64,000 nt of DNA, taken from Azolla caroliniana (taxonomy: Eukaryota; Plantae; Polypodiophyta). The notes under the pieces are model-generated. The model did no database searches, was not told where the DNA came from, and worked only from the letters and a program-made list of their open reading frames with translations. The first letter of the stretch is position 1; every line of letters begins with the position of its first letter. Location: assembly GCA_043228905.1 (NCBI GenBank), contig JBHGNT010000020.1:1426001-1490000 (forward strand), in the 5' to 3' direction. The position numbers and the translations under genes were made by a program. Positions 1-64,000 of the stretch are shown here, piece after piece.

Positions 1-1779
1 CCGGGGCCAGAGACTTCGGCGGTTGTGCTCGAATGCCAACGTGAGACCGGAGAGATGGGCGGTGACCGTGAGGAGGTGAGGCCCGGAGAGAGCGCATACG
101 AAGACGAGTATGCGGGGCCCGGAATGGGCGTATACGGTGGGTCCGACGGAGAGGACCGGAGCGGAAACGAGGAGAGAGTCGGGAACCGACCCGACCGGAA
201 TACGGCACGGAAGAAGAAGAGAGTAAGGGCCGGCGAACCGGGCCCAAACCGAAGGGAGCCGGCAAGACCGATTGGCCGGTTACGGTTACGGTTACGGTTA
301 CGATGGGAGCCGGTAAGCGCGAGATGGAGGCTAACCGGGCACGACGACCATGGTTCGGGGGAAAAACGGAAACAAACGAGACCCTCCATACCCACTCTAG
401 AGACTACGGCGGTTGCGGATCAACATAAGACCGGAGAGACGGCGGGTGGCGGCGAGGAGTCGGAGGCCGGAGCGTACGAGGTTACCGGAACGGATATCTG
501 GTACGAGATGGTGGACGGGTGGGTCCAAGACGGCGAGCCCGTGTCGGAACGGGCTACGGCGACAAAGGAGGAGAAGACCGACACGGAGGTCGGGTCTACG
601 GCGGAAGAGCGAGACGAGATGCATGCAATACGGCCGATGGAGGGCCAAGACACAAGCATGCCTACGAAGGAGCCACATCGAGCGACCGAAGATGACGGTC
701 GGATCACGCCTTCGAGAGGCGAATACGAGGAAGAAGGCGGCGACGACGAGACCTGGCACGATGCTAGGGAAGATTGGTGGGAAGAGGTGGCCTACGGAGA
801 GGCTAAGACCGGCGGCCACGAAGATAAGGCCCGAGAGGGATCCTCCACACCGGCTATAGAGACTCCGGCGGTCGGCGCGAGTGCCAACGTGAGACCAAGA
901 GTGGCGGACGGTGGCGGCGAGGGGACGAAGGCCACAACGGATGAAGGCACCGAGAGAGGCATACGGGAGGTCGCGGAGAACGAAGATGTATGCGCCCAAA
1001 AGAACGAACACGACATCACGAAGGATGTGTGCGGTCGAGCGGGCCAAGAGGGCCAAGAGGGTGTTCCTCCGAGCGAAACGGAGGTCGGGGAAGAAAGGTA
1101 CCTTTCCGAAAGGGTACGCGAGGAGGAGCGGAATGCGAAACGTGCAATGCGGCCGCATGAGGGCCAAGCAACGAGCACGGGAACGATGGTATGCTCTACG
1201 GCGAGAGAGCACAGCAAGCAAAGGGAAGGCGAAAAATGCGTGATGGGGTCATCGAAGGACCGAAGCACGAGCACGCATTCGGAGGACAACACCGACGTAC
1301 GGGGAAAGCCTACGGAAGGCAAGCGCGGAGCGAGAAGAGTCGGCACGACGAGGTGCGCGGCACGAAAAAGGCGGATCAGGAGGATATGCGAGGCGAACAA
1401 AGGGTCGGCAACGGCGTTCGGGAGGACCGAACGGGGAGGAAAGCGCGGGCATCGGATATGGCGGTCCGAGTGTAGTCGGTGGTTCGAGGAAACACGGTGG
1501 ACGTGGCGGATCGGGTGGAGGCAACGACTCGGCGAACGTCGTCAAGTGTGGCAGATCGGATGGAGCCGACGGTTCGAGACCATTCGGCGGAGATGGTGGG
1601 CCGGAAGGCGACGGTGGTTCGTGTGGACGGGGTGGACTTGCTCGAAGTGGAAGACGAAGCCGGGCAAGCCCACGAGGTTGTCAAGGGCTCGGTTGGCCGC
1701 CTTGGCCGAAAATCTCGCGTTTTGTCCCCTTTTGGCACATACCGGTGGATGTGCGGTTAGGTGGGGGCGGATGTCGTGA
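1..1779 (+). CDS. Low-complexity Glu/Gly/Arg-rich ORF in the 3' region of the Gypsy element, open from the window edge and ending just inside the LTR
   Basis: The frame has no stop from position 1 to 1779 and contains degenerate repeats (AGAGACT.CGGCGGT at ~9, ~399, ~859). I see no recognisable domain, and GC-rich DNA favours chance ORFs. Confidence 0.35.
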   Translation, partial: PGPETSAVVLECQRETGEMGGDREEVRPGESAYEDEYAGPGMGVYGGSDGEDRSGNEERVGNRPDRNTARKKKRVRAGEPGPNRREPARPIGRLRLRLRLRWEPVSARWRLTGHDDHGSGEKRKQTRPSIPTLETTAVADQHKTGETAGGGEESEAGAYEVTGTDIWYEMVDGWVQDGEPVSERATATKEEKTDTEVGSTAEERDEMHAIRPMEGQDTSMPTKEPHRATEDDGRITPSRGEYEEEGGDDETWHDAREDWWEEVAYGEAKTGGHEDKAREGSSTPAIETPAVGASANVRPRVADGGGEGTKATTDEGTERGIREVAENEDVCAQKNEHDITKDVCGRAGQEGQEGVPPSETEVGEERYLSERVREEERNAKRAMRPHEGQATSTGTMVCSTAREHSKQREGEKCVMGSSKDRSTSTHSEDNTDVRGKPTEGKRGARRVGTTRCAARKRRIRRICEANKGSATAFGRTERGGKRGHRIWRSECSRWFEETRWTWRIGWRQRLGERRQVWQIGWSRRFETIRRRWWAGRRRWFVWTGWTCSKWKTKPGKPTRLSRARLAALAENLAFCPLLAHTGGCAVRWGRMS

Positions 1780-2437
1780 AGATTTTCGTCCGTAGGCGGA
1801 AACCCGAGCGAAGCAAGCAAACCTGCGATGTGCAACATTGCACATCAACATGTTGTATTTCTATTTATCGATAGTGATAAGTATGGTGCTAGAAATGCAC
1901 CTTAGGATTTGTAAAGTGTAAAGATGATGTGCTTTTGCGCGCACATCCACGTGAGAGAGAGAGATAGGTACATAGTAGTTCGTGTAGAGGTGGGAGTTAA
2001 GACCCATCCTTCCCACCTCCCCTAAAATCAAGGGAAATATCCCCATTGATTGAAAGGGGATATTTTGTAGCACCCTTTTTGTAAACGGTCTTCTCTCCTT
2101 GTGCTATAAAAGGAGAGGAAGAGCACCATTGTGGGGGTTGCCTTATTTTTTAGTGTGAGTGAGGTATACCATTTCGTTTTAGGGTTAGGGTTTCGTTTAG
2201 GGTTCCTTAGTTAGGGTTTTCTTGTGTCGTTTGGTGCGGCCTACGCGGCCGCCATTTTGTAATCGGTTTTCGGTTCTAATATATCTTGTTGAGCATTTGG
2301 CCTCCATCTTCCTCTTGTTCATTCTTTCTCTTCTTGTGCTAAGCTCCATTCCGAAGTCCTATTCCTTCTCCCCTTCTCCTTAGTCCAAGACCCCCGTGGT
2401 TCCGCCCTTCTCCACGCACTTGCGAAATATCTCGACA
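1772..2437 (+). repeat. 3' LTR (666 bp)
   Basis: TGTCG...CGACA termini, PPT AGGTGGGGGCGGA immediately upstream, TATAAAA at ~2105. Confidence 0.85.
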
Positions 2438-3566
2438 ACGTGCTTACGTGTTCCACCATACTCTCGCCGTCCCGGTACTTGAGGTTCACTATCTTCCTCA
2501 TCAGGGAGGTCCGGTTCAACGCATTCTTCCTCTCGTAGAGGCCCGACAGCTTCCGCCACATCTCATATGCGTTGGTGTCGTTCGCCACGTGTTGTAGAAC
2601 GCTCACGTCGACGTATTGCCGAATGGTTGCAACGGCTTTCCGGTTCAGAAGCCTCCATTCCGTCTCAAGTACCCCCTTGGGTATTTCCGACCTGTCGATC
2701 GGTTCATAGAGGTCCCGAACAATGAGCAGATCCTCCATCTTTATCTTCCAGTCGGCGTAGTTCTGCGCATTCAGCACCATCATCCCCGGCTGCCCGCTGC
2801 TGCCGCCTTCCATTTTCTGTGTTAACCTGGCTCTGATACCACTTGTTGGACACAGTGCTCGGCCACAACCGAGGAGTAGGATCAATTCACAGAAAACAAA
2901 ATGCACAAAGACAATAGAGAGAAGAGTACACAGGATGTTTTACGTGGAAAACCCTAAATGGGAAAAACCACGGGAGTCCTCAAACTCCAACTATCACTAT
3001 AAGCAGAGATGTACAATGGTGAAGCTACAAGTCAACAACCTTGAGCTCACTATCTTCGCCACAGGCGGCGGTAATACACAGAGGCAGCGACCTCTTCGTC
3101 TCTCTCTCTCTCTCTCTCTCGGCTGCTCTCTTCACTCCCTCTAAGTGAAAACAGAAAAAATGAGCAACAACAAAACCTGTTTGCCCTAAGTCATATTTAT
3201 ACACATATGACTTTCGGGCTATTTACAAATATAGCCTCAAGGGCCCTTGGCAAACATATTCACAAATATGTCCCCGCATCCGGATCTCTCTCCAGGTACA
3301 TTCGTCATCCGGCTCCGTAGCCGGGGTCTTCATCATCCGGCTCCGTAGCCGGGGTCTTCATCATCCGGCTCCGTAGCCGGGGTCTTCATCATCCGGATTC
3401 GGAACCGGGTCTTCATTCTCGATTCCCGGACATTCGACCATCCCATCCGGAGGGACCGTAATCCCAACACTTCCGGTTCTCACCAGCTCTCTTCCAGTTC
3501 TCCTCCGGTTTCCGGATCTCTTCCAATTCTCACCGGGTCCCATCCGGAGGGACCGATTTCCCAACA
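2438..3566 (-). mobile_element. Copia A (Tork/Tnt1-like): 5' LTR 2844-3566, tRNA-iMet PBS 2829-2841, gag N-terminus from ATG 2813
   Basis: PBS TGGTATCAGAGCC on the minus strand. Gag reads LNAQNYADWKIKMEDLL...NLKYRDGESMVEHVST. The LTR shares motifs with Copia G (GCTCGGCCACAACCGAG, TTTACGTGGAAA, CATCCGGAGGGACC...CCCAACA). It is inserted in the gag of Gypsy B. Confidence 0.9.
3305..3415. repeat. 28-bp tandem repeat (3 perfect copies + 1 degenerate) in U3 of the Copia A LTR
   Basis: TCATCCGGCTCCGTAGCCGGGGTCTTCA at 3305, 3333 and 3361; degenerate copy at 3389. Confidence 0.95.
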
Positions 3567-3823
3567 TGATGCATCCCGAGTAGGCCTGCTAGGCACGTTG
3601 CTTAGCGGCTCAGCCTTGGCATGGTTCGCTCCGCTTCTAGAAAAACAATCGCCCTTGCTTAATAACTTTGAAGACTTTATTAGCGAGTTTAAAGCCTACT
3701 TTGGAGATACCGATAGCATCAGGACGGCAATCAACAAAATCCGACGATTGTGTCAAGGTGATCGTCCAGCCTCTGCATACGCGGTGGATTTCCGTCTACT
3801 CACCTCAGATATTCCCTGGGATG

Positions 3824-4178
3824 TGATATGTCCGAGAACCTAAGTCTATACCTGTAATCTTAGATAACCCATGTATACGCCCATTACGGAGATAGTGTGA
3901 ATACGTCCATGCGGAAGATCAAGAAGCATTCGATTGCTGTTGAGTACCTGCGTATGACAGTTTCTAGGTCGTTGCACAGAGATGGAGAGAGGGAGAGAGA
4001 GAGAGAGACACAAAAGACTCTTTATTCACAGAGCAATAATACAACACCCAACCTTACAAAAAGGTTGCAAGGTCACTATATATAGTGACCGACTTAGGGC
4101 AACTACCCTTTATGCTAATTACATAAATGGCCAAAACGAGATAGTGTGAATACGTCCATTATACACATGTATTCGACA
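3824..4178 (-). mobile_element. Solo LTR (355 bp) of the Copia H family, inserted in Gypsy B gag
   Basis: TG...CA termini; 5-bp TSD GGATG at 3819-3823 and 4179-4183. 3910-4178 is the reverse complement of 60992-61264. Confidence 0.93.
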
Positions 4179-4735
4179 GGATGATCAGGCACTAATGGAG
4201 CAGTTTCACTACAGCCTGCGAAATGATGTCAAAGATTTACTTTTAACCTTCCCCAAGAACCAAAGTCTCTTACAAAGGCAATCAATCGAGCGGTCCGATG
4301 CAACAACCGCCTTTTCGAACGACATTCAGAACGTCAATTACAAATACCATGCCCTAGGCCGGAGCCCACATACGCCTTAGTCACAGCTAAACCGTTTGTA
4401 CGAGATGTATCTCAAGAAAATACTCTGACACCAATGAAGATCGACACCATGCGTCAACGTGGCCCGTTATCGGAAGAAGAAAAGCAAAGACGACGTGCAA
4501 ATCGATTATGTCTTTATTGCGGTGAACCAGGACATATCACAATCAACTGTCCTCATAGGCCAAGAAGACAGGTAAATCAAATCGTAGCCTGTACTAAACC
4601 TAAGTCAATTCCCTTAGGAGTGTCTGATAGTATTAATAGTACTAATAGCCCAGGAATCTCAAACAAATTTGAAATCCTTAGTCAATTAGAAGAAGAGTTA
4701 AACAACTGAGTCCAGCCAAAATAGGAGTCGTTTGG

Positions 4736-7485
4736 TTGGATAGCCCGAGATCTGTGCAACCCATTAGTGGTTCCATTCCCTCTGGGCAAGTTAGCAATGT
4801 GTTCTTAGCCCAAGTCATGGTTAGTACTAAAATTACCCCTCCAATACACGTCTTAGCACTTTTAGATTCTGGAGCCAATTCCTGTTTTATGGATCAGAAT
4901 TTTGCCCAAGCTTCTCAAATATCCTTAAGAAAACTTCCTTGCCCCGCATCTGTAGTAGTCATTGATGGTCGTCCCATTGCTTCCGGGAATATTATAGAAG
5001 AGTCAGAACCCATTCAGGTTGTCCTAGGTAGTTTTGTGTGTGTGGTATCATTTAATATAATTAGTAGTCCAGAGCATCCCATTGTACTGGGATTACCTTG
5101 GTTTGAATTACATAATCCAGACATAGATTGGAGAACAAGAGAAGTCCAGTATCGACAACCCCGAGAATCTACTCATCGAGTTTCGACCATTTCACTCCAT
5201 CAATTACGCGAAGGACGCAAGGAGGCAATGTTTCTATTTACAATATCAGTACATCCTTCCAACAATATTAAGAAGGAATCCTTAGTTCAACTTCCGGCAA
5301 AATATCATCCTTATGCCGATGTATTTGACAAGGTAAAAGCCGGTACTCTTCCACATCATCGTCCCTACGATTGTCCCATTGATTTACAACCAGGAACAGA
5401 GCCACCATGGGGACCAATTTACAACTTGTCCCCAACTGAGTTAGAAGTCCTTCGAGCCTACATAGAAGAGAATTTGGCAAGCGGGTTTATTCGTCACTCG
5501 AAATCTTCGGCCGGTGCACCAATTTTCTTTGTCAAGAAGAAAGATGGATCACTTCGTCTCGTCGTTGATTACCGCGGCTTGAATAAGGTCACCATCAGGA
5601 ATAGGTATGCACTTCCCCTTATATCAAGTCTTTTAGAGCGAGTAAATGGTGCCAAGTTTTTTACAAAAATCGACCTACGAGGAGCGTATAACCTCGTGTG
5701 GATCCGACTGGGAGATGAATGGAAGACCGCTTTTCGCACCCGATATGGGAACTTCGAGTATACCGTTATGCCGTTCGGTCTAACCAATGCACCCACAGTC
5801 TTCCAGCACATGGCAAATGATATATTCAGAGACCTCTTGGATATCTGTTTGATCATCCATCTAGATGATCTATTGATTTATTCGAAGACCCAAGAAGAGC
5901 ATGATTCTCATGTACTATTAGTACTAAAATGACTCCGAGAGAATGGTTTTTATGCCAAATTGGAAAACTGTAGCTTTGACTGCAAGCAAGTGGAATTTCT
6001 AGGCTACGTCATCTCCTCAAAGGGCCTCTCCATGGATCCAGTTAAAGTCAAAATTGTGTTAGAGTGGCAAACTCCACGTTCGTTACGAGGTGTACAATGT
6101 TTCCTAGGCTTTGCTAACTTCTACCGCAAGTTTATACAATATTACTCAAAGATTATTTTGCCTCTCACACAGCTAACCAAGAAGGGACATGCATTTCTTT
6201 GGTCCAATGAAGCGAACATGGCTTTTATGCATCTTAGGAAAGCCTTTACATCAGCTCCTATTCTAGCTCATGTGGATACAAACAAACCATTCATCATGGA
6301 GGCCGACGCATCGGATTTTGCCCTCGGTAGCATCCTTTCACAACAAGGAGATAAAGAAAAGTTACATCATGTGGCTTTCCATTTGCGCAAATTTGATGCC
6401 GCGGAAATCAACTACGAGATACATGACAAGGAGTTATTAGGCATCGTGGATTCATTTGTGCAATGACGGCACTTCTTAGAGGGCTCTCCACATCAAGCCA
6501 TCGTTTTCAGTTATCATAAAAATCTTGCTTATTCTAGAACGCTCGTGTACTAAATCGACGGCAAGCTTGGTGGGCCCAATCCCTCACACGTTTTGACTTC
6601 AAAATCACATATCGGCCGGGGAAGCAGCAAGGAAAGGTAGATGCACTATCGTCCTAGTGATCCAGCATTTGATAATCAAAAGCAGGTAATCTTGGGACCA
6701 ACACGTTTGCACACAACATGGATTTTTCACACTCCACTGGATTCCTGGATTATTGATGCCATACGTGCCAACTTGAAGACAAACAGTTTTGCTCAAGCCA
6801 TTCTAGCGCAAATTGATACCTCTTGGGCATCCTATTCCCAGTCTCAACAACCAGGTATGGACTACCGACAATTCGAATATCATGATGGTTTGTTATCCTT
6901 TAAAAAGTTCGTATATGTTCCCGATTGCTCCTATCACCTTCAAATCGTCTAAAATTGTCATGACACGCATACAGCGGGACATTTCGGTAGTACTAAGACG
7001 TTGGATCTAGTTCAACGATCTTTTTGGTGGCCCCATATGCGACGTTTTGTCGACGACTACGTTCGAACATGTGATGCTTGTTACCGAGCAAAGATGCCAC
7101 GACATCATCCATATGGCTTGTTGCAATCCTTACCAATTCCAAGTAAGTAGTGGCAGTCCATTTGTCTTTATTTTATCACAGATCTTCCAGTCTCGAAGGG
7201 TTTCGATGCTATCTTAACCGTCGTCGATCGATATACTAAGATGGCACATTTTGTGCCTTGTACTAAGGCCATCACAAGTGAAGAAACTGTCGCCCTGGTC
7301 ATGCGTGAGGTATTTCGGCATCATGGCCTCCTAGACAGTATCATTAGTGACTGAGGACCTCAATTTGTCTCCAAATTTTGGAAGCATCTCTTTAAGATGC
7401 TCAAGGTCTCTTGCAACCTCTCCTCCGGCTACCATCCCCAGACCGATGGACAGGCAGAACGAACAAATCAAACGTTGGAACAAGA
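4736..7485 (+). pseudogene. Gypsy B pol (PR-RT-RNH-partial INT) with stops and frameshifts
   Basis: ORF fragments 4736-5932, 5960-6466, 6641-6952 and 7397-7485 carry sequential pol motifs; in-frame TGA stops where CGA or TGG is expected. Confidence 0.9.
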
Positions 7486-7611
7486 CTTATGCAGATCGTC
7501 ATCGGCTTCCCTCCTCTTTTGCCATCGGACAGTATTCGGACAAACCCGGTCCTCAATCAACGACGACTCGTTACACTCATCCTCTTAAGGGGGGGATAGT
7601 GTCATGATATG

Positions 7612-7672
7612 GCAAGACTCAAACCAATGACCTTATGTTATATGGGTCGAGCTCTCGACCATTACACTATCT
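7612..7672 (-). ncRNA. tRNA-like Pol III promoter cassette in the Gypsy B LTR, antisense to the element
   Basis: The minus strand reads TAGTGTAATGG (A box)...AAGGTCATT GGTTTGAGTC (B box with C>T decay). Confidence 0.55.
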
Positions 7673-7903
7673 ATTGTAATACGTAGGATATTTTTTCCAT
7701 TTAAGTTTTATTATAGAAAATTAATGTATATTCCAGATTTCTCTAGAACATTCTAGAAGCTTTAGGACTACTCCTGAGAGCACTATAAAAGGAGGCACAA
7801 GGCATTATTTCGAACCAAATTGGTTCAACGCTAGTCTTAAGCCTCATAGCTATTTTGTACTTACTCTTCATATAAAATATCATCTATTATCATCATCTCT
7901 CTT

Positions 7904-7953
<50 letters not shown>

Positions 7954-8699
7954 TTTCTCTCTTCCTCTCTCAGGACTCTTACGCAGTCTCGTCCTCTTAG
8001 TACTAATAGTACTTCCCTTCTCCAGTACTAATTCTCTCTTTGTTTTAGTATTATTCCTAATTGGTGGGGGTAAGGGGTGGGTCTTGCGGACGATATCAAG
8101 ACTATGATGTGGAGGAAGATGGCATTATACTGTAGCTCATATGGGCTACAGTGGCACAAATGATGTGGTCATAGGAAGCATGTCCAAATGATACGGGTGG
8201 TGCAACGAAGTCATATGGAAGCTCCTTATATGTTAAAGGCAATGCAAGAGGTATGGGAGCTGCTATGCACCACCACAATGTGGTTTATTTGGACTACTAG
8301 ATGTTCTCAGGTTTTTGGTAATACTAATGTTCATCCAGTGGAAAGTGTACATACCTTGAAAGGACAAAATGATGAAATTACATGTGAGACAGATGTTGCA
8401 GTGTTGCAACGCCTTGAATTTATCGCCTATTGGAAGAAGGCCCCTTTTCTCACACTACAAAATGCAAGACCCATGTGGTGCTTAGCACCACCAGTATGGT
8501 TGTTCCCACCACCAATCACATAACTAGGTTATGGAGTGGTGGAGTGTTGATACTATTTATCCTTTAGGGATGGGGACCCAAGGAAGAGTGCAACATACCA
8601 ATGCTAGCTTGACGGTAGGTCAACATTCTTGTAATAATTGTTTATAACTAATGAAAGGATATTTTCTAGGCAAAAAAAAAAACACAAATGCAATGCATC

Positions 8700-10200
8700 A
8701 TGAGCAATTCTATGATTATGATGGGGGCTCTAGCTAACACTTGCACTTCCTATAATCCATCTTCGTGAATATAGACATTGCCACACTTTGGGCGTATATG
8801 AGAGTCTAGGGAAACAACCATATACATCTGCCCCATTACATCAAACAATTGCTATAGTTGCATAGGTGTAGCCTAAGACCTTTTAACTATACTTCCTCAA
8901 AGTTAATACATTTTGCAATATATAAAGCTTGTTACCTAATAGCCAACCACACATATGCTGCAACCTAGGATTCCTTATTATAGCCACAGAATGGAAACAA
9001 AAAGCCAACAAGAGATTGTATAGATTTGAATAGAATATGAACTTGCAATGGCACAACACCATGATCAATCAAATCCCCAACAAAAATTAAAAATTCTAAC
9101 CCATATGGGGCATTCCAATCTGAAACTAAAGAATCACACATGTTTTCAACATGAGAACTTATTGGAATCATGGGAATAGATTGGCATTCAAACCTACTAA
9201 ACTTGAGGATCGTTTCATGAAGCGATTCAATAGATGAGGTGAAGATATTAACGAAGGTCGTTGATTATCCATGTGTGTTATCCTAGTGTTCTCTATAGCC
9301 AATGATTGAGTTTTTTGTAGGCCAACATCTTCCACATTGGAATAAGAACTTGAAGGATCATTAATAGTTTTGTGTTGCCCTATCCTTTGATGGATCAATG
9401 TCATCTCTTAGACTCTTTCGGCTCCACACATCTACATTAGATTGTGGTAATGATTCTTCTTGCCCTTGTAAAGCATCATAACGGCTTCCACATATCTAAG
9501 TATGTATGTCCTCAACTATTTTATTCTCTTGTGAACATTTTTACCCACTCGCTGCCGCATCTCATCCATGGATGCTTAAACATTTTCCTCTTGTTTACTT
9601 CCAAAAACCGGTTGAAATGGTTGCCCCCAATCCGAAATAACATCATCACTTGGATTGACTATCGGTTGAACATTGTGGGGTCTAGACCTTTTCTTTCAGG
9701 AAATCTTTCATGACATGGCTTATTTTCTTACAATAGAAACATTGACCAGGTATAGCTAAATATTCCAGCCTCGACATGATCATAATGTTCAGCCTGACTA
9801 GCTAAATTATTCAAAGAGTACACTAAAATATGAATAGATGGTAAACTTGTAATAATTAATATATACAATTAGACATATGTATCAATTTGTGCTACCATTG
9901 ATGGAAGCACGAACATGTAATCCTTGGGAAACCTCAAAAAAACAAAAGAGATAGGGACTAACCATGGCCCAAACTCAAAATCTCTTATGGGATCAAATCC
10001 GGGCTTCCATGGCAAAAAGCAGGCAACATCCCTTAAACTAATCATTTTCACCTTCAACATTTCATCAACGTACTTGACCATATCCACTTCTATATGATAG
10101 AAACCCTTTCTCAAAATTTGAACATAAAGTCTTTTATACATGTTTTGCCTCAAATGTTCGGCTATAAACTTTTGAGAATGAGAACAGCATATTGTGATTT
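8700..10200 (-). mobile_element. Possible highly degenerate L1 LINE fragment (ORF1 and endonuclease region)
   Basis: 9869-10204 contains FLPWKPGFDP...PISFVFLRFPKDY, resembling plant L1 ORF1 (DUF4283 region). Endonuclease-like traces downstream are weak. Boundaries are uncertain. Confidence 0.35.
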
Positions 10201-10286
10201 GCATACATTAGAAAGTATTCAAACTAAGATGCTAAAAGAACCTTCACTTAAAATGTTTAAAAAGATCTTGGTCTGAGGTTTTGAAT

Positions 10287-10523
10287 ACTAGATGTTACTT
10301 AGCACCATTACATGGCCCTTTAGAATATCTAAACAAAAGCAAAAGTATTATTACTTCTATTCATTATCATCTTGTACAAATCATGACACATTTATCTAGT
10401 GTCCATTTTACACGGACACTAGATGTTACTTAGCACCATTACATGGCCCTTTAGAATATTTAAACAAAAGCAAAAGTATTACTTCTATTCATTATCATCT
10501 TGTACAAATCATGACACATTTAT
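10287..10523. repeat. Direct duplication of ~108 bp separated by a hairpin
   Basis: ACTAGATGTTACTTAGCACC...CATGACACATTTAT at 10287-10395 and 10419-10523. Confidence 0.9.
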
Positions 10524-11026
10524 GAAGCATGAGATATCAACAAACTTACAAACCAAGTCACAATAGATGAGGAACCTTAATTTAGTGTGTATCTGCAAGT
10601 GCCACAATCTACCTAGAGTAATTTGCTCAGACATGTGAGGGCGGAGTGTACACCTTCTCTAAGAAGAAAAGAACTAAATAATCTGAAAACTTTCGGAAAC
10701 CTATCTCAAAAGGCTACACAGAAACACATCGGTGAAGAGTGGCCTGACAAATGGCCACTTGCACATCCCGAGTGCGGAAAGAAACAATCCTCTAAAGGTA
10801 ATGGATGTAATAAAGAACATGCACATCTATCTTCATACTGAATTATAACAAGATAAAGAAATCCTATACTTGGTCTTCATCGAACCGTGTGATATCGGTG
10901 TGTTCTTGGAAGCTCCATGCCACCTTACATGTAACTCTTTAGTTGCTAGACGAATGTGGGTTAAACTTAGCTTCAAGAAGTAAAAACTTCCTTTGATCTC
11001 TTGATCCATATTTTCTAGTTCCACTT

Positions 11027-11281
11027 TCATGATCCTGACAGATTCGAACTCGCAACCTCCGATGCTTCAGCTTCATTATCAAAACAAGTTTGCTTGTGGA
11101 AATTAGCTCTTGCAGATGGGAGGTTTGCTTTCAGATTGAGTAGATATTGTGTCATGTCCTCCAAGCTTTGCTCCAGATGAGCTACCTGCTTCGTTCGCTC
11201 TTTCAGCTGACGTTCGGTTTCTTCTAGCCGAGCTTTCAGTTCATCTCGTTCCATCTCTATCGTCAAGGGTTGGTTCGATAC
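11027..11281 (-). CDS. Host gene, last coding exon (coiled coil, VSNQPLTIEMERDELKARLEETERQLKE...SGS*)
   Basis: Branch-like GCTAAC followed by AAAAGCAG|G acceptor at 11282. The phase-0 join to the upstream exon keeps the frame; TGA at 11027-11029. Confidence 0.8.
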   Translation of the reverse strand, partial: VSNQPLTIEMERDELKARLEETERQLKERTKQVAHLEQSLEDMTQYLLNLKANLPSARANFHKQTCFDNEAEASEVASSNLSGS

Positions 11282-11465
11282 CTGCTTTTGTTAGCATGGA
11301 ATCCCAAATCAAGCATAATCTATGGGATGTGTATTTAAAATCTCAACTATATATGTAACAATCTATATAGTATGTATACCGTAACACTCTGTATAGTATG
11401 TATCCCCAACTATATGTGTGTATGTATACAATATACTGAGATTCATATGCAAACCATTGCATTTT

Positions 11466-11600
11466 GTGTATTTATTCGGATTAAATCTTGAACATTATTG
11501 AGATCTTACATGAAGCCCACTTTTTGTCTATGTTCTTCTTGTGTATTTATTGGATTAAATCTTGAACATTACTGAGATCTTATATGAAACCCACTTTTTT
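11466..11600. repeat. Intronic tandem duplication, ~74-bp period, 2 copies
   Basis: TGTGTATTTATT(C)GGATTAAATCTTGAACATTA.TGAGATCTTA occurs twice. Confidence 0.85.
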
Positions 11601-11963
11601 TGTTCTATGTATAGGATCCATATATTTCACCTTCCAGAGATCCATACAAAAAACCAACATCTGTCTCACATTACAGAGATCTAATTGGAAAGGCATTCTT
11701 TTCTGAGCACAATGACCTTAGAAAACCTTGAAAAAATGACAAATTAGTTAGCAAAAACTAAACATTAACTAGAGAAAATGCATTTAGTAAAAGGAACCAA
11801 TGTGTCACATTACTAAGAAGCTACAACAAAATAACCTTCAAGAAAACCTTGAGAACAATACACAAATGATTGATACAATCTAAGCCCAGTAATAATAAAA
11901 AACAAATACTCAAGAGAAGTAAAAAAAAAAAAAAAAAAATAGGCATTGTGGAAGAAGATTAAC

Positions 11964-12863
11964 CTGAGGAGCTGAATCGAGAAAGTTAGCTAGTTTGGTT
12001 CGATGCAAAGCTTCGCTAATTGCAGCCTCAGCGGCTTTTTTGGCAGCCTCGGCCTCGGCTCTCGCTTCTTCTGCGATTCGGAGGGCAGCAACAGCTCGGG
12101 CCGCAGCCATTCCGGCCGCTAATTCGGCTGCCCTTGCCCTCTCGCTACTCGCCCGCAAACTATCATTGCGAAAGCACAGAGGGACATACCCTACGGGTGC
12201 TTCCTCATCCCCATTTCCTTCATTTAGGGCAACATTTCCTCCATTTAGGGCAACATTTCCTCCATTTAGGGCAGCATTTCCTCCATTTAGGGCAGCAATT
12301 CCTCCATTTAGGGCAACATTTCCTCCATTTAGGGCAGCATTTCCTCCATTTAGGGCAGCATTTCCTTCAGTTTGGGTCTCACTTTCTTCATGTTGGGCAT
12401 CGTTTCGTTCCCCATCAACAAGTTTTCCGCATGATTTAGCAAGACATATCGGAAGCTTACCTGGTTCTTTACACGCGCTTTCCATGCTCACTTCTTCTCC
12501 TCCTCCTCCTCCTCCTCCTCCTTCATTCAGAAAGTAATACCTTGTGGAAGAAGAAGAAGAAGAAGAAGTATATTCTTCTTCTACTAAGACTCGGAGAGCT
12601 ACTGCTTCTGCAAGGGCAGCTCCTTCTTCATCGAGCCGTTGTTCTTCTTCTTTACGCCTCTGTTTCTTCTTCTCCAGTTCAATTCTGATGGCAGCAGCAG
12701 TAGCCAATGCTTTCTCAAGTCTTCTCTTCTTCTTCTCCACTTGTTTCTGGCGATCTCTTTCCTCTTTCGCTTGCTTCTTCTTCTCCTTCCGAGAGTTCGA
12801 CCTCGCTGTGGTGGAGAGGTTCTCCGCAGAAACTGATGCCGAAGCTGAAGTAGCCGAATGCAT
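11964..12863 (-). CDS. Host gene, main coding exon: uncharacterised plant protein with a basic coiled-coil N-terminus (~384 aa in total)
   Basis: ATG at 12863; CAG|GTTAAT donor at 11964/11963. The blocks EKKKRRLEKALATAAAIRIELEKKK...RLDEEGAALAEAVAL and AAARAVAALRIAEE resemble a conserved uncharacterised land-plant family (recalled, not searched). No TE motifs. Confidence 0.85.
12212..12368 (-). repeat. Coding minisatellite, 7 x 21 bp, encoding N(A/V)ALNGG
   Basis: CATTTCCTCCATTTAGGGCA(A/G) repeated in frame. Confidence 0.95.
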
Positions 12864-12869
12864 CAGGAT

Positions 12870-13830
12870 GAGAATTTTAGGGTTTCCCTCTTATAAATGC
12901 GTACAAAAAGCAGACAAGAAAAGGCAGGGTTTGGCTTTTCTCAGAGAGCAGAAAAGGCAAGATTAAGCCCAGTTGCAGAAAGGCAAAGCTTAGGGCTTCA
13001 ATCACCGCACAGGAAAGAATCCAGGTTAGGGTTTTACCCCACACAATGCCATGACAGTTTTTTACATAGGGGAAAACATAAGATCAGATCCTGAACACAA
13101 ATGGCAAGGATGGGAATTGGAAGCAGGAAATGTGAGATCAGGGTTTCACCCAGCTAAGATTCTGAATAAAATGGAAGATTAGGGTTTTACATAATGGAAG
13201 AGCAGAATTTGTTTTTATTTCTTTTTAACGATTTTACAAAGAGAACAGAAAAGATTTGAGCAGTGCACAGAAATGGAAAATTTAGGACTTCATTCGGAGA
13301 GCAGAAAATGCAGGCTTTTAAGGTTTGACAGTAAAAAAGAGAGATTGCAGCTTTACCAGCAAGCGGAAAATGCCAGATTAGAGGTTTTATGAAGTGAAAA
13401 GAAAATGCGCGATTAGGGTTTTTTTAAACGTTAACCAGAAAGAGGAATTACGGCTTTTAACATAAAAAGGGAAAAAATACGATAACATCAGAGACCCATT
13501 CAATATGATCTGCACCAATTCCCGTTATCAAGTAAACAACTACGGCAAATTTTAGGGTTTGTTCAGAAACAAGTCCATTGATCTGCAGAGAGAACGGGTG
13601 GTTACCCAGAGGAGGCAAAATGCAAAACTAGGGTTTACTCAAAGAACAAGAAAGGAAAAGAGAGAAAAAAAAAGAGAAAAAAGGTTTCAAGAGAGATCCA
13701 TCCATCGATCTGTCTGCACCAGAACTAGGGTTGTCCATGGAGCAATAGCGAGGGATTAGGGTTATCCAATGAGAAGGAAATGGAGTAAAAGAAGGTAGGG
13801 TTTCAGAGAGCAGAACCCCAGGTATCCATG
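12870..13830 (-). promoter_or_regulatory. Probable 5' UTR and leader intron of the host gene, rich in telo-boxes (AAACCCTA)
   Basis: Many TAGGGTTT motifs on + (~12878, 13028, 13180, 13415, 13553, 13629, 13796). The sense strand is T-rich, with a candidate acceptor AG at ~12891. Confidence 0.5.
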
Positions 13831-13848
13831 GAGTGAGAAATTGCAGAA

Positions 13849-14345
13849 GCTCTCTCTCTCTCTCTCTCTTTCACTCTCTTTCTCTTTCAATCTCTGTCTG
13901 TCTGTCTGTCTGTCTGTCTGTTTCTTCTGTATGTTTGTTATGTGTCTGCTTGGATCAAATCAAATCAAAGAAGAAGAAGAAGAAGAAGAAGAAGAAGAAG
14001 CAGAAGAAGAAGAATGGAGTGAGAAATTGCTTTTTGGTAACAATCAGGAATTCCATTATTTTCATATGCTTTTTTGACTGAACTTTCCCAAATTCACACA
14101 TAGATTTAGCAGGCGGAGGCTTCTGAGTACTCACATAACATACATCCATACATACATACATACATACATACATACATACATACATACATACATACATACA
14201 CACATACATACATGCATACACACATACATACACACATGCATACATACATACACACATACAATACATACATACCATACATACATACATTACATACCTACAT
14301 ACATACATATACACACATACATGCATACATACATACATACATACA
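13849..14345. repeat. Microsatellite cluster (CT)n, (TCTG)n, (GAA)n, (TACA)n upstream of the host gene
   Basis: Directly visible. Confidence 0.95.
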
Positions 14346-17249
14346 AAAAAGACCTCATAGATTATCCAAACATCCATACACGACCAAGAACCGTCACTCT
14401 CTCGTTGACATATTGCGTAGTAGTACGAACGACTGTATATCACATCTGGAAGGCTCGGTGCTCTCTCGTTTTCCAATCAACTTAAAACACATCACCCCGG
14501 CTGAATTGGTTTCAAAGTGTTTGGTTAGACATAGTTCATACTTTGAAGGGGGGACAATGGGATGGTATAGATGGAGATTCTGATGCTAAAGTTGCTCAAC
14601 GGCATGAGTTTCTTATCGTCTCGACAACTACTCCATTCATGACACCCAATTACGGCACTCTTTATTGGCATTTTCAACCTCCGAAATGGTTGTTTCCCCC
14701 CGTCGATCACATAGAGTTTAAAATCTTGTAAAATGTTTACACTAATGACAGGATATCTTCTTTGGGAAAAATCTCACCCCAACTTTCCGGCACCTATATC
14801 CATACACACTCCCGATCGAGGTCCTCTTCATTTTCCCGTGTGTCTCCTAACCCCACCCCACACTCTCCCGCCCTGCCCTGTCTTGCCCTGCCTTGCCGTG
14901 CTAGTGCCTTTTGGTCATCACTACTTAACTTACCCCTTGCCAAAACCAAAACTTGCAAGCACGACGTTGTAGCATTCGTTCACCCAGATGAGACGTTAAA
15001 GAAAGTAGAGCAAATGTAGAAAAAGAAGCCAAAAGAGTATTTCGTTTTGTGACCCGTGCATGTGACAAATAGGGCTAAAACAAAAAAGGTTTGGTCCCCA
15101 CTAGAAAACTCTCCGAAAGACGTGATGGAATTTCCTCTTTGCCTATGTTAAAGTAGGCTTTTTACATTCTATAAAGCACCATTCTAGGATGCAAGTTCAC
15201 ATAGAATGGGGACTTTTCTTCTCAGTTTCCTTACATGCTTGAGGATGCATGGCCCATGCATGGTACACACGATGGAGCCACATAGAGGACATATGATGTC
15301 TTCATTGTGAAACGTTTTTTATCATAAAAGATATCCATTCATTAGTATAAAGAAGTATGCATAAAGATGTGATTCTCAAGTGATTGGCAAATGGAACAAC
15401 CATCTTGGTGACTGAAAATACCAAAAAAGGGCTACCATATTTGAAGGACAAAAGTCCCTTTAGAGACTAATAAATTGCATATGCTGATCAATTTTAGCAT
15501 ATGAATCCCTAATCAAACCATCCCATTGTCCCTTAAAGTATGGACCGTAGCCAAATGTTATGCACCATTTCAGCTAGCGAGACCTTAACTTGATGAACAT
15601 ATGGTGGTGCTACTCCATAATTCCCTTAATGGTTGCATCGCCTTCCTTCTTCCTTAAAACTATACCATCACAAAAGGAACTATACGAACCATTCCGAAGA
15701 AACTACTAAAAGCATCATCCAGAGACTCAAGATCGTAATGGAATAGAGAGCGGATAAGTGATGTCCAAATCATCATTACCCCATGTGAATAACTATGGTA
15801 AGATTCTTAACAGACGTTTCCATACTAATTAAATAGTCACTTAGGCAATGTTTTTGTATTTTTCTTGCAAATAGCACTAACCACAATTAGAGGATATACC
15901 CATTTTGTGTAGCCATGTACCGAACATGCAAGGCTTTATGCACAAGCAACCACACTACACATGAAGTATTTGACGTGATTTTTTACTTTCCCATAACTTG
16001 CCCCAAAACTTAGAAAGAAACTTTGGAGTAAGATTTGTTGACACTAGTATTGAAATGTCGTTAATGAAATGTCCCATCAACTAGACAATACATGTCTACC
16101 TAATTGCACAAAATGTCGGAAACTTTTGAATTTGTTGCCAAAAAATGGATCTGTCCATGATTGATCAGATTGCGACTACTTACAATACACCCACAATTTC
16201 CAATGTGACTTATGTCCTTTGCCATCAGGTTCATATACCATTTGCGATCAACATATCTTATAACTCTTATTTTGTTTTGTATAGCACAAGGATAATACAT
16301 GGTTGCTTCCATTGAAGGAGACAATTGACTTGTATTATCCACATCAAAAGAGCAAAAGGTCCTATCTTAGAAGTAACCCTTTACAGTAAGGATTACTTCC
16401 ATATGAGGCAAAGCTAAAGGGTGGTATGGCGGCTCTATTTATAGCTTGAATTTGCCGATGCATTATTTTTTAGTGAATCATGGCTGGTACATACTATTGT
16501 TCTTGCTAGGGTCGTGATTGAAAATTTTACCAAAGTCCTAACCTAGTTAGTAGGACCTTCTATCATTTTCCCCCACGCCAACCATTGTTTAGAATCATCT
16601 GTTGTTATAAAATATGAATTCCAAATCAGACTCAACTTTAATGGTCATAATATCTAGTAGGTTCATTGTGGAGCAATCCCAAAAAGACTTGCTTCCATGT
16701 AAAACAAATAGCTCAAATAAATCTCTCCTCCCATGATGAGATGATGATATTCGAAAATTTTCCTTAAACATCCATCATGCATCCCTTCGCCAAGGTGCAC
16801 CTAGCTTAGATAACATTTATAATAGAGATTCGTGAAAAATAATTTCCATATCTCCTAACTAGTAGTAAATCATCAAATAATAAACTTCACCAACAATGCT
16901 CGGGTCTGGACTACTAGATGAAGTCCTCCTTTGGTTCAAGGTAAGGTAATTGCATCCCATTTATCTTTGGATTGAGCACAAGACCACAAGAAGTTTCGTA
17001 TCAATCTTCGTATTCTCATAATACATGATTTTGAAAAGATCTAACAAGACAACACATACCATGTTGATGTCGACGATATTTGGTTTGTAACTATAACTCG
17101 TCCTACATAAGAAAGCGCAACTAAAGTCCATAACAACATTTTTTATCTTAGCATTATTAACCAGGGTCCACTTGAGTCTTAGATGATAAATCAACCTAAA
17201 TAGTGAATTGGGGTACATCATGATATCCATTGAAATTGAGGATGTAGTT

Positions 17250-17900
17250 CCCATTATGGAGGGTCCTCATCCCAAACCCAAACTGTCATCAATTTGTTCA
17301 TGTTAACAATCAGACTAGAAGCCTTGTAAAATGTAAAGAGGGCCAATTCAACTTTATTTAGATTATTCAAATGACTATGCTAGTATAAGACTATTTCATC
17401 AATAAAATCCACTTCTCATAACTCTACATTTCAAAATGAGATAGTCAATTCGCATATACCAATGTCATCAACAGTCAAGTAGGAAATCATTGCCTTAGCA
17501 ATATAATGAAATTGAAAAGGAGCCAAAGGGCATCCTTGTCTAATGGACCGTGAGATGGTAAAGAAAGAACCATAGTCCCTACCAAAAGAACTAGCTTTGT
17601 GCTATACAATATAAGGAGGCAATGCTTGTAATCAGCTCCTGAGAGAAACCAAAATTAGCCATTGTAGCTATAGCAGCTAATTCCTAAAATGTATAGACAT
17701 TATCCAATATACATCGTTCATTCATGAACCCCTTCTAGGATGGATATGTGATTGTAGGTAAGAAGACATATAGGAAGTAATTTAGCTGTGATATTATGAA
17801 CTACGTCGAGTATTGTAATAGGGCACCATTTTGATATCAAGTGAAGGATCTCAGACTTAGTTGTTACGCACAACAAGTCATTAATATTTACAAAACATAA
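17250..17900 (-). pseudogene. Degenerate L1 LINE reverse transcriptase (the element probably extends further both ways)
   Basis: The minus strand gives, in order, WCPITILDVVHNITAK (WRPITLLN..YKI.AK), HIHP..KGFMNERCILDNV, FTISRSIRQGCPLAPF (17500-17560) and EVDFIDEIVLY (decayed FADD). Confidence 0.8.
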
Positions 17901-18009
17901 GTGAAGGGTATGTTCACTAATGTTAGGAAGGGACTAATATGATTGGATGGAAGAAATGATAGGTGCATGCACTATCGCGATCTTTACAAGTACAATCCAT
18001 GTCCATACA

Positions 18010-18141
18010 TGGTGGTATGGGACACTGGTGGGGGACTTGGATACGTTTCTCCCCTTCATTAGGGGATGGCTGGGTGGACTGGTGCCCTTTCTTCCTTATT
18101 TGCTTCTTTAATTTTCCTTAAAGTTAATTAAGATTCTAACA
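18010..18141 (+). repeat. 3' fragment of a Gypsy E-related LTR
   Basis: GGTGGTATGGGAC...CCCTTC...GGGTGGA...TTCTAACA, similar to 29248-29378 and 59820-59958. Confidence 0.6.
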
Positions 18142-21100
18142 ACTACCATGGACAACCATAGACACAATTTGGGGACCAATTAAAATGCATAAGGTAAAAA
18201 ATATTGACGCTTATGAATAGCTCGTGGTATGTATGCTTGGTGCTACCTACACTACCGATCTAATGGAGGATAGCTAGCTCAATTACACGCAAGGATATTT
18301 CTAAACCTCACTCATTTGAATGAAATTTACTCATACCATGATGTTTATTGCGTCTAAGACTCAATGATATATAGGCCTAATATATGATAGTAGAGTCTTA
18401 CATAGACATAGAATGTCTTATCGATACATTCTATATAAACAAAGATAAAAAGATGCAATGAAGAATATTGACTTCATCTCCATTAAATTGTCACATAAGC
18501 TCTTTGAAAGATCATAACCTAATCTTGTCTTTCTAACTCAGCAATATCAAATAGCTTGTAATCTATTATAAGTACCTTGATCATCACAATAAAAAAAACC
18601 ACGAGAGTAATATGCTAGAAGTATATAGGAAAAAAAGCCACAAATATAGTAATCAAAAGTATAATTACCTATACAAGGCATATATTGATCTCATTAATCA
18701 TAACATTGAACACATTCTCTACAATATAAAAATTCCAATGAGAAGAGGTAAAAGTTATGATTCTTATTCCTTGTAAAAAAACTCAATATATCATAAACTT
18801 TAGTCAATAAAGATATGAAAATAAAATCTAATATAAGGCCCCACAATATGCAACCGTTGTTTATATATACTATATATGATGACAATACAAATCATTATTT
18901 CTAGATTCACGAAATTCTAACATTTGAATTGTTGATAATTGGTTTGATATTGTGTTTTAGAATTGGTGCTTTTAGTTTGAGGTCATGCAACTAAAACTTT
19001 GCTCATAAAAGTGACCATATAACATTGTATAGTCCTTACATCCATCCTACGACACGAGAGTGATTGTAGTTCCACATGAAAAACATTGCGAATAAACATT
19101 ATCTTCACAAAAAATAGCAAAATGTTTCCATGTGTAATGGCCGCAAAAAGGGGAAACACAATTTACTTTGCATTACATTTAGTTGTTTGTTGGTCATAGA
19201 ATCCAAAAGATCCAATATTGGTCGTTTGTTGTAACTTATAAATCAAGTCGACCAAGGCAATTCTTATAAATAAAAGTATAGATATGTACGCTACTTAATT
19301 TAGAATATTAGAGCCCAATATTGTAAATGAGCCCCATTTAGGAGGCTCAATGACTAAGCATAATTAGGTTAGGTAAGTAAAGAACGAAGCTCCAATGTAC
19401 TTTTCCTTTTGTAATTTATATAAATTGTGTAAGAATATCATTCTTGGCAAGAGAGAGGAAGTGAAAGTAATGATATTGTCCCATGCACTATTTGTGGGTA
19501 CCTTGTCTCTATTTCATCATCTACCTACTTATAAGTTTTGGTTTTCCAATTGAGTAGTACACGAGATATGATCACATGGTAAAGCTTAACAATGGCATCC
19601 CCTTTGGTCACATGCTAGTAATGTGATTCCATTACATATTCCTCTATGGGCAATGGTGTTGTATGTTCTTCTTTAGTATGATTAGTTTGTGGTTTGCATC
19701 ATGGTGTTGAGCTCTTTGGCAAACCCTCATGTATTAAATAAAGGATTTGGGCAATGTATTGTTTATTTACATGTGCCTTTGGGCTAGTGGAGATTAGGAA
19801 ATCAATGTCAGTGACAATCATTATTGAAACCCACGAGCAGAGAGCATGTAAAGAGAGTGGGGGAAGCAAAAATAGCATCCTCGTCAACGCAACATGTTTT
19901 TATGGGGTACATATCATTGGGGGTTTGCTAATGCTTGCACCCAATTCACGTAGGAGGAGGTGGAGGCAATGAAGTTAGCCTTATTTCAATTGACACTCAA
20001 GGTTCGGGGCCAAGAGTAAGCAATTGTTCTCTTGTTAGAATTTTTGGGATCATGGTTGGGTGGCAAACGAGGAGGTTTGTTTTGTCCATGAGGGGGCGTC
20101 TTTCTTGCTCGTGAACCTTTTGAGTGTATACTTGGATCCTAAAGGTCTTGTTCACTTTGTGAATGTAGATTGTGTCATTGATGAAGTCCATGATCAGTCA
20201 CTAGATTGATATAACACAAATTCAACTATGAAATTTGAGTAGGAGTCCTACCTTATGTTTGTGTTTTCCACGTGATTGGTTCTTGAAAAGTTACTTAATT
20301 TGTTGTTAGAGTTAGAAATTGTGAACACCTTGAAGTTCTTCATAGCTCTATTTGTGAAATCAACGATTGGGGCATCCATTTTACTTGAGTCCCATAGATC
20401 ACCTTCACAATAATTACAACATCAACATATAAAAAGCCATTGTCAAGCTTTGAACTATCTAAAATAATAACCACCTTCTGAAAAGTAAGTAGTAATTTAG
20501 ACACAACTATATTTAGTTAAAACTTAGTAAATGATTTGATAGAAAAAGATAAAAATAATTCTCAAACACCAACAAGGCATTGCATGCTAAAGCATAAAGT
20601 GAATTGCATACACCATATAAAAAAGTTTGGATGTCCTCACAAAATCACCTTATTGAATCCACAATTTACATACATATACATGGTGGTGTGTCAAAGTTTA
20701 ACAACTTTGAGGTAAGTGAAAATGTTTGTTGAGTAGGTTTAATATTGTATTAAGTTGAGTATATAAACTCTTCACAAGCTCTAGTTTGAAATCATGGATA
20801 ATTTAAACTTGCAATGGATTTACAGCATGTGTGAAAAAATAATAATTTTGCCCTTTAAAATGACATGGCCAATGGTTGCCAAACTTTGAAGGGAATCATG
20901 TTAAGTTAATGGCCACTTTTGCCATCAAAATAAAACCAGGGAATTCCTTATATATATATTAGAAAGAAAAACATACCTTCAACTTGAGGTAAACCTCAAC
21001 CCACACAAAAAATTTACTCCTAGAAAAAAGGTTTTTTAACATGTGTGAAAACAAGAACATTGCCCTTCAAAAGATATATCATTACCTATGAGCCAAAGAC

Positions 21101-23213
21101 ATACAATTGTTTATCCACGAGCCAATGTGACAATTGTGTCACAATGCTTACTTCATTAACTTGATCAGTAGATGTAGGTAGCCATACCCTAACAAACAAA
21201 AATAGCTTGATAAACGACTAGCGCAAACAAAAAATTAAGATTATTAAATTCATCAATATTTGAGCTTTTTAGCTACAAAAAAATAACAGCTCATTAATTC
21301 AATTGCAAGGAAGCAAATTTATCTCATCAACTACGTGAATAATTTCATTACCGAACAATGCTACCATGGCTTCAAAGTTAAACAACTAAGATACAACAAT
21401 ATTTCTAGTATGGATGACGTAAACCACAAGTTACCTTTAATATTTGATTGTATCAAGGAAGAATCTATTATTGCCAAGAGTAAAAAGTGCTTGCAAAAAA
21501 AACAATATGCATCTTGCAACAATCTTTATCCACTTAACAATATCGAGTAATGATATATATCTATAAACCTATATGTGATGGGCAATCTCTCACAAGAAGT
21601 TTACCAAGAGTTTTTCAGATGTCATAGAAATCATGTTGTAGTGGATTTTGTGCTTTGAATGATTGCCTTCGAGTCTATAGTGATGAGATTGAGTTTGCAT
21701 TGTTTACCAAAACATTTTTGAGGTCATGCATAATCCTTGTTTGTTCATTTGAAATTAGCTTTACATTGCTTTGAAATTGGCTTTACATTGCTTTAAAACA
21801 TTCTCCAGAATAGAAAGATAACATGGAGTGGTGGAAAGTTGGAAAACCAAAATATGTTTCTAGAGATAACCAACTTCATGCCTACATATCAAACTAGCGG
21901 AACTTCTTGCATTCACATTGATATGAACATTTTGAGAAGCCACTTCCCACAATAGGGGTAAACCCTAAGTTTTGGGACCCCTACTTTGCTACCTTCCTCT
22001 TTTGGATGAGCTTTAAAGATGCTATTGATAAGATCAAAATCACATTATAAAAGTTATAAAAGTCAAATTAGCACGGACGACATAAACCTTAAGCAATAAC
22101 ATCTACTCATTTCTTAAATAATCTCTACTTATAAGCATAAAAAGTTTATTGAAAATTTTCCGAATCCATAACATGAGTCATATAGCTTGTTCCTTCACAA
22201 ATAATGATAATGAGGTTTCACATGTTTATCAAGTGATGGTTTATATATCTATTAAATATTAAACCAAATTTGGTTTCCAACATAAATGTGGCCTTAAATA
22301 AAAAAGTTTAATAGTTTCTATAGCAACTAGGACACAATCAACAAAAAGGGTGAAAAATGATTCCCTTGCAATAGGGCACACAATCGTGCTTAGTCTCTCA
22401 CCCACTATTGACATATTTACTTGTAAGGACAAATTTAAGCACGTTTTTAAACTTAAGAAATAAATTTAGTTGCTTGAGACCAAGTTCCATCGAAAAAGGG
22501 GTATTTTGGATGATAATGTACATACAACCACTAAATAGATTTGAGGAATTGATCAAAAGAAAGTTTACAAGGAAAGCAAGGGTATGTATACTATTGGGTG
22601 ATATTTTGTTTGCATGACAAATATATTTACTTCAACACATAATTTAGTGCCTAAGACGGGAATGAGTTATTGGATAAGGTGTTTCAAAGTGGTGGCATGT
22701 ATACCTAAGAAGGGAACACCCATGGTCACCCTCTCAAAATCATGATATTATAATGTAATTTATTCTCAATTGGTGTCACGTTGTGAGGTTGGCCTGAGTT
22801 AGATAGAATTAGTGCTTAGAATGCTACTCAAATAAGAGATTGTTTCATCACACACCTTGATTAATTGTTTTGTAAGAAATTTGGAATCTTCTTGAAAGGT
22901 AAGAAGCAAATTCTTCACATCACTGCATACATTATGCCAAAATTCATCAATCGATGTCTCTTCATCCCCAGGAATGTCAATTGCAAGATCGGTGAAGGTT
23001 TTCTATGAAACGCAAGCTACAATGATTTTCTTGTTGTAATTTGGAAATCTTGTTAATATCATTATCACATTATCTATGTTTCCAACTTGTGGTTGTGATT
23101 CCTCAAAATTGTTATAACCATAATCTTAGGGGCTAATTTTAATGGTTTAAGGGTAGAATAAGTGGGAAACATATTACCCTAGGAATTAGGACAAACCCAT
23201 AAGTACCTACGAC

Positions 23214-25087
23214 TAGTGTTTGGCAAAGTTTCTAGTCCCTACCGGAAATTTTCCTGTTGCTTATGATCCTAACCGGAAATTAAAAATTTTAACTGGCCAC
23301 TTTCCTACGAGTGATAATGTCAATCGGAACATGTTCAAATTTTATTTTTTTGGGACATAGCAATTTTTTTTTGGCACATCCAATTATATTAAACTGATGA
23401 AACATCTTAATCAAATTCACAAGCTTTTATCGCATTATGTTTTCTTAATGAACCATTTACCGTCGTGATGGCCAAAGACTTGATTTTGAGGGTCGATATT
23501 GGATGTCATTGGCAACGCACAAATATTTCAAACTTCAATACTATTCAAAGCTCGTCTATATCTAAGTTGTTTACAATGTTTAGATAAATTTCTAGGAAAT
23601 TAGTCTCTCCTATCCAAGCAAAAAATCATGGCATTTGGTACTTTGGTTATCCATACTCAAAATCAGAATGTTTGAAAAGCTTTTGTTTATCCAATAATGG
23701 TTGTTTAAGGCCTATCAATTGTTTCCTGGCCTTATTTAGTTTGTCTATCAATCATTCTGGCTTTGTGAATTCATTGAGCTTTGCAATGGGAAAAAGGAAC
23801 AAACCATACTTTTATATAGCTTTGAGCAACCACCGACATTGCAAATTAGCATATGTTTTGTATCCATAAAACCAAAAGTATTACAACCATACATTGTTTT
23901 GGATGAACTTAGCCTGTTGTGCAAATTTCAATGTGCTCATGTCTCATTGGCACACCTGTAATAAAAAGAGGTTACCAATGTTAGCCCTCTTACAACAAAT
24001 CAACAAGTTTGAGGTTGGTAATAACCATCAACAGGTTTTTGTGCCAGTTTGTAAGGTTGAACAAAATTGTTAAACAAGATTTCTTGCTAGACTTACAAGA
24101 TAGATGGGTTCACTATAGCAATAATGGTAGTTTTCGAGTTACCACCCAAGGAATCTTGTATTAAAAATCTCTCCTTGAATTATCATCAACTTACCAAAGG
24201 ACTGCCAAACTGAGATGTGTGTGTGTATCCATGTTGTGTCTATGGGTAGCTTAGCTTAGGTAATAACAAAAAGGACATCTAACAAAGGGAATGGTATCGC
24301 AATGTTGCATTATACTACATATAGTGTGGTAGAATTTACACATCAAGAAACTCAACAATTTCCCTTACACGAATCCATCCCTGTTATCATCACCATCACC
24401 TTCTTCTTTCTCTCCTTCTTCATATTTAGGTTGTTATGCATATGTATATATGTACACAAAAGCCTACCATATCCAATAATAGTGGAAGGCAACTAAAACG
24501 GGGTTCTGTGTGTGTGTTTTCTAAAAAAAAATATACAGAGAATAGTTATTAACTAAATTAACACTAATTAATTGAATAATGCATCATACCCTACCTCCAC
24601 AGTTTTTTCTTCTTCATAACCAATAGAGGATTTGTCAGCATCTATCAGGTTGCCATCAAATGTTTAGATTTATGTCAATATTTGTACACAAGTCATAATA
24701 TATGAGATTACCTGTGTATGGATTGTCAAGTCTCGATTCTCGATTCTCGAGTCGAAGGCACTGGCAAACGAGAAGAGGTAATACAAACAAACAGGAAAAG
24801 AGAGGGAAAAGATGAGAAAGAGGGATTCGAGCGTTGGGGCAGAGGGGGGAAACAGATAGGGGAAAACACACTGAAAGAGGGGGAAAGAGTGAACTTAGGT
24901 TTTTTTTAACATTCTTTAAAATAAAAAAAATGCATAAATAGCCGGTACAAAAATATTAACTAGCTATATTCCGGTTTTGGGGAAATTCTAGCCGGAATAA
25001 GTTCCGGCTACCCCCCCAACCTTAACCAACAAATGTCCCAACCCAACCGGAACGCTGACACTATTCCTGGAACTTTGCCCAACATTG
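23214..25087 (-). mobile_element. Non-autonomous hAT DNA transposon (internal deletion derivative)
   Basis: TIRs TAGTGTTTGGCAAAGTTTCTAG and (rc) CAATGTTGGGCAAAGTTCCAGG. The 8-bp TSD copies are CCTACGAC (23206-23213) and CTTATGAC (25088-25095), differing by two C>T. Subterminal CCGGAA motifs. Orientation is tentative. Confidence 0.8.
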
Positions 25088-26019
25088 CTTATGACACATT
25101 TAGAGCAAATGGTGGTTTTGGGGAGTAAAAGGTATTGTGTTGTATAAATGGGACTACTTACCCTCTTCACTATGATAGCTTAAGATGATGTCAAGACTCT
25201 ATTGGTGTTGCAAAGCTCTTCTCTTTTGGATCCACTCTATTTCTACTTCCAAGGTATATATAAAGTAATATTTGGTAGTATAGCACACTAATGGTATTTT
25301 ATATTCATCTCTCCTCATTTTCTCGGGGTGGTTAGTGTGGTTAAGCACCCTTAAATCTTTTCATAGTTTTCAATTCATAATATTTGGCATCATAATATCA
25401 TTTATATGGAGAATGTTTTGTTGTCATAATAGTCCAAAAGTCTTAAAAATATTTTTGCGATCAACATGATCTTGTTGGTCGTCAATGTCGTCAATGTCGT
25501 CAATGTAGATGGGCAAATCTTAGTGAAGACTTCGAATTTTCCTTTCTTTATCGCAAAGATTCAATGAAAATTGTGTTGATTCTATTACTCATATTCATAC
25601 AATCAACATGTTCACCATCATTGAATTTAAAATATGATTCTTTTTATCAACTTCAAGGGAAATACCTTGATGCAATTTCTTTAAAAGATATTAAATGAGA
25701 GTTGAATTTGGTAAAGAGGCCTCTAAAATCACCACCCTTTGGAAGTCGACCTTTCACTTTCTATGGTGTGCTCTAAACCTAATGGAAAGCTTTATGTTCT
25801 AGATCTCCCTAAGCTCAAAAAGCAAATGTGTTTCATGTGTCATGATACACTCTCAATTGGGCACCCCGAATAAATTGAACACTAATTCCAATCTCATCCT
25901 AAAAGAGGACCTTATTGCCTCTTTTAAGAGTAACTATTGATAAGTTTTGTTTCCTTGTTGATTAGGGCAAAGTTGTCAGAGTCGCACACGAGGATGTCAC
26001 ACAAATCACAATCTAACAT

Positions 26020-27000
26020 GTAAGATTTGATTAGTACTAGATATTAGGGTTTACATAGAATCATTTAGGGATGTCACTCAGATATTCATACGTTTAGGGC
26101 ACATACATGATTAGAGTTTTGATTAGAACTAGATACTTATCAATATGCAATAGTAGTTAACAAAAATACATTTCCCTTTAGGGTTAGAATAAAAAATTAG
26201 GACATATTTCGTATATACAATTAGGGTTAGAAAGATATTCTAACAGACTGAGTTATAAACACATAGTGACAAATATGCAAGAGGGGTTACAATCAAATTG
26301 TGACAGTTACGTAGTTAGAGTTAGAATAAGATACTTATAAGGGGGAAATGATGGTTGACAAACTTAGATTTACTTTAGGGTTATAATTTGAAATACAAAA
26401 CATATACGTTGTATGCACAATTAGGGTTAGAAACGCATTCTAACATATATGTACTTAGGGTTAAAAGCACATATTGACAAATATGTAGTTACATTAGAAT
26501 CAAATTGTGACAATTACGTAGTTAGAGTTAGAGTTAGATATGTGTCCTATATATGTTGATTGTTAAAACTAGATTCTCACATAGAGGTAGTTAGGAATAT
26601 AATCATATATGTTGTATATATATTGATGATGGAAATAAGATTTCGACAGTTCTGTAGATAAGGTTAGAATAAGATATGTGTTGAATATACACTAATTGTT
26701 AAAATTAGATTTTGACAAATAGGTAGTTAGGAATACAATCATATATGATGTATATATATTGATGGTGATAATCAGATTCCGATAGCTATGTAGATAGGGT
26801 TAGAAACATATTCTAATAAAAAGGTGGTTAGAGTTAAAATCATATTAAATAACAATTTTGTAAATAGGGTTAGAATCTAATTCTCACAGATATGTGGATA
26901 GAGCTAGTGTATTGTAAATAGGGTTAGAATCTAATTATAACAGATATGTGGATAGAGCTAGAATGAGATACACAGTATATACATTCAGATGGTTACTATC
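26020..27000. repeat. AT-rich degenerate satellite-like array with a recurrent TAGGGTTAGA core
   Basis: The core recurs every ~40-45 bp, with higher-order duplications of ~128 bp (26535-26790) and 55 bp (26857-26962). Confidence 0.75.
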
Positions 27001-27729
27001 AAATTCCATATATAATACATGTACATGTTTTCATCATTTAAATGCAATTAAGTTTGAATGCAAGTGGCTAACCCTCCTTATCCTCGGGCATTGAATTATC
27101 ACAAGTTTTGTGAAACAAAGGAGGATTTCAATAGAGTATATGGTCTCTCACTATGTGGTATTGACCCTGTAATACTAATTGACAGGATGATAATTGATGT
27201 AGATTGGTTGTTAGCCTATATATTAAGAAGAGTAAAAGGAACGATTAAGATAAAGCATGTACATTTAGAACTGTACGAGGACATCATGGCGCTTCATAAA
27301 AAACTTCATCATTAGATTCTCGTTAATAAGGAGTTCTCAATTGCCTTCATCAAGGCATTTGCATATGAAAATTGTACATCTACAAAGGAACCTACTAACA
27401 ACGAGAAGCACAAGGCTGCATAGGCACTTGCTAATGAGGCATCAATAACGCGATACGATAAAATTATCTTTGAAGGGTGAACAAAACAAACAAGTAAGTT
27501 GGTTAATCTATTACAACTACAAGTATATAATTAAAAGTATAAGTTGTCGTAGTAGCTAATTAGCTTATAACTAAGGTCGAAGTAGAGTAGTAGTTAATTA
27601 ACTAATTAGATAAGTTCATAGTAGAGTAGTACCAAATTAGTTGGTTAGCTGAGTGAATACTGCTAGTAGTGTAAAGAGTTGCGTATGCAGAAGCTTGAGC
27701 ACAAAAGACACATCTGACTCTATTCTACT

Positions 27730-29378
27730 AGCCTAAGATACGTCCTGACATACACAACTATGTGACTAACAAATGTCAACAATGTCTGGTTAACAAAGTC
27801 AAACAATTTAAAGCCACTGGACTTTTACATCCTTGGGAAATTCCCAACAATAAATGGGAAAGTATATCCATGGATTTTATTGTTAGCCTTCCTCACACCC
27901 AAAAACGCCATGATGCCATATGGGTTGTGGTTGATAGACTAAATAAATGGCTAGATTTATTGCTACTAAAACCATGGTAACAACTCCTGAATTGGCTTAC
28001 CAATTCATTCAAGATGAATTATTTCATTTTTATGGGTTACCGATGGATAATATCTTGAGTGATCAAGATCCAAAGTTTACCAACGACTTTTGGACACTAG
28101 TCTTTAAGAAGTTAGAAACTACATTGAGCATGAGTTCCATGGATCATCCTCAATCCAATGGGAGACAGAACGAGTAAATCAAATTATTGAGGACATGCTT
28201 CAAGCATATGTTGGTGCAAAGCCAACAAAATGGGAACATTATCTCCCAATTTTGGAGTTTTCTTACAACAACTCCAAGCATACATGGACAGGATATAGTC
28301 CTTTTATGTTAATGTATGGTTTTCATCCACGATCCCCTATTGATGTTAATATCCATCATGATGAGTTGCGAAGTACGCAAAACTTTCTTTGGGATATGCA
28401 AGATATGTTGCATATTACACGAGATAATATAAAAACAACTCAAAATAGAGCACGTTTTTTTGTTGATCATAATAGGCAACCTCGTGTATTCAACCCTGGA
28501 CAAAAGGTATTTTTACGTGTACCTCATAATTCTAAGACATTGTCTACGGGTAAGTACGCTAAGTTAGCCCCACGGTTTTGTGGACCTATTACAGTCCTCA
28601 AATGCATTGGTTCATCAGCCTATTGTCTCGCTCTTCCTAATGGCATTGAAATCCATCTAATTTTTCGTGTAAGTCGTCTAAAAGAACTTCTTGGTTTTGG
28701 CAACAATACAGTTACAACCGAAATTCTAGTTACTTGCAAAGAATTATCTTCTAAAGCACATGTACCAGAAAGAATTCTCGATGTTAAAACAAAACATTTG
28801 CGTACTAAAATAATCCGAGAATTTAAAATTAAATGGAAGGAGAAGTCTATGAGAGATGCTACATGTGAACGAGAAAATACTCTTAAAACTAACTTCCCTA
28901 ACTTTTCATTGCAAGAGTGCAATGTTTTAAAGAGGGGGTGGGGTGTATGTTACGGGCATGACCATATAATATCTTGTGGTAAGATTGTATCGTAGTATTC
29001 TATACATGTGGATAAAGTGTGAGGGTTAACCGAGAGTGTAAAGAAGGGAGGATTACTTTTAATCCTAGGAATTGAGACAACCCATTAAGGCCAAGTGTGA
29101 ACTTCCTTGGGGCCTTAGGTCTGGCTATAAATATGAGGCCTAGCTACCCTCATTTGACACATTATTGACTACGTTGCGATTTTGATCTTGTGGTGATCAA
29201 CTCTTGTAACGAGTGAGCCAGTATCAGGTATGACTCGAGGCCACGACGGTGGTATGGGACGTTGATTGAGGCTCGAGTTCGTCTCGATCCCTTCGCTCGA
29301 GGGTGGTTGGGTGGATCACCACCCTTCTTTCTCTCTCTTCTCTACTTATATTTATATTATATTTCTTTATCTCATGCT
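27730..29378 (+). mobile_element. Gypsy E (chromovirus): integrase, chromodomain, PPT and 3' LTR from 28948; the LTR resumes at 59454-59478 after Copia C
   Basis: WESISMDFIVSLP, KLAPRFCGP, chromodomain PERILDVK...FKIKWK...DATCE; PPT AAGAGGGGGTGGGG then TGTTACGG; TATAAATA at ~29126. Confidence 0.88.
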
Positions 29379-32300
29379 TGTGGAGAATTTGTCCTCCTAT
29401 TCACAGTAAGAAGCGTATAGTGAACTGTTGTAGGTCCAATACTTGGACAAACACCTGTCACTCTCAGATTGATAACTTAGATAATATGACGAATCTGAGG
29501 CTCATATTTTATAAACAAAAACTAAACAGAAAGGGCTTTCCAACAAGTATTTAAACATAAGGAATGGCTATATATTCATTAAGATGTGAATCTTACAAAT
29601 GAGCTGATACAAAAGAAATGTGAGAGAAAGACTAACAATGTATCAAAGACAATCTATAAAACTTCTCACTTAGATATGACAATCAAGGTATTCCTCTTGC
29701 TCTCCTCTTTTTTGTATGTATAGAACACGTTTTATACCTATTTTTATACCTTATGTTTTATGCTAGCTACTTACAACTTGACTCACCTATTAGACTCCAC
29801 TTTTGTAGCCACTGATTTTTGTGTCTAATTCTCACCTACCACATATATTTACCCATTATATGCTATTCACTAGAGTCTTTAGATAAATGCTCACCATACA
29901 TCTTTATAAACATAAACAACCATAACTCATGTCAATTTGAGCTTGTAAACATTTATCTCCAACACTCCCCCTCAAGCTCATTTGGGAGTTATCTTGAGCC
30001 ATGTCTTGCATTTAATTCATCACATCCTTGAAACCTTTTAGTTTAAATGCATCCAAGAACTTTGTGAACATGTTTGCAACTTGGTCCTTGGTTTTGATGA
30101 ACTTTATCTCCACATCTTTGCTCAACACCATCTCTCAGACATAATGGTAGTGAACTTCAATATGCCTACTCCATGCATGGAAAGTGGGATTGCTTTCCAA
30201 GTAAATACTTGCCATGTTGTCACCCTATATCGGAATTATTCACACATGCACTTCAAGATCAACCAAAAGCTTTTTAAGCCACATTGCTTCACATGTAGCA
30301 AATATTAATACTCTATATTCAGCCTCCATGGATGAAAGTGCAACAGTAGGTTGTTTCTTCGAGCTCCATGTGATAGGATTGCTTCCAATCATAAATAGAT
30401 AACTTGAGGTTGATCTCCTATCTTCCTTTGAACCTGCCCAATCCGCAGCACTAAAAACTTTGACATGCAATTCTTCATCACACTTATAAAACAAAGCATG
30501 ATTAATTGTATGCTTTATATATCTTAACACTCTCTTAGCTGGAGCTTGCATAAATTGAGAAAGTACACACCAACATAACATAGATCAGGTCTTGTAATGC
30601 TTGCATAGATTAATGATCCTATAATACTTCTGTCCGTTGTTGTATCTTCTAGTATTTCTCCATCACTTGAGCATAGTTTTGTATTTGTGTCAATGAGTGT
30701 CAATGGGTTGAGTGAGTGGTTTGCATTCACTCATTCCAAATCTAAAAACAACATCCAACAAGTGCTTCCTTTGCATCAAGTAGATGCCACTTTTCCCGTA
30801 AACAACCTCAATTCCTAAAAAATATTTCAGCCCTCCTAGATCTGAAAATTTAAACTCTTTTCCAAGCTTTCCTTTTATATCTTTAATCCATGTATCATCA
30901 TTCCATGTTATGATGAAATTATCAACATATATACAGATATATACCTCTTTATTTCCTTTTTTCTTCATATATAATGAGGGATCAACAATGCTTGGGTTGT
31001 ATCCACATTTAGTTAGATACTCTACCAATATTTGGTTCCATGCTCGTGGTGCTTGTTTCAAGCCATAAAATGCCCTTTTTCAATCTGCAAACAAAATCTG
31101 GATAGTTTTCGTCTTCAAATCCAACCGGTTGACTCATGTATACCTCTTCTTTTAGTTCTCCATTTAGAAAGGCATTCTTCATGTCGAGTTGATATAATGG
31201 CCACCTCTTTGAAGCATTGATTGCTATGAAGGTTCTAATTGTCCCCATCTTTGCAACCGGCCTAAAAAATCCATCATAATCTACGCCTTGTGTTTGTTTA
31301 AACCCTTTTGCAACCAACCTAGCTTTGCATCTAGCTATGAACCGTCAACATTTCTCTTCACCTTGAACATCAATTTGTTTGGAATGATTTTCATACCTTC
31401 TTTCTTTGTCACTAGATCCCATTTGTAATTATCGTTGAGAGCTTTGATCTCTTCTTTCATAGCTTGCTTCCATTCCGTTTGTGTACAAGCTTCTTCATAC
31501 GTCTTGGGCTCTTTGTCTTTGACAACCTGCATCATATATGCAAAATGTTTCACCATGAAACTATCATAAGTCAACCTTTGAATTGATACCTTATCCATGA
31601 TGATCTTCTTTCATTGCATTTAGAATGTTTTTTCTTCAAGCTATTCGGGTTTAGCTTAGAAGTGGTCATCTCTTCATTTTCAACTTCACTTGCGTCTATC
31701 TCACTATTTCCAACATCACTTGCTTCGTCATCTATAGGATGACTTTCATGTCTTTCCTTCCATGATGAACGTTCTTCCTTTGATGTAGATGCCTTTGGAT
31801 ATGAAATTTCTGTGCTCGATTGTTGAACTTCACTTTGATTAGTTCAGGTACATAATCATCATAATCTTCTAAGACTTCAAGAACTTTTCCCTTTCCTTTA
31901 TCTTCATACCATGGTCTTCGTTCATCAAAGACCACATCTCGTGAGACCCTTCTTCCTTTTTTATAGGATTATAACACTTATATCCTTTTTGCTCCATCAA
32001 ATAGCCAATGAAAATGCATTTTTCTGATCTTGGTTCCATTTTTGTTCTTACTTCCTGAGGAATGTGAACAAAACAAACACATCAAAAAAAAAATAGGTGT
32101 GTAAGATTAGGTTTGCTACTGGAATATACCTCCTCTAGTGTCAAGTTATGTATTCCTAATGCTGTGCATCTATTCATCAAGTAAACTGCGGTTGTGGTAG
32201 CTTCAACCCAATAGTGTAATGGTACCTTCATCCCGTTCAACATGCATCTTGCAACTTCAATGATTTGCCTATTTTTCCTCTCAGCTACGCTATTTTGTTG

Positions 32301-33530
32301 AGGCGTATATCGACAAGTAAATTGCCTTTTAATCCCATTTTCTTGTAGAAAATCTGAAAACTCATTGGAGAAGTGCTCCCCTCCATCATCAGATCTTAAG
32401 ATTTTGATATGCCTTCCTGTTTCTTTTTCAACTTCATTTTTGAATCTCTTGACTATAGAAAACATATCAGATTTTTGCTTCATACAAAACAACCATACCT
32501 TTCTTGAATGATCATCAATGAAAGTGACAAAAAATCTATTACTAGCCATTGATGACTCTCAGATAGATCCCCATACATTCGTATGTATCAAATCCAAGAC
32601 ATTTGGGGCCACATAATTGCTTCTCTTGAATGGTTTCCTTGTTTGTTTACCTAATTGACAAGCTTCACACAATTCATGTACTCCAATACTATTAATTTTT
32701 GGAAGACCTCTTACCACTTCATGTTTGCTCATGTTCTTTAGCTTTGGAATGTTAATGTGTCCTATCCTGTTGTGCCATAAATCTAGCTACGAGATTTTCT
32801 TGTCCCCAAATTGAATATACATTACTCTTCCATAAGGATTTTGAATGTCCAAGGTGAGCATCCTTCCTTCTCGTTTACCTTGAGCAATGACCATGAAACC
32901 TTCTTTAGGATTCTTTATGAAGCACCCATTCTAATTGATTATGACATGATAACCCTTCTCTACCATTTGTCTTATTGAAATCAAGTTCTTTAGTACTGTA
33001 GGAACATGAAGAATATTTGATAGTACCTTTGCTTTACTTGTGTTTCCAAGCCTTACATCTCCAATGTGTTCAATCGTGTGTTGAGTATCATCACCTATTT
33101 CAACACATCCTTTCCCATTTGGTATCTGTAAATTAGTGAACATACTTCCCTAGCATGACATATGATTACGAAAACCTGAATCAATATACCATTTTCCATC
33201 ATCTTCGTAAGAGCTTCTAAACTCATTGTCACGGACAAGTATAATGGAGCAGAGCGAAGACAAGACCAGAAAACAAGAGAGACGAAAAGAACAAGAACTT
33301 AACTTATAGAATCCATAATTGGTGTTGTTCAGCTTGATTAGAATCAAGGTGCCCATGAGTATTTATACAAGAAGGTAGGGATATGTAAGCCAACTAGATA
33401 TAGAGTATGCATGAGGATGCATGCAATAGAGAATGCATGAGAATGTGTGCAAGCTAGAAATGAGGATGCAGGCAAGCTAGGAACTTCCAATGTTCAATCT
33501 ACACTACATGAAGTTGGCTTTAGTACAAGC

Positions 33531-33600
33531 ATGCATATGTAGCTCAATTGGTAGGGTTGCTCAATAGAGACCATGAGGTCTTGGGTTCAATCCCTACCTT
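33531..33600 (+). ncRNA. tRNA-like Pol III promoter cassette in the Gypsy F LTR (second copy 52261-52330), antisense to the element
   Basis: A box TAGCTCAATTGG at 33540-33551; variable loop GAGGTC; B box GGTTCAATCCC at 33584-33594. There is no acceptor stem. Confidence 0.7.
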
Positions 33601-36006
33601 CCTCCGACATTATCCTCTTTCTAAGGCCGCCTCCTAACACCCACGACCAGTTGATGAAAAGCGTGAATTGCCTTCGGCACATTTTGTAAATGTGTAACTA
33701 GTTCCCATGTGGCCTCAACTACGGTTTCCACCATGGCAAGGAAGTCCACCATGGGGAAACCTTAGTTGAGGCGTGGATACTATTATTGTAGGCAAATTCC
33801 ACTATGGCAAGGAAGTCCACGCAATCGTCTTTTTGGTACCTGATTGTACATCAGAGGTATTGTTCGAGGATTTCGTTGACTCTTTCGGTTTGGCCATCAG
33901 TTTGAGGGTGGTGCACGGTTGACAAGTTCACAGCAATCTCGAATCTCTATAGAAGTCGGCGCTAGAAGTGGGAGATAAATTGAGGACCTCGATCAAAAGT
34001 GACATCCTTAGGGAATCCATGTAATCAGACCACAACGCCAACGTTTTCGTGACCCCAAAGTGTTCGGCAAGAGGATCATCGTGGCAAGTTTGTAGTACTT
34101 GGATGCTACATGTGCTAGCTGGTACGTAAAGGAGGTGATTACAATAGAGTAGCCCATCCTGAGTTGTAAAGTGACTGAGATCCGAGCTTTCTATTTCCTG
34201 GGATGGGTTGTTGAGGCGCACCATGATGTCAGTGGCGAAAGGGCCCGGCGTGGTTGCTTGGGTGATCTCGTTGAGCAAGGAATCATCATGCAACATATAG
34301 ATTGCAAACATGTGGAGTTGATCGAGCCACAATAAACAATGCGATTGGTGAGGGTGGTTTTTTGCATGTAGTAAAGACAACTACTGTATGCGTCGTCACC
34401 TGGGTGTAGTTCAAAGTCGGGTCGCCGAGAGAGAGCATCTGCTTTCCCATGTAGCGAAGGCCGAGATGATAGCTGCAAGCTCCTTGTCGTAGACTGGATA
34501 ATTGATTTCCGGGGCTGTAAACTTCCTAGAGTAGAAGGCGACCGGATGCAGGGTGCCATCATTGTAGGGCTGAGACAAGACTGCACCTATGGCAAAGTCG
34601 GAGGCGTCGGTTTCAACCTAGAAAGGGCGGATGGGGTCAAGGTGGACTAACACGGGGGCGGAGAGAAAAGCTGCTTTGAGGGCATTAAAAGCATTATGTG
34701 CCGCAGGGGTCCAAAGAAATGGAGTATCTTTCCGGTTAAGTTGGATGAGAGGTTAGACTAGGGCAGAGAACCCGTCCATAAATCGTCTATAAAAATTTGC
34801 AAAACCTTGATACGATTGTACCTCTTTCAGCCAAGTCGGGAGAGGCCAATCAATGATTGCCACTACCTTGCGTTCATCCATTGTGATCCTGGTAGATGAG
34901 ATCACGTAACCCAGGAATTCGACAAAGGTCTGATCGAATTCGCATTTCTCACTTTTGGCGAAGAGCCCATTTTCCCGGAGTTTGGTGAGAACCAACCGGC
35001 ATGGTGTGTGTGCTCCTCCAAGTTGGAAGAAAAAACTAGGATGTCGTCAAGGTAGATGACCATGAAATGATCGAGATACTCTCGAAAAATATCACTCATC
35101 ATGTGTTGGAAGATGGTTGGAGCATTGGTAAGGCCGAATGGCATCACTTTGTACTCAAAATGTCCATAACGCGTCCAAAAAGCCATTTTCCACTCGTCCC
35201 CAAGCTTGATGCGCACCAAATTGTAGGCACCCCCCAAATGTCGATTTTGGAGAAGATATGCCCAGTTCGGAGTCGATTGAGGAGCATTGGAATTAAGGGT
35301 AGGGGGTAACGATTACGCACCATAACTTTGTTGAGACCCCGATAATCCAGACATAAGCGTAAGGAGTCGTCCTTCTTTTTGACAAATAAGATTGGTGCCC
35401 CGACCAGTGATTTGGAGGGTTGAATGAAGAAGCCCTTCGCGAGATTCTCAGCCAGATATGTGTGGAGAGCCTCAAGTTCGGGTTCAGATAACCCATAGAT
35501 AGGACCGAATGGGGGATGCTTGCTGTTAACTCTTCGGGCCGGACAATGGCCTAACACAGGGTGTCTACGGGAGACACTTCACCAAAGGGTGTTAACCGGA
35601 TTAGACTTCAATGCTTAATCCGACTTAATTAAGTTACTTATTAGGATCATCTTTCATAACACGCGTAAGATATAACAATTAAGACAGAACGGCAATTAAC
35701 ACAGAGAGATAACAACGCTTAAGCTTTCATTAATTAACCACTAACTATTACATTGTATCCGGGCCTTTAAATAGGTTTCCGGTCTGTATTACAAAACTGT
35801 GCCATCCGCACCTGTTCGGGATCGGTCCGGATCCGGAACGGCATACCGATTCCGGTCCGTCCGTCCACACTCATAGCTTAATTACAACCACATTCCTACT
35901 ACTTAATTAGCTCTCTGTTTCCCACTCTGGACTCCTTTGCCGGTCGGTAACACATGGCACGCCCGTGGGACAGTACCTTGTACGTCGAATCCACAACCGA
36001 CCCTTG

Positions 36007-38100
36007 CTATTCTTCGTCCAAAATGTCCAGAATGCTTTGTTCGAGAGGCTCCAATGGTTCATCTGGAAGTGGTTGTTGTTGTTGTTGTTGTTCTGTTGCA
36101 GTCTGCTGCGGCGGGTCCGTTGGTGGTTGCTGCGGCTGCTCCTCCGATTGTGGCTCTGACACCGGTGTCTCCATCGTTGCTCCCTGCGTCGTAGTGGTCT
36201 TTGGTTGACTGGTTCCCGGCTGGCCCTCAGCCGGCGACGGTTCCTCATCACTAAGGTTAACCGTTGCCGCTTCCCGTGCTTTTTCTTCCCGCACCCGGGA
36301 CCGCTCGTAGCTTTCAAACTGGATTTGAGCATCCAGCCTATCATCGTCCAGCTGAGCTACGAGCTGCCTGACCTGCGCCAACTGTTCATCTGCCAGGACT
36401 TGGAAGTCGTCGGCCAGCTCGTCCTGTATGGCGGTGAAGTCCTCGGAAGTCAACGTATAACAGTCATCTCCTTCCTTCCGCCGGTTTGCCACATCCGCCC
36501 GTAGCAACTGGAGTTCCGTCGTGTTTTGTGCCCACTTTGTCCACCATTTTACGGAGCTTTCATCAATCAAGTGTTTTGTCTGATTCAGCCATGCCCGGAG
36601 GATGGACTGAATCCGGCTCGTTCCCAATTGCGATTTGGTTTCCGCCGCTTGCAGTTCCTCCTTCAGTTGTTTGATGATTTTGACGTTGTCCTCCGCCTGC
36701 GCCTTGTAATGCGTCAATTGCCTTTGATATGTGCTTTGTAATTTCTGCAATACTGTTGACGCTCTCTCTTTGTCTTCCTGCTGCTGCCTCTGGAGTTCCA
36801 TCCGGACCTTCTCCGCCTCGTCCAAGAGTCTTGTATTTTCCGCCCATTCGTCGGCGATCGCCGTCGCGGCCCGATCAACTGCCTGCTGGAGCTCGGCCAT
36901 CCGTTCTTTATGCTCCATTTCCAACCGTTTGTAGTCCCGGTGTAGGTGCTCAAAATCATCCGTCTTTTGCTTGAGCCGTGCGTTGATCTGATGATGGGCC
37001 TGGTCCTCGCGGTCCTTCTGCTGGCGGAGCTCTTCCTTTAGCCGTTCCATCTATGTTTCCGCCGTTTTCCGCAGCTTGTCCTTTTCCTGCAGCACTTTGT
37101 CTTTCTCCTCCTTTAGTCGGTTGTACGCTTGATGGCCTTTCCGGAGGCTCTCCTCTGCCCGGCGGAGGTTCTCAGTAGTCTTCTTTAATTCGGCTTCGGC
37201 CGCCGTCTTCAATTCTTGTTCACGGCTCCTTAGCGCTTCTTGTGCGGCAAGTTCCTCTCTCAATTCCGCAAGCTCCTGAGCTTGTGCCACATCTCTCGCC
37301 GGAACGGCTTCCGTTGCCAGGGTCTTATTGCTATGTACAGGTCGTTCTGTTTCTTTATTCTATACACTTACCGGAGTCACCGGTGATTGGATCCGTATTT
37401 TGGCCATCTCTGTCGTGACCTGATCCAAGTCTTTTTCAAGGCACTGGATTCTGGACCGGGCCGTCTCTAGTTGTTCGGTTGTGACGAGCAACCGTTCGCT
37501 GTGCGCTCTTTCTTCCGCCTCAATATACCCCACTGCTCCGGCTATCTGTTCGCCTATCCACCGGAGCCACAGGCTACCGGTGCCTTGTTGTGCTTGCACG
37601 AAGGTTTGACAGATGGGCTCACTTGTAGAGGGGTAGTCCCGCCTGGTTGCGCCGAGTTGCAGTTCCGTTTCTGCCCGTGGACCATCCTGCTGTCCTGGTT
37701 CCCCTTGCGCTTCTTCTTGGCTGACCGAGGGAGGCTGTAGTGACCTTTCCGGCTCTGGTGGGATGGGACTTGCCGGTGTTGCTGGTGGTGCCGGGGCTTT
37801 TGTTTCTGGTGCCATCTGCACCGGTTTCGGTTCCTTCCTTGGCGTGGGAGTCTCAGTATGGGGAGCCGGTGTTCCCTCCGTCTGAGGGTTCGAACGTTTC
37901 CCGGCTGTCTCAACGGTCCTTGCCGACGACCGTCGCTGGAGGTGCTCCGTAGGCTCCTCCTCTATTTCCTCCTCCTGAGCTCCGGCATTGAGTTTTGCCG
38001 CCAAGGGGTCCACTTCTCGATTCACCGGTCGGCGGAGTGTGACCTTTACGGGCCGTGCCGGTGGTTCCTCCTGCGCCTCCGTTGGGCGCTTTCGGCTGCC
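36007..38100 (-). pseudogene. Extra ORF (~700 codons): Pro/Glu-rich segment, long coiled coil, Gln-rich tail; two premature TAG stops
   Basis: ORF pieces 37360-38265, 37051-37290 and 36007-37050 are all in one frame, separated only by TAG codons. Confidence 0.8.
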
Positions 38101-38109
38101 GCTTCCTGC

Positions 38110-39398
38110 TGCTGCCTCCGTAGTGACTCGAAACAGCTCCGCATCCGGAAACTCATCCGGTACTCCGTCCCCCGTCTCTCCGGAATCTAATTGGCTTAAG
38201 TAATCCGCTACGGCATGCTGTATACCGGGTCGGTGGAATATTTCAAACTCGAACTCTTGTAACAATAAGGTTCACCGGGCCAATTTGCCGGTGAGTGACG
38301 CCTTGGACACCAGGTAAAGGAGTGCCGAATGATCTACATGGAAGGAAAACTTCCTTCCCAATAAATAGTGCCGAAACTTTGTCACACTGTAGATCATTCC
38401 TAGAGCTTCCCGTTCCGTAGTAGAGTAGTTCCGTTCTGCTTGGGATAGCTTTCGGCTGGCATAGTACACTGGCCGGTACCACTTTGGTTCCGTAAGCTGC
38501 ATCAGTACGCTTCCGATTGCGATGTCGGAGGCGTCCACGAACACGTGAAATTCTTTACTCCAATCCGGAGGTTGTACTACCGGTGCCTGCGACAATAGTA
38601 CCTTGAGGGCCTTATATGCCCTATCCTCAGTATCGGTCCACTGGAATGGTGTCCGATGTACGACGGCATGCAACGGTGTAGCCAGGTCGGCCAAGTATCG
38701 GAGCATCCGGCTGTGCCACCGGATCTGGCCTAAGAACCGGCTTAATGCCTTTGCCGTTACCGGTGCCGGTGCTTCTAATATGGCTTTCACTTTGTCCGAG
38801 TCGACTACAATACCTTCCTGGCTCACAATATGTCCTAATAAGGTTCCACTGAACACGCCAAATACACACTTTGCCGGATTCAAGCTTAGCTGGTACGCTC
38901 TACACTTTTCTAGACAAAGACGGAGGTGCTGAAAATGGTCCTCCTCCCGGCTATAGACGGCGAAATCGTCAAGGAAAACCTGCATAAAAGCTGGTATATA
39001 TTCACCAAAGATTTCCATGATGATTCGTTGAAATGTTGCCGGTGCCGTTTTGAGACCGAACATCATCACCACGGCCACAAACACCCCCCATTCGGTGAAG
39101 AATGCCGTTTTCTCTTGGTCGTCGGGGTGCATCCGGATCTGATTATACCCGCTGAATACGTCTAGGAAGCTATAGACCTCATGGCCGGTGACGGCATCCA
39201 ACACTCCATCTGTGAACGGAAGTGGAAACGCATCCGTTACCGTAGCCGCATTGAGTTTCTGGTAGTCCACGCAAACTCGAATTTTGCCGTTCTTCTTCGG
39301 TACGACTATGATCGGGCTCAGCCATGTCGCTTTCTTTACCGGATGGATAAAGCCAACTCTTAGCAGTTTGTCGATTTCTTCCTTGACCTTGGCGGCGT
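38110..39398 (-). pseudogene. RT-RNase H of the tRNA-Arg Gypsy (upstream gag-PR-RT start at 46688-49803)
   Basis: Removing the nested element restores RRYRMNPKYAAKVKEEIDKLL. Motifs VCVDYQKLN, MFGLKTAPATFQ and YSTTEREAL. Confidence 0.92.
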
Positions 39399-40253
39399 TG
39401 TCGAGATGTTTCGAAAGTGCGTGTGGAAACAAGGCGGGACCGCGGGGGTCTCGAACCAAAGAGCAAGCAAGGGAGGGGAAAGAGAGAGAACCGGCTACGC
39501 AGGACCGGGGATACACAGGGATACGGCCCTTCAGCACGGAGAACGCGAACAGACACTGACACAGACAGATGCGAATGACTAAATATGTATATTAACAAAA
39601 ATGGCTAGCACGACTACAACCCTCGATGGGGGCACAAGTTGGTTACAGCCGAACAGGCCGGCGAACAGATGCCGATGCCTGTTCGCTTCGACGCACAAAG
39701 GGCAGCAGGTCGGAGGTGCTGCCGGAAGCACTCGGGCTTTCCTCGAAACAACGCGAGCCTCCTTGGAACCCTGCACAGAAAGCTATGGAGCTCAAGAAGG
39801 AAGGAAACAGAGAGAGAAGCGTCCAGAAACAGTCCGACAGCACTTCGTCCTCTCTGCGCGAGATCCTTGCAACAGCTCTTTCCTGCTCCTTATATAGGCC
39901 GACGAGCAGGCCGTCCTGTCAGCTTTATTCCCTATCCCTTTTGGACAGGGATCCGCTTCGTTCTTCACGCATCCGCGTAGTTACACCGCCGACTCGTACA
40001 GTTCGCGCGCGCGACCGAAAGGACTGTTCGCGCGGTCTTTGTCTCCGCTCGTGTTAGGGCCCGTTCCTGCCGATTATCCTCCTAATTCGCTCCTATGTAC
40101 AACTTGGAGCGTGCGCGCGTGAGGAACCGGTTCCCACGCCTCGGTGCGCCGATTCCGCTTACGGACGGTTTTCTTCACGACATCCGCCCCCACCTAACCG
40201 CGCATCCTCCGGTATGCGCCAAGAGAGTTGGGACGGAGAAAACCGGCCCGTCT

Positions 40254-43200
40254 TCATTCCTCGCCCGTCGGTTCTTCCTCGTTTTCGGATCGTTCGTCAC
40301 TGCTGACTAGGAGAGCCGGATCTGGCTCGTCGTCGTGTCGCTTCTTGAACGCTTTGATCCGCTTCCCTGCAACCGGTACCGCCATTCTCGTGCCGTCGAG
40401 TTCCGCCAGGTGATATGTTCCGTTGTCATTGGCGCTCCGTACCACGTAAGGCCCGAACCACCTTCGTGCGATCTTCCGTGTAGCTCGGTGCTGGTTGTTG
40501 AGGCTGCTGTCGTAGACGAGCACCCAGTCACCCTCTTCGATTTTCTTCGGTCGGAGCCGGTGCGTTCGGTCGAACCTGGCTTTGTTCTTTGTCCTCGCCA
40601 CCCGGAGCTTCTCCGCAGCCAGTTCCACGTCCTCCGGTCTCCGCTCGAGCTGTCGTATACGCGCGGCCAACAACTCCTCCCGGCTCATCTCGTCCCTCCA
40701 GTCGACCGTTGCCCACGAGGAGATCGTCCGCTCCATCGGCATGATCGGCTTCTGGCCGAACATGAGCTCCGTCGGCATGTACCCGGTTACCGAACTGTGC
40801 GTGGTTCGGTCTGCCCACAAAGCATAAGGTAGCAGTCGCGGCCAGTTACCGACTCGGCCTCCGCATGCCCGAACCAGCGCCTTGACGATCGGTCCGTGTC
40901 CGCGCTCCACCTTGCCATTCGCCTCCGGATTGTACGCAGTGGTGAGCGAGAGCTTGACTCCCAGCCGGTCGAACAGCTCCGCGGCTTCTTCGGCGTCCAA
41001 CTCCCCTCGGTCAGCCACGATCTTCCCGACGCACCCGTACCGGCATATCACGTCCTCGATTAGGAACCGACATACGGCCGTGGTCGTTTTGTTCGGAAGG
41101 GCCCGGCCTTCCACCTGGTTCGTCAGATCCTCCCGCCCTAGGACCAGGTACCGCATCTGTCCTACCCCCATTGGCATCGTCACCAGATCTACCATCCATT
41201 TGAAGTGGATGGTCGGAGGGTACGTAGGGTGAAGCTCGTCTCGATGTCGGACTATGGAGTGCATCTGACAGCTCTCGCAAGTTGTCACGAATCGATGCAC
41301 GTCCTGGTACTGCCCCGACCACCAATACTTCCCCTTCAGTTTCTCAAACGTGGCCCATGTTCCACAGTGCCCAGCCCAAGGGCTGTCGTGGTAGGCCGCT
41401 AGCAGCTCCTCCCGATCTTTCTTCATTGCCACCACCCGGAGTGGGACGCCGTTCCTCTTCTTCGGGTGCTTCCACAAGTATCCATCCCGGAGAAAGAACC
41501 GGTACGCTTTCTTCCGGATCCGGTTGGCCTCGTCCTTCGTCCATGACGCATCGGGCGTCATTGTCTTCAAAAACCCACCGATCTGCAGCCACTCCCTGTC
41601 GTACTTGCTCGCGTCGAAGTCGTTAAGCGCCGGAGTGCTTGTTCCGTCCGTTGTTACATACGCAGCCTCGAAGAAGTCCACGCCGACCTCTTCGTCCTCC
41701 GAAACCATGCCGCCCTCGTCATCGAATCTCGCCCTTGAAAGCATGTCGGCCATGGCGTTGTCTTTCCCGGAAATGTGTCGTATTTCCGGGTCCAGGGACT
41801 TGATGTACGCTATCCACTTGAGCATTGCCAGGTCCGGCGTCGCGCATCCAGAAACCATGCCGAGAATCGGCATGCAATCCGTCTCTATGATTACCTCTGT
41901 CCCGATCAGATAGTCCTTGTCGGCCTTCACCGCCGAAACGATACCCCAGAGTTCGCGTTTAACCTGGGCGTATCCTCGCTGCCGCTCACTGAGGACCTTT
42001 GCGCCGAATCGGATCGGAAACCGATTGCCGTCCTCGTCTTCTTGGTTGACGACCCACCCGATTCCGGTCGGACTCGTGTCAACCGTTATGTACACTGGGG
42101 TGCCCTTCCTGTAGACGGCCTTTCGGAGCGCCGGTGCTGCCGAAAGAGCCTCCTTCAGCTTCCGGACCGACTCCGTGTGCTTGTCTAGCCATTCGAATCT
42201 TCGCCCTTTCTTCAATAATCCGTACAACGGCTCCGCGACGTGCGCGTAATGCGGGATCCATATGTGGTAGAAGGCGCATGCTCCCAAGAATCTTCGTACT
42301 TCCGTGACCGAGCTGCAATCAGGCTTCATCGCGGAGATGGCTTCTACCTTTGCCGGAGACGGTTTCCGGCCATATGGTCCACATAAATGTCCGACCACCA
42401 TGATTTCCGACTGCCCGAAGGCTGACTTCTCCCCCGAGAAGGTGAGCCTCGCATCCTCTAGCCTTTGCAGCACCTTCTCGCAGTCGTCGATGTGCGTCAT
42501 CACGAATCGCCGACATCCGTCCGGCCCGATCGTCTCGTCCTTCTCTTCTACCGGGCATCCCTTGATCGGGATGTTGTCTAGAAACGGCATGGTGATGTCC
42601 GGGATGCAGTCCCTCAGCACCTTGTTCATTGCATTCACCATGTGGGCCACCGAGTTGGTCCCTCCTTGCGGCAGCGTACACATCCGCACTAGGCCGAGGG
42701 GAGTTCGCATCGTCGTAATGTCTCTGCTCTCCACGGCGAGCTGGAACTGGTCGTACCCTGAGTATAGATCACCGACCGAGTAAATCGACCTTCCGGCGAA
42801 GGCCTCCGCGAACTCGTCTATGGTCGGTCCGATCCCTGCGTTCCGAATGGTCACTCTGTTGACCGGCTGCAGGTCCTGAATGAAGCGCAACGATCCGTTT
42901 TTCTTTGGTACGGTAAACCATCGGTTTGAATATGGGGCGCTCGACGGCTCGAGAATGCCCATATCAACTTTCTGCTTCAACAGCTCCATCAACTTCGGGA
43001 TGTGAGCTCTCGGAACCGGAATTGGCTTGAGATTCCACGGTACATGCGGTACCGTGAATATCACCATTGGCTCTACGATCGTCGGGTCTACGCACCCGAT
43101 TTCCTCCGGTGAGAATGCGAAGGCTTTCCCGTGCCTCCCGAGCATTCTCCGAAACCGGTCTTCCTCCACCGGCAGTAGGAACCCGCCCCCACCGATCTTC

Positions 43201-43742
43201 AGCTCGCGGAGCGTCTCGTTGGTGAAGGTGTGTCCTATGCAGGCCGGATCTCGTAAGCTGGGGTCCGATGCAACCCCTTTGATTCGGGATTCGCTGCCCT
43301 CCGGTAAGGGCGCCGCGACTGGCCTCACCTTCCGGTCCACAGTCTTGTACTTGGTGCTAACTCGGGCCGTCCGTTCCGACTCGAGCCCTCGACCGAAGTC
43401 CGCGATAACTTCGTACATTTCTTCGGAACATACCGGTATCGTCCGGTCTTCGTTAAGGTCTTCTTCGACTACCTTCCCCAGCATTCCCAAGGTGTCGTCG
43501 AAGGAGACCGCCTCCACGGCTCCGTCGATTTCTTCGTCAGGGCCGAGAACTCCGCACGCCCGAAGTCTCCCCTCCGTCTTTGTTTTCTCTCGGCCGGCGA
43601 TGCCGACCATCGTACATGCTCCGCTGTCGGAGAAGCAAAATTTCCTACCTATTGTACACGGTTTTATCGTACAGATGTGGGGTTTTCCCGGAGCATCCGG
43701 ACTGTCGCGGCCCCACGCCTTGGCAGTCCTCTCTAAAAATCC
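40254..43742 (-). CDS. RT-RNH-INT in the -1 frame relative to gag-PR; catalytic motif mutated to FLDN
   Basis: The frame is open from the slippery site at 43742 through the MVGIAG of ORF 40254-43610. Motifs LPQGGTNSV, PFLDNIPIKG, VDTSPTGIG, H..H..C..C, WMVDLV, VADRGE, NGKVERGH, RRWFGPY. Confidence 0.92.
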   Translation of the reverse strand, partial: GFLERTAKAWGRDSPDAPGKPHICTIKPCTIGRKFCFSDSGACTMVGIAGREKTKTEGRLRACGVLGPDEEIDGAVEAVSFDDTLGMLGKVVEEDLNEDRTIPVCSEEMYEVIADFGRGLESERTARVSTKYKTVDRKVRPVAAPLPEGSESRIKGVASDPSLRDPACIGHTFTNETLRELKIGGGGFLLPVEEDRFRRMLGRHGKAFAFSPEEIGCVDPTIVEPMVIFTVPHVPWNLKPIPVPRAHIPKLMELLKQKVDMGILEPSSAPYSNRWFTVPKKNGSLRFIQDLQPVNRVTIRNAGIGPTIDEFAEAFAGRSIYSVGDLYSGYDQFQLAVESRDITTMRTPLGLVRMCTLPQGGTNSVAHMVNAMNKVLRDCIPDITMPFLDNIPIKGCPVEEKDETIGPDGCRRFVMTHIDDCEKVLQRLEDARLTFSGEKSAFGQSEIMVVGHLCGPYGRKPSPAKVEAISAMKPDCSSVTEVRRFLGACAFYHIWIPHYAHVAEPLYGLLKKGRRFEWLDKHTESVRKLKEALSAAPALRKAVYRKGTPVYITVDTSPTGIGWVVNQEDEDGNRFPIRFGAKVLSERQRGYAQVKRELWGIVSAVKADKDYLIGTEVIIETDCMPILGMVSGCATPDLAMLKWIAYIKSLDPEIRHISGKDNAMADMLSRARFDDEGGMVSEDEEVGVDFFEAAYVTTDGTSTPALNDFDASKYDREWLQIGGFLKTMTPDASWTKDEANRIRKKAYRFFLRDGYLWKHPKKRNGVPLRVVAMKKDREELLAAYHDSPWAGHCGTWATFEKLKGKYWWSGQYQDVHRFVTTCESCQMHSIVRHRDELHPTYPPTIHFKWMVDLVTMPMGVGQMRYLVLGREDLTNQVEGRALPNKTTTAVCRFLIEDVICRYGCVGKIVADRGELDAEEAAELFDRLGVKLSLTTAYNPEANGKVERGHGPIVKALVRACGGRVGNWPRLLPYALWADRTTHSSVTGYMPTELMFGQKPIMPMERTISSWATVDWRDEMSREELLAARIRQLERRPEDVELAAEKLRVARTKNKARFDRTHRLRPKKIEEGDWVLVYDSSLNNQHRATRKIARRWFGPYVVRSANDNGTYHLAELDGTRMAVPVAGKRIKAFKKRHDDEPDPALLVSSDERSENEEEPTGEE

Positions 43743-45886
43743 TCTCGGTTTTCGGAACCGAGGGAGTCGCGGTTACGTTCGTGGTTCGGTCGTACCGTCA
43801 GAAACTGGACCGAATGGCGCCCGTCTTGGCTTTTGACCCTCGCGTAGGCCGAACCATTGTCCAGCACCTTGGTCTCCATTCGTGCCGCCGTGATGTACGG
43901 CTCTCCTAGTATGACCGGATGCGAAGACGTCTCCTGCACGAAGAAGTGCTGGTCAATCTTGACGTCGCCGATCTTGACTCGCACATTCGGACAGGCCCCG
44001 TGCAGTTCCTTGGTGGCGCGCGTAGCTGCCCTTATTTTCCACACGTGCTTGGTGTTGATCGGCCATTTGCCCTTCTTATAGAAGTCCATGGACATCAAAT
44101 TGATCTCCGATCTGTGGTCCACCAAAGCTATCACCGGTTCCTGGACATCGCCGATCTTCACCGGGGTTTCCGTGGTCGCTCGGGCCCAGTGTGGTCTCGA
44201 ATAGTGGCTTTCCGCCCACTCGTCTCCCAGCGCCATGTCGTCTAGGTGCGTCGTCCGCACTTCCACCGGTCTTTCCGGTTCTGTCTCCGTTGACAGCCTC
44301 TTCCGTTTCACCAAGTCCACGATGGAGTCGTGGAACTCCTTCTTGGCGATTCCTAGCACCTCTCGTAACGACAGCTCCACCTTGCTGTCGAGGATCCGTT
44401 CCTCCAGGACCTTTCGTAAGTCCGTGGTCCTTTCTATCTCCGTCCCCAGACGGTACCCGCCCTTCTGGGGTTTATCTTGCGTACCGGCCCCGCCGGCTTC
44501 GTCCCGTCGTGGCCTGGACCGGGTCTCGTATCGTTGTGAGGGCCCGGTCGTCCCGGGTTTCCCCACCCGCTTCTCTTCTACCAGAGCCTCGTAGTTCTAG
44601 CAAGCGGCTTCCACGAAGCCCGTCTTTTCCTCGACCGGGTCGCTCCACCCGGTCATCTCCCGCACCCGTTTCTCCGCACGGTCCGATTCCTCCCTTTTAA
44701 GCCTTGCACCGGCAAGGCCTTCCAGCATCGTCGGCCAGAATCCGGCTTTGCTTTCCCTTCGGGCCTCGCCGCCCCCGACTCGAATGCCGGCCGACGCCGA
44801 GTAGTGAACGGTTTCCGCGTGTCGGGCCGCCGCCTCTTCCATCAACCTTTTCATACCACCTCGCCCGTCGTTTCGGCTCAGGGCCCTTCGGGTGTCGTTG
44901 GCATGCACCCGTCCTTCCCACAGGTACACCACCCTGTTCCTCAGCGCCTCCGCGAAGTCGCCGCAGTCCTTCCGAATGTGGCCGACTTCATCGCACCACA
45001 TGCACCTGTTTCCTGCCGCCGGCCGTCGGTCACGAGCCGGTTCGCCACCTTCCCTTCGGGCTTGCGCGATTTGGAGGTCCTTTATCGCCCTCGTCAATTC
45101 CTCCAGCGCCGCTCCTCCGGTTGAGCCTCTGACTACGCCGGTCGAAGCCGAACCGGTTTCCAACCACTCTCGGGTCTCTTCCTTTCGCACCTGCGGCGCT
45201 GGTTCGAGCTTCCCTGCTGCGACCGAGCCCGACCCGGTTGCCCCGTTATCCGCCCATTCTCGCCGTTTGTCGAAACGGCCGCAAACTTTCTTGACAGCCG
45301 CCCAGTCGGTAGTGAGCCCGTCTTCGGTTTCCAGTAAGAGGCCCACTTGCTCCCGATCCCGCTCGTCGACCGACTTGACAAACAGCAAGACCCGGCTCGT
45401 GTCCAGGATGGTTCGGTCGAGCGCCGAAAGGCGCGCAAAGTTTTCCTCGAACTCCCGGAGGAGTGCCGACGCGTTTCTTCCCTTCCCCGGGGACTCCACC
45501 CATTCCATGAACCTTCGCTTCGAAAGCCGGAGCGCGTCGTCCAGCCCGTATTTCTCTAGGAGCCGACCTTCGAACTCCTCCCAGGTACGGCTCTCCGCCC
45601 GCACCTCGAGCACCTCCGCATGGATGCTCGGCATCGCCACTCGGGGAAATCCGGCAAGACGCCTTTCTTCCGGAATGTCCCGCATCAGCATCTCTGCACC
45701 GTAGGACGCCAAATACTTCGTGGCATCCTTCCCATCGAACCGGCCGATCGTGCCGACGACCGCCTCAATAGCTCTATCGAGGACACCGGTGCCCTCGCGC
45801 GCGTTTACAATCCGATCCACGGCCGAAGCCATGGCCTCTGCAAGATCCGACCCCCTCATCTTCTGCTCTTCTGCCGCCTCTTTCAT
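43733..45886 (-). CDS. Gag-protease of the tRNA-Trp Gypsy (one in-frame TAG at 44597)
   Basis: ATG at 45886 within the PBS; knuckle CMWCDEVGHIRKDC; PR ALVDHRSEIN (G>R relative to DxG); both ORF pieces are in the same frame. Confidence 0.88.
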
Positions 45887-48800
45887 GTCGGGTTCACCAA
45901 AGATGTCGAGATGTTTCGAAAGTGCGTGTGGAAACAAGGCGGGACCGCGGGGGTCTCGAACCAAAGAGCAAGCAAGGGAGGGGAAAGAGAGAGAACCGGC
46001 TACGCAGGACCGGGGATACACAGGGACACGGCCCTTCAGCACGGAGAACGCGAACAGACACCGACACAGACAGATGCGAATGACTAAATATGTATATTAA
46101 CAAAAATGGCTAGCACGACTACAACCCTCGATGGGGGCACAAGTTGGTTACAGCCGAACAGGCCGGCGAACAGATGTCGATGCCTGTTCGCTTCGACGCA
46201 TAAAGGGCAGCAGGTCGGAGGTGCTGCCGGAAGCACTCGGGCTTTCCTCGAAACAGCGCGAGCCTCCTTGGAACCCTGCACAGAAAGCTATGGAGCTCAA
46301 GAAGGAAGGAAACAGAGAGAGAAGCGTCCAGAAACAGTCCGACAGCACTTCGTCCTCTCTGCGCGAGATCCCTGCAACAACTCTTTCCTGCTCCTTATAT
46401 AGGCTGACGAGCAGGCCGTCCTGTCAGCTTTATTCCCTGTCCCTTTTGGACAGGGATCCGCTTCGTTCTTCACGCATCCGCGTAGTTACGCCGCCGACTC
46501 GTACAGTTCGCGCGCGCGACCGAAAGGACTGTTCGCGCGGTCTTTGTCTCCGCTTGTGTTAGGGCCCGTTCCTGCCGATTATCCTCCTAATTCGCTCCTA
46601 TGTACAACTTGGAGCGTGCGCGCGTGAGGAACCGGTTCCCACGCCTCGGTGCGCCGATTCCGCTTACGGACGGTTTTCTTCACGACAGCGTATTTGGGAT
46701 TCATCCGGTACCGTCTTTGTGCCACTGGTTTTGCGTCCTTGCTCAAGTGCACTTGATGCTGGTATAACTGAGGGTCGAGTCCTCGCATGTCTTCGTATGA
46801 CCAGGCGAATACGTCGTGAAATTCCGTGAGAAGTGTTATCATCGCCGTTTTGTCTCCGGACTTCTTCTCCTTGGCGATGTGCACCGGTTTTGCTTCGTCC
46901 GTGGTGCCTAAATTCACCTCTTCCAGTTGCGATGCTTTTACGCGCTGTGAAACAGCCATTTCCCGTTCCAACGCTTCCTGCGCTTGCCGTAACTCCCGGA
47001 TTGCGTCTTTATCCGGTTCTGCTTCCGCCTCTTCCGGTTTGGGTAAGTATGGTGCTACGGCTTCGACAATGTCAATTTCGAAGAGGGGTATGATCTTCGG
47101 GTTTTCCTATAGGTATTCAGCTTCTTCTTCGTCCGCTAACCCTTCTAGCATGTTGACGCATTCCGCATACAACGGTGTACATTCCTTGCCAGTGCTCGTC
47201 CTTGGCTGTGTTGGTACCCGTACCTTGGCTTTTCCTCGCCGGAAGGTAATTATATTTTTCCGCCAATTCTGTTTGATATGTGCCGTTTTCAACCATGGCC
47301 GCCCCAGCAATAGCGGGTATGTGCCTTGTGCCTGTAATTGTAGCACTACGGCCGAGATGTGAAATGTATGACCGCCGACGGTGACTTCTAATTTCCGTAT
47401 TAATCCTGTCGGCCGCACTGAGCTTGTATCGGCCATCCGCAACTAGAACGGACACGACTCCCACTCGTGGATTCCTAGGTCATCACACGTCCGGAGGCTT
47501 ATTACATTTACCCCAGAGCCTCCGTCTATAACTGTGCCGGGGAGTTCTTTCCCTTTTACAATGGCAGTGATTACCGGACTGCTGGTGTCTACCACTGTTG
47601 GTCCCTCCTCCGGATTCGAGAAGAGTACCGGTGCCCATGATGGTTCTCCTGCCGTCATGGCCGTCTTCAGTCCTTCCGTGAATCTTGGCACGAGTTGTAG
47701 GAGTCTTCCTAGTGGTAACGTAATCTGGCATTCTTGCAACGCCTGCCATGTCTCGTTCTCGGAGTGACTACCGCCGGCAAGCCCTGCGGTGTTCTCCTTT
47801 TGCTGCTGTAAGTCTGTGACATTCTGCTCGTTTGCTTTCTTTACCCATTCCGTTGCTTGTTTCCAGATGGTCTCCTGTGTCTCCCATTCTTTGGCCATGC
47901 CCTTCGACCTTGTGGTCACCTGCTGCAGGTCTGCCACCTCAAGGACTACCATATTTACCGCCGATCGTTTTTCATAGCTCTTCACCGGGCATTGGTTACT
48001 ATAATGGCCTTCCTGTCGGCAGTAGTAGCAGTAGGCTTTCCGGGTATTGCTAGATTCGGCATTGTCTGTTGTACCCGGGGCAGGTGCTACGGTACGCGCG
48101 GGGTTTTGTACCGGTTGGCTACTTGGAGCTCCTTGTTCCAGATCCCGGGGGTAGCCGCCTTTTTTAAAATGCCGTTTTTTGTTATAGCTCTTCTTATTAC
48201 GGTACTCTTGACGGGGTTGCCCGTTATATCTGCCGTATTCCTCCCGTTGCTGACGATACCCGGGGGAGTGCTCTCGGTCGTACTGTTCGTATCGTCTATT
48301 GTAATCCTGGTACCGATCATGCCGGTCATAGTTATCTCGCCGATCACCGTACTGGACATCATTTTCCCGTCAATCGCCATACCGGACATCATTTTCCCGT
48401 TGCTCGCCATACTGGACATCCTGTGCCGGTCGGTCACGGTCCATTCGCCGCCAACGTTTGTCTTCTTCATCCCGGCTGTTGCGTGGCTCAATTTGTCGAA
48501 CGGGCGGTGCTTGCCGATTCAACAGATTATACTCACACCTATCCGTTGTATGGCTCCTGGATTGACAAATTACACATTGCGTCCTCATAGTGCATTCTAG
48601 AGCCGAGTGTCCGGAATTCAAGCAGGTTGTGCACTGTATTGCTTGCCGAAACCGGAGGTCTTCATCGGACGGTAATGCCCGTTGAAGTGCTCCCAGTGTG
48701 AGCCAGGAGCTTGTCTTTTCCGTCTCTCTCACCCGGTCAATGACCTGGTCGATGGTACTTGTGCGGAAATCGATTACCGTGCAAACCGTGCGTAGGGGTT

Positions 48801-51800
48801 CCCGGAGCGCGTTTAGGAATATCGTCCGTAATTCCTCCTCCGGGGGTGCACGGGCAAGCTGACTATGCATCCGTTGAAACCGGATGAAAAATTGGGGAAT
48901 GCTCTCCCCTGCCTCTTGCCGGATGGTATAAAATAAGCCTACCATTACGGTCTGGTCCACCTCCTTTTGAAAAAAATGCATGAATTTAGCTTTTAAATCT
49001 GCAAAGGTGTTGATGGTAGACGGGTCCTGCGTCTGGCGCCATCTTGCTGCTAGTCCCTCCAATGTGACGCCAAATTCCGCTATCTTAGAGCGTTCTTCTT
49101 CTTCTGGGGTCAATCGTTGGGACACATGGTTGGGTTCCCATGTTTGTTCAAAGGCGTGCACATGAGCTTCCGCGTCCGGATCATCTCTATACTTGGAGTA
49201 CTGGAACGACATGACGTCGTCCGGTATCGGTGCGCGGGCTGGTAGTGTTGGTGCTCGTTCCGGAATTTTCTCCGGTGTCAGTAGTCTTTCCCGATTTGAT
49301 TCCGGGGTCGGTTGTTTCTCTTCCTTTGGTGACGGAGGCCTCTCCTCTTCGACTTCCGGTGTCGGAGGTCGTTCTTCCTCAACTGGTTCCGGGGATTCCA
49401 GCGTTAGCACTTCCGGTTTCGGTTCCGGTGTCGGTAAGGTATCCGATCCTTCGTCCTCCGGTCCGCCCATGGTTTCGTTGCTGCTACGGTAGTTCGTGTG
49501 CACGTTGTATTCCCCTTCGGAGTCCGATTCATATGCTGAAAAGGCCTCTGCTTCGCCTTCTCCGTTTGCCAATGCGTGGAGAAGGGATTTGGTTTCCCGG
49601 AGGCTGCTTAGGCTGCTGCCGTCGTCCGGGTGCGATATTTGCTGTAACCAGAGGGAGTCCTCCGCTACTCTCCGGATTACGTTGGAAAACGAGCGATCCG
49701 CTCTAATTTCCTGCGCCGCTTGCTGGAAAGCCTCGCGTCTCCTTTGCCTTTCGGCAAGGCGTCGAGTTCGATCTGTAACCAGGTCGTGCGTTGATCTAGA
49801 CATCCATCCGTGCCGTCGTTCGCTGCAAAAACAGGAATCGTGGTCGCCAAAAACTGTGTTAACTCTTCGGGCCGGACAATGGCCTAACACAGGGTGTCTA
49901 CGGGAGACACTTCACCAAAGGGTGTTAACCGGATTAGACTTCAACGCTTAATCCGACTTAATTAAGTTACTTATTAGGATTGTGTTTCATAACACGCGTA
50001 AGATATAACAATTAAGACAGAACGGCAATTAACACACAGAGATAACAACGCTTAAGCTTTCATTAATTAACCGCTAACTATTACATTGTATTCGGGCCTT
50101 TAAATAGGTTTCCAGTTTGTATTACAAAACGGTGCCATCCGCACCTGTTCGGGATCGGTCCGGATCCGGAACGGCATACCAATTCCGGTCCGTCCATCCA
50201 CACTCATAGCTTAATTACAACCACATTCCTACTACTTAATTAGCTCTCCATTTCCCACTCTAGACTCCTTTGCCGGCCGGTAACACTTGCCAGCATGGAG
50301 TTTGATTGGGCAATCTTAGGGGCGATGAGCCGGTAACTGATCAACATTCCACTTTTTGAAGATGTTGGAAAACTTGCTATATCGAACGTGTAAATTGTTG
50401 ACAGGAATGGTGACGCCCCCCAACACAATGGCCAGTGTAGCGACCAAACCGGACTCGACCGCAACGGAATCAAGAGAGTGTCGTGACCTAGTAGGAATTG
50501 GCCTTACTGGAAAAGTGATGGAGCGGTTACAGCAATCCACTATCGGATTGTGTCTCCAACCAAGATAGCCCCAACACAATCGGATGTCGGGGGGCTGCGA
50601 TGAGGTAGAATGCGAGTTCCTTCTGATGTGCGCCGACTTGAAGTACTAATGGGATAGTGGATTTGGTAACCGCCTTCGAAGAGAGAACCCGACCGTCGAT
50701 CACCTCAACGGATATGGGTTGTGATGTGCGGACGGTGGGGATATTATGTGCGCGGACAAACGATTTATCGATAAGGTAAGTAGATGCTCTAGAGTCGACC
50801 ATGGCATGAGAATGTATTGAAGTCGAACCAAAACAAAGACTTACTTGCAAAAAGAACCCTCCTAATGGCGGAACGAATTTGTAGGAACATGGAGAAAGTA
50901 AGTAACGGGAAGCGTCTAGCAGCATGGCTCCCACTGCAGCCAAACTTGGTCATTTTCCTGTTGTCGAGGAACCTCCACAAGACATGCACGATGGAACTGG
51001 TGTCGTAGGCCCCGCACTGGGAGTGGCTGATGATATGGTCGGGGTTGCCACAATAGAGACATAGTTCATTGTCCTGGCGATGTTGGCGTTGGGATTCAGT
51101 TAGTGGTTGGAACCGAGCGTGGTCGATCTCCATTGGGGTATGGAAAATGAGTATCATAGGGTGATGGTAAGGTTGGCGTGGGAGACAAGTACGGACTAGC
51201 GATTGATGTGTTTTGGGAAGAAGCATGAGACCCGCGAGCACCCTGTTCTTCTTGACGAAGTTCGAAGAGACGATTATCACACTGGACAGGTTGGGAGATT
51301 ACTTGAGACAACAATGTGGGCTCCGGGAAGTTTAAGAGAAGAGTCTTGACGTTGTTTCGGAGACCGTGATGGAAATGGTTGCATAGGGCTTGGTCATCCC
51401 AACTGACATCGCAGGCAATCTGATGGAACTCTGAGGCGTAGACCGAGGCTAGATGTGAGCCTTGTTGGAAAGAATAAAGCTTTGTGAGTGTCGTTCATCG
51501 CCGGTCTGTCTCACCAAATGTCGCTTCGAGCTCCTCGATGAAAGCGGTGAAGTTTTCTAAGAGAGGGGATAAGGTCTCGATCAAGGGTGCAAACCACGCT
51601 TGCGTCGGCCCGAAGAGAAGTGTGCTAACAAGCCCAACCCGAGAAAAGTCGCTAGCATACCGTTGGGGCTGTAACTGAATGATAAGCCGAATTTGGTTGA
51701 TGAAGTCGTGAAGATATGCCCTTGTGCCGTTGAATTTGTCCGGAGGCTGATGGTTGGTTCGAGGACATATGGATGGGAAGAGGCCATGGTCAGGCTAGGT

Positions 51801-52993
51801 GCCGACAGTGGTTGTGACTCGACGGGTGGTGGATTTCTTGAAGTTCCGAATTGCAACTCTCATAATGATTCCCGAAGGATTTCATTCTCTAGCTGAAGTT
51901 GTTGCAAGGCTTCTATGACTTGGTTTAGGTTGTCGACGGAGCCGAACATGGTAGCAAGAAGAGGGTGAAGGTGAACAAACTATCACAGACAAGTATAATA
52001 GAGCAGAGCGAAGACAAGACTAGAAAACAAGAGAGAGGAAAAGAACAAGAACTTAACTTATAGAATCTGTAACTAGTGGTGTTCACCTTGATTAGAATCA
52101 AGGTGCCCCTGAGTATTTATACAAGAAGGTAGGGCTATGTAAGCCAGCTAGAAATAGAGTATGCATGAGAATGTGTGCAAGCTAGAAATGAGGATACATG
52201 CAAGCTAGGAACTTCCAATGTTCAATCTATACTACATGAAGTTAGATTTAGTATAAGGATGCATATGTAGCTCAATTGGTAGGGTTGCCCAATAGAGACC
52301 ATGAGGTCTTGCGTTCAATCCCTACCTTCCTCCATGACATATGTCTATGACACTCATGACTTATTGCAAGTAATGTATCATTACTTCCTTCGCTTGAGGT
52401 ACTTGCATAATTTCTTTGACTTCCTCCATTTGTTCTTCCATTTTTCAGCCAACAATCATTAGCATAATCTCTACTTTACCACAATGATAACATGTTATAC
52501 CTTTGTAGGAGTTGTAGAAACCTCGATCTCTTCCTCTAAATTTTCCTCGACCTCTCCCTTGTGTGTTGTCATTTGATCCATCCTTGTTTTCCTCCAAATT
52601 AATTTGATTGTAGTTGAAGTTGTTGTGACCTCTTCCTTTTCCTCTTGAGCCTCCTCTTGAAATCCTTCCTTTACCTAGACCTGCATACAACACCCGGTTG
52701 TAGCCATCCTTCCCTTTGAAAGCACCAAAGCTAAGCTCTTCTATCACAAGATGAGGATTAGTTTATCAAACTTTGGATATTCATCTTTCAAATTCATGGA
52801 AGTTATAGAGGGCTTCCACCTTTCATCTTCTCTCAGTCCATTGAGAGTACAACACATAAGATCTTCATCCTCAACTATTGTACTAATAGAAGCTAAAGCA
52901 TCCCGTAGCTCCTTGATGTTCAATGTATATTCATCTATTGATTGACTCGAACTATTTTTAATTGTGTTTAACTCATTTTTTAGTAGAAGTTTC

Positions 52994-55900
52994 TGACGAG
53001 AACTCGACGTTCTTTATGTCCGACGCTCGGCCACAACCGAGATTCTTTTCATACACAGAAAAACAGGTAATGAAACGCGACACAAAGGGGAGAAATGGTA
53101 CACAGGAGGTTTACGTGGAAACCCCAAAATAAGGGAAAAACCACGGCAGCCCACAGGCTGCAAACTGTCACTATGTAGGAATATACAACAGTGAGTTCAC
53201 TGAGGCAACGACCTCGTGCTCTCAGATCTTCGCCACAAGCGGCGGTTACAACAAAGGCAACGACCTCGTCTCTCTCTCTTTCTCTATACAGTTACACGCT
53301 CTTTCTTCTTCTTGCACCAACAAGGAAGAATATCAACAACAAAAAACAGCTCGCCTAAAAGTTTGCCCTAAGTCATATTTATACTAATATGACTTTTCGG
53401 CTATTTACAAATGTAGCCTCGATGGGCTGTCAGAGACATATTTACGAATATGTCTCTTCCTCCGGTTCATACCGGGCCTACACCATCCGGCTCTCCGCAG
53501 TCGGGTACTCCCCATCCGGTTCATATCGTTTCGGCCTCGGCCGAGTTTGTTCGTCGGCACTGTTCTTCTCCCTTCCCATCCGAAGGGACCTGTCTCCCAA
53601 CAAACTCCCCCTTCACTCCGGCATGGGGTGTCTTTCCAGCCCGATCCTCTTCCGGCATGCGTCCAGCTTGTCGGGTGTCAGCACTTTGGTCAGCATATCT
53701 GACCCGTTCTCGACCGTGTGGATCTTCGTCAGTGCGAACTCCTGGTCATCTACCCTTTCCCGGATCCAGTGATACCTCCGCTGGATATGCTTCGTCCAGG
53801 AATGGTAGGCCGCATTCTTAGCAAGGTGGATGGCACTTTGACTGTCGCAATAGAGTCGGTATTCCTCTTGCCGGATACCGAGCTCTCCGATGAAGTCCTT
53901 CATCCATAATATTTCCTTGCCGGCTTCCACAGCCGCCATGTACTCCGCCTCTGTGGTTGACAATGCAACCGTCTTCTGCAGCCTCGACTGCCACGAAACA
54001 ACTCCCCCTGCATATGTCATCACATACCCGGATGTAGACCGGCTGGTATCCACATCAGCCGACATGTCCGAATCGGTGAAACCGTCCAGTTGAGGTTTTC
54101 CGGAGCCGAATCGGAGACACAAATTTGAAGTGCCCTTCAAATACTGGAGTATCCACTTGACTGCGTTCCAATGCTCCTTGCCGGGATTGCTCATAAACCG
54201 GCTCACCACTCCGACTGCGTATCCAATGTCCGGTCGGGTACAAACCATTGCGTACATCAAGCTCCCGACGGCAGAGGCATATGGAATCTTCATCATATCT
54301 GCCTTCTCTCCTTTTGTCTTCGGGCTTTGCTTGCCGGACAACTTGCAGTTTGCCGGAAGTGTCGATCCGACCGGTTTTGCATCTGACATGTTGAACCGGT
54401 GAAGCACCTTTGTCACATACTTCTCCTGTGACAGCCATAATTGCTTCACTGACCGGTCCCGAATGATGTGCATCCCCAACATTTGTCTTGCCGGACCCAA
54501 GTCTTTCATTGAGAAGGTCCGGTTGAGAGCCTTCTTCAACATCCGTATTTTGACTTCGTCTCGTCCGACGATCAACATGTCATCCACGTACAGGAGAAGT
54601 ATCAGGAAGTCCCCTCCTTCGAACTTCTTCACGAACACGCAATGATCGGCCTGCGTCTTATGGTACCCTTGATCGGTCATGAAGGAGTCGAACTTCCGGT
54701 ACCATTGCCGGGGAGCCTGCTTCAGTCCGTACAGGCTCTTCTTCAACCGGCATACCAGGTGCTCCTTCCCTTTCTCCACAAATCCTTCCGGTTGCTGCAT
54801 GTAGATTTCCTCTTCGAGGTCGCCATGAAGGAATGTCGTCTTCACGTCCAGCTGCTCTACCTCGAGATCCATGCTTGCTGCTATACTCAGCACCGTCCGG
54901 ATGGAGGTCATCTTTACTACCGGGGCGAATATTTCGTCAAAGTCCACGCCCTTCTTCTGCTGGAACCCCTTCACCACGATCCTGGCTTTGTATCTCGGGG
55001 GGTTGCCGGCATCTCCCGGTTTCAACTTGAACACCCACTTGTTTCGGAGTGCCCGTTTTCCTTTCGGCAGCTCCACCAATTCGTACGTATGGTTCTCATG
55101 CAGGGAATCCATCTCATCCTGCATGGCACTTAACCATTTTCGGTTGTGGGTGTCTTCCTTCGCTTCTTCGAAGCTTTCCGGCTCCCCCTCATCGGTCAGT
55201 AGGACATGCTCTGCATCTGGAAATCTCCGGGGCGCCCTTCTCTCTCTGAGAGGATATCTACGTCTTCGGGCTTCGGTTACCGGTTCCTCCATTTGCTCTT
55301 CATCCGAATCCGATTCGGGGTCTAGACCGGTTCCGGTCTCAACTTCCTCTACTTCTTCTTCTGCCGGTTCGGTATCCTCACCGTAACCGGCTGGTTCCTC
55401 GAGTGCTAACCGGTCTCTTGCCGGTTGGGTCTGCTCATTGTAGAGTCTATCCTTACCGGTCGACTCAGAGTTCATTACCTTCTTCTCCGACTCCCAGTCG
55501 GCGAGCGTCTTGTCCTCCATGAAGATGATATCTCGACTCCGGAATACCGTCTTGTCGACCGAGTCCCACACTCGGTAGCCGAACTCATCGTCACCGTAAC
55601 CGAGGAATATGCATGGCCGGGTCTTTGGATCTAACTTTCCTCTCCGGTCCTTTGCTACATGCACGTACGCGAGACACCCGAACACCCTCAGATGCCGGTA
55701 GGACACTTCCTTACTGGTCCATACTCTCTGTGGCGTGTCTCCGTCCAAGGGTACTGAGGGTGATCTGTTTATCACATATGTCTCCGTCGACAGTGCCTCA
55801 GCCCAAAACTTCTTGGGTAGTTTTGCATGCGCTAGCATACTCCGAACCCTCTCCATTATGGTCCGGTTCATCCTCTCGGCCAGTCCGTTTAGTTCCGGCG

Positions 55901-58368
55901 TCTTCGGCACGGTAAATTCGAGCCGGATTCCCTTCGAGCGGCAGTACTCCTCGAACTGCCCCTGGTACTCTCCTCCGTTATCTGCACGAACAGCCTTCAG
56001 CTTCTGGCCGGTTTCTCTTTCCACTCTCGCGTGGAGCTCTTTGAAGACTGATAACACCTGATCCTTCGTCTTCAGCGGTGTGGCCCACAGCTTCCGGCTG
56101 TGGTCATCTATGAACGTCACGAAGTACTGCGCTCCGGCATGTGACTTCGTGTCTACTTGACAAACATCCGTATGCACCAACTCCAGTGGTGCATTACGTC
56201 TCATCGGTGGCCTTGGTCGGAAGGAGGTCCGGTTCTGCTTACCGGCCAGACAGTCAGTGCACTTCTCTAAGTGCACGTTCTTCACTGGAATGAGGTTGTC
56301 GTCTCCAAGCCTCTTCATCCCCTTCTCACTCATGTGACATAGCCTCTTGTGCCACAGCTCACCGGTAGTGTCGGAAGCCACGTTCACTTCTTCCGGACAT
56401 AACCGGGCATTCATCAGGTACAGTGTGTTTACCTTCCGGGCCCGAGCCACAATCAGGCTCCCTTTGCTGAACTTCATGACACCGTTCCGGATGCTACCCG
56501 TGTAGCCTTCATCATCCAGCCGACCGGCTGATATCAAGTTCAGACGAACTTCCGGAACGTGTCGGACATCCTTCAACAACAACTTGCATCCGGTTGGTGT
56601 TGTCAGCCACACATCTCCTATGCCGACAATTCGGCATGTTCCTTCATTCCCCATCCGGACACAGCCATGATCACCGGCTGAGTAGGATGAGAAGCATTTC
56701 CGGTCCGGGGTAAGGTGGAACGACGCTCCGGAGTCTACCACCCAGGTCATCTCGTCGCCGGCATGGTTTATCTCACTCTCCTCGGTGATGAGCATCAACT
56801 CCTCTTCACTTGCCGCAATTGTCGTCGTTCCCATCCGGTCCGGCCCCCTCCGGTCTTTACTGTTCCGGTCTGTACCGTTCCGGTTCGGGGTTCGCTTCGA
56901 ATCGGTACCGTCGGTTTCCTTGTCTTTACGGAAATGCCGACAGTTCTTTTGGAAGTGACCCGGCTTGCCACAATAGAAGCAAGTAGGCCTCCCCCTTGAC
57001 TTTGACCGTGTCCCCGACTTCTCCCGGTTCTGGGAACTACGGTTTCTATGTCTTCCGCGTTCCGATTCGGTAAGGAGCGCTTTGGAGTCGGAGCTCGTAT
57101 CTTTGTCTTTCCGACGAGCCTCCTCATCTAATAAGCTCGACTTTACTCTTGCTAGGGATAACCGTTTTCCTTCCGGCCCGGCGTTGCCCAAAGTGACAAC
57201 CAACGTCTCCCAGCTATCCGGGAGGGAACCGAGCAGAAGTAGCGCTAGGACCTCATCGGCAAGAGGTACTTCCAATGACGTTGCCTGGTGGATCAGCCCC
57301 TGGAAGGCATTCATATGCTCCGCCATGCTGGAGCCATCTTGGTACCGGAGTCTTACTAGCTTCCGGAATACCGACACCTGATTGACAGCATTTTTGTTCT
57401 GGAACATTATGCCGATCTTCTCCCAGAGCTCATGAGCCTTGCTCTCTTCATTGAAGTTGTTGTACAGGCTCATGTCGATGAAGCACTGTATGTACGCCGT
57501 TGTCTTCATGTGCATCACCTCCCATATCGCGGCGTCGATTTTGTCCGGTCTCTTGTCCCCGAACTGAACCGGCAGCCAGAGGTCTTTAACCACGAGCATG
57601 TCCCTCATCTTCGACTTCCACACTGAATAGTTGGAGCCGGTGAGCTTGAACATGCCGCCAAACGATTCGTCCATTTTCTGTGTCGATTTTGCTCTGATAC
57701 CAATTGACGAGAACTCGACGTTCTTTATGTCCGACGCTCGGCCACAACCGAGATTCTTTTCATACACAGAAAAACAGGTAATGAAACGCGACACAAAGGG
57801 GAGAAATGGTACATAGGAGGTTTACGTGGAAACCCCAAAATAAGGGAAAAACCACGGCAGCCCACAGGCTGCAAACTGTCACTATGTAGGAATATACAAC
57901 AGTGAGTTCACTGAGGCAACGACCTCGTGCTCTCAGATCTTCGCCACAGGCGGCGGTTACAACAGAGGCAACGACCTCGTCTCTCTCTCTTTCTTTGTAC
58001 AGTTACGCGCTCTTTCTTCTTCTTGCACCAACAAGGAAGAATATCAACAACAAAAAAACAGCTCGCCTAAAAGTTTGCCCTAAGTCATATTTATACTAAT
58101 ATGACTTTTCGGCTATTTACAAATGTAGCCTCGATGGGCTCTCAGAGACATATTTACGAATATGTCTCTTCCTCCGGTTCATACCGGGCCTACACCATCC
58201 GGCTCTCCGCAGTCGGGTACTCCCCATCCGGTTCATACCGGGCCTACACCATCCGGCTCTCCGCAGTCGGGTACTCCCCATCCGGTTCATACCGTTTCGG
58301 CCTCGGGCGAGTTTGTTCGTTGGCACTGTTCTTCTCCCTTCCCATCCGGAGGGACCTGTCTCCCAACA
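52994..58368 (-). mobile_element. Copia G (Tork/Tnt1-like), structurally intact; LTRs 52994-53602 and 57705-58368
   Basis: TSD GTTTC (52989-52993, 58369-58373); tRNA-iMet PBS 57691-57702; PPT GAAGGGGGAG next to 53603. Confidence 0.97.
53613..57674 (-). CDS. Uninterrupted Copia gag-pol polyprotein (1353 aa from MDESFGG)
   Basis: CFYCGKPGHFQKNC, WVVDSGASFH, LWHKRLCH, VHTDVC, ADNGGEY, YVDDML, GFTDSD, TEAEY; first ATG after the PBS. Confidence 0.95.
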   Translation of the reverse strand: MDESFGGMFKLTGSNYSVWKSKMRDMLVVKDLWLPVQFGDKRPDKIDAAIWEVMHMKTTAYIQCFIDMSLYNNFNEESKAHELWEKIGIMFQNKNAVNQVSVFRKLVRLRYQDGSSMAEHMNAFQGLIHQATSLEVPLADEVLALLLLGSLPDSWETLVVTLGNAGPEGKRLSLARVKSSLLDEEARRKDKDTSSDSKALLTESERGRHRNRSSQNREKSGTRSKSRGRPTCFYCGKPGHFQKNCRHFRKDKETDGTDSKRTPNRNGTDRNSKDRRGPDRMGTTTIAASEEELMLITEESEINHAGDEMTWVVDSGASFHLTPDRKCFSSYSAGDHGCVRMGNEGTCRIVGIGDVWLTTPTGCKLLLKDVRHVPEVRLNLISAGRLDDEGYTGSIRNGVMKFSKGSLIVARARKVNTLYLMNARLCPEEVNVASDTTGELWHKRLCHMSEKGMKRLGDDNLIPVKNVHLEKCTDCLAGKQNRTSFRPRPPMRRNAPLELVHTDVCQVDTKSHAGAQYFVTFIDDHSRKLWATPLKTKDQVLSVFKELHARVERETGQKLKAVRADNGGEYQGQFEEYCRSKGIRLEFTVPKTPELNGLAERMNRTIMERVRSMLAHAKLPKKFWAEALSTETYVINRSPSVPLDGDTPQRVWTSKEVSYRHLRVFGCLAYVHVAKDRRGKLDPKTRPCIFLGYGDDEFGYRVWDSVDKTVFRSRDIIFMEDKTLADWESEKKVMNSESTGKDRLYNEQTQPARDRLALEEPAGYGEDTEPAEEEVEEVETGTGLDPESDSDEEQMEEPVTEARRRRYPLRERRAPRRFPDAEHVLLTDEGEPESFEEAKEDTHNRKWLSAMQDEMDSLHENHTYELVELPKGKRALRNKWVFKLKPGDAGNPPRYKARIVVKGFQQKKGVDFDEIFAPVVKMTSIRTVLSIAASMDLEVEQLDVKTTFLHGDLEEEIYMQQPEGFVEKGKEHLVCRLKKSLYGLKQAPRQWYRKFDSFMTDQGYHKTQADHCVFVKKFEGGDFLILLLYVDDMLIVGRDEVKIRMLKKALNRTFSMKDLGPARQMLGMHIIRDRSVKQLWLSQEKYVTKVLHRFNMSDAKPVGSTLPANCKLSGKQSPKTKGEKADMMKIPYASAVGSLMYAMVCTRPDIGYAVGVVSRFMSNPGKEHWNAVKWILQYLKGTSNLCLRFGSGKPQLDGFTDSDMSADVDTSRSTSGYVMTYAGGVVSWQSRLQKTVALSTTEAEYMAAVEAGKEILWMKDFIGELGIRQEEYRLYCDSQSAIHLAKNAAYHSWTKHIQRRYHWIRERVDDQEFALTKIHTVENGSDMLTKVLTPDKLDACRKRIGLERHPMPE

Positions 58369-59478
58369 GTTTCCTATCTTTTGCATTTGTTGAATACATC
58401 CTTTCAAGAGTTTCCCATGCATCCTCTCTTAGCAATTTTTAGATGTTGAGTATGCCCTACCATGGAATTACTAATTACTTGTGAAATGAGGAACATGACT
58501 TTCCTATTCCTCTCTTCCCATTCTTTTCCTTGTCTTCTTTGGGGTTCGGTGGTTGTAGTTTGATCGATTTTAGGTTGAGTATCCTCTCCGCTCACCATAC
58601 CCCACAATCCTTTGCCCATTAGGTAATTGGTCATTCTAAACTTCCATATAGGGTAGTTATCTTTATCTAATTTCTCTTCTTGTTGACCCAACTCAGCCAT
58701 TCAAAATATATCAAAGATAATGACAATTACCTCTAATAATTGTGTAGTCCTCTTCTACTCTTGTTTCGTGAATCTCCCCCTTTCTTTTTAGTTCTTTTTT
58801 CTTTTCTTCAACTTGAGGATTGTTGATGAATCCTTTACACCAGCCAAGCTCTGATACCAACTGTGGAGAATTGGTCCTCCTATTCACAGTAAGAAGCGTA
58901 TAGTGAACCATTGTAGGTCCAATACTTGGACAAACACCTGTCACTCTCAGATTGATAACTCAGATAATATGACAAATCTGAGGCTCATATTTTATAAACA
59001 AAAACTAAACAGAAAGGGCTTTCCAACAAGTGTTTAAACATAATGAATGGCTATATATTCATTAAGATGTGAATCTTACAAATGAGCTGATACAAAAGAA
59101 ATGTGAGACTCAGAAAGACTAACAATGTATCAAAGACAATCTATAGAACTTCTCACGTAGATATGACAGTCAAGGTATTCCTCTTGCTCTCCTCTTTTTT
59201 GTATGTATGTATAGAACACGTTTTATACCTATTTTTATACCTTATGTTTTATGCTAGCTACTTACAACTTGACTCACCTACTAGATTCCACTTTTGTAGC
59301 CACTAATTTTTGTGTCTAATTCTCACCTACCACATATATTTACCCATTATATGCTATTCACTAGAGTCTTTAGATAAATGTTCACCATACATCTTTATAA
59401 ACATAAACAACCATAACTCATGTCAATTTGAGCTTGTACATTTATCTTCAACAATGCTTACATTAGGATTGAGCTCTA

Positions 59479-59790
59479 ATTGCTTCTTACTACACTAGGA
59501 GATGGTCGCGCTCCCTATGGAGAACATGAAGCTTGATGTTTAGCGGTGATCGGTTGCATCTCTGGCCCAATCGGCATCTGTATAGAAGACTAGTTGTTCA
59601 ACAACACCATATCTGTACAGGAGGCCACAATCAAGAGTGCCACTGACATATCTTAATATCCAATGCGTGCACTGCACGTGTTCATTTCTCGGCTTCTACA
59701 TGAAATAACTGATCAAGCCAACAAGATAACTTAGATCTTGTCAAGTGATCGTCAAATAGATCAGGCTTCCGACAATTTGCACGAAGCATG
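59479..59790 (-). pseudogene. Copia RT/RNase H fragment
   Basis: The minus strand reads RQIVGSLIYLTIT...RILRYV...FYTDADWA...ATIS*CSKKQ. Confidence 0.8.
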
Positions 59791-59794
59791 CTTC

Positions 59795-59958
59795 ATCATG
59801 TCCGACCATTTGCAGGACGCCGATCGAGGCACAAGTCCGTCTTAATCCCTTCGCTCGGGGGTGGTTGGGTGGATTGGTACCCGTCTTTCTCTCTTCACTC
59901 TTATTTTTCTATCTATTATTTCCTTATCTCATTCTTACATTTAAATCTAGCTCTAACA
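59795..59958 (+). repeat. 3' fragment of another Gypsy E-family LTR, inserted in Copia D
   Basis: ATCCCTTCGCTCGGGGGTGGTTGGGTGGAT...TTATCTCATTCTTACATT...GCTCTAACA, matching 29287-29378 joined to 59454-59478. Confidence 0.75.
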
Positions 59959-60991
59959 TTCCCTTTTTGGGAATCTTCAGGGGGGCCTTCTATTCCTTAG
60001 AGGGTATCTTCTTCCTTTGTTCTCATCAGTCGGCTCGCTAGATTCCTCCTCTTCTACTTCGGCTGCTTCATCGTCTGATTCGGAGTCGGCTACTTCTTCC
60101 TCTTCGGATCCGATTGGATGCCTTTCGATTGGTCCAGCTCCGCATTCGACCCCGTCTCCGGATCCGGCTCCTGATTGTTCTTCAACCGATCCAACTCCTT
60201 GTCTACATATGATCGACTCACCTTGTTCTTGAGTCGGTATTCGACTTCTGACTAGTTGGGAGGGCATTCCCGACTTCTCCTTCTCCCAGTTTGCAATTGC
60301 CTTCTCCTTCATGAAGACTACATGTCTCATCTCCGAATCACTTTGTTCTCGACTAATTCCCATAAATGGTAGCCGAACTCGTTGTCGTCGTATCCCAAGG
60401 ATATCCATGGTCTAGTTTTCGGGTTTAGTTTTTCCCCTCTGATCCTTTGCAACATGCACCTAGGCAAGACAACCGAACATCCTCAGATGGGGGTAGGAAA
60501 CGTCTTTGACGGTCCACACCCTTTGTGGAATATCTCTATCCAAGGGTACTGAGGGTGATCTGTTTATCATGTAAACCGTTGTCATCAATGTCTCAGCCCA
60601 AAACATCTTAGACAGCCTTGCATGTGCAAGCATGCTCCAAACTCTCTCCATGACGGTCTTGTTCATTCTCTCGGTTAGCACATTAAGATATGGTGTCTTC
60701 AGCATAGTGTATTCGAGTTGGATTCCCTTTGACTGACAGTAAGTACTTTTCGAACTACCCTCAATATTCGCCTTTGTTATCTGCTTGAACCGCTTTTAGC
60801 TTCCTGTCAGTCTCTCTTTTTTTCCTTGCCTAGAACTCCTTGAAGATGGATAGTACTTAGTCCTTTGTCTTCAAAATGGAAACCACAACTTCTAGCTACA
60901 ATCATCTATGAAGGTCACAAAATATTGTGAACCGGCATGTGACTTAGTGTCCACATAGCATACATCCATATGCACGAGTTCTAGTGGTGCC
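59959..60991 (-). pseudogene. Copia D integrase fragment (relative of Copia G)
   Basis: APLELVHMDV..VDTKSHAGSQYFVTFIDD, INRSPSVPLD, RRYPLR; collinear with 55240-56190. Confidence 0.88.
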
Positions 60992-63900
60992 TGTCGAATA
61001 CATGTGTATAATGGACGTATTCACACTATCCCGTTTTGGCCATTTATGTAATTAGCATAAAGGGTAGTTGCCCTAAGTCGGTCACTATATATAGTGACCT
61101 TGTAACCTCTTTGTAAGGGTTGGGGTGTTGTATTATTGCTTTATGGAATAAGACAAAGTCTTTTGTGCCTCTCTGTCTCTCTCTCTCTCTCTCTCTGCGC
61201 AACGACCTACAAACTGTCATACGCAGGTACTCAACAGCAATCGAATGCTTCTTGATCTTCCGCACAGACGACTTTGTCTCCAACACTCGGTTAAACGGCA
61301 TCCGAAAAGGTCATTAAACGTTGCTCGCCGCTCGTTGTAACCACTCGGTGCAGATCGGTCTCAAGACATCAACCCCAATTCGCGCTTCATCCGACTGATC
61401 GACATTCGGGAGGATCAGTTGGATCTGTCTCTCTCGTCGCTGCAGCCACCCGAAGCAGAATCGGTCCAGATAATCGGTTTCAATAATCGGTATTCGGCAT
61501 ATATATCCGAAGCGAACCGGGCTCACTCCGACTCGGCAACATTCGGGAAGACCAGTCGGTTCTGTCCCTCAAGTTACCGGAGTCAATTCGAGCAAGCTCC
61601 GAAGCCGAACTGACTCGGGTTCAAATCCGACTAGAACGATATCGGGTGAGCCAACTGGCTGCACTCCAACAAGGTTCGTAGTCAACTCCGAACCGAGCTT
61701 CGTCAACCAAAACCGAACTTGATGGCATCAACATCCGGCTCGTCAGAAATGAGTCTACGAAAGTTCGATGGATCGAACTTCAACTTCTGGAAGGAACAAA
61801 TGCAGGACTATCTCATAGTCAAGGGGCAAATCGATCCCATCGAAAATGAAGAACCTCCAGAAGGATACAAACCAATTGAGTGGCAGAAGCTGGACAGAAT
61901 TGTCCGCGCCACGATTCGGATGCACCTATCGGAATCGGTATACTTTACGGTGCAATCGTGTACGACAGCATTCGAACTGTGGAAAACACTGTCGGACACT
62001 TACGAAAAGAAGGTCGCCGCAACGAAGATGTTTCTGATCCGGCGCCTCTACAACTTGCGGATGAAAGAATCCGATTCGGTTCAAGCACACCTCAATGAGT
62101 ACGAAAGCACAAGCTCCCAAATCTCGTCACAGGGGACGGCAATCGAGGATGAACTCAGAGCAATGATACTCATGAGCAGCCTTCCCTCATCATGGGAAAC
62201 TTTCGTCACAACCGTGTGCAACGCGTCAACCACGGCTGTTAAATACTCCGAAGTCACGAGCGCAATCCTGACCGAAGCAGCTCGGAGAAAGTCTTTCGCC
62301 AAAGACTCAACAGACAACGCTTACGTAGTACAAGGTTCGACAGACCGATCGAACATACGAGGAAGAGATTCCTCACGGCCGCCGAACAATCAGCGAAGAC
62401 GGAGCCAGTCACGGGATAACCGAATCTGCAACTATTGCAAGAAACCCGGACACATCAAAGCCGACTGCCGTGCACTCAAGAACAAGAACAACAAGAAGAG
62501 TGGCCGGCATGAGGAGATCAATTACGTCAGCTTCTCAGCTGATGTACTACCGGACGACCCGAATATACTATCAATCGAAAATCCAGTCGGATCAGAAGTT
62601 CTACTCACGATTGAAGAATCGAGCACATGGCTCTTAGATTCGGGCGCGTCATTTCACGTGACTCCTCATCGATCCCAATTTCGGCAATATACGATCCGTC
62701 ACTCCGACTCAGTTCGAGTCGGCAACTCACAACACTGTGACATCATCGGAATCGGCACAGTAGAGCTCAACCTTGCAGGTGGCTCTACACTTGTACTCCA
62801 CAATGTCCGACATGTACCCGAGCTCTCAAGGCCATTGATCTCAGTCGGACAACTAGATGAAGACGGCATTCGTGCCGGTTTTTCTTCGGGAGGGTGGACA
62901 CTCCACAGGGGGAACCTCCTGCTTGCTAGAGGACCCAAGATACACTCCCTGTATCCGTTACATGTTACGCTCAGAGAGGGTAACCTGTTTTTGGTGGATA
63001 TTCCTGTGTCATCACTATGGCACCGAAGATTAGGACACCTCAGCAAGGCCGGCATCACGCACCTATCTAGAGCCGGATACATCCCCAAACTCTCCTTCTC
63101 GGACCATCAATTCTGCGAGCATTGCCAGTATGGCAAACAAGCAGCCGCATCACACCCGACATCAGCACCAAGAGAAACGAGACCTCTTGATTTGGTCCAC
63201 TCGGACGTCTGTGGCCCAATGCCGCATCAGTCTCTCGGCGGTGCCTCTTACTTCGTCACTTTTATTGACGATTCGACTCGAAAGGTGTGGGCTTATCCAA
63301 TTCGCACCAAAGATCGGGTCTTCTCGATCTTCACCGATTGGCTCGCTATGGTAGAAAATCAAACCGACCGAAAGCTGAAATGCTTTCGGACAGATAATGG
63401 GGGAGAGTTTAAATCCGAAGAATTCGTCAAATTCTGCCGACAACGCGGCATCCGACGTGAATTTACGGCACCACACAGTCCGGAGCAAAACGGGATTGCC
63501 GAACGCATGAATCGGACAATCCAAGAACGGACAGTTTCCATGCTCCAACACTCCGGACTGTCGGATGGCTTCTGGGCAGAGGCTCTACTCACAGCAGTAC
63601 ACATAATCAATATGTCGCCAAGTAGACCTCTAGGACTTCAAATTCCTCAGGAACTATGGATCGGCAGTAAGCCGAATTACGACAAGCTGAGGATCTTCGG
63701 ATGCGAGGCGTACGCCCTTATTCCGAAAGATGATCGCCGAAAACTTGCACCTCGGTCCAGGAAATGCATTTTCCTTGGATATGGATCCGACGGCGAAATG
63801 GGATACCGACTCTGGGACCCCGAACGCAGACGAATCGTTCGAAGTTCGGACGTTGTGTTCAACGAGTCGGCTATGAATCCATCAGTCGAAAAACCGATCG

Positions 63901-64000
63901 AAGTCCGAAGGGTGACATTTTCCGATGTGCCGACCCTTCAAGAAGGCCCCGCTCTCAACACACGGTCAGCTTCACGGGTAGCTGAACCTTACACTACCGA
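60992..64000 (+). mobile_element. Copia H, 5' part; 5' LTR from 60992, probably ending at 61371; no tRNA PBS
   Basis: The LTR is homologous to the solo LTR at 3824-4178. The end GGTCTCAAGACATCA resembles the solo-LTR end GGTTCTCGGACATATCA. Inserted in Copia D. Confidence 0.9.
61722..64000 (+). CDS. Copia H gag-PR-INT, open to the window edge (absent from the ORF track, consistent with having no stop in the window)
   Basis: MASTSGSSEMSLRKFDGSNFNFWKEQM, CNYCKKPGHIKADC, WLLDSGASFH, LWHRRLGH, VHSDVCGP, RTDNGGEF, GKL-type RKLAPRS, all in one frame. Confidence 0.93.
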   Translation, partial: MASTSGSSEMSLRKFDGSNFNFWKEQMQDYLIVKGQIDPIENEEPPEGYKPIEWQKLDRIVRATIRMHLSESVYFTVQSCTTAFELWKTLSDTYEKKVAATKMFLIRRLYNLRMKESDSVQAHLNEYESTSSQISSQGTAIEDELRAMILMSSLPSSWETFVTTVCNASTTAVKYSEVTSAILTEAARRKSFAKDSTDNAYVVQGSTDRSNIRGRDSSRPPNNQRRRSQSRDNRICNYCKKPGHIKADCRALKNKNNKKSGRHEEINYVSFSADVLPDDPNILSIENPVGSEVLLTIEESSTWLLDSGASFHVTPHRSQFRQYTIRHSDSVRVGNSQHCDIIGIGTVELNLAGGSTLVLHNVRHVPELSRPLISVGQLDEDGIRAGFSSGGWTLHRGNLLLARGPKIHSLYPLHVTLREGNLFLVDIPVSSLWHRRLGHLSKAGITHLSRAGYIPKLSFSDHQFCEHCQYGKQAAASHPTSAPRETRPLDLVHSDVCGPMPHQSLGGASYFVTFIDDSTRKVWAYPIRTKDRVFSIFTDWLAMVENQTDRKLKCFRTDNGGEFKSEEFVKFCRQRGIRREFTAPHSPEQNGIAERMNRTIQERTVSMLQHSGLSDGFWAEALLTAVHIINMSPSRPLGLQIPQELWIGSKPNYDKLRIFGCEAYALIPKDDRRKLAPRSRKCIFLGYGSDGEMGYRLWDPERRRIVRSSDVVFNESAMNPSVEKPIEVRRVTFSDVPTLQEGPALNTRSASRVAEPYTT

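Follow-up and report, generated by a model that had tools for sequence, protein, structure and literature searches.

An antisense tRNA-type A/B-box cassette at the U3 edge of Tcn1-like chromovirus LTRs: a candidate outward-facing site for the Pol III machinery

What would a tRNA-type promoter do at the outer edge of the LTRs of a protein-coding retrotransposon, on the strand opposite to the element? This question is raised by element F, a decayed Ty3/gypsy chromovirus recognized by its LTRs, target-site duplication and domain remnants, which occupies 33227..52352 on the minus strand of the window (the whole 64-kb stretch of DNA analysed, whose positions are used as coordinates throughout). Both LTRs carry a tRNA-type A box, variable loop and B box on the plus strand, at 33540-33594 and 52268-52322, antisense to the element and at tRNA spacing. 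This arrangement had been noticed in a first-pass annotation of the locus and is confirmed here.

The cassette and the element that carries it

The invariant and semi-invariant positions of tRNA, 24 in all, were used for scoring, and both cassettes match 23 of them without a gap when numbered from T8 (33540 or 52268). In the tRNA register, the A box (positions 8-21) of the 3' LTR copy lies at 33540..33553, and its variable-loop motif (44-48) and B box (53-61) lie at 33576..33593; the corresponding parts of the 5' LTR copy are at 52268..52281 and 52304..52321, all on the plus strand. A strict A+B pattern is found at two sites in the 64 kb, namely the two LTRs of F, where 100 simulations with an order-3 Markov model predict 0.02-0.05 per 64 kb; a loose pattern occurs at four places, with 1.5 predicted. 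The cassette is a promoter-like relic of a tRNA rather than a tRNA gene. Its D stem pairs, with wobbles, while only 3 of 7 acceptor pairs and 0-1 of 5 anticodon pairs are formed, so that no cloverleaf results. The tRNA search proposed in the first-pass annotation was carried out with ARAGORN and Rfam, neither of which calls a tRNA in the F cassettes: ARAGORN found no tRNA gene there and, with relaxed thresholds, returned dozens to hundreds of noise calls without a usable signal, and Rfam gave no tRNA match at E<=10 on 33100-33900. Together with the unpaired acceptor and anticodon stems, these searches rule out a functional tRNA gene.

F has ends of the TG...CA type and is flanked by a 5-bp target-site duplication, CTCAT, at 33222-33226 and 52353-52357. 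The 5' LTR (51981..52352, minus strand) has a U3 edge of the family type, and the 3' LTR (33227..33609, minus strand) lacks about 15 nt of it; the pair differs at 25 of 357 aligned bases. Contigs break off at the position of 52352 in three runs (25, 31 and 24 contigs), and the majority letters beyond this break resemble a polypurine tract (PPT), whereas loose contig ends near 52249-52255 are few. Since the 3' LTR is short of about 15 nt at its edge, the distance from the B box to the edge in the F family is about 30 nt; the earlier value of about 15 nt holds for the 3' LTR of F and not for the 5' LTR. The element's own internal sequence of about 3.6 kb contains broken gag, protease, RT and RNase H; its integrase is shortened, only the end of its chromodomain is left, and stops and frameshifts are numerous. 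The PPT (33610..33625) and the C-terminal chromodomain remnant (33648..33722; Pfam Chromo, E 0.008, below the curated cut-off) are both on the minus strand. A long hairpin at 33692-33785, in the deleted integrase tail of F, is apparently a short duplicated and inverted segment, and its miRNA matches are at chance level only. Two LTR elements are nested inside F, and a copia-type LTR pair (29379-29964, 58862-59453) in turn surrounds F together with another copia, whose frame of 1402 aa is open (52994-58368), making a deep nest over 29379-59453. The named matches listed for the neighbouring copia include relatives from plants with about 65% identity.

The first-pass annotation held that the cassette is no primer remnant because the family appears to self-prime, and the anatomy of F bears this out. 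A Pol II TATA box in the 5' LTR (52115..52121, minus strand) lies about 140 nt from the start of the cassette and points in the opposite direction. The predicted 5' end of the element RNA (52080..52089, minus strand) would act as the self-primer, and the primer-binding site complementary to it is at 51968..51977 on the same strand; these 10 nt close behind the 5' LTR are complementary to a sequence that lies 32 nt past the TATA box, and the self-priming hairpin has a z of -3.2. From this pairing the F family is predicted to self-prime. Among related loci (L numbers), pairings of 9-12 nt are predicted in L002, L003, L005, L018, L019 and L027, and one of 10 out of 11 nt was found by eye in L021. 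The pairing is thus present in cassette families (F, L018, L019 and, by eye, L021) and also in families without the full cassette (L002, L003 and L027), which indicates that the cassette is separate from priming. It was unreadable in L001, L004, L008, L016, L017, L024, L037, L065 and L067 because of contig ends or solo or rearranged LTRs, or because no match was found.

The closest relative of F among the matches listed, P0001 (85% identity), has RT, RNase H, integrase and Chromo domains, and in P0001 and its relatives the group I chromodomain shows, by eye, an aromatic cage of Y, W and Y. This part of the chromodomain is deleted in the window copy. Self-priming and the aromatic-cage chromodomain of the close relatives make F fit the Tcn1 clade, which, in the available text of Neumann et al., is self-priming and among plants is found in mosses and club mosses alone (PMC6317226). 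With the plant relatives of the neighbouring copia, this points to a land plant as host, probably one without seeds. The claim that the cassette resides in a protein-coding, self-priming, Tcn1-like chromovirus is supported. The nearest named relatives are mostly fungal, with no named moss or club-moss reference among the matches listed, and a scan of a viral contig collection with P0001 found no relative. The F family is abundant, 801 bases of it being matched by 648-1064 contigs per run in four runs with four organism labels; run X14, only guessed to be RNA, gave 3 contigs with less than 90% identity to the family.

Recurrence of the cassette among related families

Relatives were sought with an alignment of the integrase tail and chromodomain from 11 relatives as the query, in a scan that covered 7 of the 64 parts of a metagenome collection (best 80 of 574 loci confirmed). 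The PPT and the LTR start were readable in 25 of the 80 loci, which were grouped by eye and by tree into 16 families. L006, L020, L023 and L025, which are rearranged, interrupted or cut, were left out, as were 51 distant loci (42-52% identity) without a credible LTR start, in which a profile scan found no match at 20 bits. GTTCRA is present in antisense orientation within the first 55 nt of the LTR in 10 of the 16 families, where the remainder of these LTRs gives a background of 0.074 per 55 nt; in sense orientation it is present at the LTR edge in none of the 16. When an A-box core was sought 33-39 nt out from the B box, TGGT with G18 35-36 nt before G53 was found in all ten cassette families (background 0.013). 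The distance from the B box to the LTR edge is 15-49 nt among these ten. Two other families are partial (L065 and L002) and four lack the cassette; it is dispensable, as six of the 16 do without the full form, two of them sitting inside the wider clade around F.

In a quick maximum likelihood tree (72 rows, 329 columns), the cassette families fall into two starred, well-supported groups, clades I and II, separated by families without the cassette. On this tree the cassette families do not make up a single clade: its starred branches force at least three changes, which would correspond to one gain with losses or to two gains. Pol III promoters were possibly captured twice, independently. The A box has two bases before GG in clade I and mostly one in clade II, a hint that the cassettes of the two clades may have come from separate donors. 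Since there are only two clades, the ten cassette families are not independent cases. As to the concern of the first-pass annotation that the segment might be a SINE inserted in only one sublineage, the segment is not confined to a single sublineage: 10 of the 16 families, in two well-supported clades, carry it.

Between families, positions 44-48 have a mean pairwise identity of 0.81, and the segment between the boxes (anticodon arm) has 0.28-0.32, with 0.35 in the upstream and 0.31 in the downstream flank; the values outside the motifs are close to those of random sequence. Across clades, the identity is 0.80 at 44-48 versus 0.29-0.33 for other segments. B boxes vary mainly at the consensus-free positions 57 (A/G) and 59. 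Agreement with the published SINE consensus is limited to 6-8 of 8 positions for the A boxes and to 6-8 of 9 for the B boxes. Cross-clade profile scans of whole loci were meant to reduce circularity. With a profile trained on clade II, the best match in the whole locus falls at the LTR edge for all eight clade I loci (weakly in L065) and for none of nine loci without the full cassette; with one trained on clade I, it falls there for five of six clade II loci (in the sixth, L018, the edge match ranks second) and for none of five loci that lack the full cassette. In three further clusters, the read-through protein tails would allow for an antisense B box immediately behind the PPT; 13 of the 24 tails listed are flagged, but many come from the same clusters and the evidence is weak.

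Another example is found in the window itself. A second chromovirus, on the plus strand, has an LTR at 7600-7990 that shares 92% identity with L021, a locus of clade II, and an antisense cassette at its U3 edge (7616..7669, minus strand) with one B-box base changed. The integrase end of this element is deleted, and no partner LTR was found within the window. A lone B-box match with a variable-loop motif and without an A box (21 bits) lies at 11030-11060 on the minus strand.

Could these boxes be passengers, the heads of tRNA-derived SINEs caught once or twice at an LTR edge and now decaying? Within family F (five LTRs), the boxes vary at 3 of 23 positions versus 33 of 192 elsewhere in U3 (P 0.77), so that the excess box conservation looked for in the first-pass annotation is not seen in this sample, which has little power. 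This comparison does not discriminate, as inserted copies decay neutrally anyway. Copies with broken boxes occur in L005, L012 and at 7624 in the window; L005 and L012 share consensus-breaking changes at positions 10 and 53, and their LTRs are 98.4% identical (6 differences in 385), so they may represent one insertion. A depth-weighted variant table, which mixes families, has variants at box and non-box positions alike. Three runs also have contigs (14, 20 and 7) in which a different 5' flank precedes the A-box half, and in run X8 the summed depth rises about eightfold over that half; these other contexts may belong to a free SINE or to further LTR families, for example L001, where acceptor-like pairing is kept. 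The six families without a full cassette also suit the passenger reading. On the other hand, neutral decay cannot hold the boxes at 0.8-1.0 identity and their spacing at 35-36 nt when the 18-19 nt between them are at 0.3, and neutral captures are not expected to be antisense in ten of ten families, all less than 50 nt from the edge. We therefore regard passengers as quite unlikely. No tail is present between the B box and the LTR edge.

Some of the surveyed loci have peculiarities of their own. The LTR of L065 begins with a perfect 8-bp hairpin (L065:629-651) that has a worn B box as its loop, with no A box at tRNA spacing. L018 has a separate A/B-box unit away from the LTR (L018:975-1040, minus strand), possibly a SINE head. 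In L005, L012, L002, L003, L018 and L019, a chromodomain is followed without interruption by a PPT, a single LTR, a primer site and gag, representing either tandem elements that share an LTR or collapsed assemblies.

A promoter-like site that faces outward

Plant tRNA genes have an AT-rich TFIIIB tract upstream (PMC13578239), and a matching tract accompanies the cassette. In the 5' LTR of F it lies in U3 at 52221..52260 (plus strand, 75% A+T) and is a candidate TFIIIB site. The 40 nt upstream of the cassette have 72-93% A+T in ten of ten families, which exceeds that of deeper U3 in nine of nine measurable cases, and similar offsets in eight loci without the full cassette have 42-65%, the comparison being post hoc. 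A CAA motif is present in one of the ten families. With respect to type 2 Pol III genes, tRNA-spaced A and B boxes and the upstream AT tract are thus present, and a nearby poly(T) terminator is absent. The first T4 beyond the 3' LTR cassette of F is at 33682..33685 on the plus strand, as the first-pass annotation had claimed, although this position varies among families: across 12 loci it occurs 6-129 nt beyond the B box, except in two where the stretch examined contains none. In five cassettes the fold has a z of -3.1 to +0.2 and the structures differ. These differing folds and a T stem with 0-4 of 5 Watson-Crick pairs rule out a conserved RNA structure.

Because terminator position, T stem and fold are not common to the families, an RNA product seems unimportant. 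This bears on a reading in which the cassette works as a Pol III gene, whose short antisense transcript, spanning U3, PPT and chromodomain region, would tune the element's own silencing or reverse transcription. Complete A and B boxes and the AT tract speak for such a gene, termination at the first T4 would give the 3' LTR copy of F a transcript about 150 nt long, and foamy viruses do make Pol III RNAs from U3 (PMC3993851). However, the scatter or absence of T4 and the variable folds and T stem argue against it, and the 5' LTR copy would read into any insertion flank. On balance it is doubtful, and the short antisense RNA across the PPT that the first-pass annotation had considered is weakened. 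Given the lack of a conserved terminator or stem, an outward site for TFIIIC and TFIIIB is likelier than a defined antisense RNA.

The antisense orientation has another consequence, namely that the 3' U3 of the genomic RNA would be complementary to the D loop and to the variable loop and T arm of a host tRNA. Annealing of this kind would aid packaging, dimerisation or strand transfer, like the two-part primer site of Ty3, where U3 base-pairs with both the T arm and the D arm of the primer tRNA (PMC5371799), and Drosophila gypsy has a second, 3' tRNA site (PMC1635307). The conservation of positions 44-48, which lie outside the short B-box consensus, would also suit pairing with a tRNA. Such an RNA-level site is unlikely, since the positions that would specify a tRNA (26-43 and 49-52) are unconserved (identity 0.28-0.46) and cassette families have the self-priming pairing and no tRNA primer site. 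In addition, the upstream AT tract is expected of a promoter; tRNA pairing would predict none.

It is very improbable that the motifs bind some factor other than TFIIIC, such as a Pol II factor or an integrase cofactor, and resemble a tRNA by origin only. The site is close to the integrase attachment end, with the B box 15 nt from the edge in L008 and L065, as such a factor might require. Its distance to the edge nevertheless varies from 15 to 49 nt, and two boxes at tRNA spacing with a variable-loop motif and an AT tract are what makes a type 2 Pol III promoter.

What these comparisons favour is that the boxes kept across distant families likely recruit Pol III machinery and probably keep the element's own promoter open in silent chromatin. 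More specifically, the antisense A/B module at the outer U3 edge would bind TFIIIC and serve as a barrier or opener for that promoter, a proposal to which we give about an even chance. The pattern of boxes, spacing, edge position, orientation and AT tract would then reflect selection on transposing copies. In the 5' LTR, TFIIIC would occupy the outer U3 edge and TFIIIB the AT tract within U3, leaving about 100-200 nt to the Pol II TATA box. If Pol III transcribes at all, it would move outward and leave the Pol II start behind it, and the backward orientation of the cassette would thus be accounted for; antisense transcripts that start in the 3' LTR would be incidental. The shield or outward-firing idea of the first-pass annotation fits the conserved position of the cassette, its orientation and the AT tract upstream of it. 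A group I chromodomain is reported to bind H3K9me (PMC3350952), and an element with an aromatic cage of this H3K9-methylation-binding kind would land in heterochromatin, where a barrier is useful. Barrier function of TFIIIC and TFIIIB has been documented in yeast, and the available text of a review on tRNA-gene barriers contains no plant example (PMC9540200). It is conceivable, if somewhat short of probable, that chromoviruses of non-seed plants, autonomous elements that seek out heterochromatin, took over tRNA-type Pol III promoters and kept them at the LTR edge, facing outward, as a portable insulator.

Relation to known Pol III promoters in LTRs

There are some reports of Pol III promoters in LTRs. 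Cassandra and Ajax TRIMs have an internal Pol III promoter from a small-RNA gene within their LTRs; these boxes are derived from 5S, the elements are non-autonomous, and the Cassandra promoter drives the element RNA (PMC10886601). The suggestion of the first-pass annotation that the cassette is a tRNA counterpart of Cassandra stands in that both place Pol III boxes in LTRs. The parallel is loose, since Cassandra makes its own element RNA from its promoter, whereas the F cassette faces away from the Pol II TATA/R unit. A closer counterpart has been published as Helenus (TRIMp3; Kojima 2024), found in one plant family, Selaginella, in the portion of the paper available (PMC10886601). Its tRNA-derived boxes, like the F cassette, belong to a tRNA-like sequence in both LTRs that is conserved around boxes A and B, mostly without a functional tRNA and without use as a primer. 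Helenus is gene-less, at most 1263 bp long and tRNA-primed, whereas the F family has gag-pol, self-priming and a Pol II TATA/R unit; its boxes are in sense orientation in the three LTR entries compared, whereas those of the F family are antisense at the U3 edge. The Helenus promoter is proposed to make the element RNA, autonomous partners are expected to use Pol II, and tRNA-like parts in other Repbase LTRs are mentioned in passing (PMC10886601).

Foamy virus is also similar in that the U3 of an autonomous LTR element combines Pol III units with a neighbouring Pol II promoter, but it makes a defined hairpin product with a terminator (PMC3993851), whereas neither fold nor terminator is conserved in the cassette families. 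Ty3 shares with these families a genomic-RNA U3 complementary to tRNA D and T arms; it is tRNA-primed and matches one tRNA (PMC5371799), in contrast to the self-priming cassette families, which match generic box positions only. Members of the Tcn1 clade resemble the F family in self-priming, aromatic-cage chromodomain and occurrence in non-seed plants, and the available portions of this literature make no mention of Pol III boxes in LTRs (PMC6317226, PMC2864245, PMC3350952). In the open-access literature searched, including the available parts of PMC3601003, PMC2774510 and PMC13570524, we found no report that Tcn1 LTRs carry a conserved antisense cassette; subscription papers or Repbase may hold one. 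Because of Helenus (PMC10886601), the earlier statement that no description exists holds for the antisense form in protein-coding elements and fails for a tRNA counterpart of Cassandra as such.

The cassette extends the capture of Pol III promoters from gene-less TRIMs to protein-coding elements. H3K9me-reading chromoviruses are proposed to insert into silent chromatin, and a conserved outward site for TFIIIC and TFIIIB would, if real, be a concrete answer to how their expression persists there, one that a few point mutations could test. If the insulator reading is true, each new insertion or solo LTR would plant a TFIIIC boundary in the genome, providing a natural, high-copy plant test of tRNA-gene barriers, which the review documents for yeast and animals (PMC9540200). 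Even as a relic, the cassette would mark two clades and could confuse the annotation of SINEs and tRNAs.

Seven loci (L082-L088) that are related to the chromovirus L081 gave no score at 18 bits. L081 itself, which we take to be a Tekay element of seed plants from its appearance, has two tRNA-type A/B cassettes in its U3, both in sense orientation (L081:4830-4890 and 4996-5056).
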